Assembly: GCA_964354215.1 (NCBI GenBank)
Contig: CAYGYT010000001.1
Span: 11,199-75,198, forward strand
Direction: 5' to 3'
DNA: 64,000 bases
Source of the DNA: an uncultured Eubacteriales bacterium
GTDB lineage: Bacteria; Actinomycetota; Coriobacteriia; Anaerosomatales; CAVRZR01
This document shows, piece after piece, positions 1-64,000 of this stretch; positions within the stretch are counted from its first letter, which is position 1; every line of letters starts with the position of its first letter. The position numbers and the translations under genes are program-made. Under the pieces are notes generated by a model. That model searched no databases. It worked only from the letters and a program-made list of their open reading frames with translations, and was not told where the DNA came from.

Positions 1-479
1 GTCTCCGCAGCGGCAAGCTCAAGCGGCGCTGAGCAGACACGCCTCGCCAATTCGAGGTTCGGCTGAGAGCAGATGACTAACCCGGCGGGGATTGAGATGG
101 CGCCTGCTGCCGTTCGTCTAGCTTAGGCGTCCTGGGCGCATGTATGTCTCTGGTGGGCCATAGTTGACAACCTTCGAACCCCGTGACTGGACCGACTTCC
201 TCGGGCACCTGGGGTCCCGGTCTCGTTGACATGCGGCACGTGAGAACCGAGAATCTGCCCAACTCAAGAGTGTGAATGGGTCCGTGGCCGAGGGGTCGCG
301 GAGGTGTTCGGAATGGACGGTCGGGCCGCCGTCCAGAGTCAGGTGACTTCGGGTGGCGGTCTTCTAGTTCTCTGGAGGTACAAAGGGTCCCTACCGGCAG
401 ACGGGACCGAGGCAATCGCATAGTGGGTCCGGAGTGCCTCGTCACCGGAGGCGCCCCGGAGGTGATCGAAAGGCAGTCG

Positions 480-531
480 GGCCGCTGCCAGAGGTGTCGT
501 CAACACCTCTGGCAGCGGCCTTCCCCGTTTT
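480..531 (+). terminator. Rho-independent terminator or attenuator hairpin directly upstream of the RBS of ORF 549-971
   Basis: Perfect 18-bp stem (ggccgctgccagaggtgt / acacctctggcagcggcc), 5-nt loop cgtca, then ttccccgtttt. The RBS aaaggagaagg and ATG 549 follow immediately. Confidence 0.75.
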
Positions 532-548
532 GAAAGGAGAAGGTCTCG

Positions 549-971
549 ATGGGCATCTTCGACAAGCTGAGGGGTTCGTCCGCACTACCGCCTCTGGACG
601 TATCGAGCACTGCAGAGAGGCTAATAGAGCCATACGCTGGGCACTTGGCCGACCTGGCCGATCGTGCCGGTGCGCTTGAGATCGTCACGGCTGGAGCGAG
701 CCTCTACGTGTTCGTCGGCAAGCCGCCCAAGGCGTTTGGCCTCGTCTGGTATCACGACGGAGAGGAGCAGAACTCCAAGAAGGTCGCCGAGGAGCGCGGG
801 TTCGCGTACGCACAGCTTGAGCGGTTCACGAATGATCTGCGGGACGTGTACTCGAAGCATCAGGGGGAGCCGCGGTTCGCGCGCAAGGTCGGGCGGCATA
901 CAGCCACCGTAGTACCATCGGAGAGCTTCGGTGCGGACGTGGCCGCTACCGTCGAGTCCTACACGGGGTAG
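549..971 (+). CDS. Hypothetical protein (140 aa), no family recognised
   Basis: Strong RBS (AAAGGAGAAGG) 5-8 nt before the ATG and coding-like composition. N-terminus is MGIFDKLRG. Confidence 0.6.
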   Translation: MGIFDKLRGSSALPPLDVSSTAERLIEPYAGHLADLADRAGALEIVTAGASLYVFVGKPPKAFGLVWYHDGEEQNSKKVAEERGFAYAQLERFTNDLRDVYSKHQGEPRFARKVGRHTATVVPSESFGADVAATVESYTG

Positions 972-1311
972 AGAGCAGCGCCCGCGGACGGAACCGGCGG
1001 GCGCTCAGGCTTGCTGGTGGGCCACAGTTGATGTGAACCCATGAACTCGCGCTCACATGCTCGGCGACTCCGCGGTTCCACTCTCCGCTGCTGCCGTACT
1101 CGAATGGATGCGAGTCCGACGACACCAACGCTGGGCGAGCGTCTCGCGTGTACGGCGCTGCCGGGAACGCCGCCGACGCATCTTCCAAGTCACGACCCCG
1201 GAAGTGGCGCTGCCCTTAGGGTCAGCGACGCATTTCGCGAAGGGCGTGTTCATCGCGAAGCGATGGACACTCCATGAGCGACTGAGGAGCGACCCTCAAG
1301 GCAGCGCCCAC

Positions 1312-2694
1312 CTACGGCATCTTCGCTGGCTCGATGAACTTGGTGAAGCGCTCGTTGAACACGAGCGGCACGGAGCCGGTGGGTCCGTTGCGATGCTTGG
1401 CGATGATGAGCTCGGCCATGCCCTTCGCCGGCCTGCCATCCTGGTCCTCGGCGTGCGGGTCAGTGTTGCGGTCGATGAACATGACCACGTCGGCGTCCTG
1501 TTCGATCGATCCCGACTCGCGCAGGTCCGACAGCTGCGGCCGCTTGCCGGCTCGCTGTTCGACCGCGCGCGAGAGCTGCGAGAGCGCGAGCACGGGCGCG
1601 TTCAGTTCCTTCGCGAGAATCTTGAGTCCCCGGCTGATCTCTCCGATCTCGACTGTGCGGTTTTGCTCGGACCGGCGGGCCTGTGGCTGCATGAGCTGCA
1701 GGTAGTCGACGATGACCAGGCCCCGTTGCTTGCCCCGCAGCTGCCGGCGTGCCTTGGTCCGAACCTCGAAGATCGAGATGGAGGGCGTGTCGTCGACCCA
1801 GAAGTCGAGTTCCGCGAGGCGGCCCATCGCTTGATGAATCGAGCCCCAGTCCTGCTCTTTGATGTATCCGGTACGCACGTCCTGCAGGTTGATGCGCGCC
1901 TCGGAGCAGAGCACGCGCTGTACGAGCTGCTCAGCAGACATCTCGAGGCTGAACAGGGCCACCGAGGTGCCCTTCTTTGCGGCGTTCACCGCCATGTTGA
2001 GCGCGAGCGAGGTCTTTCCGACGCTCGGACGTGCCGCGAGAATCGCGAGATCGCCCGCGTGGAGCCCCGCCAGGATCTTGTCCAGGTCCTTGAAGCCCGT
2101 GGGCACGCCAGTGACGTGCTCCTTGCGCTCGAAGAGCTCCTCGAGTTGGTGGAAGCCGATCTGCAGGAGCTCCTCCATCGGGCGGAAGTTGCTCTCCACC
2201 CGCTTGCTCGTGACCTCGAAGATCAGCCGCTCGGAATCCTCGATGACCGCATCGATATCGTCAGGCGCATCGAAGCCCATCGTCACGATCTGTGTCGCCG
2301 CACCGATAAGCTGGCGAAGCATCGCGGTGCGCTTGACAATCTGCGCATACCTCGACGCATTCGCGGCGGTAGGCACGACCTGCGTGATATCGAGCAGGTA
2401 CGGCTTGCCGCCAGCCTGATCGAGTTCTCCGGCGGTCTCGAGCCGATCGGCGACGCTCACGTGGTCGATGGGTACCCCGCGCGTGTACAGCTGCTCCATC
2501 GCCGAGAAGATGCGCGCGTGGGCGGGCCGGTAGAAGTCATGACCGTTCACGACGCTGAGGGCCTGTTCGACCGCCTCGGAGGACAGGAACATCGAGCCGA
2601 GCAGCGCTTGCTCGGCTTCGAGGTTGTGCGGCGGCACGCGTTCGGCCGACGAGACCGCGCGGAGACGCGGTTCCCGCAGGACTGCTTCGCTCAT
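1312..2694 (-). CDS. dnaB: Replicative DNA helicase DnaB
   Basis: N-terminal PPHNLEAEQALLGS motif, Walker A ARPSVGKTS, RSEQNRTVEIGEISRGLK and IAKHRNGPTG. Start moved to ATG 2694 (MSEAVLREP), because the longer ORF prefix looks non-coding. Confidence 0.93.
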   Translation of the reverse strand: MSEAVLREPRLRAVSSAERVPPHNLEAEQALLGSMFLSSEAVEQALSVVNGHDFYRPAHARIFSAMEQLYTRGVPIDHVSVADRLETAGELDQAGGKPYLLDITQVVPTAANASRYAQIVKRTAMLRQLIGAATQIVTMGFDAPDDIDAVIEDSERLIFEVTSKRVESNFRPMEELLQIGFHQLEELFERKEHVTGVPTGFKDLDKILAGLHAGDLAILAARPSVGKTSLALNMAVNAAKKGTSVALFSLEMSAEQLVQRVLCSEARINLQDVRTGYIKEQDWGSIHQAMGRLAELDFWVDDTPSISIFEVRTKARRQLRGKQRGLVIVDYLQLMQPQARRSEQNRTVEIGEISRGLKILAKELNAPVLALSQLSRAVEQRAGKRPQLSDLRESGSIEQDADVVMFIDRNTDPHAEDQDGRPAKGMAELIIAKHRNGPTGSVPLVFNERFTKFIEPAKMP

Positions 2695-2912
2695 CTGACG
2701 ACCCCTCCACGGGCCGGTTGCCGCGCGCCAGCTGCGCGCGTCCGGCTCTGGCCGGAGTCTAGAGGAGGGGTCTGACACGGACAACGCGCGGACACGCGAT
2801 ATCCACAGCCTCGGGTGCGCGCCCACCTGCGGTTTGCGCACTCTCCACAGATTCGCGCTGAATCGCCACTCGCTGCGGAGAAAGGCATCCGTGTGCTTGG
2901 TCCGAACGCTAA

Positions 2913-2939
2913 GACGCCACGCGATGAGGGCGTGGCGTC
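2913..2939 (-). terminator. Terminator-like hairpin downstream of rplI
   Basis: 10-bp stem gacgccacgc / gcgtggcgtc with a 7-nt loop, 30 nt after the rplI stop. On the minus strand it is followed by ttagcgttcgg. Confidence 0.5.
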
Positions 2940-2968
2940 CGCTGGGCTTGGTGAGGCGCTAGGCGCGG

Positions 2969-3595
2969 CTACTCCTGGGGGAAGTCCTCAGCAAGTGCCT
3001 CGGCGATGTCGTCCTCGGACTCGAGGGCCTGGTCGCCCTCGAAGGTGTCCTCGGCGGTGTCGCCCTCGGGCGCTTCGGCGGCCGCCTCGGCGACAACTTC
3101 TACGACCTCGGTCGGCTTGCCGGCGTCCACGAACGCGTCGGGCGCCGCGCCTTCGGGAACCACGTTCACCGTCAGCTGAGCCTTGACGTCACGGTAGACC
3201 GCGATCTCGACGACGTGCACGCCGAGCTCCTTGATGTGGCCATGCGTTTCGATCTTACGACGATCGATCTCGACACCGAGCTGTTCGCGCACGGCGTCCT
3301 CGATCATCTGAGAGGTGATCGAGCCGTAGAGGCGGCCTTCTTCGCCAACCTTCGCCTCGATGCCGACGCTCTTGCCCTCGAGCAACGAAGCGACGCCGCT
3401 GGCGTCGGCGAGACGCGCCTCATCGCGCTTGCGGACGTTGTGCATCCGCGCCTCAAGCTGCTTCAGATTGCCGGACGTCGCCTCGATGGCAACGTTTCGC
3501 GGCAACAGGTAGTTGACCGCGAACCCGCGCGCGACGTCGATGACGTCACCCTCGGCTCCTCGGCCTTTGAGTTCCTGCAACAGGATGACCTTCAT
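2969..3595 (-). CDS. rplI: 50S ribosomal protein L9 with acidic C-terminal extension
   Basis: MKVILLQELKGRGAEGDVIDVARGFAVNYLLPRN is a classic L9 N-terminus, and the gene sits in rpsF-ssb-rpsR...rplI-dnaB synteny. Confidence 0.93.
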   Translation of the reverse strand: MKVILLQELKGRGAEGDVIDVARGFAVNYLLPRNVAIEATSGNLKQLEARMHNVRKRDEARLADASGVASLLEGKSVGIEAKVGEEGRLYGSITSQMIEDAVREQLGVEIDRRKIETHGHIKELGVHVVEIAVYRDVKAQLTVNVVPEGAAPDAFVDAGKPTEVVEVVAEAAAEAPEGDTAEDTFEGDQALESEDDIAEALAEDFPQE

Positions 3596-3648
3596 GAATG
3601 CTCCTCGTTCGTTCGCGGGGCACGGCGCCCCACGACAGTGCCACTTCT

Positions 3649-4608
3649 CTAGATACTGCTCGGCGGTTCCTCAAGACGGGCGGGTGCACCCGATCCGTCC
3701 CGCGGGAGGCGCCGGAAGTTCGCCCAGAAATCGAGCATGCCGATCAGACTCACGATCAGAAGTACCTGGTCGAGCACCCACAGGACGATGTAGAGCGCGA
3801 CCATCTTGCCATAGCCGGTCCTCGGCACGTCGAACACCGCCGAGAAGACCGCAATACCTTGCAGGAAGAACAGCGTGCGAGCAACGAACAACGCGTTGAA
3901 TCCCACGACTCGGGCGAGTTGCGCGCTCGATCCAAAGAGCGGTGCTGTCGCCAGCAGGACCAGGCCCACCACGAGCGCCCACAAGACGTGCACGCTGAGG
4001 TCCAGGTCCCGGTTCGCCGGCACCTCAACCACGATCCCGCTTCGTCGTGCAGCCCATGCGATGGCGGCGATGACGAAGACCGCAGCGAAGAGCGCGGTCT
4101 GCACGTAGAACGACGGCCACAACATGACGAGTGCCGAGCGCGCTGCAGCGAGCTGCTCGGTCCATGCGGACGCGCTGGAACCCAACGCCTGCTTCAGACC
4201 CTCGCTCACGATGATGGCTTGGGCTCGCACCGCCTGCATGAGCGACTGTCCGAGAGAGCGGGCGGCCAGTATGTCCACAGCCGCCGCTCCACCGGCGATC
4301 GCACCGGTCAAGAGGAGTGCGACGAGCTGAGCAGACCGCCGCGGCAGAAGCCACACGGCCAGCAGAATCGCCGCGGCGGCGGGAGCCACGAATGCCACGG
4401 ACACCGGCAGTACCGACGCGGCCGCGGCGACACCGACGGCCGCCGCGAGAACGCTGACTGCGACCCGACCTCGGAAGGCAAGGCCCGCTGCCGCGGCAGC
4501 CGTCACCGGCAACCCCACGAGCGGGAGCTGCGATGATACGACCACACCGGCGGCACAGGCTGTGCCCAGCAACACCATGTCACGCACACCTGCGATCTGA
4601 TCGGACAA
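3649..4608 (-). CDS. Polytopic membrane protein, DUF2232 (YybS)-like by position and topology
   Basis: Multiple hydrophobic helices, located between rpsR and rplI as yybS is in Firmicutes. Start uncertain (TTG 4608, GTG 4587 or ATG 4578). Confidence 0.6.
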   Translation of the reverse strand: MSDQIAGVRDMVLLGTACAAGVVVSSQLPLVGLPVTAAAAAGLAFRGRVAVSVLAAAVGVAAAASVLPVSVAFVAPAAAAILLAVWLLPRRSAQLVALLLTGAIAGGAAAVDILAARSLGQSLMQAVRAQAIIVSEGLKQALGSSASAWTEQLAAARSALVMLWPSFYVQTALFAAVFVIAAIAWAARRSGIVVEVPANRDLDLSVHVLWALVVGLVLLATAPLFGSSAQLARVVGFNALFVARTLFFLQGIAVFSAVFDVPRTGYGKMVALYIVLWVLDQVLLIVSLIGMLDFWANFRRLPRDGSGAPARLEEPPSSI

Positions 4609-4616
4609 GAGCTGAC

Positions 4617-4877
4617 TTACCTGCGACGACCGTCGACGCGGCCGCTCACGACCGGGACGGTGTAGGGGACGAGCGCCATCTCGCGAGCACGCTTCACGGC
4701 CATGGAAAGCTGGTGCTGGTGCTGCGCGCAGTTGCCGGAGACGCGACGCGGCTTGATCTTGCCACGGTCAGTCATGTACTTGCGCAGCATCTGCGCGTCC
4801 TTGTAGTCGATGAACTCCGAGTGATCCTTGCAGAACTGGCAGTACTTGCGCCTCGGCTTGCGGGCGTAGTCGGACAT
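4617..4877 (-). CDS. rpsR: 30S ribosomal protein S18
   Basis: [17 protein letters not shown]...[18 protein letters not shown], with RBS GGAGGTAAG upstream. Confidence 0.95.
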
Positions 4878-4958
4878 CTGGCTTACCTCCTTCCGCGGGA
4901 TACGCGGTGTGATGTGGCGCGGACGGCGGGAGGGTACCGCCGCCCACCTGGGTTGGTT

Positions 4959-5360
4959 CTAGAACGGAATCTCGTCGCCGACCGTGTCGGCGGGCGCCGA
5001 TTCGGGAGCCGCATAGGACGCGGAGCCTTCCTTCGATGTCAGGAACTCGATCTCATCGGCTACGATGTCAACCTTCGAACGCTTGTCGCCCTGCGGCGTT
5101 TCCCACTGGTGCCAGCGGAGTCGCCCTTCGATCGCGACCTTCGAGCCCTTGCTGAGGAACCGCGAAAGGGCGTCAGCGCGCGCTCCGAAGATGCTGACGT
5201 CGAAGAAGTTCGGGACGTCTTCCCACTGGCCGGTCTCCTGGTTCTTGCGGCGGTCGTTGACCGCAACGCCGAGGGCGAGAACGGACGTGCCGCTCGGAAG
5301 CGCTCGGAGTTCCGGATCGCGGGTCAGATTGCCGCTTATGACAACTCGATTGATGCTCAT
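4959..5360 (-). CDS. ssb: Single-stranded DNA-binding protein
   Basis: MSINRVVISGNLTRDPELR... OB fold and acidic C-terminal tail ending DEIPF. Start set at ATG 5360 with GAAGGTGG upstream. Confidence 0.93.
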   Translation of the reverse strand: MSINRVVISGNLTRDPELRALPSGTSVLALGVAVNDRRKNQETGQWEDVPNFFDVSIFGARADALSRFLSKGSKVAIEGRLRWHQWETPQGDKRSKVDIVADEIEFLTSKEGSASYAAPESAPADTVGDEIPF

Positions 5361-5421
5361 GTACCCACCTTCATTCGTCACGGACCAACGTCACGGCATG
5401 GCGCATCCGTGTCGCCTCGTG

Positions 5422-5715
5422 CTATTCGCGATCCTCGCGGTGCACGAGCATGTAGCGCACAACGCCGTCGGTGATGTGCAGCACGCGGTCCAACTCGGCG
5501 ATGGAGGCAGGAGCGGAGTGGAAGTCGACGAGGGTGTAGTCCCCCTCGGTGAGCTTGTCGATCTCGAAGGCAAGCTTGCGCTTGCCCCAGGGCTCGACAG
5601 TGTCCACGACGCCCCCGTCGGCGGTGATCACGCCCTGGATCTTGTCCAGGACGCCCGCGTTCGCCTCCTCGTCGAGGGAGGGGTTCAACAGGAGCAGAAG
5701 CTCATAGGCCTTCAT
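5422..5715 (-). CDS. rpsF: 30S ribosomal protein S6
   Basis: MKAYELLLLLNPSLDEE... with RBS AAAGGAGGTGA. Confidence 0.95.
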   Translation of the reverse strand: MKAYELLLLLNPSLDEEANAGVLDKIQGVITADGGVVDTVEPWGKRKLAFEIDKLTEGDYTLVDFHSAPASIAELDRVLHITDGVVRYMLVHREDRE

Positions 5716-5795
5716 TGTTCACCTCCTTTGGACTAGACGGCCCCGGGACCCTGAAGGCGAAATGCCCGGAGCAGGAAATGAGCCTGCGCAGTGTA

Positions 5796-7043
5796 TCATC
5801 GGCCTGCCGCTGCCGCAACATCGCTCCCCACAGGCGCGACACAACAGCCAGGCTCTTCGTCGGATTCTTGCCGCCGCCACAGCGGCCAGAGCGCCCCCGC
5901 AGCCGTCAGCATGCCCGCCAAGGCGACAAGCCACGCGCGGCCGAGCCGCGAGAGCGCGACGCGGACCTCCGGGAGGCTCCTGCGTGCCGCCGCCGCGAGC
6001 AGATCTGTCGCCCCCGAGGCAGCACTCGCCGGCGCAGGAGCGGCCCGAACGACCCCGCTTCCCTGCTGCTGCCGCAGCCGCACGGCGCTGGTGCCCACGG
6101 CTCGCTGCGCTGGCGCAACGAGCCCTTCCATAGCCACGGCAGCCGCTGTGAGGGGCACATCTGCAGCGGAAGCGCGCACACGCGCTCCCACCGAGGACGC
6201 GCCCCCGGCTCGTGCGGCGGACATCGAGCTTGATCCAAGGTCCAGCGACCTGAACGCGAACGGAATGGGTTGAACCGGGGCTACCGGGTCTGAACCTGAC
6301 GCGTCGGGCTCGAGGCGAGCAGACTCAGCGGTCGGCTCCACGGTCACGCGCTCGAGAGGCGACGTCTCCGCGACGTGCGCCCGGGGGGCCGGATCCGGAG
6401 CTGGGTCCGAGGCCGGTTCCAGCGGCGTGGCTGCGGCGGTCGCGGCTGGAACGTCGGCCGAGGGTGCAGTGCGCGGCTCGCTCGCCCGGGCGGGCTCGAC
6501 CTGCGGCTCCGGCCGACTCGGGGACACGGGTGGAGCAACGAAGGCGCAGGGATCGAGATAGAGATCTCCCCGCCGTGCACCCAGGTGCAGGTGGATTCGC
6601 GATGAGGAGGCGTCTCCTGCGCCCGCCACCTGGGCAATCGAGGACCCGGACTCCACCCGCTCGCCTGAAACGACGCGAGCTGCCTCGAGCGGCATCAGCG
6701 TGAACCTGACGCCATCGGCGCGCTCGATCGTCACCGCGAGCTGGGTGCCCGAGACTCCTGTTGCTGGAACCCTCCCCACGAAACGCACCACGCCGGAACA
6801 GGGCGCGAGCACCAGATCCCCCTGCTGGGCCGCCAAGTCCACTCCCCGGTGTGTGGCGCCAGTGCCGTCCGCACCCGTGTAGGACGTTCCGAACGCCGTG
6901 ATCACCTCGGCGGCCGACGACAGCGGCCACCCCAACGATTCCGCCCGCGCAGCCTCCCCGCCCGACAGTGCCATGGCCGCGAACAGGGCGAGTCCGAGCA
7001 GGCTCAGCCGACGTGCAGCGGTGTAGCGTTCTGCGATGTACAT
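5796..7043 (-). CDS. M23 (LytM-type) peptidase with signal sequence and long Ala/Pro/Ser-rich C-terminal region ending in a hydrophobic helix
   Basis: HRGVDLAA...GDLVLAPCSGVVRFVG...IHLHLGARRGDLYLDP motifs. Start set at MYIAERY... (7043), which precedes the signal-like LSLLGLALFAAMALSG. Confidence 0.85.
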   Translation of the reverse strand: MYIAERYTAARRLSLLGLALFAAMALSGGEAARAESLGWPLSSAAEVITAFGTSYTGADGTGATHRGVDLAAQQGDLVLAPCSGVVRFVGRVPATGVSGTQLAVTIERADGVRFTLMPLEAARVVSGERVESGSSIAQVAGAGDASSSRIHLHLGARRGDLYLDPCAFVAPPVSPSRPEPQVEPARASEPRTAPSADVPAATAAATPLEPASDPAPDPAPRAHVAETSPLERVTVEPTAESARLEPDASGSDPVAPVQPIPFAFRSLDLGSSSMSAARAGGASSVGARVRASAADVPLTAAAVAMEGLVAPAQRAVGTSAVRLRQQQGSGVVRAAPAPASAASGATDLLAAAARRSLPEVRVALSRLGRAWLVALAGMLTAAGALWPLWRRQESDEEPGCCVAPVGSDVAAAAGR

Positions 7044-7160
7044 GAGGCACCCGTCTTCCCAGCGGTGAGCACCGGGAGACGAGGGGCCTCTACGAACACA
7101 TGTTCGCCCTACCGGGGGGGATTCCTGCAAACGTCTTCACACGGATTCTGGAGGGACCAC

Positions 7161-7187
7161 GAACGAGAAAGGCCGCCATTGGCGGCC
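7161..7187 (-). terminator. Rho-independent terminator after tRNA-Gly
   Basis: ggccgcc-att-ggcggcc hairpin, followed on the minus strand by tttctcgttc. Confidence 0.65.
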
Positions 7188-7199
7188 CGGATCTGACGC

Positions 7200-7275
7200 T
7201 GGAGCGGGCGACGGGTCTCGAACCCGCGACCTAAAGCTTGGGAAGCTTTCGCTCTACCAACTGAGCTACGCCCGC
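7200..7275 (-). tRNA. tRNA-Gly (anticodon CCC), CCA encoded
   Basis: The reverse complement gcgggcgtagctcagttggtagagcgaaagcttcccaagctttaggtcgcgggttcgagacccgtcgcccgctcca folds as a cloverleaf. Anticodon loop is ttCCCaa and the T-loop is ttcgaga. Confidence 0.92.
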
Positions 7276-7311
7276 TTGCTCGCACGCCTCGCGTGCGCGG
7301 AACAGTCTACA

Positions 7312-7911
7312 TTAGGCTCGCTGACGCGTCACGGCGCCACGGGCGAGCGTCCTGGTCGACCGGCGCTCGACTTGCCAGAGTATGAGCGCGAGCAGGGACA
7401 CGACGATCGCCAGTGCTACCTTCCAGACGCGCACTTGGTCGATAGCGCGTCGGCCGGGGATGATGCGCTGGAGTGTGGTCGCGTGTATGTCCATGTCGCC
7501 GCCATGCTGCGCGCACGCTGCGTTGAAGGTCCCGCGCACCTCGACGACTTCGCCTTCGTGTTTGTAGTCGCCGTACGTGGCGATCTCGTTGGTGAGATCC
7601 GCAGGCAGCCACACGGGCATGCCCGTGTTGAAGCCGTGAAGGCCAGAGCCCTCTTCGACGTTCTTGAGGTAGTAGCCGTCGTCGTTGAGGTGAATCCACG
7701 CCTTGTCCCCGCGCACCATGCGCTGGGCGATCGCTTCGCCGCGGAAGGTCACCGTCTTGCCGTCCCAGAGCTTGGGCTGCTCGATGAGCTCGGTGCTTGA
7801 CGGCTTGTTGGGGCTTGGGGGAGCGTCTTCGGCCAGGGCCACGGTCGGCACCATAAGCATGCCACCCAGAAAAAGGGCAGCGAGAGCGAGACGGAGGCGG
7901 CGGGTATTCAC
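7312..7911 (-). CDS. Exported protein with N-terminal signal and C-terminal membrane anchor, last gene of the trk operon
   Basis: GTG 7911 overlaps the trkH stop (TAGTG) with GAGGGGG 5 nt upstream. Signal-like RRLRLALAALFLGGMLMVPTVALA and C-terminal VWKVALAIVVSLLALILW. Confidence 0.65.
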   Translation of the reverse strand: MNTRRLRLALAALFLGGMLMVPTVALAEDAPPSPNKPSSTELIEQPKLWDGKTVTFRGEAIAQRMVRGDKAWIHLNDDGYYLKNVEEGSGLHGFNTGMPVWLPADLTNEIATYGDYKHEGEVVEVRGTFNAACAQHGGDMDIHATTLQRIIPGRRAIDQVRVWKVALAIVVSLLALILWQVERRSTRTLARGAVTRQRA

Positions 7912-9413
7912 TAGCGCCCCCTCAGCATCGCGTAGCCGTAGCCGAAGAGCGCGAACACCGACATGAACTCGAGACGTCCGAGCCACATCGCGAGAATGAA
8001 CATGATCTTCATGAGCTCGGGCGTGGAGGGGGAAAGGACGCCGCATGAAAGGCCGGTGTTCGACCCTGCCGACACCATCTCAAAAGCGGCCTGCACGAAA
8101 TCGTAGCCGTACAACATGCCGACGACTGTGCCAACACCGTACATGGTGATGTAGGCGATTGTGATCGTCATGGCCGTGCGAACGAGCGCGTCGTCGAGCC
8201 AGACATCCCGGACGTGGTGGTACTTCGTGCGGACGACGGCGGACTCAGGGGAGACCATCTTGCGGATATCTCCGATGATCGCCTTGGTGATGATGCCTAT
8301 CCGGATTCCTTTGATGCCGCCACCTGTCGAGCATGCCGACGCACCGATCGCCATCGCAATCGTCGTGGCGATCAGCCCGACTGGCCCCCATTGCGTAACG
8401 AATGCGCGCGAGTAGACAGTTGAGAATCCGGTCGTCGTGTGACCGGAAGCAATGTTGTAGAAGACCTTGCGAAAGAGCGACATCGAGTTGGAGTACACAC
8501 CGACCTTGGCAAGCCAGAACGTGCCGATCAGCGCCGTAGCCGTCAATGTGATCGCGAAGGACAGCGTCTCGACGTTGCGGACGATCTCCTTGCGGTTGCC
8601 TGTCCACACGGCCCAATGCATCGCGAAGTTGAAAGAGCCGGAGATGAAGATGATCACGGCGATAATCTCGTAGAGCAGCGAGTGGAACCACATCGTGTTG
8701 TACGACTGGGGCGCAAAACCGCCTGTCGACCAGGCGCCCATGAAGACCCACAGGCCATCGAAGAACGCACGGACCGGTGGCTGGCCCAGCCACCATCCCG
8801 CGGCGAAGAGTGCCGCAGTGCCGACCACGAGGTAGGCGAGCGAGACGAGCCATATCGCGCGGGCGGTCTGCACGACGTTCGGGAGTAGCCGCTCGTCCTT
8901 GCCCTCGCCCACGTAGACCTTGTACGCGCCGGCCGTCCCCTTGAACAGGAACGTGAGCGCGATGACGACGATTCCCTGGCCGCCCGCATAGGTGAGCAGG
9001 TGGCGCCACATGTTCAGACCCATGCTCACGTGGTCAAGGTCCTGCAGCAGGTACAGGCCGGTCGTTGTGTACCCGCTCATCACGTCGAACATCGAGTCAA
9101 GATAGCTGCCCTCGTGCCCAGAGAGGTAGTGAGGCAGCGCGCCGAGGATAGTCGCGACGATCCAGGACCCCGACGCCACGACGAGGCCGTGGCTCCACTG
9201 CAGATCCTTCTCCGTCTTGAAGAAGAGCTGCGCGCCGAAGCCGAAGATCAAGCAGGCGGCGATACTGATGACGAAATCGAGAACGGTGTCCCACTCGGCG
9301 AAGGCGATCGAGGTCGCAAGCGGAATCGTCATCAGCAAACCGACACCCACGATGACCTTGCCGGTGTACGTACCGATGACGAGGTGGTCTTCTCGGCGAG
9401 GACGAACGATCAT
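7911..9413 (-). CDS. trkH: TrkH/KtrB-family potassium transporter membrane subunit
   Basis: About 500 aa and polytopic, with repeated selectivity-filter-like segments (MSGYTTTGL, GAWSTGGFAP, ASGHTTTGFS, VSAGSNTGLS). Confidence 0.88.
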   Translation of the reverse strand: MIVRPRREDHLVIGTYTGKVIVGVGLLMTIPLATSIAFAEWDTVLDFVISIAACLIFGFGAQLFFKTEKDLQWSHGLVVASGSWIVATILGALPHYLSGHEGSYLDSMFDVMSGYTTTGLYLLQDLDHVSMGLNMWRHLLTYAGGQGIVVIALTFLFKGTAGAYKVYVGEGKDERLLPNVVQTARAIWLVSLAYLVVGTAALFAAGWWLGQPPVRAFFDGLWVFMGAWSTGGFAPQSYNTMWFHSLLYEIIAVIIFISGSFNFAMHWAVWTGNRKEIVRNVETLSFAITLTATALIGTFWLAKVGVYSNSMSLFRKVFYNIASGHTTTGFSTVYSRAFVTQWGPVGLIATTIAMAIGASACSTGGGIKGIRIGIITKAIIGDIRKMVSPESAVVRTKYHHVRDVWLDDALVRTAMTITIAYITMYGVGTVVGMLYGYDFVQAAFEMVSAGSNTGLSCGVLSPSTPELMKIMFILAMWLGRLEFMSVFALFGYGYAMLRGR

Positions 9414-9423
9414 GAGGCGCCGC

Positions 9424-9582
9424 TCACCAGATTGCCATCGCGATGACCGCGAGTACGAACGCGATCAACATCAGACCGAGGATGAAAGCCGCCTCGGTGA
9501 GCATCCCCGCCGAATACCGGCCCCAGTGCTCACGCGCTGTGAGGCTCGGATAGCCCTCGTCCTTGTTCGAACGATCCACCAT
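9424..9582 (-). CDS. Small single-pass membrane peptide (52 aa) between trkA and trkH
   Basis: ATG 9582 with GGGAG 7 nt upstream. The C-terminal half AAFILGLMLIAFVLAVIAMAIW is a TM helix. The track only shows it inside a longer ORF. Confidence 0.5.
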   Translation of the reverse strand: MVDRSNKDEGYPSLTAREHWGRYSAGMLTEAAFILGLMLIAFVLAVIAMAIW

Positions 9583-9584
9583 GA

Positions 9585-10250
9585 CTAGACTCCCGTGAGC
9601 GCCTTCTTGAGCGCTCGCTCGTGGACAACGTTCGTGAACGCGATTACCACGTCGCCAGGCATGAGTTCTGTGTCGCCGTGCACCGTCATCGCATCCTCGC
9701 CACGTACGATGGCGACGAGCACGCAGTCGCCCGGGAGATCGAGCGACGCGACGGCCTTGTTGCACACGACGCAGCGGTCGACGGGCAGCTCGATCTCGAC
9801 GATCGCCATGTTGCCCTTGCGCAGCGTGGTCAGTGTGCGTATGTCGCCCACCGTCGCTTCTTCCTCGATCATTCGCGAGATGATCGTGGTCGAGGATATG
9901 GCCTCGATTCCGAGCGCGTTGAAGATGTGCTCGTTCTTCGGGTTGTTCACCCGCGCAACCGCGCGAGGTACGCCGAAGGCGACCTTCGCCAGTTGGCAGG
10001 CGACGAGGTTGTCGTCGTCATCACCGGTGACGGCGGCGAAGACGTCGGCGCGCGCAACGCCCGCGTCTTCCTGATAGGCGGCGTCGCAGCCGTCCCCCTG
10101 GATGATGAGGGTTCGTGAGGGCAGCTCGGTAGCGAGCTTCTCGACCACCTCGTCGCGCTTCTCGATGAGGGCGACGTCGTGGTTTGCGTCGAGCAGCGTA
10201 CGCGCGAGGTAGGACGCGACCTTGCCGCCGCCGTTGATGACGATGTACAC
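9585..10250 (-). CDS. trkA: TrkA/KtrA-type RCK protein (TrkA-N plus TrkA-C)
   Basis: (V)YIVINGGGKVASYLARTL Rossmann motif. GTG 10250 is preceded by GGAGGAG inside the end of the upstream gene. Confidence 0.88.
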   Translation of the reverse strand: MYIVINGGGKVASYLARTLLDANHDVALIEKRDEVVEKLATELPSRTLIIQGDGCDAAYQEDAGVARADVFAAVTGDDDDNLVACQLAKVAFGVPRAVARVNNPKNEHIFNALGIEAISSTTIISRMIEEEATVGDIRTLTTLRKGNMAIVEIELPVDRCVVCNKAVASLDLPGDCVLVAIVRGEDAMTVHGDTELMPGDVVIAFTNVVHERALKKALTGV

Positions 10251-10252
10251 GC

Positions 10253-10894
10253 CTACTCCTCCATGTACCGTTCGAGCTTCGTGAAACACTCTTCTTTGAC
10301 CGCTGCGATCACGATGTCGCCGGCCTGCAATGCCGTCTCGCTCTGTGGGATGAAGGTTGTCTTGCCGCGTGACACGGCCACGACGCGACACTCGTTGTCG
10401 CCCTCGACCTCGCGCACCTTGCGGGCATCGGCATCGCGATTCACCTTGAACTCGATGATCTCGACGTCGCCAAGGGCTGAGATGTGGTGCCCGTGGCCCG
10501 ACTTGATCTTGTCGAGCAGATTCTCGGCGACCAGCGTAGTGCCGCACACGTAGTCGAGTCCGAGCTGCTGGTACGTGCGCTCGCGCACGGGGTTGTACAG
10601 GCGCGCGACCACGTGCTTGACGCCGAAGATCTTCCGCGCGACCTCGGCGGCCATGAGGTTTGTGTTGTCGAGATCGGTGACGGCGGCGAACGAGTCGCAC
10701 TCGGCGATTCCCGCTTCGAGCAGCACGTCCTCGTCAAAACCGAGGCCGCGCACGGTGACGCCGTTGAAGGTGGTGCCGAGGCGACGGAACGCGTCGCCTT
10801 CCTTGTCGATGACCGTGACGTTGTGGCCCTCCACCGAGAGCAGATTGGCGAGCTGGGAGCCGACGCGCCCGCATCCCACCACGATGACGTTCAT
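10253..10894 (-). CDS. trkA: TrkA/KtrA-type RCK protein (TrkA-N plus TrkA-C)
   Basis: MNVIVVGCGRVGSQLANLL Rossmann motif. Start trimmed to ATG 10894. Confidence 0.88.
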   Translation of the reverse strand: MNVIVVGCGRVGSQLANLLSVEGHNVTVIDKEGDAFRRLGTTFNGVTVRGLGFDEDVLLEAGIAECDSFAAVTDLDNTNLMAAEVARKIFGVKHVVARLYNPVRERTYQQLGLDYVCGTTLVAENLLDKIKSGHGHHISALGDVEIIEFKVNRDADARKVREVEGDNECRVVAVSRGKTTFIPQSETALQAGDIVIAAVKEECFTKLERYMEE

Positions 10895-11126
10895 GAAGAG
10901 CCCCCGTGTTCGACCGTTAAGCTGCGTTCCGGACGCTATCGGCCGGAACGCGCCCCGGTCAATCGGCCGCAGGCGTTCTTTACGCCGACTTAACTGCGCA
11001 CGCACCGCAATCCACCCTCGACGCCGGACTCCCAAGTCACGCGCGGCGAGCGGTCCCGGACGTGCTACGGGCGCCGCGCGCGATTCCGCTGCGCGACGCC
11101 CGCTACTACAAGACGAACGCAGATAC
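10895..11126 (-). promoter_or_regulatory. Long structured 5' leader of the trk operon (candidate riboswitch)
   Basis: 232 nt without a credible ORF. Contains nested hairpins (gcgttccgg/ccggaacgc; cgcag..ggcgt-aaaga-acgcc..ctgcg) and GAATC / CGGGACC / GGGTGGATTG / CAGTTAAGTCGG elements. Confidence 0.35.
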
Positions 11127-11276
11127 CTACGACTTGCCGATCTTGTACATCTTCGTGCCACAATCCGGGCACGTGCCCTGAGTCGCCGGGCGACCGTTCT
11201 TCATCGTGATGTCCTGCGCGTCCTGGATCTCCTTCTTGGACTTGCACTTGACGCAGTAGCCTTCCTTGGCTGGCAT
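11127..11276 (-). CDS. Small zinc-ribbon protein (49 aa), DUF5679-like; absent from the ORF track
   Basis: MPAKEGYCVKCKSKKEIQDAQDITMKNGRPATQGTCPDCGTKMYKIGKS with a CxxC...CxxC pattern and a perfect RBS GGAGGTGA 6 nt upstream. Confidence 0.7.
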   Translation of the reverse strand: MPAKEGYCVKCKSKKEIQDAQDITMKNGRPATQGTCPDCGTKMYKIGKS

Positions 11277-11397
11277 GCAGCTTCACCTCCTCGAGTGTGA
11301 GCGTGCGGCACGGCTGTTCGTACAGCCGTACTTCACCTGAACTCCCCTTCAGGACAAGTGAACTCCCAGCAGAAGTGTACTGGTTTTCGCCCACTTG

Positions 11398-12084
11398 TCA
11401 TGCACGCGGTGACTCGGATCCGTTCTCCGCTGTTTCAGCACGCCGTCCGACTCCTCTGCCGAGCAGCATAAGCACGACTCCCTGAAGCGCCACAAGCAGC
11501 GCAAGCGAGATGCCCGAAAGCGCCCAGAAACGCTCGGGGAAGAGCTGGATGAGCAGCGAATCGGCGGGAAAGACCCACGTCCCGGCTTCGAAGAATATGC
11601 CGTGGAACGCGGTGAAGAGGCGCTCGAAATCGGCGACCCCGACAACGGCAAGCAGCGGCGGCGCTATCAGGCAGGCGAGCCCTCCCCAACGCAGTGCCGA
11701 TCCGATGGAGCCCCAACGGCGGCGGCGCAGGCTCACTCCGAACCACACGACGAGTGCAAGTGCGAGCGCGATTCCGGCTGTCCGTGCGCGAAGCAGAACC
11801 TCCCGCACGTCAACGAGATGCGACACCGCCTGGGCGTCGAACCCGCCGCGCCCGCCGACCTCGGCGGGAAGCGGTGGAGCGTCGCGATCGGTGACGAAGA
11901 GACGAACCTGCTCGGCTGTGGCGACCGCCCCAGAGCGCGACAGCCCACTCGCTGCGGTTGTGTCGGATCCCCCGACGACGCGCGTGAACCACGGGGTCGT
12001 GAGCGCGGCCACGCTGACGGCAACAGCGACCGCGCAGAGTGCTACGGCGACAGCAAGCCGTTCGAGCACCGTCGCGACGCGCAC
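11398..12084 (-). CDS. Integral membrane protein, TIGR01906/DUF1461-like
   Basis: FTAFHGIFFEAGTWVFPADSLLIQLFPERFW signature. The GTG start overlaps the stop of the GGDEF gene (TAGTG). Confidence 0.7.
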   Translation of the reverse strand: MRVATVLERLAVAVALCAVAVAVSVAALTTPWFTRVVGGSDTTAASGLSRSGAVATAEQVRLFVTDRDAPPLPAEVGGRGGFDAQAVSHLVDVREVLLRARTAGIALALALVVWFGVSLRRRRWGSIGSALRWGGLACLIAPPLLAVVGVADFERLFTAFHGIFFEAGTWVFPADSLLIQLFPERFWALSGISLALLVALQGVVLMLLGRGVGRRAETAENGSESPRA

Positions 12085-13328
12085 TAGACCTGCGCCCCGC
12101 TCGCAATGCTCGCCCGGTCCCCACCCTCCTCGGACGACCTGCCGAGAGCGTCGTCGGCGGCGAGCAGCACATCGTCGGGCGTCAGGCCGTCATACGGGAA
12201 GACTGCGACGCCGACGCTGGCGGTGACGCCCACACCGTCCACCAGAGCACCCGCCACGACGCGCCTGACCGTATCCCCCACCTCGAGTGCTTGCTCGGTG
12301 CCGAAGAGGAACTTCCCATCGGGCATCTCGGTCAGCACGATCGCGAACTCCTCGCCACCATAGCGAGCAACGACGTTGGTGGACAGGAGCGAGTCGCCAC
12401 CCGGGGAGACAACGTTTCTCAGGCGCGTGGCGATCTCAACGAGCAGGCGATCGCCGCGGTTCAGTCCAAACTTGCTGTTGAACTCGCCGAAGTGATAGAG
12501 GTCCACGAGGATCAGGCAGACGGGCCGATCGTCTCTGCGGGCGCGGCTGAGCTCGGTTTGCAGCGCGCGATGGAAGTACGGCCGGTTGTACAGCCCGGTC
12601 GCGTCGTCCACGATCGAAGCGCTCTCGAGCTCGCGCTCCCGCGCGCCGAGCGATGCGACCATAAGCGTCGAGATCGCCGCCGCGCCCGCGATGACCGTGA
12701 CCTGCCAGAGGTATCGCACGCTCACGAACGTCACGTTCTGGTAGAGCGTCGGGTTCGCGAACGGGACGTTGACGGGCGGGAGCACGCCGAAGTATGGCCC
12801 CCACAGCACGCAGCCGAGAAGCACCGCGCACGCAGAAGCCAGGAACCAGGTACTCCGTGCCCTCGGCAAGATGAAGGCGCCCTCGAACACGAAGAGCGCA
12901 TAGATCGACCAGAACCACGAGCTCACACCGCCGCTGTAGTAGACAAGCACGCTCACGACGAGCGCGTCGAACAGAAGCTGCAGGTGGTTGAGGAATGCGA
13001 CGTTGCCAAGCCGGCGATAGGTGAGCAGGTAGAAGGTGTTGTAGAGCATCACGAACACGAGCGCGACAGCCGGTACCACCATGAGCTGCGTCAGTTCGCC
13101 AACCGGCAGGGCCTGCGCGTAGATCCAGGCGCCCAGAACGGAGTACACGGCAAGCGCAACGACGAGTGCCCAGCGAACCTTGATGACGAGGCCCACTCGG
13201 CGGGTATTCGCCTGAAGCGCTTCGATATCGTAGCGGGTCGGCTGCTCCCGCCACGTCACCTTGAGCGCGCGCGTGATCCTCTTACGAAGCCGACTCGGGC
13301 TCACTCGACCTCCGCTTGATACCGGCAT
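12084..13328 (-). CDS. Membrane-bound diguanylate cyclase (GGDEF domain)
   Basis: N-terminal polytopic domain, then ATGLYNRPYF...RYGGEEFAIVL...SVGVAVFP. Start set at ATG 13328. Confidence 0.85.
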   Translation of the reverse strand: MPVSSGGRVSPSRLRKRITRALKVTWREQPTRYDIEALQANTRRVGLVIKVRWALVVALAVYSVLGAWIYAQALPVGELTQLMVVPAVALVFVMLYNTFYLLTYRRLGNVAFLNHLQLLFDALVVSVLVYYSGGVSSWFWSIYALFVFEGAFILPRARSTWFLASACAVLLGCVLWGPYFGVLPPVNVPFANPTLYQNVTFVSVRYLWQVTVIAGAAAISTLMVASLGARERELESASIVDDATGLYNRPYFHRALQTELSRARRDDRPVCLILVDLYHFGEFNSKFGLNRGDRLLVEIATRLRNVVSPGGDSLLSTNVVARYGGEEFAIVLTEMPDGKFLFGTEQALEVGDTVRRVVAGALVDGVGVTASVGVAVFPYDGLTPDDVLLAADDALGRSSEEGGDRASIASGAQV

Positions 13329-13473
13329 GCGCAGTGGGATTCCCAGGGCGTGCCCGACAGTGTAGCACCGGCCCACGCCTCTGGACTGCCACGATGCGAG
13401 GGGTGTGCCGACAGGGCGTGGCCCCGTTTGGGGTCTAGCACCCGTATACTTGCCGCATGCCGAGGAGCCCGCG

Positions 13474-14439
13474 ATGAACGTCCAGGCCCTCGCCGCGTCG
13501 CTCGACTCGGCGATACGGACGCTCGCTCGCCTCGGCGGCGTGCTCGAGATAGCGCTCGTGCTCGTGGCGGCCGCACTCCTGATCGTCTCGCTCGTCGGCT
13601 CGCTCGCTTCGCGACGACGCGTGGTGCTCGGTATCGCGGCCGCAGTGCTTCTGGCCGGCGAGCTGCTGCTCGTATGGTTCCACTGGCGGGTCTGGAGCCT
13701 CGCGATCGTCGTCGATCCGGCGTCGGGGCAGACCGTCGGGCGCATCGCCGTCCCGCTGTGGGTGGAGTCCGAGAAGCTCTACGTGTGGGCGCTCATCGTG
13801 GCGCTGATGGGTCTCGCGGCACGTGAGGCTCGCGACGAGCTCCTCCCAGGAATCGGCGCGATCGTGGCGGCACTCGTGCTCGGCGCCGTCCTGTGGGGTC
13901 GTCCGTTCACTCACCCGCTGCCGTCGTTCTTCGGCCAGTACGCGGGCTACGTACAGGCGATGGCGTCGGGAGTGCCCCAGGCTGCGCAGTCGGCGTTCGA
14001 GGGGATCCAGGGTTCGCGGCAGTACTACTACAACACGTGGTACATGTGGGTCCATCCGCCGTTGCTCTTCTTCAGCTACGGCGCGTTCGCCGTCTCGTTC
14101 GTTGCGACCCTTCTCGCCGTCGTCCGTAGACACTCCTCCTACGAACGGCTCGCGTACCACTGGGCGCGCTTGGGCTATCTACCGCTCACCGCGGGCATGC
14201 TCCTCGGCTTTCCGTGGGCGATCCTCGCCTGGAGCGGGCAGTCGTGGTGGTGGTCGGGCAAGGTCAACATGTCGATCATGATGTGGCTGCTCTACACGGC
14301 CTACCTGCACGGACGTCTGTACCTGCGTCGGCGCGGCATGTGGCGCTGGGTGCTCGCACTGTCATTGCTCTCGTTCGCGATCCTCGTGTTGACGTACCTC
14401 GCCACGTACGTGGTCCCGGGGGCGCACAGCTATGCGTGA
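13474..14439 (+). CDS. CcsA/ResC-family haem-handling membrane protein with a divergent W-rich signature
   Basis: VHPPLLFFSYGAF, W-rich loop WAILAWSGQSWWWSGKVN and YTAYLHGR. GAGGAG RBS before ATG 13474. Confidence 0.7.
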   Translation: MNVQALAASLDSAIRTLARLGGVLEIALVLVAAALLIVSLVGSLASRRRVVLGIAAAVLLAGELLLVWFHWRVWSLAIVVDPASGQTVGRIAVPLWVESEKLYVWALIVALMGLAAREARDELLPGIGAIVAALVLGAVLWGRPFTHPLPSFFGQYAGYVQAMASGVPQAAQSAFEGIQGSRQYYYNTWYMWVHPPLLFFSYGAFAVSFVATLLAVVRRHSSYERLAYHWARLGYLPLTAGMLLGFPWAILAWSGQSWWWSGKVNMSIMMWLLYTAYLHGRLYLRRRGMWRWVLALSLLSFAILVLTYLATYVVPGAHSYA

Positions 14440-14445
14440 CGCGAC

Positions 14446-15189
14446 ATGATGACCGAGATCAGACAGAGGACGTGGGATTTCGCGCTCACGGTGATAACCG
14501 TCCTGCTGCTCGGGTCGCTCGGCGTGCAGTCGTTCATCGGAACGCTCTACTCATGGTGGGCCCAGCGGACGATTCCCGGATGGGAACAGACGGGGTACGC
14601 CGGCTTCGTACAGACGATGAACGCCCTCGCAGCTCCCCAGCTCGTGGCGCTCATCGTCGTGATGGGGCTCTGCGTACCGAAGCGCCTGTTCGAGCGCCGC
14701 GTACTGGCCGGAGTGTCCCTGGCGATGCTGTGCGCCGGTGTGGCAGTGTGGGCGGTGTTCGACAGCGTGGCAGCAGCGCTCGGCGCCTACCTCTCGCTCG
14801 CCGCCCTCATTCAAGTGGCGGTGGTGGCGCTTACGGTGGCCGGCGCACGCTCGCCCTCCTATCTCACCGAAGGACGCCTCACCAAGGTCGGCTCCGGGCT
14901 GCTTCACCTCGGCTTCATCATGTTCTGCTTCGTGGTCGCAGAGCTGCAGCGCTCGCGGTTCATGCTCCCCGCGTTCGCGCTCGCGGCACTCGCCATACTT
15001 GCCGGTACGGCGCTCTCGTTTTGGGCGGGGCGCGTCGCCTACGGCCCTACGCGGCCGCAGCCGTTCGCGGCGGTTGCGGAGGAGCCCGGACCGACGGGCG
15101 AGGACACCGAGGATCTCGCGGACGATGTGCTAGAGGTCGCGGACCATCGCAGCGACGAAGGAGGAGGCGAGCTCGACGAGCTCGGGTGA
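14446..15189 (+). CDS. Polytopic membrane protein of unknown function with acidic C-terminal tail
   Basis: Six or so hydrophobic helices, starts 6 nt after the CcsA-like gene, no family recognised. Confidence 0.6.
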   Translation: MMTEIRQRTWDFALTVITVLLLGSLGVQSFIGTLYSWWAQRTIPGWEQTGYAGFVQTMNALAAPQLVALIVVMGLCVPKRLFERRVLAGVSLAMLCAGVAVWAVFDSVAAALGAYLSLAALIQVAVVALTVAGARSPSYLTEGRLTKVGSGLLHLGFIMFCFVVAELQRSRFMLPAFALAALAILAGTALSFWAGRVAYGPTRPQPFAAVAEEPGPTGEDTEDLADDVLEVADHRSDEGGGELDELG

Positions 15190-16872
15190 CACGTTCTCGC
15201 TCGTATCCGTGTACCAGTGCCAGTTTGGCAGCTGGCCGTTGATGTCGAAGCCCATCACGCTCATCGCGTGATACTTGCGAGCCAGCGCCGGCGTCGCATC
15301 CGTTGAAAGCCCGCGGTACACCCGCGGCCGCACGAGCATGCCCCGCTCGCGTGAGACCCGCCGTGCGAGGCTCACGATGCGGCGATCACTCTTGTAGCGG
15401 CGGGCCATGCCCTCGGCGGTTACCCAGTAGAGCGCTCCGGCCCCCACGTTGTCGATGTTGATGAACACGGCGTCACGCAAGTCCTTGCCGTACGCGGCGA
15501 GGAAGGCCTTCATGCCCACCGTACCGACTTCCTCGGCACCGGTGGCCACGAACCAGACCTCCTTGTCCTGAAGCTCCCGGTCGACCGCTTCGGTGACACG
15601 CCGCCTGATCCTGGCAGCCTCGTTCGCAGCGAAGTCCGGGTCGCCGATGGGGTCATCGCCAGCCCATCCGGCCTTGTAGCCGAGGTCGTCGTCGGTCTCT
15701 TCCTCGCCGAAGTTGTCCCAGGACCCGATCTTGCGACCTTCCTTGCGCGCCGAGAAGTCGTCGGCGACGCCAAGCCAGCTGCTGACCGCTCCGTCCTTGC
15801 TCGCGGAGAACCTTCGGGGTTTCTTCGGCCGAGCGGGGGGGATGCTCGGGTCCGCGCTGTCCGGGCCGTCCGCTTCGAACTCGGGGGCGGGGGCGGCGTT
15901 CTCGCGATCGGCGAGCGAGTCGTCGACCGTATCGAAGTCGATCGTGTCGAAATCGAGCATGGCCTGACCCCGGGCCGCCTTCGAGGACGGTTCCGATGAC
16001 GGGTCAGCCCACGCGAAGTCGTCGGGCAGGACTGGTTCGCCGCCCTCGGGCGGACCAGCGGGAGTGTACGTCAGGAGCGTGTCCTCGGAAAGGACATCCG
16101 CCTCTTGGACCGCAGCAGGCCCGCGACGGCGACGAACCGGCTGGGGCACGAAGCCATCTCCCGGCTCCGGCACGAGCTCCTCCATCACGCCGAGCATCGC
16201 CGCTACGCCCGAGGCGTTGTCGTTCGCGCCGCTCGTCGCTTTCGCGAAGAACTCCCGGTGGACGTTGATGACCAGAGGGACAAGCAGGTACGCCGAGACG
16301 GCCAGCGTCCCGTACCAGAGCCACGGCTCCGATGATGGGACGAGGGCCTGAGCGAGAATGAGCAGCGGCACGAGCACCGTGCACGCCTTCATCAGCCCGA
16401 AGCTCAGACCGAAGTTCTTGACCATCGCCGGCGCGAACGCGAGGGAGGCTTTCGCCGAGTCGTAGTGGGCAACGACAACGACCGTGCGCATGCGCTCGCC
16501 GCGCCGCATCTTGGGCGTGTGACGGGCGACGATGTTCTGAGTCGGGCCCTTGGGCATGAGTGCCGTGAGGCCCCAGCGCGTGTCCAGATCTGACCACATG
16601 ACGAGCGCGGTCAAGGCCGCGAGGGCGAATGCCGGCCACACGAGCGCACCGTACCCGGATGCGACCGCCGCCGCGATGGTGAACAGGTGGTAGATCACGT
16701 ATGCCCAGCTGTAGGTCCTCGGCGATTCGAACTCCTGCCGTTCGACCTCAAGCCCACGGGACGCGAAGACGGCCTCGATGTAGTCAGCCGCGTGTGCTTC
16801 TGCATCGGTGGTGGCTGGCCGAGGCCCGATATCGTCCGCAAGCACGCGAAGGTGGGTCATTTCGCTTGCCAT
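15130..16872 (-). CDS. M28-family metallopeptidase with internal membrane segments
   Basis: VVVVAHYDSAKAS, ANDNASGVAAMLGVMEEL and VWFVATGAEEVGTVGMKAF motifs, plus a hydrophobic block after the N-terminal domain. Confidence 0.8.
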   Translation of the reverse strand: MASEMTHLRVLADDIGPRPATTDAEAHAADYIEAVFASRGLEVERQEFESPRTYSWAYVIYHLFTIAAAVASGYGALVWPAFALAALTALVMWSDLDTRWGLTALMPKGPTQNIVARHTPKMRRGERMRTVVVVAHYDSAKASLAFAPAMVKNFGLSFGLMKACTVLVPLLILAQALVPSSEPWLWYGTLAVSAYLLVPLVINVHREFFAKATSGANDNASGVAAMLGVMEELVPEPGDGFVPQPVRRRRGPAAVQEADVLSEDTLLTYTPAGPPEGGEPVLPDDFAWADPSSEPSSKAARGQAMLDFDTIDFDTVDDSLADRENAAPAPEFEADGPDSADPSIPPARPKKPRRFSASKDGAVSSWLGVADDFSARKEGRKIGSWDNFGEEETDDDLGYKAGWAGDDPIGDPDFAANEAARIRRRVTEAVDRELQDKEVWFVATGAEEVGTVGMKAFLAAYGKDLRDAVFINIDNVGAGALYWVTAEGMARRYKSDRRIVSLARRVSRERGMLVRPRVYRGLSTDATPALARKYHAMSVMGFDINGQLPNWHWYTDTSENVSPELVELASSFVAAMVRDL

Positions 16873-17037
16873 GGACCCTCCCAGTCCCGAGGCGTTGCTT
16901 GGACAGCCGCTGTGCGGCGCGCCTTAAGACAGCTGCCCCGCTTCGTGCATCATACCGCGAGACAACGTGGGGTCGGGCGCACGCGCCCGGTGCTGCGAGT
17001 CGGGCTGGGCTGAGGCACCACCCGAGCAGCTGCGCGG

Positions 17038-17076
17038 TGGGAAACGAACGGGCGGCCTCCCGAAGGCGACCGCCCC
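17038..17076 (-). terminator. Rho-independent terminator after the 17083-17499 gene
   Basis: Minus strand reads GGGGCGGTCGCCTTCGGGAGGCCGCCC followed by GTTCGTTTCCC. Confidence 0.65.
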
Positions 17077-17082
17077 GTCGTA

Positions 17083-17499
17083 TCAGGAGCCGCCGTGGCA
17101 GCTCACGCACTCGTTCAACCGGTAGACCGAGTGCCGCACCTGTTGAACGGGGTCGCCACTGTGACAGCGGCAGCCCGGTATCGGGATCACGAAGCGCCTC
17201 TCGATCGGCGCAGCGGTCCCTTGCGTGACCATCCGGTCGAACGCGGCGCGGTACTCCGTCGCAGGGCGCTCCATGCCGCCGAACGAATAGAGGAGCGCTG
17301 CGATGCCGACGAGCGCGAGCACGGTGATACCGACCCCGATCGCGACGCGCTTGAGCACGCGTCTCCAGTTCCGTCCCGGCGACCCGAGCCCGGAGGCGGG
17401 AGGTTCCTCGGCCACAGTCGAGGTCTCGTCGGCGAGAGGTTCGCGCTCTTCAACCCGACCCGGCTCTTCGACGGCGGTCTCTGTCTCGCGCGCGCTCAT
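17083..17499 (-). CDS. Membrane-anchored small c-type cytochrome-like protein (one CxxCH plus one CxCH)
   Basis: Acidic N-terminus, TM helix VAIGVGITVLALVGIAALLY, and C-terminal GCRCH (17161-17172) and ECVSCH. Start trimmed to ATG 17499 to avoid overlap with the upstream gene. Confidence 0.65.
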   Translation of the reverse strand: MSARETETAVEEPGRVEEREPLADETSTVAEEPPASGLGSPGRNWRRVLKRVAIGVGITVLALVGIAALLYSFGGMERPATEYRAAFDRMVTQGTAAPIERRFVIPIPGCRCHSGDPVQQVRHSVYRLNECVSCHGGS

Positions 17500-17537
17500 G
17501 GCTACGCCACCGCTCCCAGAATCAACATCCGGTGCGA

Positions 17538-17924
17538 CTACCCGTGGATGAGCTGGGGCAGACAGCGGGTGCACACCCACGTGGACGTGCCCCGAGTCCT
17601 GACGGGCAGCAGTGGACGGTCATCTTCTGAAGCCCCGCAGTTGAAACACGCCTGCGGGATGTAGGTCTTGGGCTGCTCAGCGACGTGCTCCTCCACGGCG
17701 TTGTGGTCGAACGGAACCGCCTCGCGTGTCTCTACGGTGAGCGCACCGGTCGGGCAGACGCCCAAGCAGAAGCCCGCTCCGTCGCAGAGCTCCTCTCGAA
17801 CCACGCGAGCCTTGCCGTCGATGATCTGGATCGCGCCCTCGGCGCACGGGCTCACGCACACTCCGCACCCGTTGCAGAGCTCCTCGTCGATACGGACGAT
17901 CTGTCTTGTGACTGTCGTTGACAT
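17538..17924 (-). CDS. 4Fe-4S dicluster ferredoxin-domain protein with Cys-rich C-terminal extension
   Basis: CNGCGVCVSPCAEGAI and CDGAGFCLGVCPTGAL cluster motifs, followed by CFNCG...CTRC. Confidence 0.85.
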   Translation of the reverse strand: MSTTVTRQIVRIDEELCNGCGVCVSPCAEGAIQIIDGKARVVREELCDGAGFCLGVCPTGALTVETREAVPFDHNAVEEHVAEQPKTYIPQACFNCGASEDDRPLLPVRTRGTSTWVCTRCLPQLIHG

Positions 17925-17963
17925 CGTTCTTCCTCCTCTTCTCGGCGGTATCGCCGTGGTGCC

Positions 17964-18443
17964 CTAGTCGTGTGTGGATCGGTCCGCGCCGTCACCGCCG
18001 ACAGCGGCCGGCTCGGCCGCCTGGCGCGCCGACGCCCTCTCGGCCGCGCGCTTGTGGCGCTTCGTCTCCATCAGGTGCTTGATGCCGTCGATCGCGTGTC
18101 CCCGGAACATGGAGCGGCGCCCGGAGTAGCGCATCATCTGCCGCTGCCACTCGCGCTCTTGACTGCGATAGCAGTGGACGTCGCAGTTGGCGCAGAACGG
18201 CTTGGGGTCCTTGGGACAGAACGCGCGGCGGTTCTCCCCGTACGCGAGGTGCGCCTCGCACTCCGCGCACAGGACCGGCGGCCTTCGGCCGTAGACGCCG
18301 AGAACGGCCGCGTCCGTGTGGATCGGCGCACGCTCCACACCCCGGTGCAACCCCTGGCAGTAGATCTCCACGAAGTCGCCGAGGGTGCGCGTGTCCTTCG
18401 CGACCGTTCGGTCGCTCATGCGCTCCTCGAACTTCTGATTCAT
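17964..18443 (-). CDS. YgbA_NO (nitrous-oxide-stimulated promoter) family Cys-rich protein
   Basis: DFVEIYCQGLH...LCAECEAHLAYGENRRAFCPKDPKPFCANCDVHCY...MMRYSGRRMF-like pattern. Start set at ATG 18443 (MNQKFE). Confidence 0.7.
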   Translation of the reverse strand: MNQKFEERMSDRTVAKDTRTLGDFVEIYCQGLHRGVERAPIHTDAAVLGVYGRRPPVLCAECEAHLAYGENRRAFCPKDPKPFCANCDVHCYRSQEREWQRQMMRYSGRRSMFRGHAIDGIKHLMETKRHKRAAERASARQAAEPAAVGGDGADRSTHD

Positions 18444-18515
18444 CCGTCCAGCCCTCGCCTGCGATCGTGTCCACATCCACCAGACCGACCCTACGTGCTC
18501 GCGGGAGCGCTATCC

Positions 18516-18529
18516 TTGACGAGCGTCAA
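18516..18529. promoter_or_regulatory. FNR/CRP-type inverted repeat TTGAC-N4-GTCAA
   Basis: Perfect TTGACgagcGTCAA in the divergent promoter region between the Crp/Fnr gene and the YgbA_NO-ferredoxin-cytochrome operon, centred about 79 nt upstream of ATG 18443. Confidence 0.55.
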
Positions 18530-18593
18530 TTCCGACGAAGAATCCTGACCGATCGAGTCGGGTTGCCGATCGGATGAGGAGGAGCCGGGCACG

Positions 18594-19304
18594 ATGGCGG
18601 GACCGGTCCGAGACGATGTCTACGCGGCTCTGCGCGCCTGCCGGCTCTGGCGCGCAGCGGCCGACGAGACCGTCCGCGCTCTGGCAGGGCGCGCGCTCGT
18701 CTCCGATGTCTCCCGCGGGACGCAGCTCGCGACCGAGGGTGACTCCGCCGAGAAGTTCGGTGTGGTCGTCGCGGGGAAGGCCCGGGTCTTCTCGCTTGCG
18801 CCGGACGGGCGTCGCGTAGCGCTCGAAACCGTCGAGCGCGGCGAGCCGCTCGCGGCGCTCGCGGCCCTATCCGGCGGCCGCTACCCGTTCAACATCGACG
18901 CAGTAACACCGGCGACTGTAGCGTGGCTACCCCGGCAAGCGCTTCTCGATCTCGTGGAGCGGGAACCCCAGGTTGCGCGCGACCTCATCGCCGATCTGGC
19001 CGGTCGAGTCGTGCACTTCACGAGCGTCGTGCAGACGCTCACGCTCGACGTTCCCTCTCGCCTGGCTCGCTACCTCTTCCAGCGAGCCCTCCAGACCGGG
19101 CAGACTACGTCGAGTGGACTCCTCGTCGATCTCGGCATGCGCAAGAACGAGCTTGCCGAGGCGCTCGGCACCGTGCCCGAGACGCTCTCGCGGGCGTTCG
19201 CACGCCTCAAGGGCGACGGGATCATTGCCGTTCGCGGCAGTGACGTGACGATCCTCGACATGCGAGCGCTCGCGGCGCTCGGCAGCGGCTACGAGGACGC
19301 CTGA
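18594..19304 (+). CDS. Crp/Fnr-family transcriptional regulator
   Basis: cNMP-binding-like N-terminal domain and C-terminal HTH NELAEALGTVPETLSRAFARLKGDGII. No N-terminal Cys cluster seen. Confidence 0.88.
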   Translation: MAGPVRDDVYAALRACRLWRAAADETVRALAGRALVSDVSRGTQLATEGDSAEKFGVVVAGKARVFSLAPDGRRVALETVERGEPLAALAALSGGRYPFNIDAVTPATVAWLPRQALLDLVEREPQVARDLIADLAGRVVHFTSVVQTLTLDVPSRLARYLFQRALQTGQTTSSGLLVDLGMRKNELAEALGTVPETLSRAFARLKGDGIIAVRGSDVTILDMRALAALGSGYEDA

Positions 19305-20101
19305 CCCTCGACGGACTGCGCGTTGTCGCCGGACTGGGTCGCCCCGCCGACCGAACCACCGGGCTTCTCCGCAGCGCGCCGCTTCGCGACAGCCGCCTTC
19401 GCACCCTTGTCGAGGGTGCTGGCCATCAGGAAGCCAGCCAGCAGGATCGCGGAGGCGACCATCTCCGCGGGGTAGAGTCCCACCGACTGCCCCGCTCGCG
19501 CCATGGAACCCGCACCGGCGATCACGATCGTCCCGACTGCGATGAGCACGTTGGCCCACATGCGGTAAGCGAACTCCCGCTTTCGCGAGAAGCGCCAGAC
19601 GCTGATGACAGCTCCGCCGAGGAGGAAGACGGTCCCGGGAACATTGAAGAAGAGCGACATGAAACGCGGGTACGAGAAGCTCTCGCCGAGCGCTTGGCCG
19701 CCCACCGTGATGCCGGGGACGAGCTTCTCGGCCTTGAGCGTGACGGTGAGTGTGCCGAGGAGGAAGACCAGGAACCAGCCGAGGTTCATTCCGAGGTACA
19801 CGTCGGGGCCGAAGCGTTTGCGCGCAATGAGGTAGTGGGAGCCCAGCCCGAGAAAACCGACGAGCGACGCCGCGAGCACGATGTAGATCCGATACACGAA
19901 CGGGTTCCACGAGCCCGAGTACTCGGACCACGCCTCCATGACAGCGGCCACCGCGTAGAACAGCAGGCCGACCGTCCAAGCGAGCTGATGGGGCTTCCGA
20001 CGCTGGAGCCACTGCGCGAACACGAGGTACGTGAACACGAACCCGAGAATGGCCGTCGCCGCGGGCCACCACCATCCCGACCAGAACTCAGCGCTGCTCA
20101 C
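19289..20101 (-). CDS. Polytopic membrane protein, unknown function
   Basis: Seven or so helices. The likely GTG start at 20101 is preceded by GGGGAGG. Confidence 0.6.
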   Translation of the reverse strand: MSSAEFWSGWWWPAATAILGFVFTYLVFAQWLQRRKPHQLAWTVGLLFYAVAAVMEAWSEYSGSWNPFVYRIYIVLAASLVGFLGLGSHYLIARKRFGPDVYLGMNLGWFLVFLLGTLTVTLKAEKLVPGITVGGQALGESFSYPRFMSLFFNVPGTVFLLGGAVISVWRFSRKREFAYRMWANVLIAVGTIVIAGAGSMARAGQSVGLYPAEMVASAILLAGFLMASTLDKGAKAAVAKRRAAEKPGGSVGGATQSGDNAQSVEGQASS

Positions 20102-20167
20102 GCCGCCTCCCCTCGATCGGTGCCCGCTGAACGGTGGTGCGCAGCACAACCTCCGACACGCGAGGCG

Positions 20168-21136
20168 CTAGAACTCGTCGAGCCGGGCGTCGGCCTTCGT
20201 CGCCGCTTCGCGCGCCCGGTAGTAGCGCTCGGTCGCGCTCGCCGCAAGGTCCTCGTATGCATCCGCGATCGCCTTGCCCGGGGTCTGGGGCAGCCCGCGC
20301 GCCAACTCGACGATGCGTTGCTCCTGCGCGTTGTAGCGTCGGATTGCGGCGTTTGCGGCCAGGATGTTGCCGGCGAGCCAGGCGGTATTCGACCGGCGGG
20401 AAAGGGCGAGCAACGCGACCTTGCCGTCGACGAAGTCGAGGTAGCGCTTGAAGTCGGCCTCGGGAAAGGCCGTTTCCGCCTGGCTGAAGTACGGGCGGGC
20501 CTGCCGAAACTGCCTCGATGCTTGCTCGGCAAGCCTGCTCGAACGCGTGACGCGGTCCTTCGTGAGCTTGTTGTACTGGCGCACCGACTCGTCAGCGAGC
20601 TTCTCGGCGCCGAGCACGAGCGTCCACCCGTCCTGCGCAGGCTTGAGCGCGAGCCCCGCCTTTGCGTTCGCGTCGAGGATCACATCGGCTGGTTCGAGCA
20701 TCCCGATGCGCGCGACCACGGCAGCGCGTACCAGCTGAGCTCGCTTCTGTTCGTCCTCGGTCACGCTGTCCATCGAGTCCGCGATCAGCCGCCGAGCTTC
20801 GACCAGGTCAGCACGAGCGACCGGGATCTTTGGCCTGAGCGCCGTGGCTTGTGTGGCGATGTCGGGGCTCGCCTCGGCTCGCACGACCTCGTCCACATCG
20901 AGCACGACGGCATCGGACTGCTCGAGCAGCAGCATCGCGCGGTCGAGCTGCCGTGCGCCCTTGAAGCGGCGCGAGATCGCCGAGGAGCCGATGACGCCGG
21001 CGGCAACCAGCACGACGATGACGAGGACGCTCGTGACGATGATGGCCCGGCGACTCAGGCGGCGATACGCCTGCTCCACATGCGGGGGAAGCGGTTGTTC
21101 GTCCAAGCCTGTTTGGACGTTTGGGTCGTCCGTCAC
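20168..21136 (-). CDS. Single-pass membrane-anchored protein with helical extracytoplasmic domain, unknown function
   Basis: GTG 21136 with GGAG 5 nt upstream, TM IIVTSVLVIVVLVAAGVIG, remainder predicted alpha-helical. Confidence 0.55.
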   Translation of the reverse strand: MTDDPNVQTGLDEQPLPPHVEQAYRRLSRRAIIVTSVLVIVVLVAAGVIGSSAISRRFKGARQLDRAMLLLEQSDAVVLDVDEVVRAEASPDIATQATALRPKIPVARADLVEARRLIADSMDSVTEDEQKRAQLVRAAVVARIGMLEPADVILDANAKAGLALKPAQDGWTLVLGAEKLADESVRQYNKLTKDRVTRSSRLAEQASRQFRQARPYFSQAETAFPEADFKRYLDFVDGKVALLALSRRSNTAWLAGNILAANAAIRRYNAQEQRIVELARGLPQTPGKAIADAYEDLAASATERYYRAREAATKADARLDEF

Positions 21137-21299
21137 GCAGTCTCCGGGGTTGGGTGCAGTCGGGCAAGCCGCAGTGACAGCATACTCCCGCCCGCGCGAC
21201 TCTCGAAGCCAGTGCAAAGGGGCGCGCGGTGCACCCGAATTGCTGTCGTTGACGGAACGGTGACAAGGCCGTGGCTGGCACACGTGTTGCTTGCAATTT

Positions 21300-21397
21300 G
21301 GGCGAGCTGGGCGACCCGCCTTCTCCTCCCCCCTCAGGGGCGGAACCCGCCCGCTCGACGCAAAACGAGGCGCGCCCCCCACGCGCCTCGTTTCATT
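21300..21397 (+). ncRNA. Candidate 6C-like small RNA (two stem-loops with C-rich loops; the second is an intrinsic terminator)
   Basis: SL1: gggcg/ccgcc stems enclosing loop ttctcctcccccctca. SL2: aacgaggcgcg-cccccca-cgcgcctcgtt followed by tc att. Lies in a 316-bp gap between divergent genes. Confidence 0.45.
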
Positions 21398-21452
21398 CCC
21401 CAGACCGTTCTCTCGGGTACACTTCTGTCGTTTCTTTGGCGGAAGGAGCGGC

Positions 21453-22421
21453 GTGGCCGAAGCCCTCGAACGACTCGTGAATCTCGCGATGTACCTCGCA
21501 TCCGCGCGCGCCCCGGTCACCTGGGAACAGGTGCGCGCGCACGTCGACGGGTACCCCGCGCACCAGGACCAGGCGGCCTTTCTCCGCATGTTCGAGCGGG
21601 ACAAGGAGGACCTTCGGGAAGCGGGACTCGTCATCGAGTCCGACGCGGACGGTGCCTACCGGCTTGATGCCGCAGCAACGTTCGCGAGCGAGATTTCGTT
21701 GTCGGCTGCCGAGACTGCCACGGTGCGAGCCGTAGGGGCGGCATTCCTCGACGACGAGTCGTTTCCATTCTCCGACGATCTGCGGATAGCACTCGCCAAA
21801 GTCGCGACGAGCGTGCAGGCCGACCATGCCCCAGTAGTGTCCCGGCTTGCCGAGGAACAGCCCGGCCGACAGGGCGCCTCCGTAGCGCTGCTCGATCGTG
21901 CGATCCTGGCGCGCAAGCGAGTCGAGTTCCGCTACGTGAACGCCGCAGGAGAGCGCAAACGGCACTCGGTGGAACCCTTCGGGTTGTTCCTGCGGGACGG
22001 CAGGTGGTACCTCGTCGGCAGAGACCGCGACCTCGACAAGGTCCGGCTGTACGCGGTCCTGAGGATCCAATCGATACAGGCGAACCGCGTACGACCGAAA
22101 TCCCCTGACTTCGATCGGCCGACCGATTTCGATGTGCGGTCCTTCATCGCCCTCCCGTTCCAGTACGGGAGAGATCCGTTCGAGGCGAGTGTCCGCTTCG
22201 AGCCGGCCCATGCATGGCGCACACGGACGCTGACGACGGGGTCGGGAACGCTCGATGAGGCCGATGACGGCTCGATCGAGTGGACGATCGCGGCACGCGA
22301 CCCGGAGCGGCTGATGCGCTGGGTCGTAGAGAACGGACCAGGCCTCACCTTGATCTCTCCAACGGGTCTGGTGCGCGAACTCCGCGAGAGGTGTGCGCAG
22401 GTGGCGGCGCGTCATGGCTAG
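21453..22421 (+). CDS. HTH-WYL-domain transcriptional regulator (PafB-like)
   Basis: N-terminal wHTH (ALERLVNLAMYLAS...), WYL region (RDGRWYLVGRDRDLDKVRLYAVLRI) and C-terminal WCX-like domain. GTG 21453 is preceded by GGAAGGAG. Confidence 0.75.
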   Translation: MAEALERLVNLAMYLASARAPVTWEQVRAHVDGYPAHQDQAAFLRMFERDKEDLREAGLVIESDADGAYRLDAAATFASEISLSAAETATVRAVGAAFLDDESFPFSDDLRIALAKVATSVQADHAPVVSRLAEEQPGRQGASVALLDRAILARKRVEFRYVNAAGERKRHSVEPFGLFLRDGRWYLVGRDRDLDKVRLYAVLRIQSIQANRVRPKSPDFDRPTDFDVRSFIALPFQYGRDPFEASVRFEPAHAWRTRTLTTGSGTLDEADDGSIEWTIAARDPERLMRWVVENGPGLTLISPTGLVRELRERCAQVAARHG

Positions 22422-23346
22422 GGCCACTGCCTCCGAGCGGGCGAAGCGGATGCTCGCCATCCTCCATTTGCTCCAGCCTGGTACCGAGCTCTCCCTCGAC
22501 ACCATGGCCGACGCGCTCGGCATCCCCTCAGCCGAGCTTGCCGACGATCTCGAGACGCTTTCGTGCTGCGGCCTGGCCCCCTACACGCCCGATGCACTCG
22601 TTCCAGTGCTCGTCGAAGACACCGTAGCACTCGTGTGGGGTGACCTCCCGGCGCTTGAGCGGGCGGTGCGGCTGTCCGCGAACCAAGCTCACGCGGTCCT
22701 CGCGGCGCTCCAAGCCGCGGGGCTACCCGCGGACGATCCGCTGTGTCGAAAGCTCGTCGCAGCTACGTCTGCAGACGCCACCGATGCCGAGCGCTTCGAA
22801 CGGGTCCTGTCGAGCGCACGAGCCGAGGGAGCACAGGACGTGCTCAAGGCCGCGTCGCTCGCCCTCGCAAACAGACGCGTCATCCGGCTGAGCTATCAGG
22901 GGGCCGGGGAGAGCACACCACGCGAACGCGTCGTGGAGCCCCTGGGGCTCGTGAACGAGCGAGGTCACTGGTACCTCGAGGCATTCGTACGCGACGCCGG
23001 TTCGCTCAGGACCTTTCGGCTCGACCGGGTTCGCTCGATCGACGTGCTCCCGGACCGTGCGCCCGAGCGGGCCCTCGCCCCATCAGGCGTCGCGTTTGTA
23101 ACGACAGGTCTTCCGGTCGCACGCATACGCCTGTCGACGAACGAAGAGGTGTCGGCGCGCGACTGGCCCGGCATGCGCGTGGTGGCACAGGACGAGACTG
23201 GCGTCCTCATCGACGTGCCCTACTCGGGTACCACGTGGGTCTCTCGGCAGGTGCTCTCGAGGCTCGGGGCCGCCGAGGTGCTCGCGCCGGCCGAGCTTCG
23301 CGAAGCCGTGCGGTGCCTCGCCGAGGAGAACTCGGCGAGCTCCTAG
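22414..23346 (+). CDS. HTH-WYL-domain transcriptional regulator (PafC-like)
   Basis: SERAKRMLAILHLL...SLDTMADALGI HTH and NERGHWYLEAFVRDAGSLRTFRLDRV WYL motif. The ATG overlaps the upstream stop (ATGGCTAG). Confidence 0.75.
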   Translation: MARATASERAKRMLAILHLLQPGTELSLDTMADALGIPSAELADDLETLSCCGLAPYTPDALVPVLVEDTVALVWGDLPALERAVRLSANQAHAVLAALQAAGLPADDPLCRKLVAATSADATDAERFERVLSSARAEGAQDVLKAASLALANRRVIRLSYQGAGESTPRERVVEPLGLVNERGHWYLEAFVRDAGSLRTFRLDRVRSIDVLPDRAPERALAPSGVAFVTTGLPVARIRLSTNEEVSARDWPGMRVVAQDETGVLIDVPYSGTTWVSRQVLSRLGAAEVLAPAELREAVRCLAEENSASS

Positions 23347-26231
23347 CGCACGAAACGCGATCCGACGGTGGTAGCGATCTCCTCAGAGGTGAGTATCTCG
23401 ACGTCGTTGACCGGAAGCGCCGCGAGAAACTCACGTCCGTAGCGCTTCGGACCCAACACCCGCGTATCGGCGATGACGAGGCAGCCCGTATCGGTACTAC
23501 TCCTGATGAGTCGGCCGGCCGCCTGTTTGAGCTCGAGAATCGCCTCCGGAAGGTAGTAGTGCTCCCACGCCCGCGGGTCGCGCTCTCGGCGCTCCTCATA
23601 CAGGGGGTCGGTGATCTGCCCGAACGGGAGCCGAGGCACCACGACGCACCTGAGGGTGTCGCCCTTCGCGTCGAATCCCTCCCAGAAGGACTTCGTCGCG
23701 AACAGCGAGAGCTTCTCGTGGGCAACGAACTCGTCCCTGAGTCGCTTGGACGAGGTGCCGCGACTCTGAACCAGCAGGCTCACGCCACGTGCCTCGAGCC
23801 GCGGAGCAAGGACGTCGTAGAGCGTCTCCATCTCCCGCCTGTTCGTAAACAGCGTGAGCACCGAGCCGCCCAGCGCCAGGTGGATCGATTCGAGCAGCCG
23901 CTCGAGGCCACCCTGATAGTCGCGGGTGTTCGGGTGAGGTACGTCGCTCGGCACGAACACCGACATCTGGCGATCGAAGTCGTAGGAAGAGGCAAGTCGA
24001 AGCGAGCGCCACGACTCCGCCGGCAGCCGGTCGAGACCGACGGCGTGCGCAAAGAAACCAAAGTCATCACCCGCGGCAAGCGTGGCAGAAGTGAAGATGA
24101 CGGAGTGCGTGCGGCCGAAGAACTCCTCGGCGAGCAGCTCACCCACGTCGAGACGCGCGGCCTTGAGTCTCTCTGCATCGACCGTTCTGCGGCGATCCAG
24201 CCGCACGGAGTACACGTACTCATCGGCGTCGCCCTCGAGCACGGCGACGAGTCCCTCGTACTGCTCGGCGAGACGGGAGAGCAAGCCGACGAGATCGGCG
24301 CGCACTTCGAACAGCTGCTCCTCCTCAGCCTCGAGCGACGTCACGAGCTCGCGCCCCTCGGTCAGGAGCTGCTCGAGCCGCTTCGCGAGGCTTCTACCCA
24401 CACCGGCAGCCGTGCTCCACGGGCCGGAGTCCCGAACGTGCGGCGTGAGCCGAAGCTCGCACGCGTCGTAGTCGCTCGCAGGTTGGAGCGCCGCAAGGTC
24501 CTTCACGAAGTCGAAGAACGAATCCGCGAGCGTCCCGGCGCGTCCCGCTGCCTCTTCGATACGCGCGACAAGTCCCAACAGCGACGATGCGTCCGGCCGC
24601 GCCACCAGCGCCCTGCGGAGCGAGTCAAGCGTCCCGCTACGCGAGCCCTTGAGCGCGGCGAGGATGGCCGCGAGTTCCTGATGGCTGGAACCCAGCGTGA
24701 GTTGCTTGCGTGCCTCGGCTTCTGCAGCGTGGGCCTCGTCGAGTATCCAGTACCGCACCGGCGGGAGAATGCCGCCGGCCGCGACCACGTCGCGGAACAG
24801 GAGCGCGTGGTTGGTCACGACGACGTGTGCGCTCGACGCGCGCCGCCTCACGCCGTGCACGTAGCAGAGGTGCGGGAAGAATCGGCAGCGCTTGCGGGTG
24901 CAGTCGGCTTGCGTCGCCTGCACGGCCGAGCGCAGTTCGCGACGCCAGTGCAGGTTGATCGCATCCAGGTCACCCCAGGCCGACTGGGCCACCCACGCGT
25001 GCAGGGCAGCCGCCCCCGCAAGCAGTTCGTCGTCCGCAGCCTCGAGCTCTCCAGCGAGTCGGTCGAGCTTGCGCAGACACAGGTAGTGTTCGTAGCCCTT
25101 GAGAGACACGTACTCGAGCGCTCCGAGCGATTCGGCTTCGAGGGCCGCCGCGAGTTTGGGCAATTCGTGGTAGACAAGCTGGTCGGTGAGCGAGTTCGTC
25201 TTGGTGGCCACGCCGACTGCCACGCGGTTCTCAAGCGCGAACAGCGCGGCTGGCACGAGGTAGGCGACGGACTTGCCGACTCCCGTCCCCGCCTCGACCG
25301 CGAGGTGAGTTCGCGTGGAGAAGGCCTCCAGCACAGCTGTGGCCATCCGCGTCTGCTCCGCGCGTTGCTCGAACTCGTCGTACATGCGTCCTGCCAGGCC
25401 GAATTCCCCGAGCTGCCTGCACACTTCCTCGACCGGCGGGCACGTACACGCCACATCGTCGGCATCGTCGAATGCCTCGACGCGACCTGCCTTGGTGCCC
25501 TGCCGAAGATCCCGCACGTCGAACGGCCGGGCTGCCTTCCCAGCCGCGTGGTGCGCCAGCACCCGGCGCAGGGCCCACGGCGCGTCGGGGCCGAGAGTTG
25601 CGACGCGCGCGACGAGGGAAGGTGGCAGCGCATCGAGGCCGCACAGGAGAACGCGCCACACGACGGCGAGAGCCTCTACATCGTCGGCCGCGCGATGTGT
25701 CGCCGACGTGGCGCCGAAGGCTTCGGCAAGATCGCGCAGTCGATGGGACCGGAGCCGCGGCAGCGCGATACGTGCAAGCTGGAGGCTGTCGATCCAGGCG
25801 CCGGGGAATGCCATCGTGCCCGCCGCCCGCGTAAGGAACGCCCGATCGAACGCGACGTGGTGCGCGACGACGTCGCGGCCGGCTACGAACTCCGCGAGCC
25901 TGCTCACCGCCGCCTCCACACTCGGCGCTCCGACCACGTCGGCGTCGGCTATGCCGGTGAGCTTAGTCGTCTCGAGCGGCACAGGGTGTCCCGGGTGGAC
26001 CATCGTGTGAAAGCGGCCGAGGACCTCAGGCCCCTGCATGACGAGCGCGGCTACCTCGATGATCGAGTCTCGGTCCGGATCGAAACCGGTCGTCTCTATG
26101 TCGACGATGGCGATCTCGTCTTCGAAACCGAAGACCGCGTCCGTTGCCCGTTCACCGAGCGAGGCGTAGGAATCGATAACCGTCGAATCCGTGCCGGGGA
26201 CAAGGAGTCGCAGAAGCGGGTCAGGAGTCAT
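23343..26231 (-). CDS. dinG: DinG-family helicase fused to an N-terminal DnaQ-like 3'-5' exonuclease
   Basis: Exonuclease motifs IVDIETTGFDP, VAHHVAFDRAFL and HRAADDVEAL. Helicase motifs AGTGVGKSVAYLVPA and ILDEAHAAEA, with a C-terminal helicase domain. Confidence 0.88.
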   Translation of the reverse strand: MTPDPLLRLLVPGTDSTVIDSYASLGERATDAVFGFEDEIAIVDIETTGFDPDRDSIIEVAALVMQGPEVLGRFHTMVHPGHPVPLETTKLTGIADADVVGAPSVEAAVSRLAEFVAGRDVVAHHVAFDRAFLTRAAGTMAFPGAWIDSLQLARIALPRLRSHRLRDLAEAFGATSATHRAADDVEALAVVWRVLLCGLDALPPSLVARVATLGPDAPWALRRVLAHHAAGKAARPFDVRDLRQGTKAGRVEAFDDADDVACTCPPVEEVCRQLGEFGLAGRMYDEFEQRAEQTRMATAVLEAFSTRTHLAVEAGTGVGKSVAYLVPAALFALENRVAVGVATKTNSLTDQLVYHELPKLAAALEAESLGALEYVSLKGYEHYLCLRKLDRLAGELEAADDELLAGAAALHAWVAQSAWGDLDAINLHWRRELRSAVQATQADCTRKRCRFFPHLCYVHGVRRRASSAHVVVTNHALLFRDVVAAGGILPPVRYWILDEAHAAEAEARKQLTLGSSHQELAAILAALKGSRSGTLDSLRRALVARPDASSLLGLVARIEEAAGRAGTLADSFFDFVKDLAALQPASDYDACELRLTPHVRDSGPWSTAAGVGRSLAKRLEQLLTEGRELVTSLEAEEEQLFEVRADLVGLLSRLAEQYEGLVAVLEGDADEYVYSVRLDRRRTVDAERLKAARLDVGELLAEEFFGRTHSVIFTSATLAAGDDFGFFAHAVGLDRLPAESWRSLRLASSYDFDRQMSVFVPSDVPHPNTRDYQGGLERLLESIHLALGGSVLTLFTNRREMETLYDVLAPRLEARGVSLLVQSRGTSSKRLRDEFVAHEKLSLFATKSFWEGFDAKGDTLRCVVVPRLPFGQITDPLYEERRERDPRAWEHYYLPEAILELKQAAGRLIRSSTDTGCLVIADTRVLGPKRYGREFLAALPVNDVEILTSEEIATTVGSRFVR

Positions 26232-26313
26232 CCGCCAAGCCTAGCACGCGGCCCTGACCGTCCGGGCCGCCATCCGGACCGCCAGCAAGGCAGCCCACAG
26301 GCGCAACCGCGGT

Positions 26314-26346
26314 CGAACGAAACACGGCGCCCCGAAGGGCGCCGTG
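26314..26346 (-). terminator. Rho-independent terminator after gene 26378-26992
   Basis: Minus strand reads CACGGCGCCC-TTCG-GGGCGCCGTG followed by TTTCGTTCG. Confidence 0.75.
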
Positions 26347-26377
26347 CGAGTCGCGCTAGACAATGAGTGGTGCGGGC

Positions 26378-26992
26378 CTACTTCATGCCCGTGACGGCCT
26401 TTGAGGCCACCAGCCACGTGTTGCCGTCCTTCTTGAACACCCACGTGTTCTCGAAGGTGCCGTACTGCGAGGTCTGCTGGTCCACGACGACGGTCGCCTT
26501 GTCGCCCTGCTCGGCCGCAGAGGCGATCTTGAAGCCCACAACGCCGTAGCCCTCAACCTGCTGCTTCAAGGCGTCTGGCGACGAACCCTGCTGCTTGGCG
26601 GCCGGTAGGTGGTTGAACGCGGTCACCCAGTCGCCCTTGTCGGCGGCGGCGTAGTACGCGGCGACCCACTTCTCGGGAGTCATCCCCGCCGCCACCTTGG
26701 TGGCGGTCTTCGCATCGAAGTCCGCCGGCACGGTGCCTTGGGCACCGGTGGCTGCGCCTGGTGACCCGCCCATGGCGCCGCTACCCGAACCCGTAGCTCC
26801 GGCGCCCGTTCCCGCCGCTCCGGCGCCCGTCGCACCAGTGCCGGCCCCCGGGGTTGTCGGCAGCTCGGTGACTGCCGGTACCGCACGGCCGTTGTTCCAG
26901 ATTGCGTAACCAAGGCCGGCAGCGAGCACGACCACCGCAACGACGAGCACGATGATCACGGTGTTCGTCGTGCTACGAGGGGTATCTGACAT
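26378..26992 (-). CDS. Membrane-anchored protein with Gly/Ala/Thr-rich linker and small globular C-terminal domain, unknown function
   Basis: ATG 26992 with AAGGA upstream and TM VIIVLVVAVVVLAAGLGYAIW. Confidence 0.6.
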   Translation of the reverse strand: MSDTPRSTTNTVIIVLVVAVVVLAAGLGYAIWNNGRAVPAVTELPTTPGAGTGATGAGAAGTGAGATGSGSGAMGGSPGAATGAQGTVPADFDAKTATKVAAGMTPEKWVAAYYAAADKGDWVTAFNHLPAAKQQGSSPDALKQQVEGYGVVGFKIASAAEQGDKATVVVDQQTSQYGTFENTWVFKKDGNTWLVASKAVTGMK

Positions 26993-27129
26993 GAGCTGAT
27001 CCTTTCGAGACGCGGTGTGCTGGCGAAACGCCCGCATAGCATACGGGCCAGCCCACTGTTCGTACAGCGGGTACGGCGGACACCTGGAAAGCGAATGATG
27101 CGCCAAAGCGAGCGACGAGCAGGCACGGG

Positions 27130-27306
27130 TCAGGCGGAGGTTCGGCCCTTCGGCGAGGGCGTCTCAGGCTGAGTCTCCGTCTTGCACGACGAGCGGCACC
27201 TCGAGCACGAGCCGCTGCAGCCGCCCTTGATCTTGAGCGCGTAGCACCTCGGACAGCGGACCTCCGCGGACGGGGACGGCAGGCCGCACGCAGGACACGG
27301 GGTCAT
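27130..27306 (-). CDS. Small Cys-rich protein (58 aa) immediately downstream of feoB; absent from the ORF track
   Basis: MTPCPACGLPSPSAEVRCPRCYALKIKGGCSGSCSRCRSSCKTE... has 10 Cys. The GGCSGSC block resembles FeoB-associated Cys-rich proteins, but no TM helix is seen. Confidence 0.45.
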   Translation of the reverse strand: MTPCPACGLPSPSAEVRCPRCYALKIKGGCSGSCSRCRSSCKTETQPETPSPKGRTSA

Positions 27307-27315
27307 CGATGGCAG

Positions 27316-29178
27316 CTACGCCACCCCCAACAGGCGGGCCATGATGCCGCCGACCACAAACGCGATGCTCACCGACGACGCGAACAACCCGAGCATGTAT
27401 GGCCACCCGCGCTCCTTGAGCACCACCATCGCCGACGCGATGCATGGGACGAAGAGGGTGATCGTGATCATGCCGACGAGGAGCTGTGCGTCGCTCAGGT
27501 TCATGGTGAAGAACCCCGCGGCGCCGAAGTCGCGCCGCACGAATCCCATGACGAATGCCTGAGAGGCCTGCGCGGGCAACCCAAGCCACCCGACCGTGAG
27601 CGGTCGCGCCACCTGGATGATCCACGCAAGCGCCCCCGTGATCTCCAGAAGCGAGATGAGCGCGGCACCCGCGAGGAAGAACAGGGCCACTTCCTTCATG
27701 AACTGGTAGACCTTCACGCCCGTCTTGCGCACGACGTTGTCGAGTCTCGGCACGCGCAGGCTCGGGAGGTCGATGAGCAGGTCGGTGGACGAGCCGGGAA
27801 GCAAGCGGTTGAGCGCGGTGCCGAGCGCAACAAAGATGATGACCAGCGCCGCGAGATAGGCGGCCGCGTAGGCCGCGCCGGTACGGGTCATGAGCGCCGC
27901 GATGACGGCAATCTGCGCCGAACACGGCACGGCGATGGCCATGAGCGCCGTGGCGATGAAGCGCTCGCGCCGGCTCCCGAGGATGCGGGTCGTAAGCGTC
28001 CCCATCGTGACGCACCCGAAGCCGAGAATGAGCGGGATGACCGCGCGCCCGTTCAGGCCAAGCGACGTGAGGGAGCGGTCGGCGAGCGCTGCGATCCGCG
28101 GAAGGTAGCCCGAGTCCTCGAGCAACGCGAGCAGCAGGTAGAATCCGGCCACGAGCGGCAAGATCACGCCGAGCAGATAGGTGGGCGTCATCGTGAGGAT
28201 CCCGAACTCGCCAGCGAGGAGAGTGTAGAGCCACGAGCCAGGCGCGACGATCGAACCGACCACCCGCTCGACGAACGGCACCCAGTACCCGAGCATGATC
28301 GTACCCTCGGTGATGCCGACAAGCCCTCCCGCGATCCACTGGCCGAGCACCACGTACATCCCCCAGAGCAGCGCGAGCAGCATTGGGATGCCCGTGAGCG
28401 GGTTCATCATCGCGTGGGAGAGCCGCGCCGAGAACGAGGCGCCGTGGAGCGTCTCGGTGATGACGTGACCGCAGATGTCGTTTACCCGATGCCGACGCCG
28501 CAGGTAGATAGCGTCCCGGAGTCCGCCGGGCTCCAGTCCGTGTCGCTCGGACACGACCTCGTCGCCTTCGAGGACCATGAGGGCCTCGGCCCGGGTGCCG
28601 ACACGAGACGCCATGAGAACGAGGTCTCGCTCGAGTTCGGGGTCAGCATGTCCGGTTCGCGCCCTCTCGAGGCTGGCCACCAGCTCAGGAATACCCGTTC
28701 CGGCTACGGCGACGGTCTCGATCACCGGTACGCCGAGCAGATCCTCGAGCAGGTCCCGATCGACGCCGACGCCCCGCTTGCTGGCCTCGTCAGCCATGTT
28801 GAGAGCCACGACGAGGGGCTTACCCATGTCGACGAGCTGCAGCGTGAGGAAGAGATCCCGCTCGAGGTGGACCGCATCGACGACGTTGATGACCACATCG
28901 CCGCCGAGGATGATGTCGCGCGCCACGGTCTCCTCGTCGTTGAACGACGAGACGCCGTACACGCCAGGAGTATCGACCACATCTCGGTCGCCAACGCGAC
29001 CACGCGTGAGCTCGACCGTCGTGCCGGGGAAGTTGCTCACGTCGACGTAGGTGCCGGTGAGCGCGTTGAAGACCACCGACTTGCCGACGTTCGGATTGCC
29101 CGCTAGCACCACGGTCTCGATACCGGGGCGCGCCGCAACGGAAGTGGCCCCGTGGTGATGATGGGCGGACGCTGCCAT
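27316..29178 (-). CDS. feoB: Ferrous iron transporter FeoB
   Basis: G-domain GNPNVGKSVVFNALTG...DTPG...NMAD followed by a polytopic membrane domain. Confidence 0.93.
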   Translation of the reverse strand: MAASAHHHHGATSVAARPGIETVVLAGNPNVGKSVVFNALTGTYVDVSNFPGTTVELTRGRVGDRDVVDTPGVYGVSSFNDEETVARDIILGGDVVINVVDAVHLERDLFLTLQLVDMGKPLVVALNMADEASKRGVGVDRDLLEDLLGVPVIETVAVAGTGIPELVASLERARTGHADPELERDLVLMASRVGTRAEALMVLEGDEVVSERHGLEPGGLRDAIYLRRRHRVNDICGHVITETLHGASFSARLSHAMMNPLTGIPMLLALLWGMYVVLGQWIAGGLVGITEGTIMLGYWVPFVERVVGSIVAPGSWLYTLLAGEFGILTMTPTYLLGVILPLVAGFYLLLALLEDSGYLPRIAALADRSLTSLGLNGRAVIPLILGFGCVTMGTLTTRILGSRRERFIATALMAIAVPCSAQIAVIAALMTRTGAAYAAAYLAALVIIFVALGTALNRLLPGSSTDLLIDLPSLRVPRLDNVVRKTGVKVYQFMKEVALFFLAGAALISLLEITGALAWIIQVARPLTVGWLGLPAQASQAFVMGFVRRDFGAAGFFTMNLSDAQLLVGMITITLFVPCIASAMVVLKERGWPYMLGLFASSVSIAFVVGGIMARLLGVA

Positions 29179-29190
29179 GCGGAGGGGTCC

Positions 29191-29541
29191 CTACCGGGCG
29201 GCTAGACGAGCCGGGAGTGCGCGCCTCACGCGAATGCGCTTCGCAAGGCCGCGCCCGACGGCTATCTCTTGACGACCGCTCTTCAGCACGAGCGGGCCGG
29301 CAGGGATGCGGGTGACGCAGGTGACGCACGCTCCTTCGGCCATGCCAAAACGCAGGCACTGGACCCGGGCGTGCTCGTCGTCGACCTCAACGATCTCCAG
29401 CTCGTCGCCGGTCCGTGCCCGGTCGAGCGAGTAGTGCTCGCACGATTCACACTCGAGCGACACCTCGGAGTCAGACAACTCGATGGGCAGCCTGCTGCGC
29501 TCCTCGGTGCCGAGCTTGTTCGGGCTCTTGCTTCCGCCCAC
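29191..29541 (-). CDS. feoA: FeoA-domain protein with Cys-containing N-terminal extension
   Basis: SH3-like FeoA core (GDELEIVEVDD...RFGMAEGACVTCV...LVLKSGRQEIAVGRGLAKRIRV). GTG start with GAGGAG 6 nt upstream. Confidence 0.8.
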   Translation of the reverse strand: MGGSKSPNKLGTEERSRLPIELSDSEVSLECESCEHYSLDRARTGDELEIVEVDDEHARVQCLRFGMAEGACVTCVTRIPAGPLVLKSGRQEIAVGRGLAKRIRVRRALPARLAAR

Positions 29542-29561
29542 GGGTGTCTCCTCGAACTCTC

Positions 29562-29583
29562 AGACTTAGTATCAACTAAGTCT
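29562..29583. promoter_or_regulatory. AT-rich inverted repeat AGACTTAGT-atca-ACTAAGTCT upstream of feoA (candidate metalloregulator operator)
   Basis: Perfect 9-bp arms, 21-42 bp upstream of the feoA start, in a locally low-GC patch. Confidence 0.5.
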
Positions 29584-29760
29584 ATTCCAGCGCTCATACT
29601 AGGGTCGCCTGAGGGCCCTGTCAAGGTGCCAGACGGGTACAGACGTGCTAGCCTCGTTGCGAAGCGGAGTAGCTCCCGGCGCCAGCGCTGGGCGGCAGGC
29701 CGACAACCACGGGCGATGAGCCCCGGCCCTGTCATCACGGAGCCATCGTGACCGCAAGAC

Positions 29761-29791
29761 CCTCGGCGGATAGCCGGAGGTCTTTCTTGTT
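29761..29791 (+). terminator. Attenuator-type hairpin with U-tract just upstream of the P-type ATPase RBS
   Basis: cctcggc-ggata-gcc(g)gagg stem (7 bp, one bulge) followed by tctttcttgtt. RBS GAGGAG at 29793 and ATG at 29804. Confidence 0.45.
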
Positions 29792-29803
29792 CGAGGAGAT
29801 GCG

Positions 29804-32521
29804 ATGACCCAGTTGCCGACAACGTCGGGCCCTCCGTGCCACGCGCTCACAGCCGAGGAAACACTGCTGCGACTGGGCTCGGATGCGGCCACCGGCCTGC
29901 CTGCGGTAACCGCGGCGACGCGGCTCGAGGCCTATGGGCTGAATGAGCTTAGACCCGCCGAGCGTACCCCCGCGTGGCGCATGTTCCTGGCGCAGTTCAA
30001 CGACTTCATGATCTGGGTCCTTCTCGGCGCGGTTGCGATCTCCGCGATCGAGGGGCAAGTGCCCGAGGCGATTGCAATCACGGCGATCCTGCTTCTCAAC
30101 GGCGTTCTCGGGTTCGTACAGGAGTACCGGGCCGAGCAGGTGCTCGAGGCGCTCAAGGAGATGTCCGCTCCCACCGCCACGGTCGTGAGAGACGGGCGGG
30201 AGCAGGAGGTCAACGCGTCCGATCTCGTTCCCGGCGATATCGTCCTGCTCGAAGCGGGCGACCGCATCCCTGCCGACGGGCGCATCGTCGAGGCGGCAGC
30301 TCTCCGGACCGAAGAGGCCGCCCTCACCGGTGAGAGCGCCCCCGTCCACAAGACCGCCGCCGAGGTCTGCGAAGCGGGCGCCGATCTGGGCGACCGGGGC
30401 AATTCCGTGTTCGCTGGGACATCGGTAGCCGTTGGCAGAGGTCGGTACGTGGTGACGACTACGGGTGCCGCGACGGAGATGGGGAAGATCGCCCAGCTCC
30501 TATCGGAGCAGACGGAGGAGAAGACGCCGCTGCAAGAGGAGCTGAAGACGGTCGGGAAGCGCATAGCGCTCATCGTCCTGGCCATCGCAGTCATCGTCTT
30601 TGCAGAGGAGGTCTACAAGGCGCTCGCCGAAACGGGGAGCACTCTCTCCGAATCGTGGTCGAGCGGCGCGTTCAGAGATACCCTCACGCTTGCACTGCTC
30701 GTCGCGGTGTCGCTCGCTGTGGCGGCGATTCCCGAGGGGCTACCGGCCATCGTGACGGTCGCCCTCTCGCTCGGCGTGCGGACGATGGCGGGCCACAACG
30801 CGATAGTCCGCAAGTTGCACGCGGTCGAGACGCTCGGCTCGACCACGTTCATTTGCTCCGACAAGACCGGAACGCTCACGCGCAACGAGATGGCGGTGCG
30901 TCGGCTCGTCGTCGGTCTCGATCGCGTCGATGTGCTGCGGGACCACGCCCTTCAGCCCGATGACCGCCGTCCCGCCGATGCCGATCTTCAGCTGCTGCTC
31001 GAAATCGCCGCTGCCTGCAATGACGCGCACTACTCGGCGGATGGGGCGCTTCTCGGCGACCCTACCGAGACCGCCCTCATCGTCGCATCGGACAACATCG
31101 CGACAGAGCGGATGCGACCCCGCCGAGTCGCCGAGGTTCCCTTCGACTCCGAGCGAAAGCGAATGACGACCGTCCATGACGTCGACGGCCGGAGAGTCGC
31201 CTACGTCAAAGGCGGCACAGACGTCGTGCTGGGACTTTGCAGCCATGCGGTGCTGCACGGCGAAGTGGTCGAGATGTCCGCGGACCTCCGCGAGAGCCTG
31301 CACGGGGTGAACGAGCAGCTTGCGTCGAGCGGACACCGCACGCTCGCCTTCGCCATGCGTGAACTCGCCGCGGAAGAGGCCGTCGACGAGGATATCGAGC
31401 GCGGGCTAACGTACGTCGGCATCATGGGCCTGATCGACCCCCCGCGCATCGAAGTGCCTGCCGCCATCGAGGAATGCCACCACGCCGGTATCAAGGTAGC
31501 GATGGTGACCGGCGACCACGCGCTCACCGCGAAGGCGGTCGGGGAGCAGATCGGCCTGCTTGAGGGCGAACGGATACTGACCGGGCGTGAACTCGAGGCT
31601 ATGTCCGACGACGAGCTGTACGACGTCGTCGAGGACGTCCGCATCTACGCCCGGGTCAACCCGGAGCACAAGCTGCGAATCGTCGGCGCGCTCAAGCGCC
31701 GCGGGGAGATCGTCGCGATGACGGGCGACGGCGTGAACGACGCCCCCGCACTCAAGAAGGCGGATATCGGCGTGGCGATGGGGCGCATCGGCACCGACGT
31801 GTCGCGCGAGGCAGCGGACATGGTCCTCGCCGACGACAACTTCGCGACCATCGTCGAGGCGGTGAAGCTGGGCCGTGTTGTGTTCGAGAACCTGCGCAAG
31901 TTCATTCTATTCCTACTGTCGTGCAACATGAGCGAGGTCCTCATCGTCTTCACGACGGCGCTGCTAGCGCCGGTGCCCGCACTGCTGCCGCTGCAGCTCT
32001 TGTGGATCAATCTCGTGACCGACGGCCTGCCGGCACTCGCGCTCGGCGTTGACCCGGGTTCGCCACACGTCATGGATAGACCGCCCCGAGGAGCCGAGGA
32101 ATCCATTCTCACACCGCGGCGTCAGGCCCAGGTGCTGTGGCAAGGAGCGCTTATAACTGTGGGCGCACTGGTCCTGTACCTCGGCGTCGAGGGCGGATGG
32201 GTTCCCGTGGACAGCCCTCGCCACGCCCAGACCATGCTGTTCACGGTCGTAGTGCTCGCACAGCTCCTGCACTCGTTCAGTTTCCGCTCCGAGACGCGCT
32301 CCGTGTTCTCGGCGCACTCCCTCAAGAACCGGTGGCTCAATCTCGCATTCGTAGGGTCGATGTGCCTGCAGATGCTCGTCGTCTACGTGCCGTTCCTGCA
32401 GCGCGTGTTCCACACCGAGCCGCTCGGCCCGGAGGATTGGCTTGCCGTGCTGGTCGCTGCCCTCATTCCGATGGCACTCATCGACTTGACCAAGGTCGCC
32501 CTGGCACGGCGAAGCCGCTAG
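29804..32521 (+). CDS. Cation-transporting P-type ATPase (P2 type, Ca2+/Mn2+-like)
   Basis: TGES, ICSDKTGTLTRNEM, KGGTD and MTGDGVNDAPALKKADIGVAMG motifs, with about 10 TM segments. Confidence 0.92.
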   Translation: MTQLPTTSGPPCHALTAEETLLRLGSDAATGLPAVTAATRLEAYGLNELRPAERTPAWRMFLAQFNDFMIWVLLGAVAISAIEGQVPEAIAITAILLLNGVLGFVQEYRAEQVLEALKEMSAPTATVVRDGREQEVNASDLVPGDIVLLEAGDRIPADGRIVEAAALRTEEAALTGESAPVHKTAAEVCEAGADLGDRGNSVFAGTSVAVGRGRYVVTTTGAATEMGKIAQLLSEQTEEKTPLQEELKTVGKRIALIVLAIAVIVFAEEVYKALAETGSTLSESWSSGAFRDTLTLALLVAVSLAVAAIPEGLPAIVTVALSLGVRTMAGHNAIVRKLHAVETLGSTTFICSDKTGTLTRNEMAVRRLVVGLDRVDVLRDHALQPDDRRPADADLQLLLEIAAACNDAHYSADGALLGDPTETALIVASDNIATERMRPRRVAEVPFDSERKRMTTVHDVDGRRVAYVKGGTDVVLGLCSHAVLHGEVVEMSADLRESLHGVNEQLASSGHRTLAFAMRELAAEEAVDEDIERGLTYVGIMGLIDPPRIEVPAAIEECHHAGIKVAMVTGDHALTAKAVGEQIGLLEGERILTGRELEAMSDDELYDVVEDVRIYARVNPEHKLRIVGALKRRGEIVAMTGDGVNDAPALKKADIGVAMGRIGTDVSREAADMVLADDNFATIVEAVKLGRVVFENLRKFILFLLSCNMSEVLIVFTTALLAPVPALLPLQLLWINLVTDGLPALALGVDPGSPHVMDRPPRGAEESILTPRRQAQVLWQGALITVGALVLYLGVEGGWVPVDSPRHAQTMLFTVVVLAQLLHSFSFRSETRSVFSAHSLKNRWLNLAFVGSMCLQMLVVYVPFLQRVFHTEPLGPEDWLAVLVAALIPMALIDLTKVALARRSR

Positions 32522-32644
32522 AAACGTTCATCTTGCACAAATGCCCGCTCATCGTCGTATGATGCATTTCATCGTCCAAGCCATGCCGCACGTTGGTGGC
32601 CTGGGGCAGCCGCAGCATTCACAGGAAGACACAGGGCGCCGAAC

Positions 32645-33379
32645 GTGACGGACCGGGCCGAAAGAGACGCAAGCGGCGAGAACGCCCACGCGAGACCGGG
32701 CGGCGAGAACCCGGCCACGAGCGACGCGGCGGCCGTACTCGCGCATGAACTGCGCGGGCCACTCACGGTCGTGAGCGGATACCTCGACCTGCTGGGACGC
32801 GCACAAGACCCTCAGGCACGCGAGTACGCTCTCGGTGCGGCCCACCGAGCTGTCAGGCGCATGGATGCTTTGATCGACGACGTGCTGGAGTCCTTCGACG
32901 GTGCGGCTGCAACGCCTAGACCTCTCCAGGCCGTGAATCTCGGCTGCCTCCTCGAGTCACTCATAGCCGACGTGCCCGCCTATCGCTCGAGAGTGGTGCT
33001 CCACGCCGCATTCGTCTGCCGCGCGCAGGCTGACGAATTGCGTCTCACGCGTGCCATCTCCAACGTGCTCGACAACGCGCTCAAGTTCTCGCCTGCCGGG
33101 ACTCGCGTGCGCGTCACCCTCCGCGAGGAAGGCGAACGGGTCGCCGTAGTGGTCGAGGACGAGGGGCCCGGCATTCCCCCGAGAGATGCGGACCGCCTCA
33201 AAGGACGCTTCGAGCGGCTCGCGCGCGACGACGCCGTACCCGGCGCCGGCATCGGGCTCGGCGTGACGGTCGACCTGATCGAAGGCATGGGTGGCACGGT
33301 CCAGATCGGCAACCGCACGCACCAGGTTGGTGCTCGGATCGAGCTGCGCCTGCCTGCTGCGTCGAAGGAGCTTCGCTAG
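32645..33379 (+). CDS. Soluble orphan histidine kinase (HisKA plus HATPase_c only)
   Basis: H-box AHELRGPLTVVSGYLDLL, N-box NVLDNALKFSPAG, G1 DEGPGIP and G2 GAGIGLGV. No TM or sensor domain and no adjacent response regulator. Confidence 0.85.
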   Translation: MTDRAERDASGENAHARPGGENPATSDAAAVLAHELRGPLTVVSGYLDLLGRAQDPQAREYALGAAHRAVRRMDALIDDVLESFDGAAATPRPLQAVNLGCLLESLIADVPAYRSRVVLHAAFVCRAQADELRLTRAISNVLDNALKFSPAGTRVRVTLREEGERVAVVVEDEGPGIPPRDADRLKGRFERLARDDAVPGAGIGLGVTVDLIEGMGGTVQIGNRTHQVGARIELRLPAASKELR

Positions 33380-34365
33380 CCGGCTCGTGCGCTCCCCGGT
33401 GCGTCGCGGTCTTCCAGTGCCCAGCTCACGAGCCTCATGCAGAGCTCGGGGAACTCGATGCCCGCGGCGCGGGCCGCATCCGGCAGCAGGCTCGTCGAGG
33501 TCATGCCCGGAATCGTGTTCAACTCCAGCAGATAGACGCGGCCGTCCTCGGCAACGATGGTGTCCGATCGCGACATGCCTCGGCAGCCAAACAGACGATG
33601 CGCTTCGAGAGAGAGCCGCTGGCACTCCTCGCGAATCGCGTCGCTCACGCGCGCCGGGATGATGTGGCGACTCATTCCCGGCACGTACTTGCTGTCGTAG
33701 TCGTAGAACTCGTGTTCCGGAACGATCTCAAGGGTCGGGAGCGGGAAAGGCTCGCGCGTGCCGAGGACCCCCACCGTGACCTCAACCCCTGCAACGAATC
33801 GCTCGACGAGCACGCTCTCGTCGTACCGGAACGCTTCTTCGATACCCGCCGGGAGCTCGTCGGGGTTGTGCGCGATGGTGACGCCGATCGCCGATCCCTC
33901 GTTCGCGGGCTTGACAACCGTCTTCGGGCCAAGCTCTGCGGTGATACGCGCCGCATCCCACGCCTCACCCGCTTGCAGCGTCACGTACTCCGGGCTGGCG
34001 AGCCCCGCCTGGGCAAACAGGTGCTTGGACACGACCTTGTCCATCGCTAGCGCACTCGCGAGGACGCCCGATCCCACGTACGGCATCCCGAGAAGCTCGA
34101 GCAGCCCTTGCACCGTGCCGTCTTCGCCGAAGCGGCCGTGGAGGGCGATGAAGCAAACGTCAGCCGGTGAATCCTCGAGGCGCCTGATGAAGCCCGGCTC
34201 GCCAGCGTCGATGGTCTCCACCGATACGCCGAGCGAAGCGAGGGCATTGGCAACCTGCCGACCCGTGTTGAGCGACACCTCGCGCTCCGCCGAACGGCCG
34301 CCCATGAGCACGGCGACGCGCACGTTGGCCGCCCCCGAACGGGCCGATTCCGGGTCGTGATCCAT
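33376..34365 (-). CDS. ddl: D-alanine--D-alanine ligase
   Basis: VAVLMGGRSAEREVSLNTG, FIALHGRFGEDGTVQGLLE, ATP-grasp core and LELNTIPGMT. Start set at ATG 34365. Confidence 0.92.
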   Translation of the reverse strand: MDHDPESARSGAANVRVAVLMGGRSAEREVSLNTGRQVANALASLGVSVETIDAGEPGFIRRLEDSPADVCFIALHGRFGEDGTVQGLLELLGMPYVGSGVLASALAMDKVVSKHLFAQAGLASPEYVTLQAGEAWDAARITAELGPKTVVKPANEGSAIGVTIAHNPDELPAGIEEAFRYDESVLVERFVAGVEVTVGVLGTREPFPLPTLEIVPEHEFYDYDSKYVPGMSRHIIPARVSDAIREECQRLSLEAHRLFGCRGMSRSDTIVAEDGRVYLLELNTIPGMTSTSLLPDAARAAGIEFPELCMRLVSWALEDRDAPGSARAG

Positions 34366-34382
34366 GCGTCTCCCGAGTCCTT

Positions 34383-35081
34383 CTACCGCAGATGGCCGAA
34401 CCGAACCGTGTCGACGACGACGAGCATCGTCCACCATAGCGCGACGCCGCCAAGCGTCGCGAGCGCGCCCTTGAGAAGCGCCTCCGTGAACAGGCCGTCA
34501 TGCGAGGCGCCGCTCGAGCGCAGGAGCGCCGCAAGCCACACGGCCACGACGAGGAGGGGGCCGGCTGCTGTCAAGCCTAGCCCCACGATGACCATGCGCG
34601 CGTACAGCCCCGAGGCGTAGACGACATCCCCGGTCGGGGTCTCCATCAGGAGCCAGCCCGCGATGCCACAAAGCGAGATCCACACGGCGAAGTAGGCGAC
34701 GAACGGCCAGCTCGGAGTGTGTGTGCGCGACAGCCCTGCCGCGGGGGACAGCGCCGAAGCGGAACCGCCAGCTGCACCTTCGGAGGAGGCGTCGGGAGTC
34801 GTGACGCCGTCGGCGGGGGGCGCATCGCTATCAGTGGGTTCTGAGATCGGGACGGTGACATCCGGATCGGCGGTCAGCGCGGTAGCCTCGGACAAGCCGG
34901 GCTCGGCGTAGACGGGCTCGGCGTCGACGGGCTCGGTGTCGACGGGCTCGTCAGCGTCCAACGACGCTACTATCGCGAGCAGATCGGCCGGCGGAGTGTC
35001 CACAGCTGACGCCGATGGGGTATCCAACGCCTGTGCGATATCGGATCCGGGCGACTCGGTCAAAATGGCAGTCCTCGGCAA
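34383..35081 (-). CDS. Hypothetical membrane protein with acidic low-complexity N-terminal half
   Basis: Four hydrophobic helices in the C-terminal half. Start codon uncertain (TTG 35081 per track). Confidence 0.5.
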   Translation of the reverse strand: MPRTAILTESPGSDIAQALDTPSASAVDTPPADLLAIVASLDADEPVDTEPVDAEPVYAEPGLSEATALTADPDVTVPISEPTDSDAPPADGVTTPDASSEGAAGGSASALSPAAGLSRTHTPSWPFVAYFAVWISLCGIAGWLLMETPTGDVVYASGLYARMVIVGLGLTAAGPLLVVAVWLAALLRSSGASHDGLFTEALLKGALATLGGVALWWTMLVVVDTVRFGHLR

Positions 35082-35178
35082 GTGTGCTGGTTTGATGCAT
35101 TTTCACACATCGGTACCGCATCTGCTTCCAGCATGCGCGAAGGTCGATTGTGCGTAACCAAAGCGATGAGGTGGAACC

Positions 35179-36570
35179 ATGGACGACGTGAACCCCGAGT
35201 TTGATTCCGCGCCGGACTCACAGGCGCCGTCAGTGCCCGCAGCGCCCGCTCCCGACGCCTACGGCGCACCACAGGCCGAACCAGTGCCGCCGGCGCAGAG
35301 CGAGGAGCAGGCGGCCAGCCCTGCCTACGCCGAACCCGCGATGTACTCGCCGCCCGTCCAAACGGGGGCGGCCGCGCCTGTTCCTGCAGCGGCTCCACGC
35401 TCGGGGGTGGGAGCGGCGATAGCCGTGGCCATAGTGGTCGCGCTGTTCGTCGGCGCGATGGCGGGTGCCGCCGCCGGATTCGCAGGCGCCCAGCTCGCTC
35501 GTGGCAATGCGCTCCTTCGGCCTGCCAAAGTGACGGTCGTCCCTTCGAAGACCTCCGAGCCGGTCGTTGCGGCGGCTGCGGCGGCTGTTCCGAGCGTCGT
35601 GAACATCGACGTGAGCGGATCGGCTGAGTCCCAGTCGCAGAACGACAGGAACCTGCCTAGGGACCACCCGAACGTTCCGTTGAGAGGGAACGGCTCCGGA
35701 GTGGCCTACAAGGCGGCACCTGATGGCGGCACCTACATCATCACGAACAACCACGTGGTCGAGAACGCCACGAGCATCGTGGTCCGCGACGCTGCCGGGG
35801 CTCGACACGACGCGAAGCTCGTCGGCCGTGACCCGGAGACCGATATCGCCGTCGTACGGGTGTCGGGCAAGGTGCCGGGAATCCAGCTCGGTGACTCGAA
35901 TGGTGTTCAGGTCGGCCAGCTAGTCGTCGCCATCGGCTCCCCGTTCGGGCTCGAGCACTCGGTCACGTCCGGCGTGGTCTCCGCGCTCGGGCGATCGCTG
36001 CCGGACTTCACTGGCAGCTCAAACGGGGTGTATCCGCTTGTGAACGTAATCCAGACCGACGCAGCCATCAACCCGGGCAATTCCGGTGGAGCCTTGGTCG
36101 ATCGCACTGGGCGTCTTGTGGGCATCAATACCGCCATCTATTCCGAGAGCGGCGCCAGCGGCGGAGTCGGTTTCGCCATTCCGGTAGACACGGCGCAGCG
36201 CGTGGCCGAAGAGCTCATCCGCGGCGGCAAGGTCCAGCACCCGTTCCTCGGTGTGGTGGGCCAGACAGTAGACGATCAGCTCGCCAAGGAAGAGAAGCTC
36301 AACGTGAGCGAGGGCGCCTTCGTTGTCGATCTGACACCCGGCACGAACGCCGTGAAGGCCGGCATCAAGAAGGGCGACGTGATCGTCTCGCTTGAGGAGA
36401 CGCCCATCCGCTCGATGGACGATCTCATCCTTCAGGTGCGCAGGCGCGACGTCGGCGATACGGTCTCCGTCGGGCTCGTGCGAGACGGCGAGAAGATGAC
36501 TGTAGACATGACGGTCGGGTCCAAGCCGGCGAACCTAGACACGAGCCAGCCGACAACCAGCACGCCGTAG
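35179..36570 (+). CDS. htrA: HtrA/DegP-family serine protease with PDZ domain
   Basis: Catalytic triad context (TNNHVV, DIAV, NPGNSGGALVD) plus a C-terminal PDZ domain. N-terminal Pro/Ala-rich region and TM helix. Confidence 0.9.
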   Translation: MDDVNPEFDSAPDSQAPSVPAAPAPDAYGAPQAEPVPPAQSEEQAASPAYAEPAMYSPPVQTGAAAPVPAAAPRSGVGAAIAVAIVVALFVGAMAGAAAGFAGAQLARGNALLRPAKVTVVPSKTSEPVVAAAAAAVPSVVNIDVSGSAESQSQNDRNLPRDHPNVPLRGNGSGVAYKAAPDGGTYIITNNHVVENATSIVVRDAAGARHDAKLVGRDPETDIAVVRVSGKVPGIQLGDSNGVQVGQLVVAIGSPFGLEHSVTSGVVSALGRSLPDFTGSSNGVYPLVNVIQTDAAINPGNSGGALVDRTGRLVGINTAIYSESGASGGVGFAIPVDTAQRVAEELIRGGKVQHPFLGVVGQTVDDQLAKEEKLNVSEGAFVVDLTPGTNAVKAGIKKGDVIVSLEETPIRSMDDLILQVRRRDVGDTVSVGLVRDGEKMTVDMTVGSKPANLDTSQPTTSTP

Positions 36571-36610
36571 CCCCGCAGGAATCCAGACACGCAGCGGTGC
36601 CGCGGGGGCG

Positions 36611-37966
36611 CTATGCCTTCTTGCGGCGCGAGCGCAAGAAGGCGACGAGCCCGATCACGAGAGCGCCGAGAACTGCAACGGCCAAGACGGCCGGCAGCGC
36701 GCTGTTCCACTTCTCGGTCGCAGAATCGGACGTCTTTTCGCCTTCAACGGGCGCCGCTGAAGACCGCACGACCTGCTCGGCTGTGGCCATCTGGGTGGTT
36801 GGGTTCTCGACCTCGGCCTTCTCGGCAAGTTCCTCAGGCAGCGAGCGGTAGTTGAGGGTCGCAACGATCGTGGCCGAGGGCTGGTCGGGCATCGTGATGG
36901 TGTAGGTCTGGGTAACGGACGCCTGGGGCGGGATCCTGTCATCGGAGTGGACGCCGGTGGCCTCCCAGAGCTCCACCGGGTGCCGCCCCTTGTCGTCCTT
37001 CAGCACGGTTCCGAACTGGCGGGTACCGAGCGCCGTCTCCTTGCCGTCCGGCCCTGCTGCGGTCACGTCCAGCCACATCTGGCGCACCTCGGTAAGCCCG
37101 GTGGGCAAGTAGTGTCCCGCGCCCACGTTGGTGATCGTCACGGTCACCAACGCCGAGGCGCCCGGGGCAAGGATCTCCGGGGCATCGAGGCGCATCTCGG
37201 CTGCAGCCTTGAGGTTTGCGGTCGCGCGCTCCGCGTCACCCTGGCCCACGTTGCCCCCCACGAAGGTCATCGTGTAGATGTGCTCGCGCTGAGGGCCGCC
37301 TGCTGCGGCCTTGCCGGGATTGGGCTTCGTCACGCCGGGGCCCGGGGTCATGTGGCAGTCCTGGCAGACGACTCCAGCCTTCGCGTACGGGCCGTTCTTC
37401 CATTCTGAGTACGAGGACTCGAGGTGCATGCCGTTCACGGGATGGTCGACGTTGTGGCACGCGCCGCAGAACTCAGCCGACTCGTGGAACGCCGAGTAGG
37501 CGGTCGCGTGGACCGGAGAGACGGCGTCTTTGAGCTGGGCCCTCTTGGTTCCATCGAGTTTCAGGATCTGCGAGGTGTTGGACGGCGGCATAGTAGTACC
37601 TACCACTTGATGACAGAAGTCGCAGAAGACGCCCTGCGCCGATTGAGGAGAGAGCTTGCCGGTCGCGGCCTCTCCCGACATCACGGCCACGGGACCGTGG
37701 CAGGTGTCGCAGAATGCGCCCAGCTTCCCGTCGGTGGCCTTGTTCGCCTCGGCCTTCTTGGCCTGGTACGCCGGGTCGGCGAGTGCCTTGGCGTGCATCG
37801 TGACACTCCACTGGCTCAACAGTCCCGCGTGACAGCCGCAGGCCTCAGCGGGCTTGAAGGCCCTGGACGGCGCGTTTGGTAGTGCGCCAGCCCCCTGGAC
37901 CGCGCTCAGACAACCGATCAGAACAACCGCACTCGCTATGCACAGCTGAAACCGAATCGGCCTCAT
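36611..37966 (-). CDS. Multihaem c-type cytochrome, signal peptide plus C-terminal TM anchor (4 CxxCH and 1 CxCH)
   Basis: ACGCH (37829-37840), CDTCH, CDFCH, CGACH and CQDCH. C-terminal LPAVLAVAVLGALVIGLVAFLRSRRKK. Start set at MRPIRF (37966). Confidence 0.85.
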   Translation of the reverse strand: MRPIRFQLCIASAVVLIGCLSAVQGAGALPNAPSRAFKPAEACGCHAGLLSQWSVTMHAKALADPAYQAKKAEANKATDGKLGAFCDTCHGPVAVMSGEAATGKLSPQSAQGVFCDFCHQVVGTTMPPSNTSQILKLDGTKRAQLKDAVSPVHATAYSAFHESAEFCGACHNVDHPVNGMHLESSYSEWKNGPYAKAGVVCQDCHMTPGPGVTKPNPGKAAAGGPQREHIYTMTFVGGNVGQGDAERATANLKAAAEMRLDAPEILAPGASALVTVTITNVGAGHYLPTGLTEVRQMWLDVTAAGPDGKETALGTRQFGTVLKDDKGRHPVELWEATGVHSDDRIPPQASVTQTYTITMPDQPSATIVATLNYRSLPEELAEKAEVENPTTQMATAEQVVRSSAAPVEGEKTSDSATEKWNSALPAVLAVAVLGALVIGLVAFLRSRRKKA

Positions 37967-38190
37967 GTCTGTGCCAGACGAGGCACGCTCGGTGATTCCG
38001 ATCTTCTCAGACGCCGTCGTAGTGCGCGCACGGCACCAGCGCGCGAAGGGTATGACTGTCACCGTCCGTCCTTTCCGAACGCGGACCCGATGTCACTCAT
38101 GGTACACGGTGCGCAAATCCGCAGGAAGGGCGCTTGCCTCGCCGCAAACTCCGGGTTCACGCCCGCCCCGACCACGTCATCCGCTGACGG

Positions 38191-40113
38191 CTAGGGGGGT
38201 GCCAACCAGACGTCGAAGGCCAGGTCGCCGGAGAGTGGAAGAGCCAATCGCGCACGTCCGTCCTCGTTCGTCGCGGGGAGGGCCGCGTCCGAGGCGGTCA
38301 GTCGCGCATTCACGCGCGATATCCTCCAACCAGGTGGAGGCGCGACCGTGACCGTCATGGGGATGTCCTCGAGGTCCGCTTGTCTCGCGACGAAGAGCCG
38401 GTAGGACGGGGCGGCGCTCGGCGCCCGTGGCGAGCCCTCTCCGTTCGGGACGGACGACGAAGGATCGCCGGTGGCACCGCCGGTTCTCCACGCGACGGGG
38501 ACGTGGCTGACCACCGTCTCCGTGTGGGTCCGTCCTCGAAGGACCGAGAACGAGCGGCCCTCGGTCGGGAGCCCGGACTCAACGGTGCCGTGGCCTCCGC
38601 CGTCCGACGCGAACACCGTGCCCGGTGCCCGGGAGACGCGCAGCCAGTCGTCGAAGGAGTTGCGCCCGGCCAGCGCATAGGGCCCCCTGTTCGAGTACCC
38701 GAGGACAAGCGTCGACTCCGCCGAGCGGTCGGGCATGAGAGCGACCTCGTAGTCGATGGTCTTCTTCATGGCCATGTTGATCTTGCTGCCGAGGTTCATC
38801 GCGTTGGAGATGACGAGGAGATCCGTTGCGCCGCCAGACGGAGCGATCCGCCCCGACCACCCCAGAGCGACGACCGCCTCCTCCGCTCCGGGATCCGTGA
38901 AGTAGAGCTGCACGTGCTTGGCGTCGGCGGCCTTCGCCAGGGCCTGCGCTGCCTTGGCCAGTTCCCCCGGGCTAGCGCCGAGCACCCGCCGCTCGAGTTC
39001 CCCAGCGAGTGCAACGAGTACGTCCTTCCTGCCCTCGCCCCCCTTCACCATCGTGTAGTACAGCAGACGAGTGAGCAGGTTCTCGGGCGTGAACGTCTCG
39101 GAGAAGCTCTGCACCCCTATCGGGCCGAGAGCCTCCAAGAGGTACTGCATCGCGACCGTGTCCACGACGACGACGCCGTCGATCGGAGGTTGATCGTAGT
39201 CCCGCCAGAACCCGAGCATAGCGCGCGCACTCGTGGGGAAGTCGATCCACCAGTTCGCTTCTCGGAGTCCGAACTCGCTGGTCAGGGCTGCTTTGGGAGG
39301 TCGCGTGAAACCATCAGGCACGTAGGGCATCAGGAAGACGTCCCGATAGGGCGGGTCCGGCAGCGTGTAGATGTCTCGCCACTTGTCGAGTCTGACACCC
39401 GTCGGACCCACCTCGATGATGCCGTAGCTGCCGGAGAACCCCCCCGTGGGTCTCAGTTCCGCGCCGTTCTGGGAGACGACCAGGATTCGGTGCGTGGACG
39501 ACAGCAGGTACCTCTCCAGCGGCAACAGAGCGCGGAATCGGTCCAGGGACGGGGCGGCGCGTCGGAGTGCAGCCTTGGCCGAACGGACCTGCTTGGTCAG
39601 TGGCGGCACCAGACCGCGCTCGTCCAGGGCCGCGACCCGGTCGGCCACGTCGACGAGCGCGGCGAGTGCGGTTTCGACGCGCCGGCGTCTGTTCTCGAGC
39701 AACGAGCTGAGGCCGCTCGTCGGGCTTGCTCCCGCTCTATTGGCGGGCACCTGCTGAAGTGCCGCCGCCAACTCGGCGCCGGCGGTCGAGGCGCGCAGCC
39801 CGAGCACCACGAGCGCCTGCGCCGTGGAATACTGACGCCCAACCAGAGGGACCGCGCCCACCGCTTCGCCGAGCCAGTCGGGCCCGAGCATCCCTTGTGC
39901 GCGAGAGAAGCTCCGCTTGGCGGCGCCGAATTGCGACACCGCTCCGGTCGCATCGAGAGACGCGAGACGTGTGGCAGCGGCCGCGGCCTCGGCCTTCCCC
40001 TTCTTCGCCACGCTCGCGAGACCGGCTGCCCACCCGTATGCCCCCGCCACGAGCACGATCACGAGCGCGGCAACGGCGGTCACGATGATGGCCGAGCGGA
40101 TCGGACGCTTCAT
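38191..40113 (-). CDS. DUF4012-domain single-pass membrane protein
   Basis: N-terminal TM AIIVTAVAALVIVLVAGAYGW. The ILVVSQNGAELRPTGGFSGSYGIIEV block is typical of DUF4012. Confidence 0.7.
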   Translation of the reverse strand: MKRPIRSAIIVTAVAALVIVLVAGAYGWAAGLASVAKKGKAEAAAAATRLASLDATGAVSQFGAAKRSFSRAQGMLGPDWLGEAVGAVPLVGRQYSTAQALVVLGLRASTAGAELAAALQQVPANRAGASPTSGLSSLLENRRRRVETALAALVDVADRVAALDERGLVPPLTKQVRSAKAALRRAAPSLDRFRALLPLERYLLSSTHRILVVSQNGAELRPTGGFSGSYGIIEVGPTGVRLDKWRDIYTLPDPPYRDVFLMPYVPDGFTRPPKAALTSEFGLREANWWIDFPTSARAMLGFWRDYDQPPIDGVVVVDTVAMQYLLEALGPIGVQSFSETFTPENLLTRLLYYTMVKGGEGRKDVLVALAGELERRVLGASPGELAKAAQALAKAADAKHVQLYFTDPGAEEAVVALGWSGRIAPSGGATDLLVISNAMNLGSKINMAMKKTIDYEVALMPDRSAESTLVLGYSNRGPYALAGRNSFDDWLRVSRAPGTVFASDGGGHGTVESGLPTEGRSFSVLRGRTHTETVVSHVPVAWRTGGATGDPSSSVPNGEGSPRAPSAAPSYRLFVARQADLEDIPMTVTVAPPPGWRISRVNARLTASDAALPATNEDGRARLALPLSGDLAFDVWLAPP

Positions 40114-40242
40114 GTTCCTAGGGTACAGCCGCCTGCTCCTCGTCGCGCTCATCCGCTCGACACCGGGAGCCCCTGACACCGCGGGAGCGACGCCGGGGGC
40201 AGAAGAGCTAGGCGCCCCCGCACCCTGGATGACAGCGGGACA

Positions 40243-41673
40243 CTACCTCGTGCGGTCACCGCCGAAGTACTCGGGGACCGTCCGCACCTTCCTGCGGCGT
40301 CGACGCCGGACAAGGGCGAAGACGACTCCCGCAACAATCAACGCGCCGAGCAGCGCCGCGGCTCCTGCAAGCAGCTGCGAGGTGCTCACGCTCGCTCCGC
40401 GCTCGGCCCGACGTTTCGCCTGTTTCGACCCGTAGACCACCTTCTGAGCGCGTGCCATCTCGGTCACGGGGTTCTCGACTCGCGCCTTCTTTGCCATCTC
40501 CTCCGGGAACGACTTGTAGTTCAGGACTGCTTCTACCGCTACGCCGCCCTCGGTTGTCATCGGGAACGCATACGTGGAGTGCACGGCGTTCTTGGGCGGG
40601 ATTCGGTCGTCTGACTGAACAGCCACCGCGTCCCAGAGCTGGACGGGGTAGCGTCCCTCGGCGTCTCGGTACACCGTCCCGAACTGACGACGGCCCAGCA
40701 GTCGCTTCGCCCCATCGGGAGAGACCGCGTTCACCTCGAGCCACATCTGGCGGATCTCCGCGACTCCCGCCGGGATGTAGTGTCCGGCCCCGACGTTCGC
40801 GACGGTGACCTTCACCGATCCGGTCGTTCCGGGCTCGACCACGTCGGACGCCTCGAGCGAGACCCGTGCGGCAGCTTTGAGGTTCATGCGCGCCCGGGGG
40901 GCGTTGCCCAGGGGCACGTTCGCGCCGACGAAGTTCATGAGGTAGACGAAGTTCCGGATCGGTCCCATGGGGGCGGCCCGGCCAACGGTCGGCCCTCCGC
41001 CTGGCCGAGCGCTCATGTGGCAGTCCTGACACACAATGCCGAGGGCCGCGTAGGGCCCCGCTTTCCACTCGGGGTAGGTCGTGTCGAGCATGACCCCCGT
41101 GGTGGGGTGCTTGAGTGTATGGCACGCGCCACAGAACTCCGCGCTCGTGTGGAACTTGGAGAAGGCGTTCTTGTGAGTCGGCGCCGACGAATCGGGGTAC
41201 TGGGCTCGCTTCGTGCCGTTGGCCCGCAGCTTCTGAGAGGCGTTTCGTATCGGCTTCTTCGTGCCGGTGACCTGGTGGCAGAAGTCGCAGGTCACTCCCT
41301 CCTTGCTCTGAGGAGAGAGCTTCGACTCGCCTTTCGTCTGCCCCGCCATAGTTCCGATAGGCGTGTGGCAGGTGTCGCAGAACGTACCGAGGCTCCCGCC
41401 CGTGGCTTTGTTGGCCTCTTGCTTCTTGACCACGTACACGGGGTCGTAGAGAGCCTTCGCGTGCATCGACAGAGCCCATTCGTCACGCTGCTGCCCATGG
41501 CACGTGCAGGAGGTGGCGGGCTGGAAGCGTTTCGCAGGGATGTCTGGCAGCGCCTCGGCCTGCTGCGGCAGCATGCAGAGGAGTACCGAGGCGATCGCAC
41601 ACGCGGAGACGACCGCGCCGGCTCGAATCGCTCGCAGAGTGGGGCGGGGAGGTGTGCTGGTGGTTCGTGCCAT
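40243..41673 (-). CDS. Multihaem c-type cytochrome, paralogue of 36611-37966 (4 CxxCH and 1 CxCH, C-terminal anchor)
   Basis: SCTCH (41497-41508), CDTCH, CDFCH, CGACH and CQDCH. C-terminal LLAGAAALLGALIVAGVVFALVRRRRRRK. GGAGG RBS before ATG 41673. Confidence 0.85.
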   Translation of the reverse strand: MARTTSTPPRPTLRAIRAGAVVSACAIASVLLCMLPQQAEALPDIPAKRFQPATSCTCHGQQRDEWALSMHAKALYDPVYVVKKQEANKATGGSLGTFCDTCHTPIGTMAGQTKGESKLSPQSKEGVTCDFCHQVTGTKKPIRNASQKLRANGTKRAQYPDSSAPTHKNAFSKFHTSAEFCGACHTLKHPTTGVMLDTTYPEWKAGPYAALGIVCQDCHMSARPGGGPTVGRAAPMGPIRNFVYLMNFVGANVPLGNAPRARMNLKAAARVSLEASDVVEPGTTGSVKVTVANVGAGHYIPAGVAEIRQMWLEVNAVSPDGAKRLLGRRQFGTVYRDAEGRYPVQLWDAVAVQSDDRIPPKNAVHSTYAFPMTTEGGVAVEAVLNYKSFPEEMAKKARVENPVTEMARAQKVVYGSKQAKRRAERGASVSTSQLLAGAAALLGALIVAGVVFALVRRRRRRKVRTVPEYFGGDRTR

Positions 41674-41750
41674 CCGTCGCCTCCAAGCGCCGGTCGCCCG
41701 TTTGCCCCACAAACAGGCTACCTGAAGTCCACCCCGTCGTCCTACTGCAC

Positions 41751-41780
41751 GAAGACCCCAGCGGTACCGCCGGGGTCTTC
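41751..41780 (-). terminator. Strong hairpin between the small anchored protein gene and cytochrome paralogue 2 (no clear U-tract)
   Basis: gaagacccc / ggggtcttc 9-bp stem with a 12-nt loop. Confidence 0.35.
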
Positions 41781-41806
41781 GGATTCTCGACTCGGGCTGA
41801 GAGACG

Positions 41807-42127
41807 TCAGGCAGGGGCTCCGGTCTTTCGGCTGGCCAGAACACCCCAGACGACGATCGCGACGATCGCGACGAGCGACGAGACTGCCCAAAACAGGTTC
41901 AGCAGGTCGCCCTCCTTGCTCCACGGCGTCGTGGCCTTCGCCTCGGCCGCAGTCGCGTCGGGCGGAGCCTCGGGCAACACGATGAGCGGGGCCACGACCA
42001 CGACTTTCTTCGCAGCCGTGGTGGCCGCGGTCGTCGTGGGCGTGGCCGTAGCGGCAAACCCTGCTGCAGGCAGCGTGAAGGTCAGGAGCACGAGCAGGCA
42101 CGCGAGTGTGAGCAGTACGCGCTTCAT
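41807..42127 (-). CDS. Small secreted protein with Thr/Ala-rich spacer and C-terminal TM anchor
   Basis: Signal peptide MKRVLLTLACLLVLLTFTLPAAGFA, C-terminal LFWAVSSLVAIVAIVVWGVLA, and GGAGGT RBS. Confidence 0.65.
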   Translation of the reverse strand: MKRVLLTLACLLVLLTFTLPAAGFAATATPTTTAATTAAKKVVVVAPLIVLPEAPPDATAAEAKATTPWSKEGDLLNLFWAVSSLVAIVAIVVWGVLASRKTGAPA

Positions 42128-42317
42128 GAATGACCTCCGGCGCCGCTGGGGCCGCTATCCTGGTGCGACCGTTCGTGGCCGACGATACCACACCCTCGGA
42201 CGCTCTTCCCACCCTCTAACTGCGGGCTCCGTGCACGCGTGCGGGTCGCGCCGTTGGCGGGGATGGGGTAGAAACGTCTCGATAGGAAACCACGGCCACT
42301 GAGAGGATGGTGCACGC

Positions 42318-42827
42318 ATGGTTGAGATGTATCGCTGCAAGGGGTGTGGGTACTTCCATGTCGGACCGGCCCCGGACACGTGTCCCGTGTGCGGCGCGTC
42401 GAAGGGCATGTTCGTCGAATACGCGGGACCCGGCGACCTGACGGGCACGAAGACGCTCGAGAACCTCAAGGCCGCGTTCGCGGGCGAGTCGCAGGCAAAT
42501 CGCCGCTACACGATGTTCAAGCGCGTGGCGGAGCTCGAGCGCGCGCCAGCCTCGGCGATCTCCGCGTTCGAACGGGCAGGCAGCGAGGAGACAGCGCATG
42601 CGCTTGGCCACCTCGCCTACATGGGAGCGGTCGGCACGACGGCCGACAATCTCCGCGCCGCGGCAGCCGGTGAGGAGTACGAGACGGTCGACATGTATCC
42701 GTCCTTCGCCGAGACCGCCGAGGCCGAGGGGCATCCCGAGATCGCCTACTACTTCCGGGCCGTCGGACGTTTCGAGAACGAGCATCGCAAGGAGTACGTC
42801 GGCGCACTGGGGGAGCTTGAGTCGTAG
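42318..42827 (+). CDS. rbr: Reverse rubrerythrin (N-terminal rubredoxin-like CxxC...CxxC, C-terminal diiron ferritin-like domain)
   Basis: YRCKGCGYFH...CPVCGASK, then ESQANRRY...EETAHALGHL...GEEYE...ENEHRKE diiron ligand pattern. Confidence 0.88.
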   Translation: MVEMYRCKGCGYFHVGPAPDTCPVCGASKGMFVEYAGPGDLTGTKTLENLKAAFAGESQANRRYTMFKRVAELERAPASAISAFERAGSEETAHALGHLAYMGAVGTTADNLRAAAAGEEYETVDMYPSFAETAEAEGHPEIAYYFRAVGRFENEHRKEYVGALGELES

Positions 42828-43901
42828 GTGGGTTGGCCAGAGGAACCGGTCGGCATCAAGGGCCTCAGTCGTCCCCTCCTCGACGAACGTCTACGAGCGC
42901 TCGGCGCGCCGCGCTATCGTACGTCGCAGGTCGTGCGGTGGCTCTACGCGCGGGGAGCCCGTTCGTACGACGAGATGACAGATCTTCCAGCAGGTCTGCG
43001 GGCGTCGCTCGCGGACCTGCTTGCTCTTCCAGTGCCTACCATCGTCACGCGTCAGGCGTCCGAGATCGATGACACGCGCAAGTACCTGCTTCGCCTCGGC
43101 GATGGCGAACTGGTGGAGGTCGTGGGCCTTCCTACCGCGGACCGGCTGACCGTCTGCTTCTCGACGCAGGTGGGCTGCGCGATGGCGTGCGCGTTCTGCG
43201 CGACCGGTGTCTCCGGCTACGTGCGCGACCTCGCACCCGGTGAGATGGTTGACCAGGTGCGAATCGTGGCCGAGGACTACGGCCGCCGTGTGTCGAACGC
43301 GGTCGCCATGGGGCAAGGGGAGCCGTTCGCGAACTACGATGCGGTCTTGGCGGGGCTGCGGTTCTTGAACGACGCCGATGCGCTCGGAATCGGTGCCCGC
43401 CACCTCACTGTTTCGACATGCGGCGTGGTAGGCGGTATCAGACGCCTTGCCGAGGAGCCCGAGCAGTTCACGCTGGCGGTGTCGCTACACTCCGCCGTGC
43501 AGTCGACCCGGGACCGTCTCATGCCCGGAGTCCGCGGTATGCCGCTCATGATGCTGCGGAGCACCCTTCTCGACTACGCGTCGAGGACAGGACGCAGGCC
43601 AAGCCTGGAATACGCGCTGATTGATGGCGTGAACGACACGGACGCCGAGCTGTCCGCCCTCGTGCAGTTCGCTCGCGGGATGCTCGTGCACGTCAACCTG
43701 ATACCCGCCAATCCCGTCGCGGGGTTGGCGTTCGAGCGCTCCTCGGCTCATCGGGCTCGGCTGTTCGAGGAACGGCTCGCGCGCGCGGGCATCGAGGCAT
43801 CGGTCCGCACCGAGCGAGGAGCGGACATCGACGCCGCGTGTGGGCAGCTTAGAGGGCGTGCCGAGGCTCCCGCGCGTGGCTTCTACGGTGAAGACACCTG
43901 A
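42828..43901 (+). CDS. rlmN: 23S rRNA/tRNA adenine-C2 methyltransferase RlmN (radical SAM)
   Basis: RYRTSQVVRWLY, radical-SAM CAMACAFCATG, and C-terminal GADIDAACGQL. Confidence 0.9.
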   Translation: MGWPEEPVGIKGLSRPLLDERLRALGAPRYRTSQVVRWLYARGARSYDEMTDLPAGLRASLADLLALPVPTIVTRQASEIDDTRKYLLRLGDGELVEVVGLPTADRLTVCFSTQVGCAMACAFCATGVSGYVRDLAPGEMVDQVRIVAEDYGRRVSNAVAMGQGEPFANYDAVLAGLRFLNDADALGIGARHLTVSTCGVVGGIRRLAEEPEQFTLAVSLHSAVQSTRDRLMPGVRGMPLMMLRSTLLDYASRTGRRPSLEYALIDGVNDTDAELSALVQFARGMLVHVNLIPANPVAGLAFERSSAHRARLFEERLARAGIEASVRTERGADIDAACGQLRGRAEAPARGFYGEDT

Positions 43902-46900
43902 CCCGGCGCCCTGCCCGGCTCGACAGGACAGAGGCTGTGGAACGCGGGACACTCGTCGCAGGTCCGTGGTTGGTAGTGCCCCAACGGTGGAAAGACTCCC
44001 CTGCCGATATCGGAGACGATGCCGCTGATCTCGGTCTCGATCTCGCGCAGGTCCTCGCGTCGGTAGCTGAAGCGCGTCTCCTCGCCTCCCGCTTCCAGCT
44101 TGAAGAACACCGCCTCCAGATGCTCGATGTTGGGCTGCGCGCTGAACACGGCGAGCGCGTAGCACGCCGACTGAAGCCGCCATCGTTCGAACGAGAATGA
44201 ATCCGGCGCAGAGACCCCGGTCTTGTAGTCGACCACGAGCGCTTCTCGTCCATCGAGCGCGAGGAGGTCGATAGCGCCGTCGACCACCGTCTCGGAGACT
44301 GCCACCCCAAACGGGACCTCGCGAAGGACCGTCCCCGCGGAACTCACCGCCCGAGCGAGCGGGCTCGCGGCAAAAGCGGTCACCGCCCGCCGGACGCGGT
44401 CGAGATCCTCGTCGCAGAGCCCCTCTCGACGTGCCATCGCCTCGAGAGTCCCGGCCGGGGGCCTGCCTTGGTCGTCCAGGACCGACAGTGCCTGGTGCAC
44501 AACGGTACCGATCGCGCGAGCGTCCCCGGGGATACCCCGGTACGAAAGGCGGCCCACTCGTGCAACGTACGTTGCGTAGTAGCGGAACGGACAATCGAGA
44601 TAGGTCTGCAGGCCCGTGTAGGAGACGCGCGTCGGCCCGCCGGGTGCGGAGGACTCGTCCGGCGCCGCGGGAGGCATCCCGGCCGGCCGTGTCGCCCCCT
44701 CCGCCTTTCTGGCCGCGACCCCCTTCTCGTCGGTCGTACACTCACCTGCCGGTCTCGCACAGTTGAGGCGGAGCCGTGCTTCCCCACATCGCCCGTCGAT
44801 CGGCTCGCGCTCGCTCGCCGGCACGGCTGCGTCGACGCCGATCGCCTCGCAGATCCAGCCGATGGGCCTGTCCGGCAGCAGCTCCTTCGTGAGGTCCGCG
44901 ACCCCGAAGAGCGCGAGCGCCTGGGTCGCGCGCGTGCACGCGACGTAGAGCACGCGCTTGGACTCTGCGGTCTCCCGCTCCGTGCGCCACTCGCGCACCG
45001 CAGCCGAACTCCGCGTGTCCCGACACGACGCGAACGGTTCGTCGACCGGCAAGCGCAGCCCGAGCGTGACCTGACCGGCCGGGCTGCCGCAGTCGAAGGT
45101 GAGCGACCTTCTTGGAGGTTGGTTGCCGAGCTCGGCGAGAGCCACTACCGGGAACTCGAGTCCCTTTGCTGAGTGGACGCTCATGATGCGCACGGCGTCG
45201 ACGTCCTCGGCAGCCATAGCCGCCTGCTGCTCGTAGCGCCTGTGGCGTCGGCGCAGCTCGAGGTGGGCCAGGAAGGCGCTCGGGTCGCCGGGCTCCAGCT
45301 GTTCGAACTCCCCGGCAAGACGCGCGAACTTGAGTACGTTCGCCCACGCGCGTTCCTCGCCCGCCGCGAACAGCGTCACGTCGTAGTCCAGCTGCTCGCA
45401 CGCGCGATGGATGAGGTCGTAGAGCGACGTGCGGCCCTGTTCTCGGCGTACATCCCCTACCGCCGCGAGCAAGGTACGGAGCGCCGTTTCGTCCTCCTCG
45501 ACGAGGGTCGGGCGGTTCTCGTCGCTCGCGGTCTCCCACAGACTCCGCCCGTCCGCCGACGTACGCAGTACGTACAAGGCGTCGTCTGACACGTTGGCCA
45601 TGCGGCCGACGAGCATCCTCGCGAACGCCTCGTCGTCTGCGGAGTTACCGACGACGCGCAGCAGCGCCTCGAGCTCCTCGGTCTCGGGAGTATCGAAGTA
45701 GGTGCCTCCTGACGCCACGAACACGTCGAACCCGCGCGCGCTCAATGCAGATTCGAATGCCTCGGAGCGCGTCATGGCCCTCAGGAGCAGCACCAGGTCA
45801 CTCTGCTGGACTCCTTCCCGCCGGAGTCGCGCGAAGTGCTCCGCGACGGCCTCTGCTTCAGCGACCGTTCGACCGAGTTCGCTGCACGCGTCGGCGTCAA
45901 GCACAGTGAGTTCGATCCGCGGGAAGTCATCGGGCCAGGAATCGCGTTCGGGGTCGTTCCCGGCGTCGCGTTCGCCCACCTCCAGCTGCACAAAACCCTC
46001 TGGCCAGAAGGGCGCCGAGGAGAAGAGTCCGTTGAAGAACCGTACGAGTTCCGGGTGCGATCGGAAGTTCTCCGGCAGCGTGAAGACCCGCTCCCCGGGA
46101 AGCGCGCGCAGCCGTCGACGGAAGACACCGACGTCGGCGTTGCGCCAACCGTAGATCGACTGCTTCTCGTCGCCCACCGTCGCGAGCGCCCCGCCTGCGA
46201 GCTCCGCCACGACGGAGAGCTGCAGTTCGTTCGTGTCCTGGAACTCGTCGACCATCACTTCGGTAAGCAGGCGCCGGTAGCGTCGGACCAGTTCCGGATG
46301 CGCGCGCAGGAGATCGCGCGTCTTGAGCTGGAGGTCCTCGAAGTCGAGCGCACCGAGCTTCTCCTTGGCGGAGGCGTACTCTGCGGATGCCCGCCTCAGG
46401 AGTTCGACGAACCCCGCAGCGTAGCCGTCAGACACCTGCTCTGCCGCGACTTCTCTGAGGCGTGCCGCCTGCTCCTCCGCTCGAATCGCAAGCGGCTTCG
46501 CACACGTGCGGCAGCCTTTGCTCTGCTTGAAGCCAACCAGTGCCCCGAGGATCGAGGCACCGCACTCGGATTCCCCGGTATCCACGGTCTCCAGCGACTG
46601 CAATGCGTTCGCGAGGTGCTCGATGTTGCGCTCCTCCGTGACGCCCCGACCCGTGAGGCCGAGCATCTCGTCGAGGACCGAGCGCAGTTCGCTTCGAGCA
46701 TCGGCCAACGCCGGCGCCACATCGGTTGCAGAGCCTTGCAGCGCATCGGCTCCGCGCCCGAGCGATCGCAGGTGCTCGTCCACGGTGCGGATACCGCCTT
46801 CGATCTCGAGCACATCGTAGTCGGCGATCAGCCGCTGCACCTCGTCTGAACCCGACAGCGCGCTCACCGCCCGTTCGAAGGCCTGCTGTCGCACGAGGGC

Positions 46901-47311
46901 GGACTGGACCTCATCCATGACCGAGAACATCGGGTCGAGCCCGGCCTCGAACGCATGCCTAGTGAGAAGCCGCCTGCACATGCCGTGGATCGTGGAAATC
47001 CACGCGCGCTCCGCCTCGCGGGCGACATCCACGCCCACATCGCGCGCGAGCGCTCCGCGGACTCGCTGGGAGAGTTCTCCAGCTGCCTTCTCCGTGAACG
47101 TGATTGCAACGAGGCGCTCGAGCACCCCTGTCGCACCGGACGCTCGCGCCATCGCTGCGTGTCGAACGAAGCGCGCAGTGAGCACGCGTGTCTTGCCAGA
47201 GCCGGCTGCGGCCGACACGAACAGGCCGCCAGGCGGAGCGGTCACCGCGGCTGCCTGTCGCTCGCTCAGGCTCAACGTTGGCCCCCCGGGCAAAACCCTC
47301 GAAGCCGGCAC
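43883..47311 (-). CDS. addA: UvrD-type helicase-nuclease, AddA-like subunit
   Basis: Walker A AAAGSGKTRVLT, VDEFQDTN, and C-terminal PD-(D/E)xK with VVDYKTG. An alternative TTG start at 47275 would overlap the addB stop (TTGA) and give (M)SLSERQAAAV. Confidence 0.85.
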   Translation of the reverse strand: MPASRVLPGGPTLSLSERQAAAVTAPPGGLFVSAAAGSGKTRVLTARFVRHAAMARASGATGVLERLVAITFTEKAAGELSQRVRGALARDVGVDVAREAERAWISTIHGMCRRLLTRHAFEAGLDPMFSVMDEVQSALVRQQAFERAVSALSGSDEVQRLIADYDVLEIEGGIRTVDEHLRSLGRGADALQGSATDVAPALADARSELRSVLDEMLGLTGRGVTEERNIEHLANALQSLETVDTGESECGASILGALVGFKQSKGCRTCAKPLAIRAEEQAARLREVAAEQVSDGYAAGFVELLRRASAEYASAKEKLGALDFEDLQLKTRDLLRAHPELVRRYRRLLTEVMVDEFQDTNELQLSVVAELAGGALATVGDEKQSIYGWRNADVGVFRRRLRALPGERVFTLPENFRSHPELVRFFNGLFSSAPFWPEGFVQLEVGERDAGNDPERDSWPDDFPRIELTVLDADACSELGRTVAEAEAVAEHFARLRREGVQQSDLVLLLRAMTRSEAFESALSARGFDVFVASGGTYFDTPETEELEALLRVVGNSADDEAFARMLVGRMANVSDDALYVLRTSADGRSLWETASDENRPTLVEEDETALRTLLAAVGDVRREQGRTSLYDLIHRACEQLDYDVTLFAAGEERAWANVLKFARLAGEFEQLEPGDPSAFLAHLELRRRHRRYEQQAAMAAEDVDAVRIMSVHSAKGLEFPVVALAELGNQPPRRSLTFDCGSPAGQVTLGLRLPVDEPFASCRDTRSSAAVREWRTERETAESKRVLYVACTRATQALALFGVADLTKELLPDRPIGWICEAIGVDAAVPASEREPIDGRCGEARLRLNCARPAGECTTDEKGVAARKAEGATRPAGMPPAAPDESSAPGGPTRVSYTGLQTYLDCPFRYYATYVARVGRLSYRGIPGDARAIGTVVHQALSVLDDQGRPPAGTLEAMARREGLCDEDLDRVRRAVTAFAASPLARAVSSAGTVLREVPFGVAVSETVVDGAIDLLALDGREALVVDYKTGVSAPDSFSFERWRLQSACYALAVFSAQPNIEHLEAVFFKLEAGGEETRFSYRREDLREIETEISGIVSDIGRGVFPPLGHYQPRTCDECPAFHSLCPVEPGRAPGQVSSP

Positions 47312-50190
47312 CGGTCGCAGGAGCTCACGTCGAGGGGTGTTGGCGGTATGAGGCCTTCCCGCATGCCCTCCACGGCCTGCCGCGCTCGGGCTTCGGCATC
47401 ACGGATCACGACATCGATCCTCTCGGACTCCATCCCATCCGTCGATACGAGTCCGCGGCCTCGCACCGAGCTGGTCGAGTAGAAGCCGCGGTTCTCGGCC
47501 GACGTCACGTTCTGTGAGGAGAGCCGGCGATACAGGCCGCCCGCGATAGGGGCGCCGAAGCACTTCTGAGCAATCCGCGCGTAGAGCGCCAGTTGCAGCA
47601 GTCCCCTTTCGGCGGACTTGCTGGCGGAGTAGCGAGCGTCAACCGTGCCGGTCTTGTAGTCCGCCACGAGCAGCTCGCCGTTCGGCCCCTGGTCAACGCG
47701 GTCCATTCTGCCGGCAAGCTGGAACCCCTCGAACAGCTTCTCCTCCGGCGCGAACTGCATTTCGTGCGCGACGGGTGTGAAGTCAGGGAGAAACCCGGCG
47801 TCGGCGCGTACGAAGCCGACGACCTTCCTGTGAACCGACGCCTGGACGGACCGCTCGGCGAGGCTCGTGGCGTCGCCCTGCCCGGCGACGAGCGCGTCGA
47901 CTACCTCAGCGGCGAGCGCTACTGCCCGCGTGACGTTATGTTCGGTAACTCTCACATCGCCAACCGCCGCTGGCAGTTCCTGGAACAGACGGCGCAGCGC
48001 CTCGTGTGAGAGCCGTCCGACTTCGAGCGCATCATGGTCCTCCTCGAGCGGCCGCGCGCGAACCACGCGCTCGTGGAACCACGCGTAGGGACACCTCAGG
48101 TACGCCTCGATCTCCGTTGCCGAGTACACGGTCCGTCCTCGCAGCTCCTGAAGCACCCGTTCGTCGCGCAGAACCGGCTCGCGCGCTGCCGCTCGGCGAG
48201 AGGCGCGCGCGACCCGCGACATGGCTGACTCGGACGAGAGTGTGGCGCCGTCGCGAGCTGCGGCGCGCAGCGATCGGCGCAACGAGCGCGGCGCCGCGCC
48301 AGCGTCGGTCTGCTCGAAGCCGAGCGAGAACACCGGCGGCAGCTGCTCCTCGGCTATGTCTTCCGCACCAGGTACGCGGTACAGATCAAGGAACTCCTCG
48401 AGGAGCCACGACGGTCTCAGCTCTGAGCCATCGGACGCGGCCACCTGACGGCTCAGGACGAGCCGTTTCGTCGCCCTCGAAGCAACGAGGTAGAACGTGA
48501 GGCGCTCGGCGTCCTCTTCGTCGCGGCTGGGGAGCGCGAGTCCCATGGATCCAAGTGCCGAGACGAGTGACGGCGCTCGAAGTGGATTCTCGCTTGCGCG
48601 GGGCGGGAAGTCGCCGAAGGAAAGGCCGCCGATGATGACCACCTGGAAGCGATGGGAGCGCGCTCGCTCGGCGGACAAGACGCGGACGGCCGAACGACCC
48701 GCTGCGGGCGTGATCGTGGCTTTGGCCTGCAGGAACGCATCCATGAGTTCGGGGCCGCTCGTTCGCACCCGGCTGAGGCCCGCGGCCTCTTCCACGAGCC
48801 CTAGGAGCGCCCTGTGTGCCGCCACATCCGCACGGCCCTCGGCGCTCAGTTCACCGGTGACGCCATGCGCCCGATGCCCGCTGCTCAGCAGACAATCTGC
48901 CATATCTTGCCATTCTGCCGCCGTCGATTCTGTTACCTGCCCCCTCATAAGGCTCGTCGCCGCGACGGCGAGCTTCGACGCGGCAGGAGCATCTCTTCGC
49001 ATCGAGGCCACGAGCGCGGCGCGTCTGTCGACTCCGTGGCGTCGCCAGCGCGCTTCCACGCGTTCGGCCGCGTCCCGCGGCACCCCCGAATAGGGCGATC
49101 GGATAAAGGCGAGCAGTTCGTTGCGCGCGTCGTGCAGAGCGAAGCGTGTCAGGTGAACGAGTGCCCGACCCCAGCCTGTGTCTCGTGCCGGTCCGACAAC
49201 GTCGAATTGTGCTGGGATACCGGTCTCAGTCAGAGCGTGTCTGAGCGCTCCAGCGTGCAGCGCAACGTTCCTGTAGACGACAGCGATCTGGTCGGGCGGC
49301 ACGCCGTCATCGAGCGCCGACTGTATCTCCGCCGCGACGCGGCTCGCCTCTGCTTCTTCCCCGCATGCGCTGGAAAGACGGACGTCGCCTGTGCGCGGCG
49401 CGCCCAAGGCGCGGTCCGGGGCCAGAAAGAGCCGAGACTCCACGTAGCGCAGCTCCTCGGAAGGCGTGTAGTCGCAGGCACCGACGTGCATCAATCGTGC
49501 GCCGCCGCGTGTCAGCCGCTTGACGAGCGGGTCGAGCGAGCGGGTCGCGGGGAAGTCCTCCTGCCATGGAAGCGACAACCAGAGGTCCGCGTGGGCCGAC
49601 GCTGTGGAGAGGAAGCGTTCCTGGGTCGCGGTCAGGTCGGCGAAGCGGTTGACGACGATCGGGCCCGCGAACCAGTTGTGATCCTTGGACCTCTCCAGGT
49701 GGCGTACGGCAGCCGCGCGCTCGATGCGCTCCTCTGTGAGGAGCAGGTCCGAATAGGCTGCGAGCACCCGAGCGATCTCTCCTGCGACTCCGGATTCAGT
49801 CAGATCGGCAGTCGGTGGCTCGAAGAGGTCCGAGGCGAGCGGCAGGAGGAGCTGCAGGAGCCCCTGTCCCTCGGACGACGGCCGGAGCGTCTCGAGCCTG
49901 CTCGAAGCGAGTGCGCGCCCCAGGAGAATCGAGCGCTCCGCCGACCCCACGATGGATCGTGCGTCGCCGTGTAGCGCCCAGAGCGTGTCCACGTACGAGT
50001 CGAATACCGTCGTTGCCACGCCCAGGAGAGGTCCTCGGCGTGCGAACTCGGCAGCTACGCTCTCGACGTCCGGTCTCGAGGGCAGGAGCACGACCGCGCT
50101 CGTGCCGGCGGACACCGCCTCCCGCACGACCTTGTGGAGCACCCCGGTCTTGCCGGCATTCGGCGGTCCGACGACTAGCGTGAGCGACAT
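47272..50190 (-). CDS. addB: AddB-like helicase-nuclease subunit with C-terminal nuclease and Cys cluster
   Basis: N-terminal GPPNAGKTG, C-terminal VADYKTG, and Cys pattern YLRCPY...SSCDRCRLRGFC typical of the AddB Fe-S staple. Confidence 0.8.
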   Translation of the reverse strand: MSLTLVVGPPNAGKTGVLHKVVREAVSAGTSAVVLLPSRPDVESVAAEFARRGPLLGVATTVFDSYVDTLWALHGDARSIVGSAERSILLGRALASSRLETLRPSSEGQGLLQLLLPLASDLFEPPTADLTESGVAGEIARVLAAYSDLLLTEERIERAAAVRHLERSKDHNWFAGPIVVNRFADLTATQERFLSTASAHADLWLSLPWQEDFPATRSLDPLVKRLTRGGARLMHVGACDYTPSEELRYVESRLFLAPDRALGAPRTGDVRLSSACGEEAEASRVAAEIQSALDDGVPPDQIAVVYRNVALHAGALRHALTETGIPAQFDVVGPARDTGWGRALVHLTRFALHDARNELLAFIRSPYSGVPRDAAERVEARWRRHGVDRRAALVASMRRDAPAASKLAVAATSLMRGQVTESTAAEWQDMADCLLSSGHRAHGVTGELSAEGRADVAAHRALLGLVEEAAGLSRVRTSGPELMDAFLQAKATITPAAGRSAVRVLSAERARSHRFQVVIIGGLSFGDFPPRASENPLRAPSLVSALGSMGLALPSRDEEDAERLTFYLVASRATKRLVLSRQVAASDGSELRPSWLLEEFLDLYRVPGAEDIAEEQLPPVFSLGFEQTDAGAAPRSLRRSLRAAARDGATLSSESAMSRVARASRRAAAREPVLRDERVLQELRGRTVYSATEIEAYLRCPYAWFHERVVRARPLEEDHDALEVGRLSHEALRRLFQELPAAVGDVRVTEHNVTRAVALAAEVVDALVAGQGDATSLAERSVQASVHRKVVGFVRADAGFLPDFTPVAHEMQFAPEEKLFEGFQLAGRMDRVDQGPNGELLVADYKTGTVDARYSASKSAERGLLQLALYARIAQKCFGAPIAGGLYRRLSSQNVTSAENRGFYSTSSVRGRGLVSTDGMESERIDVVIRDAEARARQAVEGMREGLIPPTPLDVSSCDRCRLRGFCPGGQR

Positions 50191-50248
50191 GCGGTCTCCC
50201 TGGTCACGAGAGAAGCATGCGTCCGCGCTCTGACATCAGGAGCCAGGT

Positions 50249-50545
50249 TCAGGAGGGGTGTGCCTCGGTGTAGCGCTGGACCCCTTCGCGCAGCTCCCGC
50301 ACCTTGCGCCACGCGACTTCCTCGTCGCGACCGAGATAGTGATCGACCTTCCCGCCGAGCGCCTCGGCAGCCTGCTCAGCTCGGTCCGCGAGGCCTCGGG
50401 CTAGGTCGGCCGCACGTTGCGCTTCGTCGACGATGCGCCGCCTCGTCTTTGCCCCCGAAGCAGGCGCGAACAGCAGCCCGATCACGATGCCCAAGACGGC
50501 GCCCGTGATAAGTCCGATCACGAAGAGTGCCAGATTTTTCCTCAT
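50249..50545 (-). CDS. YtxH-domain small membrane-associated protein
   Basis: N-terminal helix LALFVIGLITGAVLGIVIGLLFAPASG followed by a charged helical region. The ATG overlaps the parB stop (ATGA). Confidence 0.7.
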   Translation of the reverse strand: MRKNLALFVIGLITGAVLGIVIGLLFAPASGAKTRRRIVDEAQRAADLARGLADRAEQAAEALGGKVDHYLGRDEEVAWRKVRELREGVQRYTEAHPS

Positions 50546-51420
50546 GACTCTACCTCCTGCGCTCCCCGCGGTTCGTCGTCCTCCGTGATGAGGCGGTAGA
50601 TTCGCTCCAAGTCCTCTTCACCATGAAACTCGATCTCAATCTTGCCCTTGTTCTGCGCCAGACGCACTCGCACGTTCGTTCCCAGCATCCGCCGCAGCCT
50701 CCGAGCCACGAGCTTGAAGGACTTCGGTGCGACTGGTCGTGGAGCGCGCTCCACCTGCCCAGCGGCAATGAGTCGCGAAAGGTTCTCGGTCTCGCGGACC
50801 GACAACCCGTCGTCCACAACACGCTGGGCAAGTCGGAGTCGGGCGTTCTCGTCCGGAACCGACAGTACCGCTCGGGCGTGGCCGGCGCTCATCTTCCCTT
50901 GATACACAAGATCCTGGACTTCTTCCGGGAGGTCGAGCAGGCGGAGAGCGTTCGTTATGGCGGACCGGGACTTGGAGACCTTGTCTGCGAGCTCAGCTTG
51001 GGTCATCTGGTGCTCTGCAAGGAGCCGCCTGTACCCGCGAGCCTCTTCTATCGCATTCAGGTCCTCGCGTTGCAGATTCTCGATGAGCGCCAGTTCCAGC
51101 GCTTCGACCTCGGTCGTCGTGAGGACGCGAACTGGAACCTTGTCGAGGGCTGCGACCCGAGCGGCTCTCCATCGGCGCTCGCCGGCGATGATCTGATAGC
51201 CGTCGCCTAGCGGTCGAACGATAATCGGCTGCAGCACACCCACCTTGCGAATCGAGTCGGCGAGCTCGGCGATCGCCTCTTCGTGCATGTCGGTTCGCGG
51301 CTGCAATGGATTCGGGGACATCATGTCAAGCGCCAGTTCCATGGGTTCGCCGGTCTGCGATTCCTGTGCTGCGTTCGGGATGAGCGCCGAAAGCCCGCGC
51401 CCGAGGCCTCGCTTAGACAC
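50542..51420 (-). CDS. parB: Chromosome partitioning protein ParB (Spo0J)
   Basis: GLGRGLSALIP, IAGERRWRAA and HTH QAELADKVSKSRSAITNALRLL. Confidence 0.93.
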   Translation of the reverse strand: MSKRGLGRGLSALIPNAAQESQTGEPMELALDMMSPNPLQPRTDMHEEAIAELADSIRKVGVLQPIIVRPLGDGYQIIAGERRWRAARVAALDKVPVRVLTTTEVEALELALIENLQREDLNAIEEARGYRRLLAEHQMTQAELADKVSKSRSAITNALRLLDLPEEVQDLVYQGKMSAGHARAVLSVPDENARLRLAQRVVDDGLSVRETENLSRLIAAGQVERAPRPVAPKSFKLVARRLRRMLGTNVRVRLAQNKGKIEIEFHGEEDLERIYRLITEDDEPRGAQEVES

Positions 51421-52204
51421 GATCGATCACTTCCTTCGAGAGCCGCTTGTAGGCGTCCGCTCCCTTGCCTGACGGGTCGTAGAGTGTTACCGGTTGGCCG
51501 AAGCTCGGCGCCTCCGAGAGACGGACTGTCCGGGGAATCAGCGTCTTGAAGACCTTCTCCCCAAAGAAGTCCCGCACCTCTTCGACTACTTGCTGAGCCA
51601 AGCGAGTGCGAGAATCGTACATCGTCATGACGACGCCGAAGACTTCGAGATCCGGATTCAGGTGGGTCTTGACCAACCTGACGCTATCGAGAAGCTTCGA
51701 CAGTCCCTCCAGGGCATAGTACTCGCACTGGATTGGAATCAAGAGACTATCCGCCGCGGTGAGAGCATTCACGGTCAGCAGGCCAAGAGAGGGAGGGCAG
51801 TCGATGATGACGATGTCGAACTCCCCGACGACTGGTTCGAGGATGGACTTGAGTCGGCTTTCGCGACTGAAAGCTGAGACTAGCTCGATTTCGGCGCCGG
51901 CGAGCTGAATCGTGGCCGGAACCACGAAGACCCCTTCGATCTGCACTGGCTCGATGATCGTTTCCAGACCGATCTCGCCAAGCAGCGCGTTGTAGACGCA
52001 GAGCTCGCGCTGGTTCTTGTTCAATCCGAATCCGGATGTGGCGTTGCCCTGCGGGTCAAGATCGACAAGCAGCACGCGCTGTTCGAGCTCGCCAAGGCCG
52101 GCTGCGAGGTTAACGGCAGTGGTGCTCTTGCCAACCCCGCCCTTCTGATTCACGACCGCCATAACCAGGGGCGGGCCGTGCTCTGTCTCCGAATGGATGC
52201 TCAT
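51413..52204 (-). CDS. parA: Chromosome partitioning ATPase ParA (Soj)
   Basis: Deviant Walker A NQKGGVGKSTTAVNL. Start set at ATG 52204 with GGAGGGG upstream. Confidence 0.93.
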   Translation of the reverse strand: MSIHSETEHGPPLVMAVVNQKGGVGKSTTAVNLAAGLGELEQRVLLVDLDPQGNATSGFGLNKNQRELCVYNALLGEIGLETIIEPVQIEGVFVVPATIQLAGAEIELVSAFSRESRLKSILEPVVGEFDIVIIDCPPSLGLLTVNALTAADSLLIPIQCEYYALEGLSKLLDSVRLVKTHLNPDLEVFGVVMTMYDSRTRLAQQVVEEVRDFFGEKVFKTLIPRTVRLSEAPSFGQPVTLYDPSGKGADAYKRLSKEVIDRV

Positions 52205-52272
52205 CCAGTACCCCTCCACATTCTAGGACGGCGAGGTCGCATTATACGCGAGCTACCCGAACGCACAAACCC

Positions 52273-52995
52273 TCACGCCAAAGGTGCACGCTGCGCCTTA
52301 CCCGGCTGTCGCGGAAGAACCACCCGGGACTCGCCCGTGCGACGATACTCGATGATGGACCGGCGCTGCCCGCTCGGCAGCTCGAAATCCCGACGCTCGG
52401 TCAGCTCCATCCCTACCAGTCGCCCAGCGGAGGTTCCTCGCTGCACTTCCTCTCCAGAGAGGCGGCCCTTCATGGCAACCAGCACACCGCCGCTCTCAAG
52501 AAGGGGTGCCGCCAATTCGACAAGCGAAGGCAGCGAGGTCAGAGCCCGGGCCGTCACAACGGCGAACGCGCGCGGCCTCTCGGCAGCAAGCGATTCCGTC
52601 CTGAGGTGGGCAACCAGCAGCGGCGCGTAGCCTTGTAGCAGATCGACGACGCCACGAAGGAACTCCGCCTTCTTGCCGACCGATTCCACCAGCGTCGTCG
52701 TCCTCCCGACCACGAGAGCCAGCGGAATCCCCGGGTATCCGGCACCACTTCCAAGGTCCGCGAGCTCGCCTCCCGGAGCCGCAAGCACCTCCGGCACTGC
52801 CATGAGTGAATCGACTACGTGGAGCTCCACGGCGTCGGCCAGGTTCCTCACGGCGGTCAGGTTGAACGCTTCATTCGCCTCCAGCACCGCTTCGAGGTGC
52901 AGCACAAGTGCCTCTTGCCCCTGCTGCGATACCTGGACGCCGGCGTTCTGTAGAGAGGTCTGCAGAAGCAGCGCAGCGGAACCCTCATGTTTCAC
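52273..52995 (-). CDS. rsmG: 16S rRNA m7G527 methyltransferase RsmG (GidB)
   Basis: SAM motif LADLGSGAGYPGIPLA in origin-region synteny. The GTG start is embedded in parS site 1. Confidence 0.88.
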   Translation of the reverse strand: MKHEGSAALLLQTSLQNAGVQVSQQGQEALVLHLEAVLEANEAFNLTAVRNLADAVELHVVDSLMAVPEVLAAPGGELADLGSGAGYPGIPLALVVGRTTTLVESVGKKAEFLRGVVDLLQGYAPLLVAHLRTESLAAERPRAFAVVTARALTSLPSLVELAAPLLESGGVLVAMKGRLSGEEVQRGTSAGRLVGMELTERRDFELPSGQRRSIIEYRRTGESRVVLPRQPGKAQRAPLA

Positions 52996-53003
52996 GTGAA
53001 ACC
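52988..53003. promoter_or_regulatory. parS site 1 (TGTTTCACGTGAAACc)
   Basis: 15/16 match to the TGTTTCACGTGAAACA consensus. Overlaps the rsmG start codon. Confidence 0.85.
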
Positions 53004-53023
53004 TCCCGCAGTCATTCTACCAA

Positions 53024-53039
53024 GGTTTCACGTGAAACA
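53024..53039. promoter_or_regulatory. parS site 2 (gGTTTCACGTGAAACA)
   Basis: 15/16 match to the parS consensus, 36 bp centre-to-centre from site 1. Confidence 0.85.
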
Positions 53040-53284
53040 TCTGGGGATGCGCCCTGGGGTCGGGGGCAGCTGTCGGATGGCGCCCTGGCCTGGCCGGATC
53101 TCTCCATGGCCGGGTCGGAGCCCTTGCCGACTCACCCCGCTTCCGGCGTTCGCGCCGGAATCTCGTGGCCCACAAGCCTCAGGCAGTGGTTCCGGGTTTG
53201 CGGGCGCGCTCGCCCCAGGCTGCGCGGTCATTCGAACGTCTAGCCTGGGTTCGCCGGGGGCCACTGTCTGCGGCACATAGGCCG

Positions 53285-54046
53285 TTACTTCGGCCCAACG
53301 ACTACCTGCCGGTACGGCTCTTCGCCTTCGCTGTAGGTCGTGACGCGCCGATCGTCTCTCAGAGCCACATGTACCAGGCGTCGCTCGTAGGCGGTCATCG
53401 GGCGGAGCTTCACCGGCACTCCTTGCCGCGCGACGCGGTCGGCGGTTCTGCGCGCCACATCCTCGAGCTTCTCTCGCCGCCGGTGTCTATAGCCCTCAAC
53501 ATCGACAACGACGGGGTAGCGGAATCCAAGACGCCGATTGGTGATCGCTGAGACGAGGGCTTGGAGCGCATCCAGCGTCCTACCGTGCCTGCCGATAAGC
53601 GCAGCACAGTCGCCGCCCACGATATCGAGGATGATCTCGCCTTCGTCCCCCTCGTACTCTTCGATTGTCGCGGTGATACCGAACGCCGGCAGGATCTCCT
53701 GGATGACCGTGACCGCTTGGTCGGCCACACGATCGAGCTCCTCGTCGGAAAGGTCCGGCGTTTCCCCTCTGTCGTCGAGTCGCTCGACGCCACCTTCAGG
53801 CTCGTCATCGGCGACCTCGAGCAGGTCGCGGGCCACCTGCCGCGCGCCTTCGATCTCGCGGAGGTACTCGTCCTTGATCCAGACGCGCACCTTTGCGGAT
53901 CGCTCGCCACCCATGCCGAACAGCTTGCGGCCGGGCTCTTCGAGCACCTCATACGAGACTGCGTCCTGTTGGACGCCGAGCTCGTCAAGCGCGACGTCGA
54001 TCGCCTCGGCGACGGTCGGTCCCTCGGTCGTCGTTTCTCGTTCCAT
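53285..54046 (-). CDS. jag: Jag/KhpB RNA-binding protein (Jag_N, KH, R3H)
   Basis: GPTVAEAIDVALDELG N-terminal domain, C-terminal R3H LRPMTAYERRLVHVAL, and position after yidC. Confidence 0.88.
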   Translation of the reverse strand: MERETTTEGPTVAEAIDVALDELGVQQDAVSYEVLEEPGRKLFGMGGERSAKVRVWIKDEYLREIEGARQVARDLLEVADDEPEGGVERLDDRGETPDLSDEELDRVADQAVTVIQEILPAFGITATIEEYEGDEGEIILDIVGGDCAALIGRHGRTLDALQALVSAITNRRLGFRYPVVVDVEGYRHRRREKLEDVARRTADRVARQGVPVKLRPMTAYERRLVHVALRDDRRVTTYSEGEEPYRQVVVGPK

Positions 54047-54049
54047 CTT

Positions 54050-54757
54050 TCACTCTCCCTGCGCCTGTTCGCGCGAATACGACTTGATGAGGATCTGCTG
54101 CTGGGCGACCTGCCACGCGCTTGAGGTCACCCAGTAGAGAAGAACCCCGGCGGGGCTTATCCAGCCGAACCAGAGCATCATGATCGCCATGTACAGACCA
54201 ATCATCTTCTGCTGTTTGTCTCCCGGCATGAGCTGCTGCGGCAGCCACACGCTGAGCGCGAATAGAAGGGCCAGGACCACGTAGGGAAGAGCCACGAGAA
54301 GCCCCTCCTTGCTGAACATCCACTGCGGGGACTTGGTAATATCTGGGAGGATGAACAAGAAGTCCTTCGATGCCTCAGGATGCGCCGCAAGGTAGAGAGG
54401 CAGGCTGGGTGGCTTCTTGCCCGCAAGCACCTGGAAGAGCGCGATGAACACGGGCATCTGCAGTATCAAGGGCAGGCACCCACCGAATGGGTTGACCTTG
54501 TTCTCCTGATAGAACTTGAGCGTTTCTTCCTGAAGCTTCTGCTTGTCATCCTTGTGCTTCTTCTGCAGCTCCTTGATCTTGGGCTGGATGCGCTGCATCT
54601 CGTACATGGACTTGGTTTGCTTGATGGTGAGCGGCATCAGAATGATCCGCATGACTATAGTCAGCAGGATAATCGCGAGGCCATAGTCGCCAACGACGCT
54701 ATAGAGATAGTTGAGTGACTGAAGGATGAAATCCTTGATAGCGACCCAGACGGACAC
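54050..54757 (-). CDS. yidC: Membrane protein insertase YidC (short Gram-positive type)
   Basis: GLAIILLTIVMRIILMPLTIKQTKSM...NPFGGCLPLILQMPVFIALF. Confidence 0.92.
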   Translation of the reverse strand: MSVWVAIKDFILQSLNYLYSVVGDYGLAIILLTIVMRIILMPLTIKQTKSMYEMQRIQPKIKELQKKHKDDKQKLQEETLKFYQENKVNPFGGCLPLILQMPVFIALFQVLAGKKPPSLPLYLAAHPEASKDFLFILPDITKSPQWMFSKEGLLVALPYVVLALLFALSVWLPQQLMPGDKQQKMIGLYMAIMMLWFGWISPAGVLLYWVTSSAWQVAQQQILIKSYSREQAQGE

Positions 54758-54797
54758 AGGACACGACCTCCTCGCGGTTGCGCAGTACTAGCGCACT

Positions 54798-55034
54798 TCA
54801 GGGCACGGGGTCGTGCCCACCGGGATTCCAGGGGTGACAGCGCGCGATGCGCCTGACGGCAAGCCAGCCGCCCCGCAGCACGCCATAGCGTTCGACTGAT
54901 GTTACAGCATACGTGGAGCACGTCGGTGTGAACCGGCACGTAGGCGGGAATGCCGGCGAGATGAACTTCTGATACCCGCGTATCGCGAGTATGAGTGCCC
55001 GCCGGGGAACCCTTGCGAGACTCGTCGCGTTCAC
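54798..55034 (-). CDS. yidD: Membrane protein insertion efficiency factor YidD
   Basis: YQKFISP...[11 protein letters not shown]...[14 protein letters not shown]. The GTG start overlaps the rnpA stop (GTGA). Confidence 0.88.
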
Positions 55035-55387
55035 AGGACCTGTGCCCTTCGCAAGACCGACTGCAGCGCCGCGTCGATCTCGCTCGGTCTGGCCGTGACG
55101 ACGCCCACGCGAGCGACGAGCGCGACGTCGAAGGTCCGCCACGGCCCATTCGCGCGACGAGCGGCCTCCCGGAGCACTCGTCTCGCCCGGTTGCGCGCGA
55201 CCGCTCCGCCCATCCGCCTGCCGGCGACGAAGCACACCCGTCCGTCGGCGGAACTCGGGGGAGCAGGGGCGACCAGCAGCATCATGAGCGGGTGAGAAAC
55301 CTTCTTGCCGCTCCGGAACATCGCGTCGATCTCGCGCGACGATCGGATTGTCTGCACTGCCGCCTCCGCACGGGCAGGGCGGGCCAC
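55031..55387 (-). CDS. rnpA: RNase P protein component
   Basis: Basic protein with the RNR-like motif ([16 protein letters not shown]) in rpmH-rnpA synteny. The GTG start overlaps the rpmH stop (TAGTG). Confidence 0.85.
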
Positions 55388-55524
55388 TACGCGCTGAGGC
55401 GTGCACGCCCCTTGCGACGGCGAGCGGCCAGAATCGCGCGGCCGCCTCGAGTAGACATGCGTGCACGGAAGCCATGCGTCTTGGCGCGCTTCCGGGTGTT
55501 AGGCTGGTACGTCCTCTTACTCAC
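55387..55524 (-). CDS. rpmH: 50S ribosomal protein L34; absent from the ORF track as a separate ORF
   Basis: (M)[47 protein letters not shown] start with GGAGGAACC upstream. Confidence 0.93.
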
Positions 55525-55571
55525 GGTTCCTCCGATCGGCTCTCCGGGGGCTCCGGGAGCAAAGCCCGACG

Positions 55572-55601
55572 ATTATACAGACGCCTTTTCCGCAGTGTCA
55601 A
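55572..55601 (-). promoter_or_regulatory. Sigma-70-type promoter for rpmH (TTGACA-N18-TATAAT)
   Basis: Minus strand reads TTGACA (55601-55596) and TATAAT (55577-55572), about 50 nt upstream of the rpmH start. Confidence 0.6.
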
Positions 55602-55702
55602 CGAGTGGTCGGCGTATCTCGCCACGAGCTGGTCTTCGAGCGGCCCACTCTTCTCACAGCTCAGGGGCTTGCTCGCGACAGACACGATTTCGGCTCGCAA
55701 TC

Positions 55703-56109
55703 TGTGGACAGTGTGGAAAAAGCAGGTCTTGACGCTCCCGCGGCCTGTGGATAACCCGCTTCGAGGAATTGTCCTTCGCTTCCGCGCTTTGCTAGACTCA
55801 GCCCTGTTCTCCTAGCTGCTCGGACTGCTCGCATCACCTTGAGAAACGCCGCTCGTCGCCAATAAGGTTCCGCTCATCTCCCAGCCGCCGCCACGACGGA
55901 TGGGATTGTCCACAGGCCTGAGTTGTCGCGCGTTCGCGCGGCGCCACCCTCTGCAAGCGCTTTCCACAGGGTCTCGCTTCCGGAGGGGTGTTTTCCACCG
56001 ATTCTCGCGCTGTCTCCGGTGGCTGAACGTGCCTGTGCTGCGGCGTTCGCTCTGTTGATTGCCCTTGGGCACACCGCCTGTCCACAGATGTGGAAAGCAC
56101 TGTGGACAA
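55703..56109. other. oriC-type DnaA-box cluster (at least 9 boxes)
   Basis: Perfect TTATCCACA at 55746-55754 (reverse orientation). TTGTCCACA at 55906-55914 and 56101-56109. CTGTCCACA at 55703-55711 and 56078-56086. TTTTCCACA at 55712-55720. CTTTCCACA at 55960-55968 and 56089-56097. TTTTCCACC at 55991-55999. Confidence 0.8.
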
Positions 56110-56239
56110 CAGCGGAAACCCGAGGTGAGGCAGGGATTCGCGCCTTCTGCTGCCCCTTCCGCGGAGCGAGAAGGCGCCCGCCAGAGCGGGGCCTCGTCAC
56201 GACGATATCGCCGAAGCGTGTGAGGGCCTACGAAGAATA

Positions 56240-57238
56240 GTGGGGGTTTTGAAACCTTTCTTCTCTGAAGAGCGTGTGCCACGGACACGGCTCGCGGAGC
56301 GAGCGGGATCCGGCTCCGGTCGTGCCGGGCCCGGCGTCCTGCCTTGCGCGTCGACCGCCGGGCCGGCTTTGGTGCGCAACATCCTCTCACCAACGGAGTC
56401 GGCCCGCATCGCGGTCTACGACGCCGTCGGCAGCGCCCCGCGTGTCGAGGAGGTCGCTCCCGTCGAGACGGGGGAGTACATCTCGCTTCTGGCTACCCGC
56501 ACGTACGAAATGGCCCGCGCCATGGGCGGCCGAGTGCCGTTCTCGGTCATCAACGAGGTCGCGGAGAACTACATCCACGCGGACTTCCGATCGCCGGTCG
56601 TCACCATCCTCGACTCCGGCAACACTATCCGCTTCTCCGACCAAGGTCCCGGCATACACGACAAGATCAGGGCGGTCGAGCCGGGCTACACGACCGCCTC
56701 GGCAAACATGAAGCGCTACATCCGGGGCGTTGGCTCCGGCCTCCCGCTCGTGCGCGAGTGCCTCTCCTTCACGGGCGGGACCGTACAGATAGAGGACAAC
56801 CTCGGCTCGGGCGCAGTTGTTACCGTCAGCGCAGGGAGCGCCGCGGACGCGGCAGCGCCCCACGCCTCGTCGTTGCCCGCGAAGGGCTCCGGTGAGTCGA
56901 CAGAGTCCCGCGCGGCATCTCTGCCGACGCAGGCGTCTTCGCCGCCCGCGCCAGAGCAAGACACCGCCTTCCGTCTTCAGCCAGCCTCCTATCCGGGTCC
57001 GGATGGGGCGTCTCGGCTCACGAACAGACAGAAACGGGTCCTTGCCCTGGTGATGGAAGCCGGCTACGCGGGACCGTCTCTCGTAGCTCGGGAACTCGCG
57101 ATCGGGCTGTCAACCGCCTATCGAGACCTGGCTCACTTGGAGACGCTCGGTCTGATCTCGTCCGATGAATCTGGCAAGCGGGCACTTACTCCGGAAGGGT
57201 CTCAGTTCTTGGAGAGCCTTCTCCATCCAGGGAGATAG
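56240..57238 (+). CDS. GHKL-type ATPase domain protein fused to a C-terminal winged-HTH, encoded between the DnaA-box cluster and dnaA
   Basis: N-box-like NEVAENYIHAD, G1 DQGPGI, G2 GVGSGLPLV, an Ala/Ser/Pro linker, then RQKRVLALVMEAGYAGPSLVARELAIGLSTAYRDLAHLETLGLI. True start uncertain (no convincing RBS; GTG 56240, 56276 or 56372). Confidence 0.6.
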   Translation: MGVLKPFFSEERVPRTRLAERAGSGSGRAGPGVLPCASTAGPALVRNILSPTESARIAVYDAVGSAPRVEEVAPVETGEYISLLATRTYEMARAMGGRVPFSVINEVAENYIHADFRSPVVTILDSGNTIRFSDQGPGIHDKIRAVEPGYTTASANMKRYIRGVGSGLPLVRECLSFTGGTVQIEDNLGSGAVVTVSAGSAADAAAPHASSLPAKGSGESTESRAASLPTQASSPPAPEQDTAFRLQPASYPGPDGASRLTNRQKRVLALVMEAGYAGPSLVARELAIGLSTAYRDLAHLETLGLISSDESGKRALTPEGSQFLESLLHPGR

Positions 57239-57274
57239 GCTCGCGTGCGCACTGACTCTGCTGAGGGGATTGAC

Positions 57275-58669
57275 ATGTCCGACGTGAACGTGATCTGGGA
57301 CGGCGTCTTGGATGTCGTGCGCGGCGAGCTGACCACGCCCGTCTTCAAGACGTGGTTCGAGCACGCCCGCCCCGTCTCTCTCGACACCGATGGCGTGTTC
57401 GTCATCGGTGTGCAGAACGAGTTCGCGCGCGAGTGGTTCGAGTCGAGGTACTCGAGCCTCATCCGATCGGCGGTCAGCCAGGTCACCGGCGAGGGTATGG
57501 ATATTCGCGTCGTCATCGACCGAGAGGCGGCGGAATCCGCCGTGTCATCCGTGTCGACATCCGACGTCGAGGTGGAGTCCATTGCCCGCGATCTCGAAGC
57601 GAATGAGGAGAAGCGCCTGCAAGAGGCGTCAGCCGGCGACTTCGGCCCGAAGTACACGTTCGACACGTTCGTCACCGGGGAATCGAACCGCTTCGCGTGT
57701 ACCGCCGCCCTCGCCGTCGCTGAGGCACCGGGGCTTTCCTACAACCCGCTCTTCATCTACGGGGGGGCGGGGCTGGGGAAGACACACTTGCTTCAGGCGA
57801 TCGGGCACTACGTTCGCAAGAACTACTCACACAAGAAGGTCGTGTACGTGTCTACGGAGCAGTTCACGAACGACTTCATCAACTCCATACGCGACCGAGA
57901 CTCGAATCGCATCGACGGCTTCAGGCAGCGCTACCGGAACTCCGACGTCCTCCTCGTCGACGACGTTCAGTTCCTGAAGGGCAAGGAGGGTATCCAAGAG
58001 GAGTTCTTCCATACCTTCAACGCCCTGCAGCAGCACGGGAAGGCGGTCGTGCTGTCGTCCGACCGGCCTCCCAAAGACATCGCGACCCTCGAGGACCGGC
58101 TTCGGAGTCGCTTCTCGATGGGCCTCATTACCGACATCCAGCCGCCCGACCTCGAGACGCGCATCGCTATTCTTCGGCGTAAGGTTGATACCGAACGCCT
58201 GGTAGTCCCGGACGACGTGCTCGAGTACACCGCCGGGCGTGTGTCTTCGAACGTCAGAGAGCTCGAGGGGGCCCTTACTCGAATAGCCGCGTATGGATCA
58301 CTGTCCCGGCATCCGGTCGATCTGGAGCTCGCCAAGACGGTGCTTCAGGACGCGTTCCCTGAGCGCTCGACCCGGCCGATCGCCGTGTCCACCATTCAAC
58401 GAGAGGTCTGCAAGTACTATTCGATCAGCCACTCGGAACTCGTCGGGAGCAAGCGCTCCCAAAACATCGTCTATCCTCGGCAGATCGCCATGTACCTAGC
58501 CAGGGAACTCACTGACATGTCGCTACCAAAGATCGGGGATGAATTCGGTGGAAGGGACCACACCACCGTCATGCACGCGACCGCGAAAATCCAGAAGCTC
58601 ATGAATGCCCAGCGGGAGGTCTACAACCAGATACAATCCCTCACCAACACGATCCGGCAACAAACCTGA
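57275..58669 (+). CDS. dnaA: Chromosomal replication initiator DnaA
   Basis: [13 protein letters not shown]..., AAA+ Walker [23 protein letters not shown], and domain [10 protein letters not shown]. Start set at ATG 57275 with GAGGGG upstream. Confidence 0.95.
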
Positions 58670-58900
58670 TGTCACTGCCTGTTGACAAGGGTGTTGGCAA
58701 CAGGTGGTTCACCTGTGGGCCTGTTCGGCCACTTTGTGGGAAACGCCTCCGCGCTGTGGGTCCTGGGGATACTCTCGTGTCCTTCTCCACACGCAGCTCG
58801 AACGGACACGCCCGCTGCCACCTGCGTTCTTGGTGACCTTCCACATGCGCACAGGACCTAGTACTGAGACGGATAGTCATAGATATGAAAGGAACACTAG

Positions 58901-59998
58901 ATGAAGTTCAGTGTCGCTCGGACCGAGCTCTCTGAGGCCCTCGCCGTGGCGGGGAGGGGACTCTCGGCCCGCTCCACGCTCCCGATCCTTTCAGGGATCC
59001 TCGTCTCGTGTGAGAAGGGTTCCGTCACCTTCCAGACAACGGATCTGGAAATCTCGGTCCAGACTCAGGTCAACGCGCTCGTAGAAGAAGAAGGGCGAAG
59101 CGTCCTTCCTGGAAGGCTGTTCTCGGATATCGTCCGGAATATGCCCGAGGCCGCGATATCGGTGAGCGTCGAGAAAGACACCGCGGTGATCTCCGGCGCA
59201 ACAGCGTCGTTCACCCTCAAGACGCTCCCGGCCGACGATTTCCCCAAGTTCCCGGTCGTTTCTGTCGGCAAACGAGTCTCTCTTCCCTCGGCGATCATGA
59301 CATCTCTCGTGCGGCAGGTGGCCAAGGCGGTGAGCAGAGACGAGACCCGCGCCATATTGACGGGGGTTCTGCTGTCGGTAGACGGGCCGTCAATTCGCAT
59401 GGTCGCCACCGATTCCTATCGCTTGGCCGTGAGGGAAGAGGAGCTCGAGACCCCGGCGGAACACCTTGAGGTCGTGGTACCGGGCAAGGCGCTTGAGGAA
59501 GTGACGAAGCTTCTTTCCGGAGCGGATGCGGTGGAGATGGGGGTCGCCGAGAACCAGATTGTGTTCCAGTTCGGGGAGACGATCTTCGTGACGCGACGAA
59601 TCGAAGGAACATTCCCGAACTACAAACAACTGATTCCGAAGGAGCGCGAGACGGTGGTACGCGTTCCCTCCGAGGAGTTTGCCGCAGCGGTGAAACGCGT
59701 GTCCATCATGGCCCAACACAACACGCCACTCCGGCTGTCGGTCCACAGCGAGGACCAGACGCTCAGCCTCAGCGCCGCAACGCAGGACGTCGGCGATGCC
59801 TCCGAGGACCTAATGGCAAAGGTCGAAGGCCCAGACGTCGAGATCGCCTTCAATCACGCCTTCCTACTGGATGGTCTCTCGTCGATAGCCTCCGAAGACA
59901 CGCTGGTCGAAATCGTGAGCCCTCTCAAGCCGGGCGTAGTCAAGCCCGCGGATGGAGAGGACTACCTCTACCTGCTCATGCCCGTACGGTTGAGCTGA
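58901..59998 (+). CDS. dnaN: DNA polymerase III beta sliding clamp
   Basis: MKFSVARTELSEAL...LPILSGILV..., three-domain length, C-terminal YLLMPVRL. Confidence 0.95.
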   Translation: MKFSVARTELSEALAVAGRGLSARSTLPILSGILVSCEKGSVTFQTTDLEISVQTQVNALVEEEGRSVLPGRLFSDIVRNMPEAAISVSVEKDTAVISGATASFTLKTLPADDFPKFPVVSVGKRVSLPSAIMTSLVRQVAKAVSRDETRAILTGVLLSVDGPSIRMVATDSYRLAVREEELETPAEHLEVVVPGKALEEVTKLLSGADAVEMGVAENQIVFQFGETIFVTRRIEGTFPNYKQLIPKERETVVRVPSEEFAAAVKRVSIMAQHNTPLRLSVHSEDQTLSLSAATQDVGDASEDLMAKVEGPDVEIAFNHAFLLDGLSSIASEDTLVEIVSPLKPGVVKPADGEDYLYLLMPVRLS

Positions 59999-60011
59999 CA
60001 GAGACCAGAGG

Positions 60012-61142
60012 GTGCACGTCTGGATCAAGCGGCTGGAGCTCACTGACTTCCGGAACTATGAGTCGTTCGTCCTCGAGCCCGCTGAAGGCCTCACCGTCCT
60101 GTTGGGGCCGAACGCGGTCGGGAAGACGAATGTCATCGAAGCGATAGAGCTTGTGACCGAGACGTCCTCATTCAGGAATCCGGCGTGGTCGGATCTGGTG
60201 CGAGCCGGCGCCGACCGGGCAGTCGTTTCGATGCGCGCGGAGTCGGAAGCCGGGAGCAGGACGGACATCGTGCTCGCTGTGGAGAATGGACGCCGGGCGT
60301 ATCGCGTGAACGGCACCGCGAAACGATCGGTCATCGATGCGGCGGGACAGGTGCCCGCGGTCGTGTTCACGCCAGACGACCTCCGCATCATCAAAGAGGC
60401 CTCAGACAGACGGCGAGGCGCAGTGGATTCAGTAGGAACCCAGGTGTCTCGAGCGTACGCGCAGCTCAAGACCGAATACGACCGAGTGCTCAGGCAGCGG
60501 AACGCGCTCCTCAGAGAGGGCGAGGTAGACGACGGGGAGATCGCGCCGTGGACGGAACAGCTCGTGCGGGCGGGAGCCGCCCTCGCGACTCGACGACGGC
60601 GGCTGACCGACACGATGGCTGGGCATCTCACGAAGGAGTACGAGGCGCTCTCGGGTGGAGAGGACCTCCGCGTCTCCTACGTGAGCACGTGGCGCCCGCA
60701 GACGCGCGGGCTGGACGCATACGACGCACATGGCGCGGCGAACGCAGATGACCAGGAAGCCGAGGAAGCCGCGGCGATGGCCGAGGTGCTGGTGGCCCGG
60801 CGTGGCGAGGAGCGAGCGCGACGAACGAGCCTCGTGGGACCGCATCGGGACGACCTACGATTCGAGGTCGAAGCGAAGGACGCACGCACGTTCGCATCAC
60901 AGGGCCAGCAGCGGAGCATCGCCTTGGCGTGGAAGCTCGCTGAGCTCGAAGTGATCGAGGAACTGACAGGAACAACGCCCGTCTTGTTGCTGGACGACGT
61001 CATGTCGGAGCTGGACGAGTCGAGGCGCCACGCGCTTTCGGCTCGGGTCAGCCAACGAACACAGACGGTCATGACCACAACGAACCTTGGGTACTTCGAC
61101 GAGGCTCTCATCGCCGAGGCAAAGGTTGTGGAGCTGGCATGA
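60012..61142 (+). CDS. recF: DNA replication and repair protein RecF
   Basis: LELTDFRNYE, Walker A GPNAVGKTNVIEAI, signature SQGQQRS, and LLLDDVMSELD. Confidence 0.93.
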   Translation: MHVWIKRLELTDFRNYESFVLEPAEGLTVLLGPNAVGKTNVIEAIELVTETSSFRNPAWSDLVRAGADRAVVSMRAESEAGSRTDIVLAVENGRRAYRVNGTAKRSVIDAAGQVPAVVFTPDDLRIIKEASDRRRGAVDSVGTQVSRAYAQLKTEYDRVLRQRNALLREGEVDDGEIAPWTEQLVRAGAALATRRRRLTDTMAGHLTKEYEALSGGEDLRVSYVSTWRPQTRGLDAYDAHGAANADDQEAEEAAAMAEVLVARRGEERARRTSLVGPHRDDLRFEVEAKDARTFASQGQQRSIALAWKLAELEVIEELTGTTPVLLLDDVMSELDESRRHALSARVSQRTQTVMTTTNLGYFDEALIAEAKVVELA

Positions 61143-61720
61143 GGAAGCGGAACACGCAGACCACCCTCGGGGACGCTCTCAGCGGGTGTATTCGGCGGTT
61201 GGACCGCGGCGGAAACCTCACGCAAGCGAGAGTCGTCGAAGCTTGGCCAAAAGCCGCTGGCCCCGACATAGCCCGACACACCGCGGGCGTGCACATCCGC
61301 CGAGATGAGATCGTCGTGTACGTCGACTCTCCGGTCTGGGCCACGGAGCTCTCGGCACTCTCGGCCCAGCTCGCGCAACGTCTTAACGAGTGTCTGGGTG
61401 AGGACCTGGTTGGAGCCATGCGCTTCACTGTGTCCAGGAAGGTAGTGGAACAGCGGGCGCGAGAGGCGCAGTCGGACGAGGACGATCTGTTCTACACACA
61501 GGACAAGGTGGAGCCAGTGCCGCTCGGCGAAGCGGAGCTCGAACAGGTCCGGCAGAGTGCCGCCGCCATACGTAACCGGGACCTGCGCGAGACCGTGATC
61601 CGCGCCACTGTGAAGGACCTCGAATGGAAGCGAGGAATCGAGCGCCGCGACTCCCCCGGCCCGCGCAGCCCGGTCCCGCCGTCAGCCGATGGCGCGACTG
61701 GTGTCGAACAAGGGTCCTGA
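61139..61720 (+). CDS. DUF721-domain protein (DciA-like) between recF and gyrB
   Basis: VVEAWPKAAGPDIARHTAGVHIRRDEIVVYVDSPVWATEL is typical of DUF721. The position is equivalent to the mycobacterial DciA gene. Confidence 0.75.
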   Translation: MRKRNTQTTLGDALSGCIRRLDRGGNLTQARVVEAWPKAAGPDIARHTAGVHIRRDEIVVYVDSPVWATELSALSAQLAQRLNECLGEDLVGAMRFTVSRKVVEQRAREAQSDEDDLFYTQDKVEPVPLGEAELEQVRQSAAAIRNRDLRETVIRATVKDLEWKRGIERRDSPGPRSPVPPSADGATGVEQGS

Positions 61721-61770
61721 GCTGGGGGAACAAGGGGCCGAAGGAGACCACACACCCCCATCTGTTGTGT

Positions 61771-63766
<1,996 letters not shown>

Positions 63767-63804
63767 TCGAGGGCCGCACAGGGGGCAGGAGCGAGCACAC
63801 GGGC

Positions 63805-64000
63805 GTGGCTGACCGAGGTTTCGATTTCGGGCCGGTACAACGGCGCGACGCCAAGCGCTTCGAACCGCCCCCCTGGGAACAGGACCGGTTCGAGGAGCTG
63901 TCGCGGCGGCGTGCGGAGGAAGAGGCGGCGGGCGCGGCGCTCGAGAAAGAAGCCCGGGCGAATCGCCTCGACGAGCCCGACGCCGAGCTGGACGAAGCGG
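63805..64000 (+). CDS. 5' part of an unidentified CDS running off the window (not gyrA-like)
   Basis: Open frame from GTG 63805 with a strong GC3 bias ((M)ADRGFDFGPVQRRDAKRFEPPPWEQDRFEELSRRR...). No clear RBS. Confidence 0.3.
   Translation, partial: MADRGFDFGPVQRRDAKRFEPPPWEQDRFEELSRRRAEEEAAGAALEKEARANRLDEPDAELDEA

What the first reader, a model, noticed from the sequence alone, without database searches (positions are those of the whole stretch)
13474..15189. CcsA-like haem-handling protein with an altered WWD signature and a non-ResB partner
The protein has the family hallmarks (VHPPLLFFSYGAF ... W-rich loop ... YTAYLHGR). However, the canonical WG..W.WDPKE signature reads WSGQSWWWSGKVN, so the Asp and the Pro-Lys-Glu context are replaced. 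No large ResB/CcsB-type gene is adjacent. Instead a 247-aa polytopic protein of unknown family starts 6 nt downstream. In Wolinella, dedicated CcsA-type lyases (NrfI, CcsA1) service the non-standard CXXCK and CX15CH sites. A divergent lyase in a genome that encodes three CxCH-containing proteins in this window alone could be their dedicated maturation factor. That link is inference only.
Basis: inference. Interest (0 to 1): 0.6.

Follow-up and report, generated by a model that had tools for sequence, protein, structure and literature searches.

The report
Split CcmF-type haem lyase gene pair
These two adjacent membrane-protein genes are the two halves of a trimmed, divergent CcmF-type enzyme of the kind that attaches haem to cytochromes. 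They belong to an uncharacterised clade previously noted only in methane-oxidising archaea, and here they sit in a bacterium whose cytochromes carry an unreported Cys-X-Cys-His motif.

Summary
Gene A (13474-14439, 321 aa) is a PF01578 protein with the loop AWSGQSWWWSGKVNMS. Gene B (247 aa, no Pfam family) starts 6 nt later. No ResB gene is nearby.

The classification needs correcting. A matches the N-terminal ~310 residues of CcmF, not CcsA (hhalign 99%). B is colinear with the next ~200 residues of CcmF, and its invariant His154 falls on CcmF's TM-His2. The pair is therefore a split CcmF that lacks the periplasmic C-domain.

B follows A in ~80 of 84 genome loci and 59 of 60 metagenome loci. 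The family is the "CcmF3" clade of ANME archaea and Ferroglobus (37% identity). It also occurs in 123 mostly Coriobacteriia species and in Desulfobacterales.

Most members keep WWWDPK. The Ser-Gly version was seen only in Coriobacteriia-type loci. The pair is never beside other maturation genes. One carrier genome (EMTCatB1) has further ccmC, ccmF and ccdA genes elsewhere.

The CxCH motif is real. CGCH is kept in 115 of 115 pentahaem homologues and aligns to the haem-1 CXXCH of a solved c552. A small PGCxCH protein lies 2-9 kb downstream in 42 of 54 loci.

A dedicated CxCH lyase remains possible but is untested.

The parts
13462..13467 (+). Ribosome-binding site GAGGAG, 6 nt before the ATG of gene A
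   Evidence: Read directly from the sequence.
13474..14439 (+). Gene A: the N-terminal half of a split CcmF-type haem lyase (321 aa, about 8 transmembrane helices, 'CcmF3' clade)
   Evidence: Pfam PF01578, E 3.4e-23. AlphaFold2 model with pLDDT 90.8. Best PDB folds are CcmF 6ZMQ and CcsBA 7S9Y. hhalign to 28 CcmF proteins gives probability 99.25%, A 44-321 against CcmF 35-308. 37% identity to ANME-2a CcmF3, E 7e-72.
13681..13683 (+). His70 (WFHW), at the outer end of helix 2. It is specific to this clade and has no counterpart in canonical CcmF.
   Evidence: Invariant in 109 homologues. Present in 72 of 74 wider-family members, with gaps in the other 2. Absent from the Ferroglobus member. Its position is inferred from the model's helices.
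14053..14055 (+). His194 (MWVHPP), equivalent to P-His1, the outer haem ligand before the W-loop
   Evidence: Invariant in 74 of 74. Aligned to the invariant CcmF column H172.
14230..14268 (+). The W-rich (WWD) loop, WSGQSWWWSGKVN. The Asp-Pro of canonical W-x-W-D-P is Ser261-Gly262.
   Evidence: Invariant in the Coriobacteriia clade. Position 261 is D 57 / S 16 / A 1 and position 262 is P 70 / G 3 / A 1 across the family. Aligned to CcmF WGGYWAWDPVEN.
14308..14310 (+). His279 (YLHGR), equivalent to CcmF TM-His1, the membrane-embedded haem ligand
   Evidence: Invariant in 74 of 74. Aligned to the invariant CcmF H260 column.
14425..14427 (+). His318 (PGAHSYA), equivalent to P-His2, the outer haem ligand at the C-terminus of A
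   Evidence: Invariant in 74 of 74. Aligned to the invariant CcmF H302 column.
14446..15189 (+). Gene B: the C-terminal transmembrane half of the split CcmF (247 aa, six helices, with a variable acidic tail from about residue 200). The periplasmic domain of CcmF is missing.
   Evidence: No Pfam or NCBIfam family. Found directly after A in ~80 of 84 genome loci and 59 of 60 metagenome loci. hhalign to CcmF 349-421 gives probability 92.7%. Greedy hhalign gives B 2-192 against CcmF 332-546, probability 90%. HMMER with a CcmF profile matches positions 350-499, E 6.7e-6. Model pLDDT 84.6.
14671..14673 (+). Cys76 of B (GLC[VI]PKR), at the inner end of helix 2; role unknown
   Evidence: Invariant in 110 Coriobacteriia homologues and in 28 of 28 non-redundant partners from other lineages.
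14905..14907 (+). His154 of B (GSGLLHLGF), equivalent to CcmF TM-His2, the proposed second ligand of the membrane haem
   Evidence: Invariant. Aligned on the invariant CcmF column H501 in both hhalign and HMMER alignments.
17083..17580 (-). Candidate substrate, link not shown. A small membrane-anchored protein ending in IPGCRCHSGDP...H...CVSCH. The CxCH codons are at 17161-17172.
   Evidence: No Pfam family. Homologues with PGCxCH are kept in 58 of 58 hits. The gene lies 2.3-8.6 kb downstream of the pair in 42 of 54 Coriobacteriia loci.
36611..37966 (-). Candidate substrate, link not shown. A pentahaem-type cytochrome with CGCH (37829-37840) plus four CXXCH motifs and a C-terminal membrane anchor.
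   Evidence: CGCH is kept in 115 of 115 full-length homologues. It aligns to the first CXXCH of chain 5ZE8_A with a one-residue gap.
40243..41844 (-). Candidate substrate, link not shown. A paralogous pentahaem-type cytochrome with CTCH (41497-41508) plus four CXXCH motifs.

Best explanation
Genes A and B encode the two subunits of one membrane complex: a CcmF-type haem lyase that has been split and trimmed. It belongs to the uncharacterised 'CcmF3' clade.

Proposed architecture. A supplies the outward-facing haem pocket, made of the W-rich loop between His194 and His318, plus one membrane histidine (His279). B supplies the second membrane histidine (His154). Together His279 and His154 would hold a haem inside the membrane, as TM-His1 and TM-His2 do in CcmF. 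The complex would act on the outer face of the membrane of this single-membrane bacterium and attach haem covalently to cytochrome c precursors.

Proposed role. It is most likely an accessory synthetase working beside the organism's main maturation genes, serving some subset of the many multihaem cytochromes. Which subset is unknown. The Ser-Gly change in the W-loop is a Coriobacteriia-specific variant of a loop that is WWWDPK in most relatives.

What is shown and what is inferred. Shown: the homology, the colinear split, the conserved residues, the obligate pairing and the phyletic spread. Inferred: that the two proteins form a complex, that they bind haem, that they have lyase activity, the source of the haem, and the substrate range.
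For: Identity of A: PF01578. Confident model whose best PDB matches are CcmF 6ZMQ and CcsBA 7S9Y. hhalign to CcmF 35-308 at probability 99.25%.

Identity of B: colinear with CcmF 332-546, with His154 on the TM-His2 column. A CcmF profile picks only A (E 1.7e-21, positions 12-293) and B (E 6.7e-6, positions 350-499) out of the 611 ORFs of the window.

Conservation: all four canonical histidines are invariant in the 74 A sequences (H194, H279, H318) and the 28 B sequences (H154) examined.

Obligate pairing: B follows A in ~80 of 84 genome loci, 59 of 60 metagenome loci, and in Thermodesulfobacteriota and a 53%-GC lineage.

Same clade as 'CcmF3': 37% identity, E 7e-72, to ANME-2a. The published alignment and tree place the ANME-2a/2b/2d/3 and Ferroglobus sequences with the same motifs on one long branch. 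Chadwick et al. describe CcmF3 as the larger of two genes of a split CcmF.

Carriers are rich in multihaem cytochromes: 17-18 multihaems in the two cultured Anaerosomatales (PMC9686372), ANME and Ferroglobus, and multihaem genes within 10 kb in some loci.

Accessory role: EMTCatB1, which carries the pair (L072), lists at least two ccmC-type genes, a ccmF and a ccdA elsewhere. None lies within 10 kb of the pair.

Precedents: a split CcmF is functional in Methanosarcina acetivorans (PMC9084895). NrfE is a CcmF paralogue dedicated to one site (cited).
Against: No member of this clade has been tested experimentally.

The periplasmic domain of CcmF is absent. So is one helix between the end of A and the start of B.

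The Asp, Pro and Glu of the canonical WWD motif are replaced.

No CcmE, CcmC, CcmH, ResB or CcdA motif or profile hit occurs within 10 kb of the pair in 2.2 Mb of flanks. If the carrier genomes lack CcmE (presence could not be tested), the haem donor would be unknown.

The pair sits among housekeeping genes, about 43 kb from dnaA here, and not with cytochrome genes.

B's similarity to CcmF is modest (probability 90-93%). Foldseek of B alone found nothing useful.

Sequence searches of A and of its profile against PDB chains found no CcmF or CcsBA.
Confidence: 0.6

Rival explanations
1. The pair is a lyase dedicated to the Cys-X-Cys-His sites. On this view the Ser-Gly W-loop positions haem for a motif with only one residue between the cysteines. 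The general maturation system handles CXXCH.
For: CxCH is strictly kept in two unrelated families of the same lineage: PGCxCH in 58 of 58 hits and CGCH in 115 of 115. It replaces the haem-1 CXXCH of a solved pentahaem c552 with a one-residue deletion. In all loci sampled, the WWWSGKVN variant and CxCH genes were seen only together in Coriobacteriia-type loci. About 78 loci with other W-loops (748 kb) have no CxCH ORF, while L168 (SG type) has two. The small CxCH gene lies 2.3-8.6 kb downstream in 42 of 54 loci. Pentahaem genes share contigs with the pair, judged by matching contig lengths. Other maturation genes exist in EMTCatB1. Precedents are NrfE, NrfI and CcsA1 (own knowledge; NrfE is cited).
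Against: The pair is never adjacent to a CxCH gene, whereas known dedicated lyases usually are. Gene order across this whole region is conserved in the order, so distance carries little weight. Twelve SG-type loci, including EMTCatB1, have no small CxCH gene within 10 kb. Clade-level co-occurrence could be shared ancestry only. Relatives in archaea and Desulfobacterales show that the family's basic role does not depend on CxCH. It is not shown that haem is bound at CxCH at all.
Confidence: 0.18
2. The pair is the main, housekeeping cytochrome c synthetase of this lineage and matures all c-type cytochromes. The other PF01578 genes would have other roles, for example HemX-like control of haem synthesis.
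For: The pair is present in 123 species representatives and strongly conserved (60-80% identity) in a core chromosomal region near the origin. These organisms need to mature 17-18 multihaems. In EMTCatB1 the other ccmC-type genes lie near hemD, as hemX does in Bacillus (own knowledge).
Against: In ANME, Ferroglobus and Desulfobacterales the clade coexists with a canonical CcmF or another system. The cultured Anaerosomatales have 'cytochrome c biogenesis proteins' clustered with multihaem genes elsewhere. EMTCatB1 also lists a separate ccmF.
Confidence: 0.12
3. The pair handles haem but is not a lyase. It could be a haem exporter, sensor or regulator (HemX/YpjD-like), or a small haem-b membrane redox module.
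For: CcmF's periplasmic domain is lost and the WWD Asp, Pro and Glu are changed. The context is orphan and housekeeping in every lineage. There are extra invariant residues with no counterpart in CcmF, namely A-His70 and B-Cys76. PF01578 does contain non-lyase members (own knowledge).
Against: Both outer histidines and the tryptophan-rich loop, which form the haem-presenting site of lyases, are fully conserved. All carriers identified by name or lineage are cytochrome-rich anaerobes. The family branches within CcmF in the published tree.
Confidence: 0.12
4. It is a System II CcsA/ResC whose ResB partner has been replaced by an unrelated small protein.
For: PF01578 match, and a weak hit to the CcsA model TIGR03144 (E 7.4e-11). 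The organism is Gram-positive, where System II is usual (own knowledge). Databases name it CcsA.
Against: The TIGR03144 score is 42 bits against a cut-off of 188. NrfE and CcmF models score higher. The N-terminal 190 residues align only to CcmF. The partner is colinear with the CcmF C-terminal half.
Confidence: 0.03

Closest known systems
'CcmF3' clade of ANME-2a/2b/2d/3 archaea and Ferroglobus placidus (Chadwick et al. 2022, PMC9012536, Fig 12A)
   Same: Same protein family: 37% identity over the whole length to the ANME-2a S7142MS1 sequence. The motifs are shared: N-terminal WFH, PLWIExEKLYFW, YMWxHPP, GYPWAxxAW...WWW[DS][PG]K[IV], YLHxR and PGxH. It is described there as the larger of two genes of a split CcmF. 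The small partner is present in the archaeal-type metagenome loci.
   Different: Those members keep Asp-Pro (WWWDPK). This one has Ser-Gly. Those are archaeal and coexist with CcmABCE plus a canonical CcmF. This one is in a Gram-positive bacterium whose other maturation genes are not known. No function has been tested for either.
CcmF / NrfE, the System I haem lyase (E. coli; Thermus thermophilus structure 6ZMQ)
   Same: Fold. Order and conservation of P-His1, the W-loop, TM-His1, P-His2 and TM-His2. The N-terminal helices and hairpin are also shared.
   Different: CcmF is one polypeptide of ~650 aa; here there are two genes. The periplasmic C-domain (PF16327 region) and one helix are missing. 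WGGxWxWDPVEN has become WSGQSWWWSGKVN. There is an extra invariant His70. No CcmE or CcmH is seen nearby. Scores are far below the NCBIfam cut-offs.
Split CcmF of Methanosarcina acetivorans (CcmF2 = N-terminal part, CcmF1 = C-terminal part; PMC9084895)
   Same: CcmF is encoded as two adjacent genes. The N-terminal part carries the WWD loop and is essential. There is no CcmH.
   Different: The Methanosarcina proteins are of the canonical type. A guide-RNA target inside ccmF2 encodes SLIPWLT, the canonical post-WWD string, against SIMMWLLY here (my own reading of the frame). From the guide-RNA coordinates, the C-terminal gene appears to lie upstream of the N-terminal one if the operon is on the minus strand, which would be the reverse of the order here (my inference). 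That system works with CcmABCE.
CcsA/ResC with ResB/CcsB, or fused CcsBA (System II); the dedicated Wolinella lyases NrfI and CcsA1
   Same: Same superfamily and fold (7S9Y). Four-histidine logic. The idea of one lyase per unusual haem motif (own knowledge).
   Different: There is no ResB-like partner or domain. The N-terminal half is unlike CcsA. The score is below the CcsA equivalog cut-off. Wolinella's dedicated lyases lie next to their substrate genes (own knowledge), whereas this pair does not.

Membership tests
Haem-handling protein superfamily (Pfam PF01578, Cytochrom_C_asm) | Score above the Pfam gathering threshold | tested here: met
   82.8 bits against a cut-off of 29.9, residues 101-313.
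Haem-handling protein superfamily (Pfam PF01578, Cytochrom_C_asm) | A tryptophan-rich outer loop flanked by two conserved histidines | tested here: met
   His194, W253-W260 and His318 are invariant across 74 family members.
CcsA/ResC (System II, NCBIfam TIGR03144) | Score above the equivalog cut-off | tested here: not met
   42.2 bits against a cut-off of 187.6. Only residues 222-321 match.
CcsA/ResC (System II, NCBIfam TIGR03144) | A ResB/CcsB (PF05140) partner, adjacent or fused | tested here: not met
   No PF05140 hit among the ~45 ORFs of the window scanned against Pfam; about 12 ORFs at 549-11161 and one at 21291-22421 were not scanned. The partner has no Pfam family and aligns to CcmF instead.
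CcsA/ResC (System II, NCBIfam TIGR03144) | WWD signature W-G-x-x-W-x-W-D-P-K-E | tested here: not met
   The loop reads W-S-G-Q-S-W-W-W-S-G-K-V-N. Asp, Pro and Glu are replaced.
CcmF/NrfE (System I lyase; TIGR00353, TIGR03145) | Score above the NCBIfam cut-offs | tested here: not met
   46.6 bits against 569, and 46.8 bits against 927.
CcmF/NrfE (System I lyase; TIGR00353, TIGR03145) | Homology over the N-terminal half, including the helices before P-His1 | tested here: met
   hhalign probability 99.25%, A 44-321 against CcmF 35-308. HMMER matches profile positions 12-293.
CcmF/NrfE (System I lyase; TIGR00353, TIGR03145) | Four conserved histidines (P-His1, TM-His1, P-His2, TM-His2) in the canonical order | tested here: met
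   A-H194, A-H279, A-H318 and B-H154 fall on the invariant CcmF columns H172, H260, H302 and H501.
CcmF/NrfE (System I lyase; TIGR00353, TIGR03145) | CcmF_C domain (PF16327) including the periplasmic region | tested here: not met
   B has no Pfam hit. Only the transmembrane part, up to about CcmF residue 546 in P0311 numbering, has a counterpart.
CcmF/NrfE (System I lyase; TIGR00353, TIGR03145) | Works with CcmE, CcmH and CcmABC encoded in the same genome | not testable with these tools
   Whole genomes could not be read. No CcmE or CcmC motif occurs in 2.2 Mb of flanks. The EMTCatB1 table lists ccmC, ccmF and ccdA but no ccmE, though the stored file is truncated.
'CcmF3' split-CcmF clade (Chadwick et al. 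2022) | Sequence membership in the clade of the published alignment and tree | tested here: met
   37% identity, E 7e-72, to sequence 17498961 (ANME-2a). Motifs are shared. Those sequences form one long-branched clade together with Ferroglobus. The label 'CcmF3' is matched from the figure legend, not from a labelled file.
'CcmF3' split-CcmF clade (Chadwick et al. 2022) | Two adjacent genes, with the larger one N-terminal | tested here: met
   A is 321 aa and B is 247 aa, 6 nt apart. The pairing holds in 59 of 60 metagenome loci, including the archaeal-type ones.

The most novel reading that the evidence does not exclude
Cys-X-Cys-His may be a true, previously undescribed haem c attachment motif, with a single residue between the cysteines. 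It arose by a one-residue deletion at the haem-1 site of a pentahaem cytochrome and is also used by a small dihaem-like protein. On this reading, the Coriobacteriia-specific WWWSGKVN version of the CcmF3-type split lyase is the enzyme that attaches haem to it. It would act without CcmE, taking haem through its own membrane histidine pair.
Probability: 0.15. Interest if true: 0.85.

Novelty: new variant of a known kind. Interest (0 to 1): 0.55.

Why it matters
Haem lyases decide which cytochromes a cell can make. Failure of foreign hosts to mature unusual cytochromes is a practical obstacle. For example, Cgr1 of the related Eggerthella lenta could not be matured heterologously (PMC5953540).

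This work does three things:
- It shows that an uncharacterised CcmF paralogue, so far mentioned only for ANME archaea and Ferroglobus, is a self-contained two-gene module. The module is spread across archaea, Coriobacteriia and Desulfobacterales; the carriers identified by name or lineage are anaerobes rich in multihaem cytochromes.
- It gives the module a residue-level anatomy that can be mutated.
- It places the module in a lineage that conserves a CX1CH motif at a bona fide haem site.

If the two are linked, this would add a new attachment motif and its enzyme. If they are not, the clade still needs a function.

Tried and rejected
Searches that gave nothing useful:
- Sequence and profile searches of A and B against PDB chains found no CcmF or CcsBA.
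- Foldseek of the B model alone returned only generic helical bundles.

Genome inventory not achieved:
- The supplement of the Anaerosomatales paper held nothing relevant.
- Only the EMTCatB1 expression table gave a partial inventory.

Literature:
- Searches for a CXCH or CX1CH haem motif found nothing relevant.

Ideas considered and rejected:
- The W-loop as an error or chance feature. It is invariant in 109 homologues.
- A as a CcsA with a novel CcsB. This was rejected on the hhalign and HMMER colinearity with CcmF.
- The pair being the same as the Methanosarcina CcmF2/CcmF1 split. That one is of the canonical type.
- Conserved neighbours in other lineages as functional clues. They are housekeeping genes such as cupin PGI, GAPDH, a PAN-like ATPase and PFK.
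- CcmE, CcmC or canonical WWD motifs near any family member. None was found in 2.2 Mb.
Full report
**What is there.** The window is 64 kb of 60-69% GC DNA. It holds the replication origin region: parBA, jag, yidC, dnaA at 57245-58669, dnaN, recF and gyrB. Close homologues of its proteins come from uncultured Coriobacteriia of the Anaerosomatales/OPB41 type.

Gene A runs 13474-14439 on the + strand. The longest ORF starts at 13405. The ATG at 13474 is preceded by GAGGAG and fits the ~321-aa homologues. Gene B starts 6 nt after A's stop codon and encodes 247 aa. A reaches PF01578. It falls far short of every NCBIfam equivalog, and the NrfE/CcmF models score slightly above the CcsA model. B has no Pfam or NCBIfam family.

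**The W-loop is real but is a clade variant.** AWxG(E/Q)SWWWSGKVNMS is invariant in 109 homologues at 60-80% identity. A profile search of 1.84 billion representatives found 46 clusters at E<1e-30, then a gap to ordinary CcmF and CcsA proteins near E 1e-13. More distant family members read WWWSPKIN or WWWDPKI[NS].

In 80 metagenome loci fetched with the divergent members, 54 read WWWDPK. The rest read WW[WFY][DSA][PA]K or similar, and only two high-GC loci read WWWSGKVN. Over 74 non-redundant sequences the 'WWD Asp' position is D 57, S 16, A 1. The next position is P 70, G 3, A 1. His70, His194, His279 and His318 are 97-100% conserved. Loss of the Asp is therefore not what defines the family.

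**A is the front half of a CcmF.** The AlphaFold2 model is confident (pLDDT 90.8). Its only meaningful PDB matches are CcmF 6ZMQ and CcsBA 7S9Y. Library hits that cover A from residue ~25 to 320 are 650-790-aa proteins with PF01578 plus CcmF_C. Profile-profile comparison with 28 such CcmF proteins gives probability 99.25%, A 44-321 against CcmF 35-308. This match includes the N-terminal helices and the W-x-x-x-E-x-x-L-x-x-W segment. His194, His279 and His318 fall on the invariant CcmF histidines.

**B is the next part of the same CcmF.** B residues 13-87 align to CcmF 349-421 (probability 92.7%). This is just after the point where A ends. A greedier alignment extends the match colinearly, B 2-192 against CcmF 332-546 (probability 90%). 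It puts GSGLLH154LGF on the invariant ...LxH501LG... column, which is TM-His2. Plain HMMER with the CcmF profile, run on all 611 ORFs of the window, finds only A (positions 12-293) and B (positions 350-499, E 6.7e-6).

One helix between the two parts, and the periplasmic domain after TM-His2, have no counterpart. By the positive-inside rule and by analogy with CcmF, A ends outside and B starts inside. This fits the loss of one helix (inference).

**The pair is an obligate, self-contained module.** B follows A in ~80 of 84 genome loci and in 59 of 60 metagenome loci. The same holds in a Thermodesulfobacteriota contig and in a 53%-GC Gram-positive-like contig. B keeps Cys76 (GLC[VI]PKR) and His154 in 28 of 28 non-redundant partners.

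In 2.2 Mb of flanks no CcmE, CcmC or canonical WWD motif occurs. With two exceptions, no other ORF matches the CcmF profile. In L135 and L136 a second hit (E 2.5e-6) lies about 5 kb downstream of A; this was not followed up. Neighbours are housekeeping genes that differ by lineage.

**The clade has been seen before.** The largest metagenome groups have archaeal-looking neighbours: cupin PGI, archaeal-type GAPDH and a PAN-like ATPase. The CcmF alignment in the ANME comparative-genomics paper (PMC9012536, Fig12A.faa) contains the same proteins with the same loops, WKDSAWWWDPKISG and WEGKDWWWDPKING. In its tree they form one long-branched clade of Ferroglobus placidus, ANME-2a, -2b, -2d and -3. 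[quoted passage not shown] Window A is 37% identical to the ANME-2a member (E 7e-72).

The genetically studied split CcmF of Methanosarcina acetivorans is a different, canonical type. A guide target in ccmF2 encodes SLIPWLT.

Bacterial members were seen in three places. They occur in 123 GTDB species representatives, mostly Coriobacteriia. They occur in clusters named Deltaproteobacteria, Thermodesulfobacteriota and Desulfobacterales. One unassigned 53%-GC contig also carries the pair. I found no description of bacterial members in the papers I searched.

**Is it the only such gene in the genome?** This could not be tested for the window's organism. The EMTCatB1 genome carries the pair (L072, WWWSGKVNM). 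Its published expression table lists ccmC-type genes 1c0390 and 1c0392 (the latter very highly expressed), ccmF 1c0395 and ccdA 1d0292, close in numbering to hemD 1c0385. The 20 kb around the pair in L072 holds no hemD and no second PF01578 or CcmF-like ORF. Those genes are therefore elsewhere. The cultured Anaerosomatales have 17-18 multihaems and 'cytochrome c biogenesis proteins' clustered with multihaem genes. The pair therefore looks like an additional system, as it is in ANME.

**The CxCH proteins.** Among the ORFs that passed a codon-position GC filter, the window's only three CXXCH proteins are also its only three CxCH proteins.

The two paralogous cytochromes (36611-38062 and 40243-41844) have CxCH followed by four CXXCH motifs and a C-terminal anchor. 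All 115 full-length homologues among the top 120 keep CGCH..L...W..SMH. The other five are truncated gene calls. phmmer aligns all five motifs to five CXXCH motifs of chain 5ZE8_A (cytochrome c552). CGCH aligns to C-A-N-C-H with a one-residue gap. CxCH is therefore a deletion variant of a real haem site.

The small protein (17083-17580) has a single membrane helix and ends in IPGCxCHSDDP...H...CxxCH. The motif is kept in 58 of 58 hits. The gene lies 2.3-8.6 kb downstream of the pair in 42 of 54 Coriobacteriia loci. Two paper searches found no description of such a motif.

**Weighing the link.** In favour: both the SG loop and the CxCH proteins were seen only in the Coriobacteriia clade. About 78 loci of other loop types (748 kb) have no CxCH ORF, though four have ordinary multihaems. 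The one SG-type metagenome locus with flanks has two small CxCH genes. Against: the whole region is syntenic in this order, so proximity and co-occurrence may only reflect ancestry. Twelve SG-type loci lack the small gene nearby. The family clearly has a role that predates CxCH.

**Verdict.** I rate the split-CcmF identity as nearly certain, a lyase role as likely, and CxCH specificity as an open and attractive minority reading.

Noticed in passing
window 36611-38062(-) and 40243-41844(-); CxCH codons at 37829-37840 and 41497-41508: Two paralogous pentahaem-type cytochromes in which the first haem motif is CxCH (CGCH, CTCH) instead of CXXCH. CGCH is kept in 115 of 115 full-length homologues. 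It aligns to the first CXXCH of PDB chain 5ZE8_A with a one-residue gap. I found no report of a CX1CH haem motif.
   Followed up: partly
window 17083-17580(-); homologues in L004-L082 and L168: A small single-helix membrane protein whose ~35-residue tail reads IPGCxCHSDDP..x..H..YRMNxCxxCH. It has no Pfam family and is often present in two tandem copies. It sits in a nitrosative-stress-type cluster (ferredoxin, YgbA_NO, Crp). The hybrid-cluster protein gene present at this spot in L001 and L004 is absent from the window.
   Followed up: partly
window 38191-40179(-): A 662-aa DUF4012 protein lies between the two CxCH cytochrome paralogues. In L090 there is a single cytochrome copy and no DUF4012 gene, so the window has a local duplication or insertion.
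   Followed up: no
window 15130-15189: The 3' ends of gene B (+) and the convergent M28 peptidase gene (-) overlap by 60 nt. The overlapped part of B is its variable acidic tail, which most homologues (~212 aa) lack.
   Followed up: no
window 12084-13745(-): The mechanical ORF of the GGDEF diguanylate cyclase (553 aa) runs into gene A. Homologues are 405-426 aa, so the true start is probably near 13300. That leaves a divergent intergenic region of roughly 150-200 nt shared with gene A.
   Followed up: no
window 50249-63766: The chromosomal origin region is in the window: parB, parA, jag, yidC, dnaA (57245-58669), dnaN, recF, DciA and gyrB. The A-B pair lies about 43 kb from dnaA and the CxCH cytochromes about 16-20 kb from it.
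   Followed up: partly
L092-L171 (metagenome loci); PMC9012536 Fig12A: The same two-gene module occurs in ANME-2a/2b/2d/3 and Ferroglobus (archaea), in Coriobacteriia and in Desulfobacterales/Thermodesulfobacteriota. The named carriers are anaerobes that rely on multihaem cytochromes. This suggests transfer between domains within such communities.
   Followed up: partly
Supplementary table of PMC7943316 (EMTCatB1 genome, the source of L072): One ccmC-type gene (1c0392) is among the most highly expressed genes. It lies close in numbering to hemD, a second ccmC and a ccmF. This points to a separate haem-synthesis and cytochrome-maturation cluster in these bacteria.
   Followed up: no
L135 16251-16922 and L136 15903-16574: In two archaeal-type loci a second ORF about 5 kb downstream of gene A also matches the CcmF profile (E 2.5e-6). 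It may be a further CcmF C-terminal-like gene.
   Followed up: no

Follow-up and report, generated by a model that had tools for sequence, protein, structure and literature searches.

An HcpR-like regulator and a candidate nitrosative-stress operon with a putative haem-binding small protein in an uncultured member of the Coriobacteriia

What does a Crp/Fnr-family regulator control when it is encoded divergently from three small genes, the last of which specifies a membrane protein with two cytochrome-like motifs, and to which signal does it respond? These questions are raised by one locus in the window, that is, in the whole 64-kb stretch of DNA that was analysed here. The preliminary description of this DNA proposed a three-gene operon under the control of an FNR box and possibly an electron-transfer unit that responds to redox state or NO. 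All sequence features listed in that description are present, except for the class that was given to the ferredoxin. The locus consists of the following features, ordered from the regulator gene through the operon:

18594-19304, plus strand: HcpR-like Crp/Fnr-family regulator of 236 aa (Pfam cNMP_binding and HTH_Crp_2)
18516-18529, between the Crp/Fnr gene and the minus-strand operon: candidate operator TTGACGAGCGTCAA, TTGAC-N4-GTCAA (sequence read and conservation)
17964-18476, minus strand: Cys-rich protein of the YgbA_NO family, first gene of the operon (Pfam PF11756, 1.3e-20)
17538-17924, minus strand: ferredoxin of 128 aa (Pfam Fer4 families)
17083-17499, minus strand: small membrane-anchored protein of 138 aa from its ATG, founding member of an unannotated family

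The gene order ygbA, ferredoxin, hcp and small gene was found in 22 of 30 related Coriobacteriia genomes, and in locus L002 the gene for a hybrid cluster protein, hcp (Prismane), lies between the ferredoxin gene and the small gene. The regulator gene is divergent from this four-gene set in L002 and in another 17 genome loci, a count that covers the loci where the regulator and hcp both lie within the fetched sequence. Since the operon contains hcp in the relatives, it can be assigned to the HcpR-type nitrosative-stress operons, and the NO or nitrosative-stress context that had been suspected is thereby substantiated. In the genome studied here, hcp is gone from the locus and absent from the 64-kb window, so the hcp-operon label derives from the relatives. 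The three minus-strand genes had been described as an operon in the preliminary description, but the loss of hcp from it had been missed. We consider it likely that the locus is the local form of an HcpR-type nitrosative-stress operon conserved across the Anaerosomatales-like (OPB41), deep-subsurface Coriobacteriia, a reading that includes class II activation by the regulator and a putative haem-binding small protein. The gene that follows the small gene encodes a membrane metallophosphoesterase in some of the relatives.

The product of the first gene matches the YgbA_NO family over positions 4-104 of a profile of 106, with 74.2 bits against a cut-off of 25; the NCBIfam equivalog model NF007714 gives 87.1 bits and falls just under its cut-off of 88. 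The true start of this protein is probably the ATG at 18443 (M12), which gives 159 aa, and homologues align from residue 12. In 26 orthologues, its Cys and His residues are conserved. Enterobacteria have YgbA, a Cys-rich protein, among the members of their NO regulons. In Salmonella, ygbA and hcp are co-induced as genes of the NO regulon (PMC2884951).

The ferredoxin had been taken for a 2x[4Fe-4S] protein, which does not agree with its second motif. While the first motif is CxxCxxCxxxC, the second, CDGAGFCLGVCP (CxxAxxCxxxCP), has three Cys and an Ala in place of the second Cys. The C-terminal ribbon, CxxC-x21-CxxC, corresponds to the tail reported earlier, and all of these Cys motifs, including the three-Cys form of the second, are invariant in 27 orthologues. 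The ferredoxin gene is located immediately upstream of hcp in at least 18 relatives. Judging from the gene order, the ferredoxin sits where FrdX-type ferredoxins, as electron donors of Hcp, sit in hcp operons, which is a likeness by position.

The small protein has an acidic N-terminus, one transmembrane helix at residues 52-70 and a C-terminal module of the form PGCRCH-x9-H-x7-CVSCH. The codons of its two motifs, both obtained by direct reading, are found at:

17161-17172, minus strand: C110-R-C112-H113, contracted CxCH motif
17095-17109, minus strand: C131-V-S-C134-H135, canonical CxxCH motif, three residues from the C-terminus

Two longer versions of this gene were rejected. For the 165-aa product that would start at the GTG at 17580, an exact-sequence look-up came back empty, and the nearest homologue has the 138-aa ATG form; the upstream extension 'MG[VL]H..' overlaps, in another frame, the highly conserved C-terminus of the ferredoxin.

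The small protein has no match in Pfam or NCBIfam. Homologue searches yielded 20 and then 69 homologues, and the family amounts to about 64 clusters, seen in the Coriobacteriia clade of this locus only, with the small gene always placed right after hcp or after the ferredoxin gene. The only invariant residues are those of PGCxCH…H…CxxCH. Motifs are present in 83 of the 88 retrieved sequences, all with CxCH, and the other five lack both motifs; in true members of the family, CxCH is never replaced by CxxCH. The second site is CxxCH in 78 and Cx4CH in four of the 88 sequences, and the sole exception among the motif-bearing sequences is P0013, in which Gly replaces the second Cys of CxxCH. The three invariant His are H113, H123 and H135, the first and last of which directly follow the Cys pairs in every motif-bearing sequence, and Met76 is not conserved across the family. 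Of 51 members, 50 are predicted by the positive-inside rule to be N-in/C-out, and in a second paralogue group the N-terminus resembles a signal peptide. A first AF2 model built from 21 sequences was poor (pLDDT 67), while a second from 81 sequences reached a pLDDT above 93 for residues 50-130 and placed CxxCH within a predicted helix at 128-135; a Foldseek search of the PDB with the second model found no similar solved fold.

In the best reading of these features, the small protein is probably a mini c-type cytochrome that is exported and has two haem sites, the first contracted and the second canonical. The preliminary description had pointed out that its CxCH-then-CxxCH arrangement echoes two cytochromes encoded in the window, and hhalign against this pentahaem family supports the resemblance, in that the motifs align to haem sites 1 and 2 (probability 50%, E 1.7e-4). 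The best match in a profile search of the PDB, the decahaem cytochrome OmcA, is non-significant (E 0.12) and aligns CxCH to CxxCH, and alignments of this kind, which centre on the motifs, are weak and owe part of their signal to the Cys and His letters themselves.

Alternatively, the Cys/His module could hold a metal (Zn, Fe or Cu) or form redox disulfides, and the small protein would then act outside the cytoplasm as a chaperone or as a sensor of metals or thiols. Such a function would agree with the lack of recognition by any cytochrome family model, with the confident and compact fold that AF2 gives without a cofactor, with the lack of a structural match to known cytochromes and with the presence of only three invariant His for two putative haems. 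Moreover, haem binding at a contracted CXCH has a single known experimental precedent, the CKCH site of Kuenenia, which binds haem according to Ferousi 2019 as cited in PMC7096707. However, a His directly after both Cys pairs in all motif-bearing members speaks against it, and the second site alternates between Cx2CH and Cx4CH, as haem sites typically can, whereas a metal knuckle would tolerate such a change poorly. The placement of CxxCH in a predicted helix, and not in a zinc knuckle, likewise counts for haem. Furthermore, the module is predicted to lie outside the membrane, where haem attachment occurs, and c-type cytochromes in which the same CxCH occupies a canonical haem position are numerous in the lineage. 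We therefore regard a metal or disulfide module as possible but rather unlikely. If the small protein is a mini cytochrome, the three invariant His imply that one of its two putative haems may be open or weakly ligated, and such a haem may bind NO on the external side of the membrane. It counts against this reading that no obvious route would carry electrons between a haem protein outside the cytoplasm and a cytoplasmic Hcp or ferredoxin.

The cytochrome genes in question, and a gene for a haem lyase, are located elsewhere in the window:

36611-38062 and 40243-41844, both minus strand: genes of the pentahaem cytochrome family, about 20 kb from the operon (motif count)
13405-14439: gene of a CcsA-type haem lyase (PF01578, 4e-23), about 2.6 kb from the operon

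Each of the two cytochromes contains one CxCH (CGCH in one, CTCH in the other) and four CxxCH motifs, and the CxCH is kept in 115 of 120 homologues of this family. The CcsA-like protein and a 247-aa partner are encoded in conserved synteny, and no ResB/CcsB-type partner of CcsA was identified. That the small protein and the cytochromes have a special maturation requirement in common, as proposed earlier, is a speculation. In its fullest form, the small proteins would be dihaem mini cytochromes of a new class, exported and anchored to the membrane, with an obligatory CXCH at the first site; at the outer membrane face, they would act as NO-binding or NO-scavenging partners of cytoplasmic YgbA, ferredoxin and Hcp. 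The divergent CcsA-like protein, together with its 247-aa partner, would be responsible for the maturation of the CXCH sites both here and in the pentahaem cytochromes. Taken as a whole, this proposal is doubtful.

The hcp gene has been lost in at least four separate clades, that of this genome included, and locus L018 retains an hcp remnant of 41 aa. By the distribution of these layouts, hcp is deleted independently here and in at least three other lineages; the hcp-less genomes besides this one include L003, L011, L019 and L025. That hcp has been lost repeatedly while the other genes were kept points to a role of YgbA, the ferredoxin and the small protein that is independent of Hcp. The opposite could be argued, namely that the genes left behind after the loss of hcp are a decaying and non-functional remnant, given that the catalytic gene is gone and that L008 and L020 have eroded further. 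Yet the three ORFs, the regulator and a perfect box are all intact in this genome, the invariant residues of each family are all retained, and a layout that lacks hcp and is otherwise intact recurs in at least four independent lineages, an argument that the three genes of the operon are of value even without a linked hcp. A decaying remnant is thus improbable, and a functional operon without hcp is the reading that we retain.

The regulator has the Crp/Fnr architecture, a cNMP-type sensor domain followed by a C-terminal HTH, with matches to cNMP_binding (PF00027, 3.3e-14) and HTH_Crp_2 (PF13545, 1e-16). Its NCBIfam matches to FtrB, FixK and Fnr are all far under the cut-offs, the Fnr model giving 35 bits against a cut-off of 228. 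As the preliminary description had noted, there is no N-terminal Cys cluster: the only Cys is C16, which is invariant, and neither the sequence nor the alignment of orthologues contains an Fnr-type Fe-S Cys cluster. Thus, the regulator is not an Fnr in the strict sense. Nor do the orthologues share a conserved His or Cys cluster that would account for sensing. In searches against PDB sequences, the regulator matched DNR of P. aeruginosa (3dkw, 1.2e-14), and there was no match to the solved HcpR of P. gingivalis at E <= 0.001. Its best 120 homologues all come from the same Coriobacteriia clade, and relatives are annotated by JGI as 'dissimilatory nitrate respiration regulator', that is, as DNR-like.

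More can be learned from the recognition helix, GTVPETLSRA, in an HTH that is invariant in 23 orthologues. The HcpR proteins that have Ser or Pro in place of R180 of CRP and keep E181 and R185 recognise the motif wyTTGACnnnnGTCAArw, and their targets are hcp and a ferredoxin (PMC1274295). The P-E-T-L-S-R segment of the regulator follows this published residue rule for TTGAC-type sites, and the box matches the motif. The regulator and its box hence match the HcpR type in operator sequence and recognition-helix residues. The preliminary description had left the signal of the regulator as unknown, a statement that can be revised, as the characterised members of the HcpR type respond to NO. In C. 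difficile, for example, hcpR activates frdX-hcp upon exposure to NO (PMC12915319). By analogy with HcpR and DNR, we infer that the regulator studied here is NO-responsive.

The box itself is the single match to TTGAC-N4-GTCAA in the 64-kb window at up to one mismatch. In Markov-1 simulations, 0.015 exact matches are expected per 64 kb, and with up to one mismatch 0.8-0.9 chance matches are expected per window. The box is found once per locus in 24 related loci, which together with its rarity confirms that the repeat at 18516-18529 is real. When the window is aligned with these loci, 25 sequences in all, conservation of the half-sites is at least 90%, whereas the spacer and flanks drift. The regulator gene and the box are found together in 22 loci, and in L014 the box is located directly upstream of hcp. 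The box is missing in L008, where the regulator is truncated, and in L020, where it is absent, both being loci with further erosion. These patterns support the palindrome as a conserved Crp/Fnr-type operator common to the divergent regulator and the operon. With up to two mismatches, the whole window contains 13 matches as compared to 15.8 expected, and neither the cytochrome genes nor ccsA are preceded by any of these. The window thus provides no evidence for a wider regulon, and the co-regulation of the cytochrome locus and ccsA that had been envisaged is not borne out.

The box could also be bound by a global Fnr-type O2 or redox regulator encoded elsewhere, in which case the operon would be induced anaerobically and would have no relation to the Crp/Fnr gene beside it. 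The sequence TTGAC-N4-GTCAA is indeed near the general consensus of Fnr, FixK and DNR, and NO is a putative effector of the adjacent regulator. Against this stand the co-occurrence of the regulator and the box in 22 loci and their joint loss in L008 and L020, the fit of the P-E...R recognition helix to the half-site and the overlap of the box with the regulator's own promoter. In addition, these organisms are strict anaerobes, in which switching by O2 makes little sense (PMC9686372). We give this possibility little credence and retain the adjacent HcpR-like protein as the candidate regulator of the operon.

The position of the box relative to the promoters gives an indication of how it may act. 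The elements concerned are:

18488-18493, minus strand: -10-like hexamer TAGGGT (TAnnnT) of the operon promoter, 22 nt downstream of the box
18538-18543, plus strand: -10-like hexamer AAGAAT of the regulator promoter (promoter scan)
17042-17075, minus strand: possible intrinsic terminator, a GC-rich hairpin GGGCGGUCGCCUUCGGGAGGCCGCCC followed by GUUCGUUU (fold of 17000-17090)

In the alignment of the 25 upstream regions, most have a TAnnnT hexamer 22 nt from the box, and L022 and L029 have it 23 nt away. The operon promoter contains no separate -35, and the centre of the box lies about 41.5 bp upstream of the operon start, as placed from the sequence. This geometry fits a class II Crp/Fnr activator site, and from a -10 without a -35 and a site near -41.5 we infer class II activation by the regulator. 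The regulator promoter scores 9 of 12 matches in the scan as TTGACG-16-AAGAAT, with the left half of the box serving as the -35 (TTGACG), and ATTCTT is found at the position of the regulator -10 in many relatives. The overlap of the box with the -35 of the regulator's own promoter implies autoregulation. The box was also considered as a plain -35 of the operon and rejected, as the -10 is located 22 nt beyond the palindrome. That the palindrome is a chance repeat or two back-to-back -35 hexamers of divergent promoters is very improbable, for while TTGAC is the sigma-70 -35 core, the plus-strand scan uses TTGACG as a -35 and nearly one match per window is expected by chance at up to one mismatch, exact matches are far rarer, both half-sites are conserved in 25 sequences with a free spacer, and the operon -10 is too far away.

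The hairpin at 17042-17075 begins 8 nt past the stop codon of the small gene and may tentatively be taken as the intrinsic terminator that closes the operon; it fails the strict T-tract rule of the scan, and the folded stretch as a whole has a z-score of no more than -1.1. A search with Rfam found no RNA element in the region from 15 to 21 kb.

In the mechanism that we propose, a dimer of the regulator would bind TTGAC-N4-GTCAA and sense NO without an Fe-S Cys cluster. It would activate the operon in class II fashion from the site near -41.5, and it would regulate its own gene through the same site, which covers the -35 of the divergent promoter. The ancestral operon would have consisted of ygbA, the ferredoxin gene, hcp and the small gene, from which hcp appears to have been cleanly deleted in this genome, leaving the other three genes intact and conserved. 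The small protein would be anchored by its one helix, with the C-terminal module outside the cell membrane, and haem c would be covalently bound at the contracted CXCH and the canonical CXXCH.

The combined logic of an HcpR box, a ferredoxin and hcp is already known. The operon would extend the HcpR regulon to the Coriobacteriia, and it links ygbA, an orphan gene of NO regulons, physically to hcp. New is the family of the gene that always closes the operon, which is clade-restricted and unannotated and has an invariant CxCH…H…CxxCH module predicted to lie outside the membrane. With a family of small, easily expressed proteins that have an obligatory CXCH, the maturation and function of CXCH could be directly tested, and the pentahaem cytochromes that keep CXCH widen the material for such tests.

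The closest known system is the HcpR regulon, whose FNR-like type has been described from Geobacter, Desulfuromonas, Desulfotalea and cyanobacteria (Rodionov et al. 2005, PMC1274295). Both have, here as judged from the relatives, a divergent Crp/Fnr regulator beside an operon of ferredoxin and hcp, an identical operator consensus, TTGACnnnnGTCAA, a Pro at the position of CRP R180 and a Glu at 181, and a set of NO-stress genes. The locus differs in that it belongs to the Actinomycetota (Coriobacteriia), starts with ygbA and ends with an exported CxCH/CxxCH protein, lacks hcp in this genome, and encodes a ferredoxin with a Cys4 ribbon tail and a second motif of three Cys. The haem-based NO sensors of denitrifiers, DNR and NnrR, also share features with the regulator, namely a Crp/Fnr fold that has no Fe-S Cys cluster, a TTGA-N6-TCAA box similar to that of Fnr and, for DNR (3dkw), the sequence match at 1.2e-14. 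However, there are no denitrification genes near the regulator, and its target is an hcp-type detoxification operon. Cultured relatives reduce neither nitrate nor nitrite (PMC9686372).

In the NO regulon of Salmonella, a YgbA-family protein and Hcp are likewise co-regulated by NO (PMC2884951), but the regulator there is an Rrf2-type repressor as compared to the putative Crp/Fnr activator here, the genes are scattered, and the reductase is Hcr and not a ferredoxin. The CKCH tetrahaem cytochrome of Kuenenia stuttgartiensis, in the account of Ferousi et al. 2019 (J Biol Chem 294:16953) cited in PMC7096707, resembles the small protein in having CxCH beside CxxCH, in being exported and in coming from an organism that handles N-oxides. 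The two have no detectable sequence relationship, and the small protein differs in that it carries a two-motif module of about 30 residues on a membrane anchor, with haem binding predicted, and in that CxCH is invariant through the whole family. The class II cytochromes c, or cytochromes c', are periplasmic NO-binding proteins with a haem site at the extreme C-terminus. Although the small protein has two motifs where cytochrome c' has one, and neither its four-helix bundle nor sequence similarity to it, the two would share, as a functional analogy only, a C-terminal haem site, a possibly missing sixth ligand and a connection to NO stress.

The palindromic box, the regulator gene, the three divergent genes and the CRCH and CVSCH motifs of the preliminary description were all recovered where it had placed them in the window, which has a G+C content of 65.7%:

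18516-18529: box TTGACGAGCGTCAA (direct sequence match)
18594-19304, + strand: Crp/Fnr-family regulator, 236 aa (cNMP_binding 3e-14, HTH_Crp_2 1e-16)
17964-18476, - strand: YgbA_NO protein gene (PF11756, 1.3e-20)
17538-17924, - strand: ferredoxin gene, 128 aa (ORF)
17083-17499, - strand: small protein gene, 138 aa (no Pfam or NCBIfam match)
17161-17172, - strand: CRCH codons of the small protein
17095-17109, - strand: CVSCH codons of the small protein
17042-17075: GC-rich hairpin with a weak U-tract past the small gene stop (tentative; not called by the strict scan)

The YgbA protein probably starts at M12 (18443), as judged from its homologues. A 286-aa multi-pass membrane protein without family match (19289-20149, - strand) is convergent with the regulator gene, and its position is kept in most related loci at 60-84% identity.

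A match to the box with at most one mismatch is expected by chance about 0.8-0.9 times per window and an exact match 0.015 times, and we regard comparative conservation as the decisive sequence evidence that the box is more than a chance occurrence. The comparison covered 30 species-level genome loci retrieved via the small protein and two metagenome loci (L numbers below), all from Coriobacteriia or "Actinomycetota" MAGs of the OPB41/Anaerosomatales type. Wherever a locus includes the intergenic region between the regulator and ygbA, that region has one, and only one, TTGA[CT]-N4-[AG]TCAA, and over 25 distinct sequences both half-sites show at least 90% conservation, with variation in the 4-nt spacer and in the flanks. 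In most of these 25 sequences, a TAnnnT hexamer lies 22 nt past the box (23 nt in two loci), which puts the centre of the box about 41.5 bp ahead of the inferred start. We infer that the operon promoter has no -35 element of its own and that the box geometry is that of class II Crp/Fnr activation. On the other strand, a promoter scan identified TTGACG-16-AAGAAT for the regulator gene, with the left half-site serving as the -35 element, and ATTCTT recurs in the relatives at the predicted -10 place, which suggests that the regulator controls its own expression. The box is gone where the regulator is truncated (L008, 6893-7198, with just the C-terminal HTH part left) or missing (L020, with neither regulator nor box upstream of 7164). 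Both of these loci also lack hcp, the gene for the hybrid cluster protein, which suggests that the system has been eroded step by step in some lineages. In L014, a locus without ygbA, ferredoxin or an adjacent regulator, a box (TTGATCTGGGTCAA) is located immediately upstream of hcp (1066-1079).

To trace hcp, the window proteins and the Hcp of the related locus L002 were searched by tblastn against all loci. In L002, the regulator is followed by divergent genes for YgbA, ferredoxin, Prismane (Hcp, 539 aa) and the small protein. Among the 30 genomes, hcp is placed between the ferredoxin and small genes in 22, is absent in six (L003, L008, L011, L019, L020 and L025) and is cut to a 41-aa N-terminal remnant in one (L018, 7900-8022), the remaining locus being uninformative. 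The window itself contains no hcp at any position. Neighbour-joining on the concatenated sequences of regulator, ferredoxin and YgbA, run without bootstrap, gave a tree in which the loci without hcp are spread over at least four separate clades. L003, the sister of the window on this tree, also lacks hcp. This distribution indicates that the ancestral operon had hcp and has since lost it repeatedly, the window being one such case. The window keeps intact ygbA, the ferredoxin gene, the small gene, the regulator and the perfect box, together with all family-invariant residues. The three operon genes also stay intact across the lineages that lost hcp from the operon.

In 30/30 genomes, the small gene comes immediately after hcp, or after the ferredoxin gene where hcp is lost, and it often overlaps the preceding gene or starts within a few bases of it. 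In the window, the gaps are 39 nt between ygbA and the ferredoxin gene, with a GGAGGA Shine-Dalgarno sequence, and 38 nt between the ferredoxin and small genes. These distances and the gene linkage make co-transcription of the three genes likely. An in-frame GTG at 17580 (17500-17580, - strand), the equivalent of which is used by some database gene calls, would add 27 residues to the small ORF and overlap the ferredoxin 3' end; the apparent conservation of this segment probably just reflects the conserved ferredoxin C-terminus in the other frame. The ferredoxin had been described as a 2x[4Fe-4S] protein, of which the ferredoxin assignment stands but not the canonical cluster content, as its second motif CDGAGFCLGVCP has three cysteines. 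This CxxAxxCxxxCP motif (residues 47-58) is invariant in 27 orthologues and implies that the cluster is either of the [3Fe-4S] type or takes its fourth ligand from elsewhere, possibly the Cys4 tail. In several relatives, the interval from the small gene to the M28 peptidase gene holds a same-strand gene for a membrane-anchored, calcineurin-like metallophosphoesterase of 460-540 aa, which the window lacks:

L006, 8426-9847
L013, 8419-9807
L014, 3125-4543
L017, 8304-9740
L019, 8338-9963
L021, 7883-9388
L024, 8616-10142

The last gene of the operon represents a new family. A word-indexed search with the small protein gave 20 relatives, and an exhaustive profile search of 1.84 billion cluster representatives gave 69 at E <= 1e-3 (64 with the motifs, 5 without both); together the searches yielded 88 sequences, 83 of them with the motifs and none with a name or a Pfam domain. 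The sole invariant residues in an alignment of 81 sequences are P108, G109, C110, C112, H113, H123, C131, C134 and H135. At the first motif, CxxCH does not occur; the form is CxCH throughout (x = R, V, K, T, N, M, I, S or Q). The second motif has the CxxCH form, with Cx4CH as a variant in four sequences, and many members stop exactly at its histidine. Upstream of this Cys/His module is a hydrophobic helix, with on average 4.8 Lys/Arg in the 15 residues before it versus 1.3 after, and an N-in/C-out topology was predicted in 50/51 members. Five loci contain a second, tandem paralogue between hcp and the first copy (L009 7627-7977, L021 7037-7384, L024 8001-8108, L028 2447-2587 and L030 2160-2267), which combines a signal-peptide-like N-terminus with a long Ala/Pro/Glu/Ser-rich linker and the module IEIPGCxCHSxDP…H..YRMNQCxGCH. 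From the charge bias and the N-terminus of the paralogue, the module is predicted to be extracytoplasmic, that is, at the site of haem c attachment.

We lean towards the small protein being an exported mini c-type cytochrome, although the results on its fold and family give a mixed picture. An AF2 model built with a deep alignment has pLDDT >93 over residues 50-130 and places the CxxCH within a helix (128-135); Foldseek found no solved relative of this model. The top match in a PDB sequence-profile search, the decahaem cytochrome OmcA, was non-significant (E 0.12) and paired the CxCH with a CxxCH. With hhalign, at probability 50% and E 1.7e-4, the CxCH falls on the CxCH of the pentahaem family in the window and the CxxCH on the second haem site of that family. 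A CKCH site in a Kuenenia tetrahaem cytochrome is reported to bind haem (Ferousi 2019, as cited in PMC7096707). The main rival, a metal- or thiol-based module, appears less likely; the invariant histidine after each cysteine pair, the Cx2/Cx4 variability of the second motif and the helical CxxCH of the model speak against it. If the small protein is a cytochrome, one haem could be five-coordinate, because there are only three invariant histidines for two haems, and, given the NO-stress operon, one may speculate that it binds NO at the outer face of the membrane.

The preliminary description had also suggested a common maturation requirement for the small protein and two cytochromes about 20 kb away, based on their contracted motifs. 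The genes concerned are:

36611-38062 and 40243-41844, - strand: pentahaem-type cytochrome genes, each with 1 CxCH and 4 CxxCH
13405-14439, + strand: CcsA-type cytochrome c assembly protein gene (PF01578 4e-23), beyond the M28 peptidase gene
14446-15189, + strand: 247-aa multi-pass membrane partner without Pfam family

Only four ORFs in the window contain CxCH or CxxCH motifs, two of which are these cytochromes. They are paralogous and membrane-anchored, with a DUF4012 gene between them (38191-40179, - strand). Both have a contracted first haem site (CGCH, CTCH), and CxCH is retained in 115/120 of the closest homologues, all from Coriobacteriia. The Pfam Cytochrome_C554 alignment begins at about profile position 4-5, near the histidine of the CxCH, consistent with a contracted motif at a canonical haem position. 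In the window, neither the cytochrome genes nor the CcsA-like gene is preceded by a box with up to two mismatches. The 13 hits at this threshold (15.8 expected) are at chance level, leaving co-regulation without support. At least ten related genomes have the CcsA-type and 247-aa pair in the same position, in synteny with the hcp operon, but its recurrence does not show a functional link because the clade shares synteny over the entire neighbourhood. On shared maturation and regulation, the preliminary description went too far. In the CcsA-type protein, the Trp-rich motif (…AWSGQSWWWSGKVN…) seems divergent from the canonical WGxxWxWDxKE. The window showed no gene of the ResB/CcsB type. A dedicated CXCH lyase is hypothetical.

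The regulator contains a single cysteine and thus, as had been noted, lacks an N-terminal Cys cluster and is no Fe-S Fnr. The solved structures closest to it in sequence include those of M. tuberculosis Crp and P. aeruginosa DNR (1.2e-14), while the solved P. gingivalis HcpR is not among its PDB sequence matches at E <= 0.001. The best 120 database homologues all belong to the same clade, some labelled "dissimilatory nitrate respiration regulator" by JGI. HcpR is a Crp/Fnr regulator of hcp and the ferredoxin-like frdX, for which the motif wyTTGACnnnnGTCAArw was derived in Geobacter, Desulfuromonas, Desulfotalea and two cyanobacteria and linked to a change of CRP-R180 to Ser or Pro with E181 kept (Rodionov et al., PMC1274295). 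The recognition helix in the window, V-P-E-T-L-S-R, is invariant in 23 orthologues and agrees with this specificity rule. NO exposure of C. difficile leads to an hcpR-mediated activation of frdX-hcp of about 200-fold (PMC12915319), and P. gingivalis HcpR is described as sensing NO through haem (PMC12750200). In Salmonella, ygbA, which has no known function, and hcp are both NsrR-controlled genes of the NO regulon (PMC2884951). Cultured relatives are strictly anaerobic, have 17-18 multihaem cytochromes and do not respire nitrate or nitrite (PMC9686372), which fits a role in detoxification rather than respiration. The match to the known HcpR system and the NO response of its characterised members indicate that the locus is an HcpR-type nitrosative-stress operon. 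The preliminary description was right about a Crp/Fnr-controlled, NO-related unit but overlooked the hcp context and the HcpR identity. The window shares the kind of box and the specificity residues with the HcpR system but differs in lacking hcp and in having ygbA first. The regulation is of a known kind in a new taxon, and what is new is this taxon, ygbA as the first gene, the missing hcp and the last gene.

Follow-up and report, generated by a model that had tools for sequence, protein, structure and literature searches.

What occupies the gap between two divergent genes just upstream of a PafBC-like regulator pair: a member of the actinobacterial 6C RNA family, a leader of the regulator operon, or an RNA gene of another kind? 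The gap lies at positions 21137-21452 of the window, the whole 64-kb stretch of DNA analysed here. It is 316 bp long, as read directly from the sequence, and a Logan metagenome contig of identical sequence, with its genes called independently, shows the same two gene boundaries. An initial annotation had described in this gap two plus-strand stem-loops with C-rich loops, and both the sequence and the fold agree with that description. The reading favoured here, to which a probability of roughly 60% is assigned, is a stand-alone, trans-acting regulatory RNA gene of ~95 nt, belonging to a family outside Rfam and equipped with a sigma-54-type promoter.

Locus, structure and conservation of the element

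The features of the locus are gathered in Table 1. The membrane-protein gene that diverges from the element is kept in most, not all, orthologous loci, and a GnTAnAAT-type -10 box is also present for it. On the other side, the product of the first regulator gene matches the mycobacterial PafB chain 7p5x_AY over its full length (E = 2e-22). That of the second, the start codon of which was taken from the Logan-contig gene call, aligns with residues 342-653 of 6sj9, its PafC half (E = 3e-26), and also, full-length, with the PafC chain 7p5x_AX. For the convergent helicase gene, NCBIfam DinG models rank best yet score below their own cut-offs. These genes form a syntenic block in the lineage, with the order Crp-membrane protein-(second membrane protein)-sRNA-PafB-PafC-DinG.

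Table 1. Features of the locus, with positions in the window.
Feature	Position	Strand	Remarks
Membrane-anchored protein gene, family unassigned	20168-21136	-	Start GTG 21136; no Pfam/NCBIfam match
Sigma-54-type -24/-12 element TGGCAC-ACGTG-TTGCT, TGGCACACGTGTTGCT	21276-21291	+	Putative promoter
Predicted sRNA transcript	21302-21397	+	~92-96 nt; roughly 95 nt
SL1, interrupted helix P1/P2/P3	21303-21357	+	MFE fold, covariation
Loop 1, UUCUCCUCCCCCCUCAGG	21321-21338	+	C-rich, anti-Shine-Dalgarno-like, near-invariant; C6 at 21328-21333
SL2, terminator-type hairpin	21364-21392	+	21364-21374 pairs with 21382-21392
U-rich tail, short	21393-21397	+	UCAUU after UU of stem; whole tail UUUCAUU
-10-like box TACACT of PafB-like gene	21418-21423	+	3' of sRNA terminator; putative function
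PafB-like WYL/WCX regulator gene	21453-22421	+	Start GTG 21453; Pfam WYL + WCX
PafC-like regulator gene	22414-23346	+	Pfam HTH_PafC/WYL/WCX
DnaQ-exonuclease/DinG-family helicase gene	23343-26231	-	Pfam RNase_T + Helicase_C_2; convergent with pafBC-like genes

The plus-strand MFE fold of positions 21295-21400 reaches -52.4 kcal/mol, against -36.7±3.6 in dinucleotide shuffles (z = -4.4). SL1 is composed of three paired segments. P1 joins CGAGC (21303-21307) to GCUCG (21353-21357), P2 joins GGGCG (21309-21313) to CGCCC (21348-21352), with U21308 bulged between the two, and P3 joins CCGCC (21316-21320) to GGCGG (21339-21343), enclosing a CU-rich loop of 18 nt. Because the three segments stack, SL1 is an interrupted helix of 15-17 bp and not a 5-bp hairpin. 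The initial annotation had recognized its C-rich loop but had paired gggcg with ccgcc, each of which finds another partner in the fold. SL2, separated from SL1 by a spacer of about 6-9 nt, forms as it had been drawn, with 11 bp (12 counting A21363-U21393) around the loop CCCCCCA (21375-21381). Each loop of the window copy holds exactly six consecutive C, those of loop 2 at 21375-21380.

Relatives of the element were collected in two ways. A scan with the WYL protein, restricted to one genome per species, gave 17 orthologous loci (46-68% identity) as well as more distant PafB loci from cultured actinobacteria. The 17 loci belong to MAGs titled Actinomycetota, Actinomycetes or Coriobacteriia, except three titled Eubacteriales. 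The element is found 5' of the WYL gene in 16 of them, the contig of the 17th (L008) ending 78 nt before the gene. A metagenome scan using a pattern built from the RNA alone yielded at least three true copies among the 80 matches listed (58-100 bits), none of which took part in building the covariance model R1. The window, the 16 orthologous loci and the three metagenome contigs make up a set of 20 sequences.

The conservation and covariation of the two stems, put forward in the initial annotation as a check, are observed in both, with compensatory changes well above those of shuffled alignments. With 17 sequences aligned by MAFFT and a structure drawn by hand, 89.9% of the cells are paired and 13 of the 29 pairs display compensatory changes, against 6.5±1.5 when shuffled (0/500) and 3-9 with slid partners. 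With the 20 sequences these values rise to 93% of cells and 16 of 29 pairs (7.0±1.5 shuffled), in an alignment that was fitted to the model and favours pairing, a bias of which the MAFFT result is independent. In this larger set, pairs changed on both sides amount to 5/5 in helix 1 of SL1, 2/5 in helix 2 and 5/7 in helix 3; in SL2, with 96% of cells paired, four pairs are changed on both sides, one position passing from G-C to A-U in eight sequences. G-U cells outnumber A-C cells (33 vs 14 in the 20 sequences), and the plus strand is therefore the RNA. The R1 model, 102 positions long, scores 99.5 bits in the window and 58-103 bits in the 19 other loci. It finds exactly one copy per orthologous locus (66-103 bits) and no copy in 63 other actinobacterial PafB loci, and, together with a repeat search, no second copy or dispersed repeat in the 64-kb window. 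There is strong support for the element as a genuine structured RNA gene.

Conservation is higher in the loops than in the stems. CCCCCUC is the same in every member of the 17-sequence alignment, and CUCCUCCCC, in line with the anti-Shine-Dalgarno character ascribed to this loop at the outset, is nearly invariant across copies. At least six C are present in loop 1 of 19 and in loop 2 of 17 of the 20 copies, the remainder holding 5 C, and the C-run length ranges from 5 to 9 across relatives. The loop sequences thus appear to be constrained beyond structural need. The conserved structure, the loops and a promoter-like motif described below are observed directly, and the RNA is predicted to be transcribed.

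Relation to 6C and to other C-rich-loop RNAs

At gathering thresholds, Rfam recognizes in the window a tRNA and a nhaA-I riboswitch only, both elsewhere. Membership of the element in a known family was rejected, as no family reached threshold in gathering or permissive scans of the window and its relatives.

The initial annotation had presented the element as a 6C-like candidate. 6C RNAs, among them M. tuberculosis B11/6C and C. glutamicum cgb_03605, are defined by a pair of stem-loops that both carry six or more conserved cytosines in the loop (PMC5014011). This descriptive architecture holds, with C6 in both window loops and a C run of about six across copies. The occurrence is actinobacterial as well, according to the MAG titles, and the PafB/PafC-type gene pair fits such an origin. 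Membership in RF01066 is not supported. The cmsearch proposed as a check gives 19.3 bits in the window, in a permissive scan of 501 nt (E = 3.7), against a gathering threshold of 47; two distant relatives score 23.3 bits (L013) and 23.6 bits (L007). None of 16 relatives has a 6C match at gathering, and in nine relatives a search of 56 kb returns none at E<=10.

Such scores could be those of a true, highly diverged 6C orthologue, of the same ancestry and with the same job, for which the Rfam model is too narrow. RF01066 does appear repeatedly among the best sub-threshold matches, on the correct strand. Furthermore, a Crp-family gene lies 2 kb from the sRNA, and in M. tuberculosis and C. glutamicum no more than about 10-15 genes separate crp/glxR from 6C. 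All scores, however, are under half of the gathering value, and the alignments are convincing over SL2 only, many of the model's first-helix pairs being non-canonical. Nor is the Rfam consensus shape of ~80 nt, with two simple adjacent hairpins of 12-13 bp, found here: the sRNA has a long three-segment SL1, an 18-nt CU-rich loop and a spacer between the hairpins. The order of the loops is inverted, the cucUCCCCCCcug-type loop being located in SL2 of 6C and in SL1 of the sRNA. The promoter classes differ too, since that of 6C in C. glutamicum is SigA/SigB-dependent (PMC5014011) and that of the sRNA is of the -24/-12 type. The pafBC-like/DinG neighbourhood is unlike that of 6C: Pfam scans of ten neighbouring ORFs reveal no tad/ssd-type neighbours, which characterize 6C synteny, and no canonical 6C is found beside the PafB genes of 20 other actinobacterial loci. 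An orthologous relationship is consequently regarded as unlikely. What the two share is an actinobacterial RNA of ~80-110 nt with two stem-loops and loops of about six C, the second hairpin forming the 3' end, a weak, repeated sub-threshold covariance-model similarity (19-24 bits), and C-rich loops expected to pair with G-rich mRNA without a chaperone (PMC6486639).

The same scans bring up a second family with similar scores. The ar14 model (RF02344, gathering 58.8) reaches 28.7 bits in L007, where it outscores every other sub-threshold Rfam family, and 15.8 bits in L013, with no match at E<=10 in the window copy. In L007, it fits its own CUCCUCCUCCC loop and its C-rich terminator loop onto SL1 and SL2. 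Because this unrelated alphaproteobacterial family scores as high as 6C or higher, the sub-threshold scores point to a shared design and not to ancestry. In the alpha-r14/NfeR1 sRNAs, CCUCCUCCC motifs in the loops act as anti-Shine-Dalgarno seeds (PMC10746234). The likeness lies in an ultraconserved anti-Shine-Dalgarno loop motif, CCUCCUCCC there and CUCCUCCCC here, in a last hairpin that is a terminator with a C-rich loop, and in stems that vary while the loops stay fixed (PMC10746234). The alpha-r14 RNAs differ in possessing three hairpins instead of two, in being alphaproteobacterial (Rhizobiales) and in having a sigma-70-type promoter (PMC10746234). The sRNA carries CUCCUCCCCCC in loop 1 of its two hairpins and a bare C run in loop 2. 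The resemblance to ar14 is one of convergent design, not of membership. Elsewhere, the CcsR/"cuckoo" RNAs of Rhodobacterales and RoxS/RsaE of Firmicutes also pair with ribosome-binding sites by CCUCCUCCC or C-rich loops. They belong to other phyla and display other structures, and permissive Rfam scans report no match of the element to their families.

Being 6C-like and alpha-r14-like yet a demonstrable member of neither, the element is best described as a new family within a known kind. With 20 sequences and strong covariation, it is a well-supported sRNA family in a deep actinobacterial lineage, as yet uncultured, from which no regulatory RNAs have, to our knowledge, been described. It also indicates that the design of C-rich anti-Shine-Dalgarno loops on stable hairpins arose, or diverged, beyond the reach of the 6C model.

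The sigma-54-type motif and the proposed limits of the transcription unit

Promoters of the sigma-54 type display a -24/-12 consensus, YTGGCACGrNNNTTGCW, in which GG and GC are ten bases apart, and their transcripts start about 12 nt 3' of the -12 GC. The element upstream of SL1 in the window has its GG at 21277-21278 and its GC at 21289-21290, with precisely this ten-base spacing, and TGGCACNNNNNTTGCW has a single exact match in the 64-kb window, the sRNA element itself. YTGGCAC-N5-TTGCTT precedes all 20 copies of the RNA, with the consensus YTGGCACrnnnGTTGCTT. GG, C and TTGC are invariant (20/20), A is found in 19, the leading T in 18 and the trailing T in 19 of them. The first stem starts 12-15 nt past the -12 GC in the 18 copies for which the automatic measurement located P1 correctly. 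Each orthologous locus has the motif once, and none of the 63 other actinobacterial PafB loci has it. No conserved TAnnnT (-10) box lies between the -24/-12 element and the RNA in the 20 copies, and no sigma-70-type promoter for the sRNA was called by a promoter scan of the window, L007 and L003. A match to the full consensus, a constant spacing from the RNA and the missing -10 box together make it probable that the sRNA depends on sigma-54. The 5' end of the transcript in Table 1 was accordingly placed 12 nt past the -12 GC, and its 3' end in the U-rich tail.

The sigma-54-type promoter is the most unusual feature of the locus and had been overlooked in the initial annotation. One copy departs from the pattern: L002 has a degenerate -24 element (AGGCGC) with a TAGAAT box just 5' of it, and its promoter looks replaced. 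In the three closest sequences only, tandem GTGACrG repeats are located just 5' of the -24 element.

A genome that uses promoters of this type must encode RpoN and one or more enhancer-binding AAA+ activators. Signature motifs and tblastn, with RpoN of E. coli and the central domain of NtrC as tblastn queries, found no gene for either in the 64 kb of the window or in the lineage loci of ~7 kb. The lone match of this search is on an unrelated metagenome contig, L096. An analysis of k-mer sharing among the 20 upstream regions likewise revealed no 7-8-mer common to most of them that could serve as an upstream activator site. Actinomycetota reportedly lack sigma-54 almost entirely (PMC12316311), and nothing relevant on sigma-54 in Coriobacteriia or OPB41 was found in the literature. 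Either the lineage would be an exception in this respect, or something else would read the motif. Both outcomes are of interest: with rpoN present, the sRNA would open onto an unknown regulon, and without it, another factor would read a motif that matches the sigma-54 consensus exactly. The conserved -24/-12 motif is in any case a concrete and cheaply testable challenge to the published absence.

A short sRNA gene directly behind a TGGCAC-N5-TTGC promoter, ending at an intrinsic terminator, is an arrangement known from Proteobacteria, where Qrr1-5, GlmY/GlmZ and CrcZ are sigma-54-dependent sRNA genes. By this parallel, expression of the sRNA would be strictly signal-dependent, through an enhancer-binding protein. 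The proteobacterial RNAs have no sequence or structure similarity to the sRNA; they also have known activators with upstream sites, whereas none were found at the sRNA loci. Extended to the whole lineage, the idea becomes that RpoN and an activator drive, in a Coriobacteriia-related branch of Actinomycetota, a dedicated anti-Shine-Dalgarno sRNA whose gene is locked to that of a PafBC-like DNA-damage regulator. This is a tentative proposal, held at a little under even odds. If true, no member of a sigma-54 regulon would have been proposed in Actinomycetota before this sRNA, which would also be the first sigma-54-dependent 6C-like sRNA and a strictly signal-gated RNA regulator beside a WYL-type damage sensor.

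At the 3' side, the T-rich tail is located on the plus strand, and for L003 an intrinsic terminator is called on that strand, with 13 pairs followed by CCTTTTGT; both observations favour a plus-strand RNA. A simple terminator scan does not call the plus-strand hairpins of the window, where the tail is short, and of L007, probably since the stem takes up some of the T run. Relatives can have longer tails, UUUCCUUUU being an example, and poor U tails are seen in L013, L014 and L016. Between the terminator and the start codon of the WYL gene, a TA[GC]A[AC]T (TAnAAT-type) box is present in 20/20 loci, 28-71 nt before the start, so that the WYL operon appears to have its own housekeeping-type promoter. 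Since the sRNA possesses its own promoter-like motif and the WYL gene a separate -10 box, the sRNA is considered as its own transcription unit and not as a leader. Of the two options that the initial annotation had left side by side, a separate short plus-strand RNA gene ended by a terminator is upheld by this box, located 3' of the terminator in all 20 loci, and the attenuator for the WYL gene is not.

The attenuator is part of a broader explanation, in which the element is a cis-acting 5' leader of the pafBC-like operon, with transcription stopping at SL2 or reading through, and with a loop that may mask the Shine-Dalgarno sequence of the operon. The position of the element would suit this role, as it lies immediately 5' of the PafB-like gene and in the same orientation in 20/20 loci. 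So would the GAGGGGG ribosome-binding sites of L002, L008, L091 and L138, which are perfectly complementary to CCCCCUC. Besides the separate -10 box, however, the terminator lies anywhere between 52 and 492 nt ahead of the start codon (about 490 nt in L113), with an extra hairpin in between in several loci, no alternative anti-terminator pairing is conserved, and pairing with the WYL ribosome-binding region is not above background overall. A leader function is therefore rather improbable.

Proposed mode of action

For the favoured stand-alone sRNA, the sequence of events would be as follows. Transcription would start ~12 nt past the -24/-12 promoter (21276-21291), at the foot of SL1, and end at the SL2 hairpin with its U-rich tail, the PafB-like gene downstream being transcribed from its own sigma-70-type promoter. 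The RNA would then display two single-stranded C-rich loops, CUCCUCCCCCCUCA and CCCCCC, on stable helices. By analogy with Mycobacterium 6C and alpha-r14/NfeR1, both would base-pair with target mRNAs at G-rich or Shine-Dalgarno sites and block translation. No chaperone should be needed, because the G-C-rich loop contacts are strong; M. tuberculosis 6C is known to bind many mRNAs via its C-rich loops without chaperones (PMC6486639). A trans-acting, Shine-Dalgarno-occluding sRNA is in our view the best mechanistic reading, although both the base-pairing mechanism and the targets are deduced from such analogies.

Candidate targets were sought close to the gene. The adjacent PafB-like mRNA was rejected: the duplex energy of loop 1 against positions -30 to +6 has a median percentile of 0.13 in a background of all windows of each locus, which is not distinctive, and in L015 and L017 loop 1 hardly pairs with the PafB-like ribosome-binding region. 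Local G-rich complements are not enriched in the window either, GAGGGGGGAGGAG giving 36 matches with up to three mismatches vs 40±6 expected; its single perfect match in the window is the sRNA gene itself.

Instead of an mRNA, the loops might contact a protein. The RNA might then, for example, contact the Sm-like WYL domains of the PafBC-like regulator as a ligand or decoy, or be bound by another poly(C)-binding protein. The Sm-like WYL domain has been proposed as a possible RNA sensor in PafBC, with 6C among the small RNAs discussed (PMC6789036). The conserved loop sequences are compatible with such a role, as is the tight adjacency to the WYL pair in 20/20 loci, including the three found without reference to the protein. 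This adjacency, however, is explained by the conserved Crp-to-DinG block and, because the whole block is syntenic, is weak evidence of a functional tie. The functional fit to PafBC and DinG advanced in the initial annotation loses its force on the same ground, its basis being adjacency within a neighbourhood that is syntenic throughout the lineage. A RecA-NDp/PafBC box is absent at the sRNA promoter, and the matches to it across the window number 11 vs 12 by chance. In later work, single-stranded DNA has reportedly been identified as the PafBC ligand. C-rich sRNA loops, on the other hand, have an established base-pairing role (PMC6486639, PMC10746234). A protein-binding RNA is accordingly viewed as very improbable.

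The last explanation, that the element is not an RNA gene but a DNA element (palindromic repeat, operator or bidirectional terminator) or coding sequence that extends the WYL protein at its N-terminus, could appeal to a minus strand that folds well too (z = -3.2) and on which a simple scan calls a terminator-like site, and to an ORF (21291-22421) that runs through the element in the WYL frame, but it is already largely refuted by covariation and has a negligible probability: the compensatory changes argue for a plus-strand RNA, as do G-U pairs that the other strand would show as A-C, the element is single in each locus and does not recur in the window, which speaks against a dispersed repeat, neither flanking gene ends at the element, which accordingly terminates no gene, and a coding extension is excluded by indels that are not multiples of three, with C runs of 5-9, and by stop codons in relatives such as L005. 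As the ORF is open from 21291 through the RNA, automatic annotation could wrongly stretch the WYL reading frame across it.

Sequences flanking the sRNA gene

Tandem GTGACrG-like repeats abut, on the upstream side, the -24 element of the sigma-54-type promoter-like motif that precedes the predicted 6C-like sRNA gene (see table). These repeats are common to the three closest sequences only, and could represent an operator or activator site serving either the sRNA or the divergent gene. A single orthologue, L002, displays a degenerate -24 element (AGGCGC-N5-TTGC, L002 1255-1300), with a TAGAAT box of the -10 type a few bases 5' of it; a sigma-70-type promoter may thus stand in L002 in place of the -24/-12 promoter.

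On the 3' side of the sRNA, a second long G+C-rich hairpin (e.g. GGCCCGGCAGCGG...CCGCCGGGCC) is found in L013 (~2835-2880) and at the equivalent position in L014, L016, and the metagenome-contig copy L138. The loci harboring it are the sub-group having a poor U tail on the terminator-type hairpin SL2, and it may act as an additional or bidirectional terminator. The sRNA gene itself is crossed over its entire length by an open reading frame starting with a TTG, in the same frame as the downstream PafB-like WYL gene; automatic annotation could hence wrongly add to the WYL protein 54 residues lying over the sRNA gene.

Features of the window, with their positions and strands
Feature	Position	Strand	Remarks
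nhaA-I riboswitch match (RF03057)	278-334	+	50 bits vs gathering score 37
tRNA gene	7203-7275	-	Rfam, 70 bits
GTGACrG-like tandem repeats (TTGACGG...GGTGACAAGG)	21243-21268	+	also in L001 and L005, equivalent position
ORF across sRNA and WYL gene	21291-22421	+	TTG start at 21291
GGTCAGGG-N8-TAGGCT, promoter-like	26238-26259	-	directly 5' of DinG-like start codon at 26231

Neighboring genes

The Crp gene and the sRNA both belong to the conserved syntenic block; in M. tuberculosis and C. glutamicum, crp/glxR lies some 10-15 genes away from 6C. At 17964-19304, and also in locus L201, the Crp/Fnr-type regulator gene upstream of the sRNA locus has as neighbors one gene of the YgbA_NO family and another that is ferredoxin-like.

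The promoter-like sequence of the DinG-like gene ends 6 nt before the ATG, which suggests a leaderless mRNA. It resembles, with two mismatches, the PafBC-dependent RecA-NDp motif (TGTCRGTG-N8-TAnnnT), a mycobacterial consensus. As this motif shows no excess across the window, its counts being at chance (11 vs 12), its position alone is suggestive at the DinG-like gene.

Other repeats in the window

Two stretches of repeat families D2 and D6 (37439-37800 and 41104-41468), 71-79% identical and spaced by 3.67 kb, are probably parts of paralogous genes. The 493-residue ORF at 36611-38092 has no Pfam match. At 34896-34951, a 15-nt unit (GACGGGCTCGGCGTC) occurs three times in tandem, probably as a short in-frame coding repeat.
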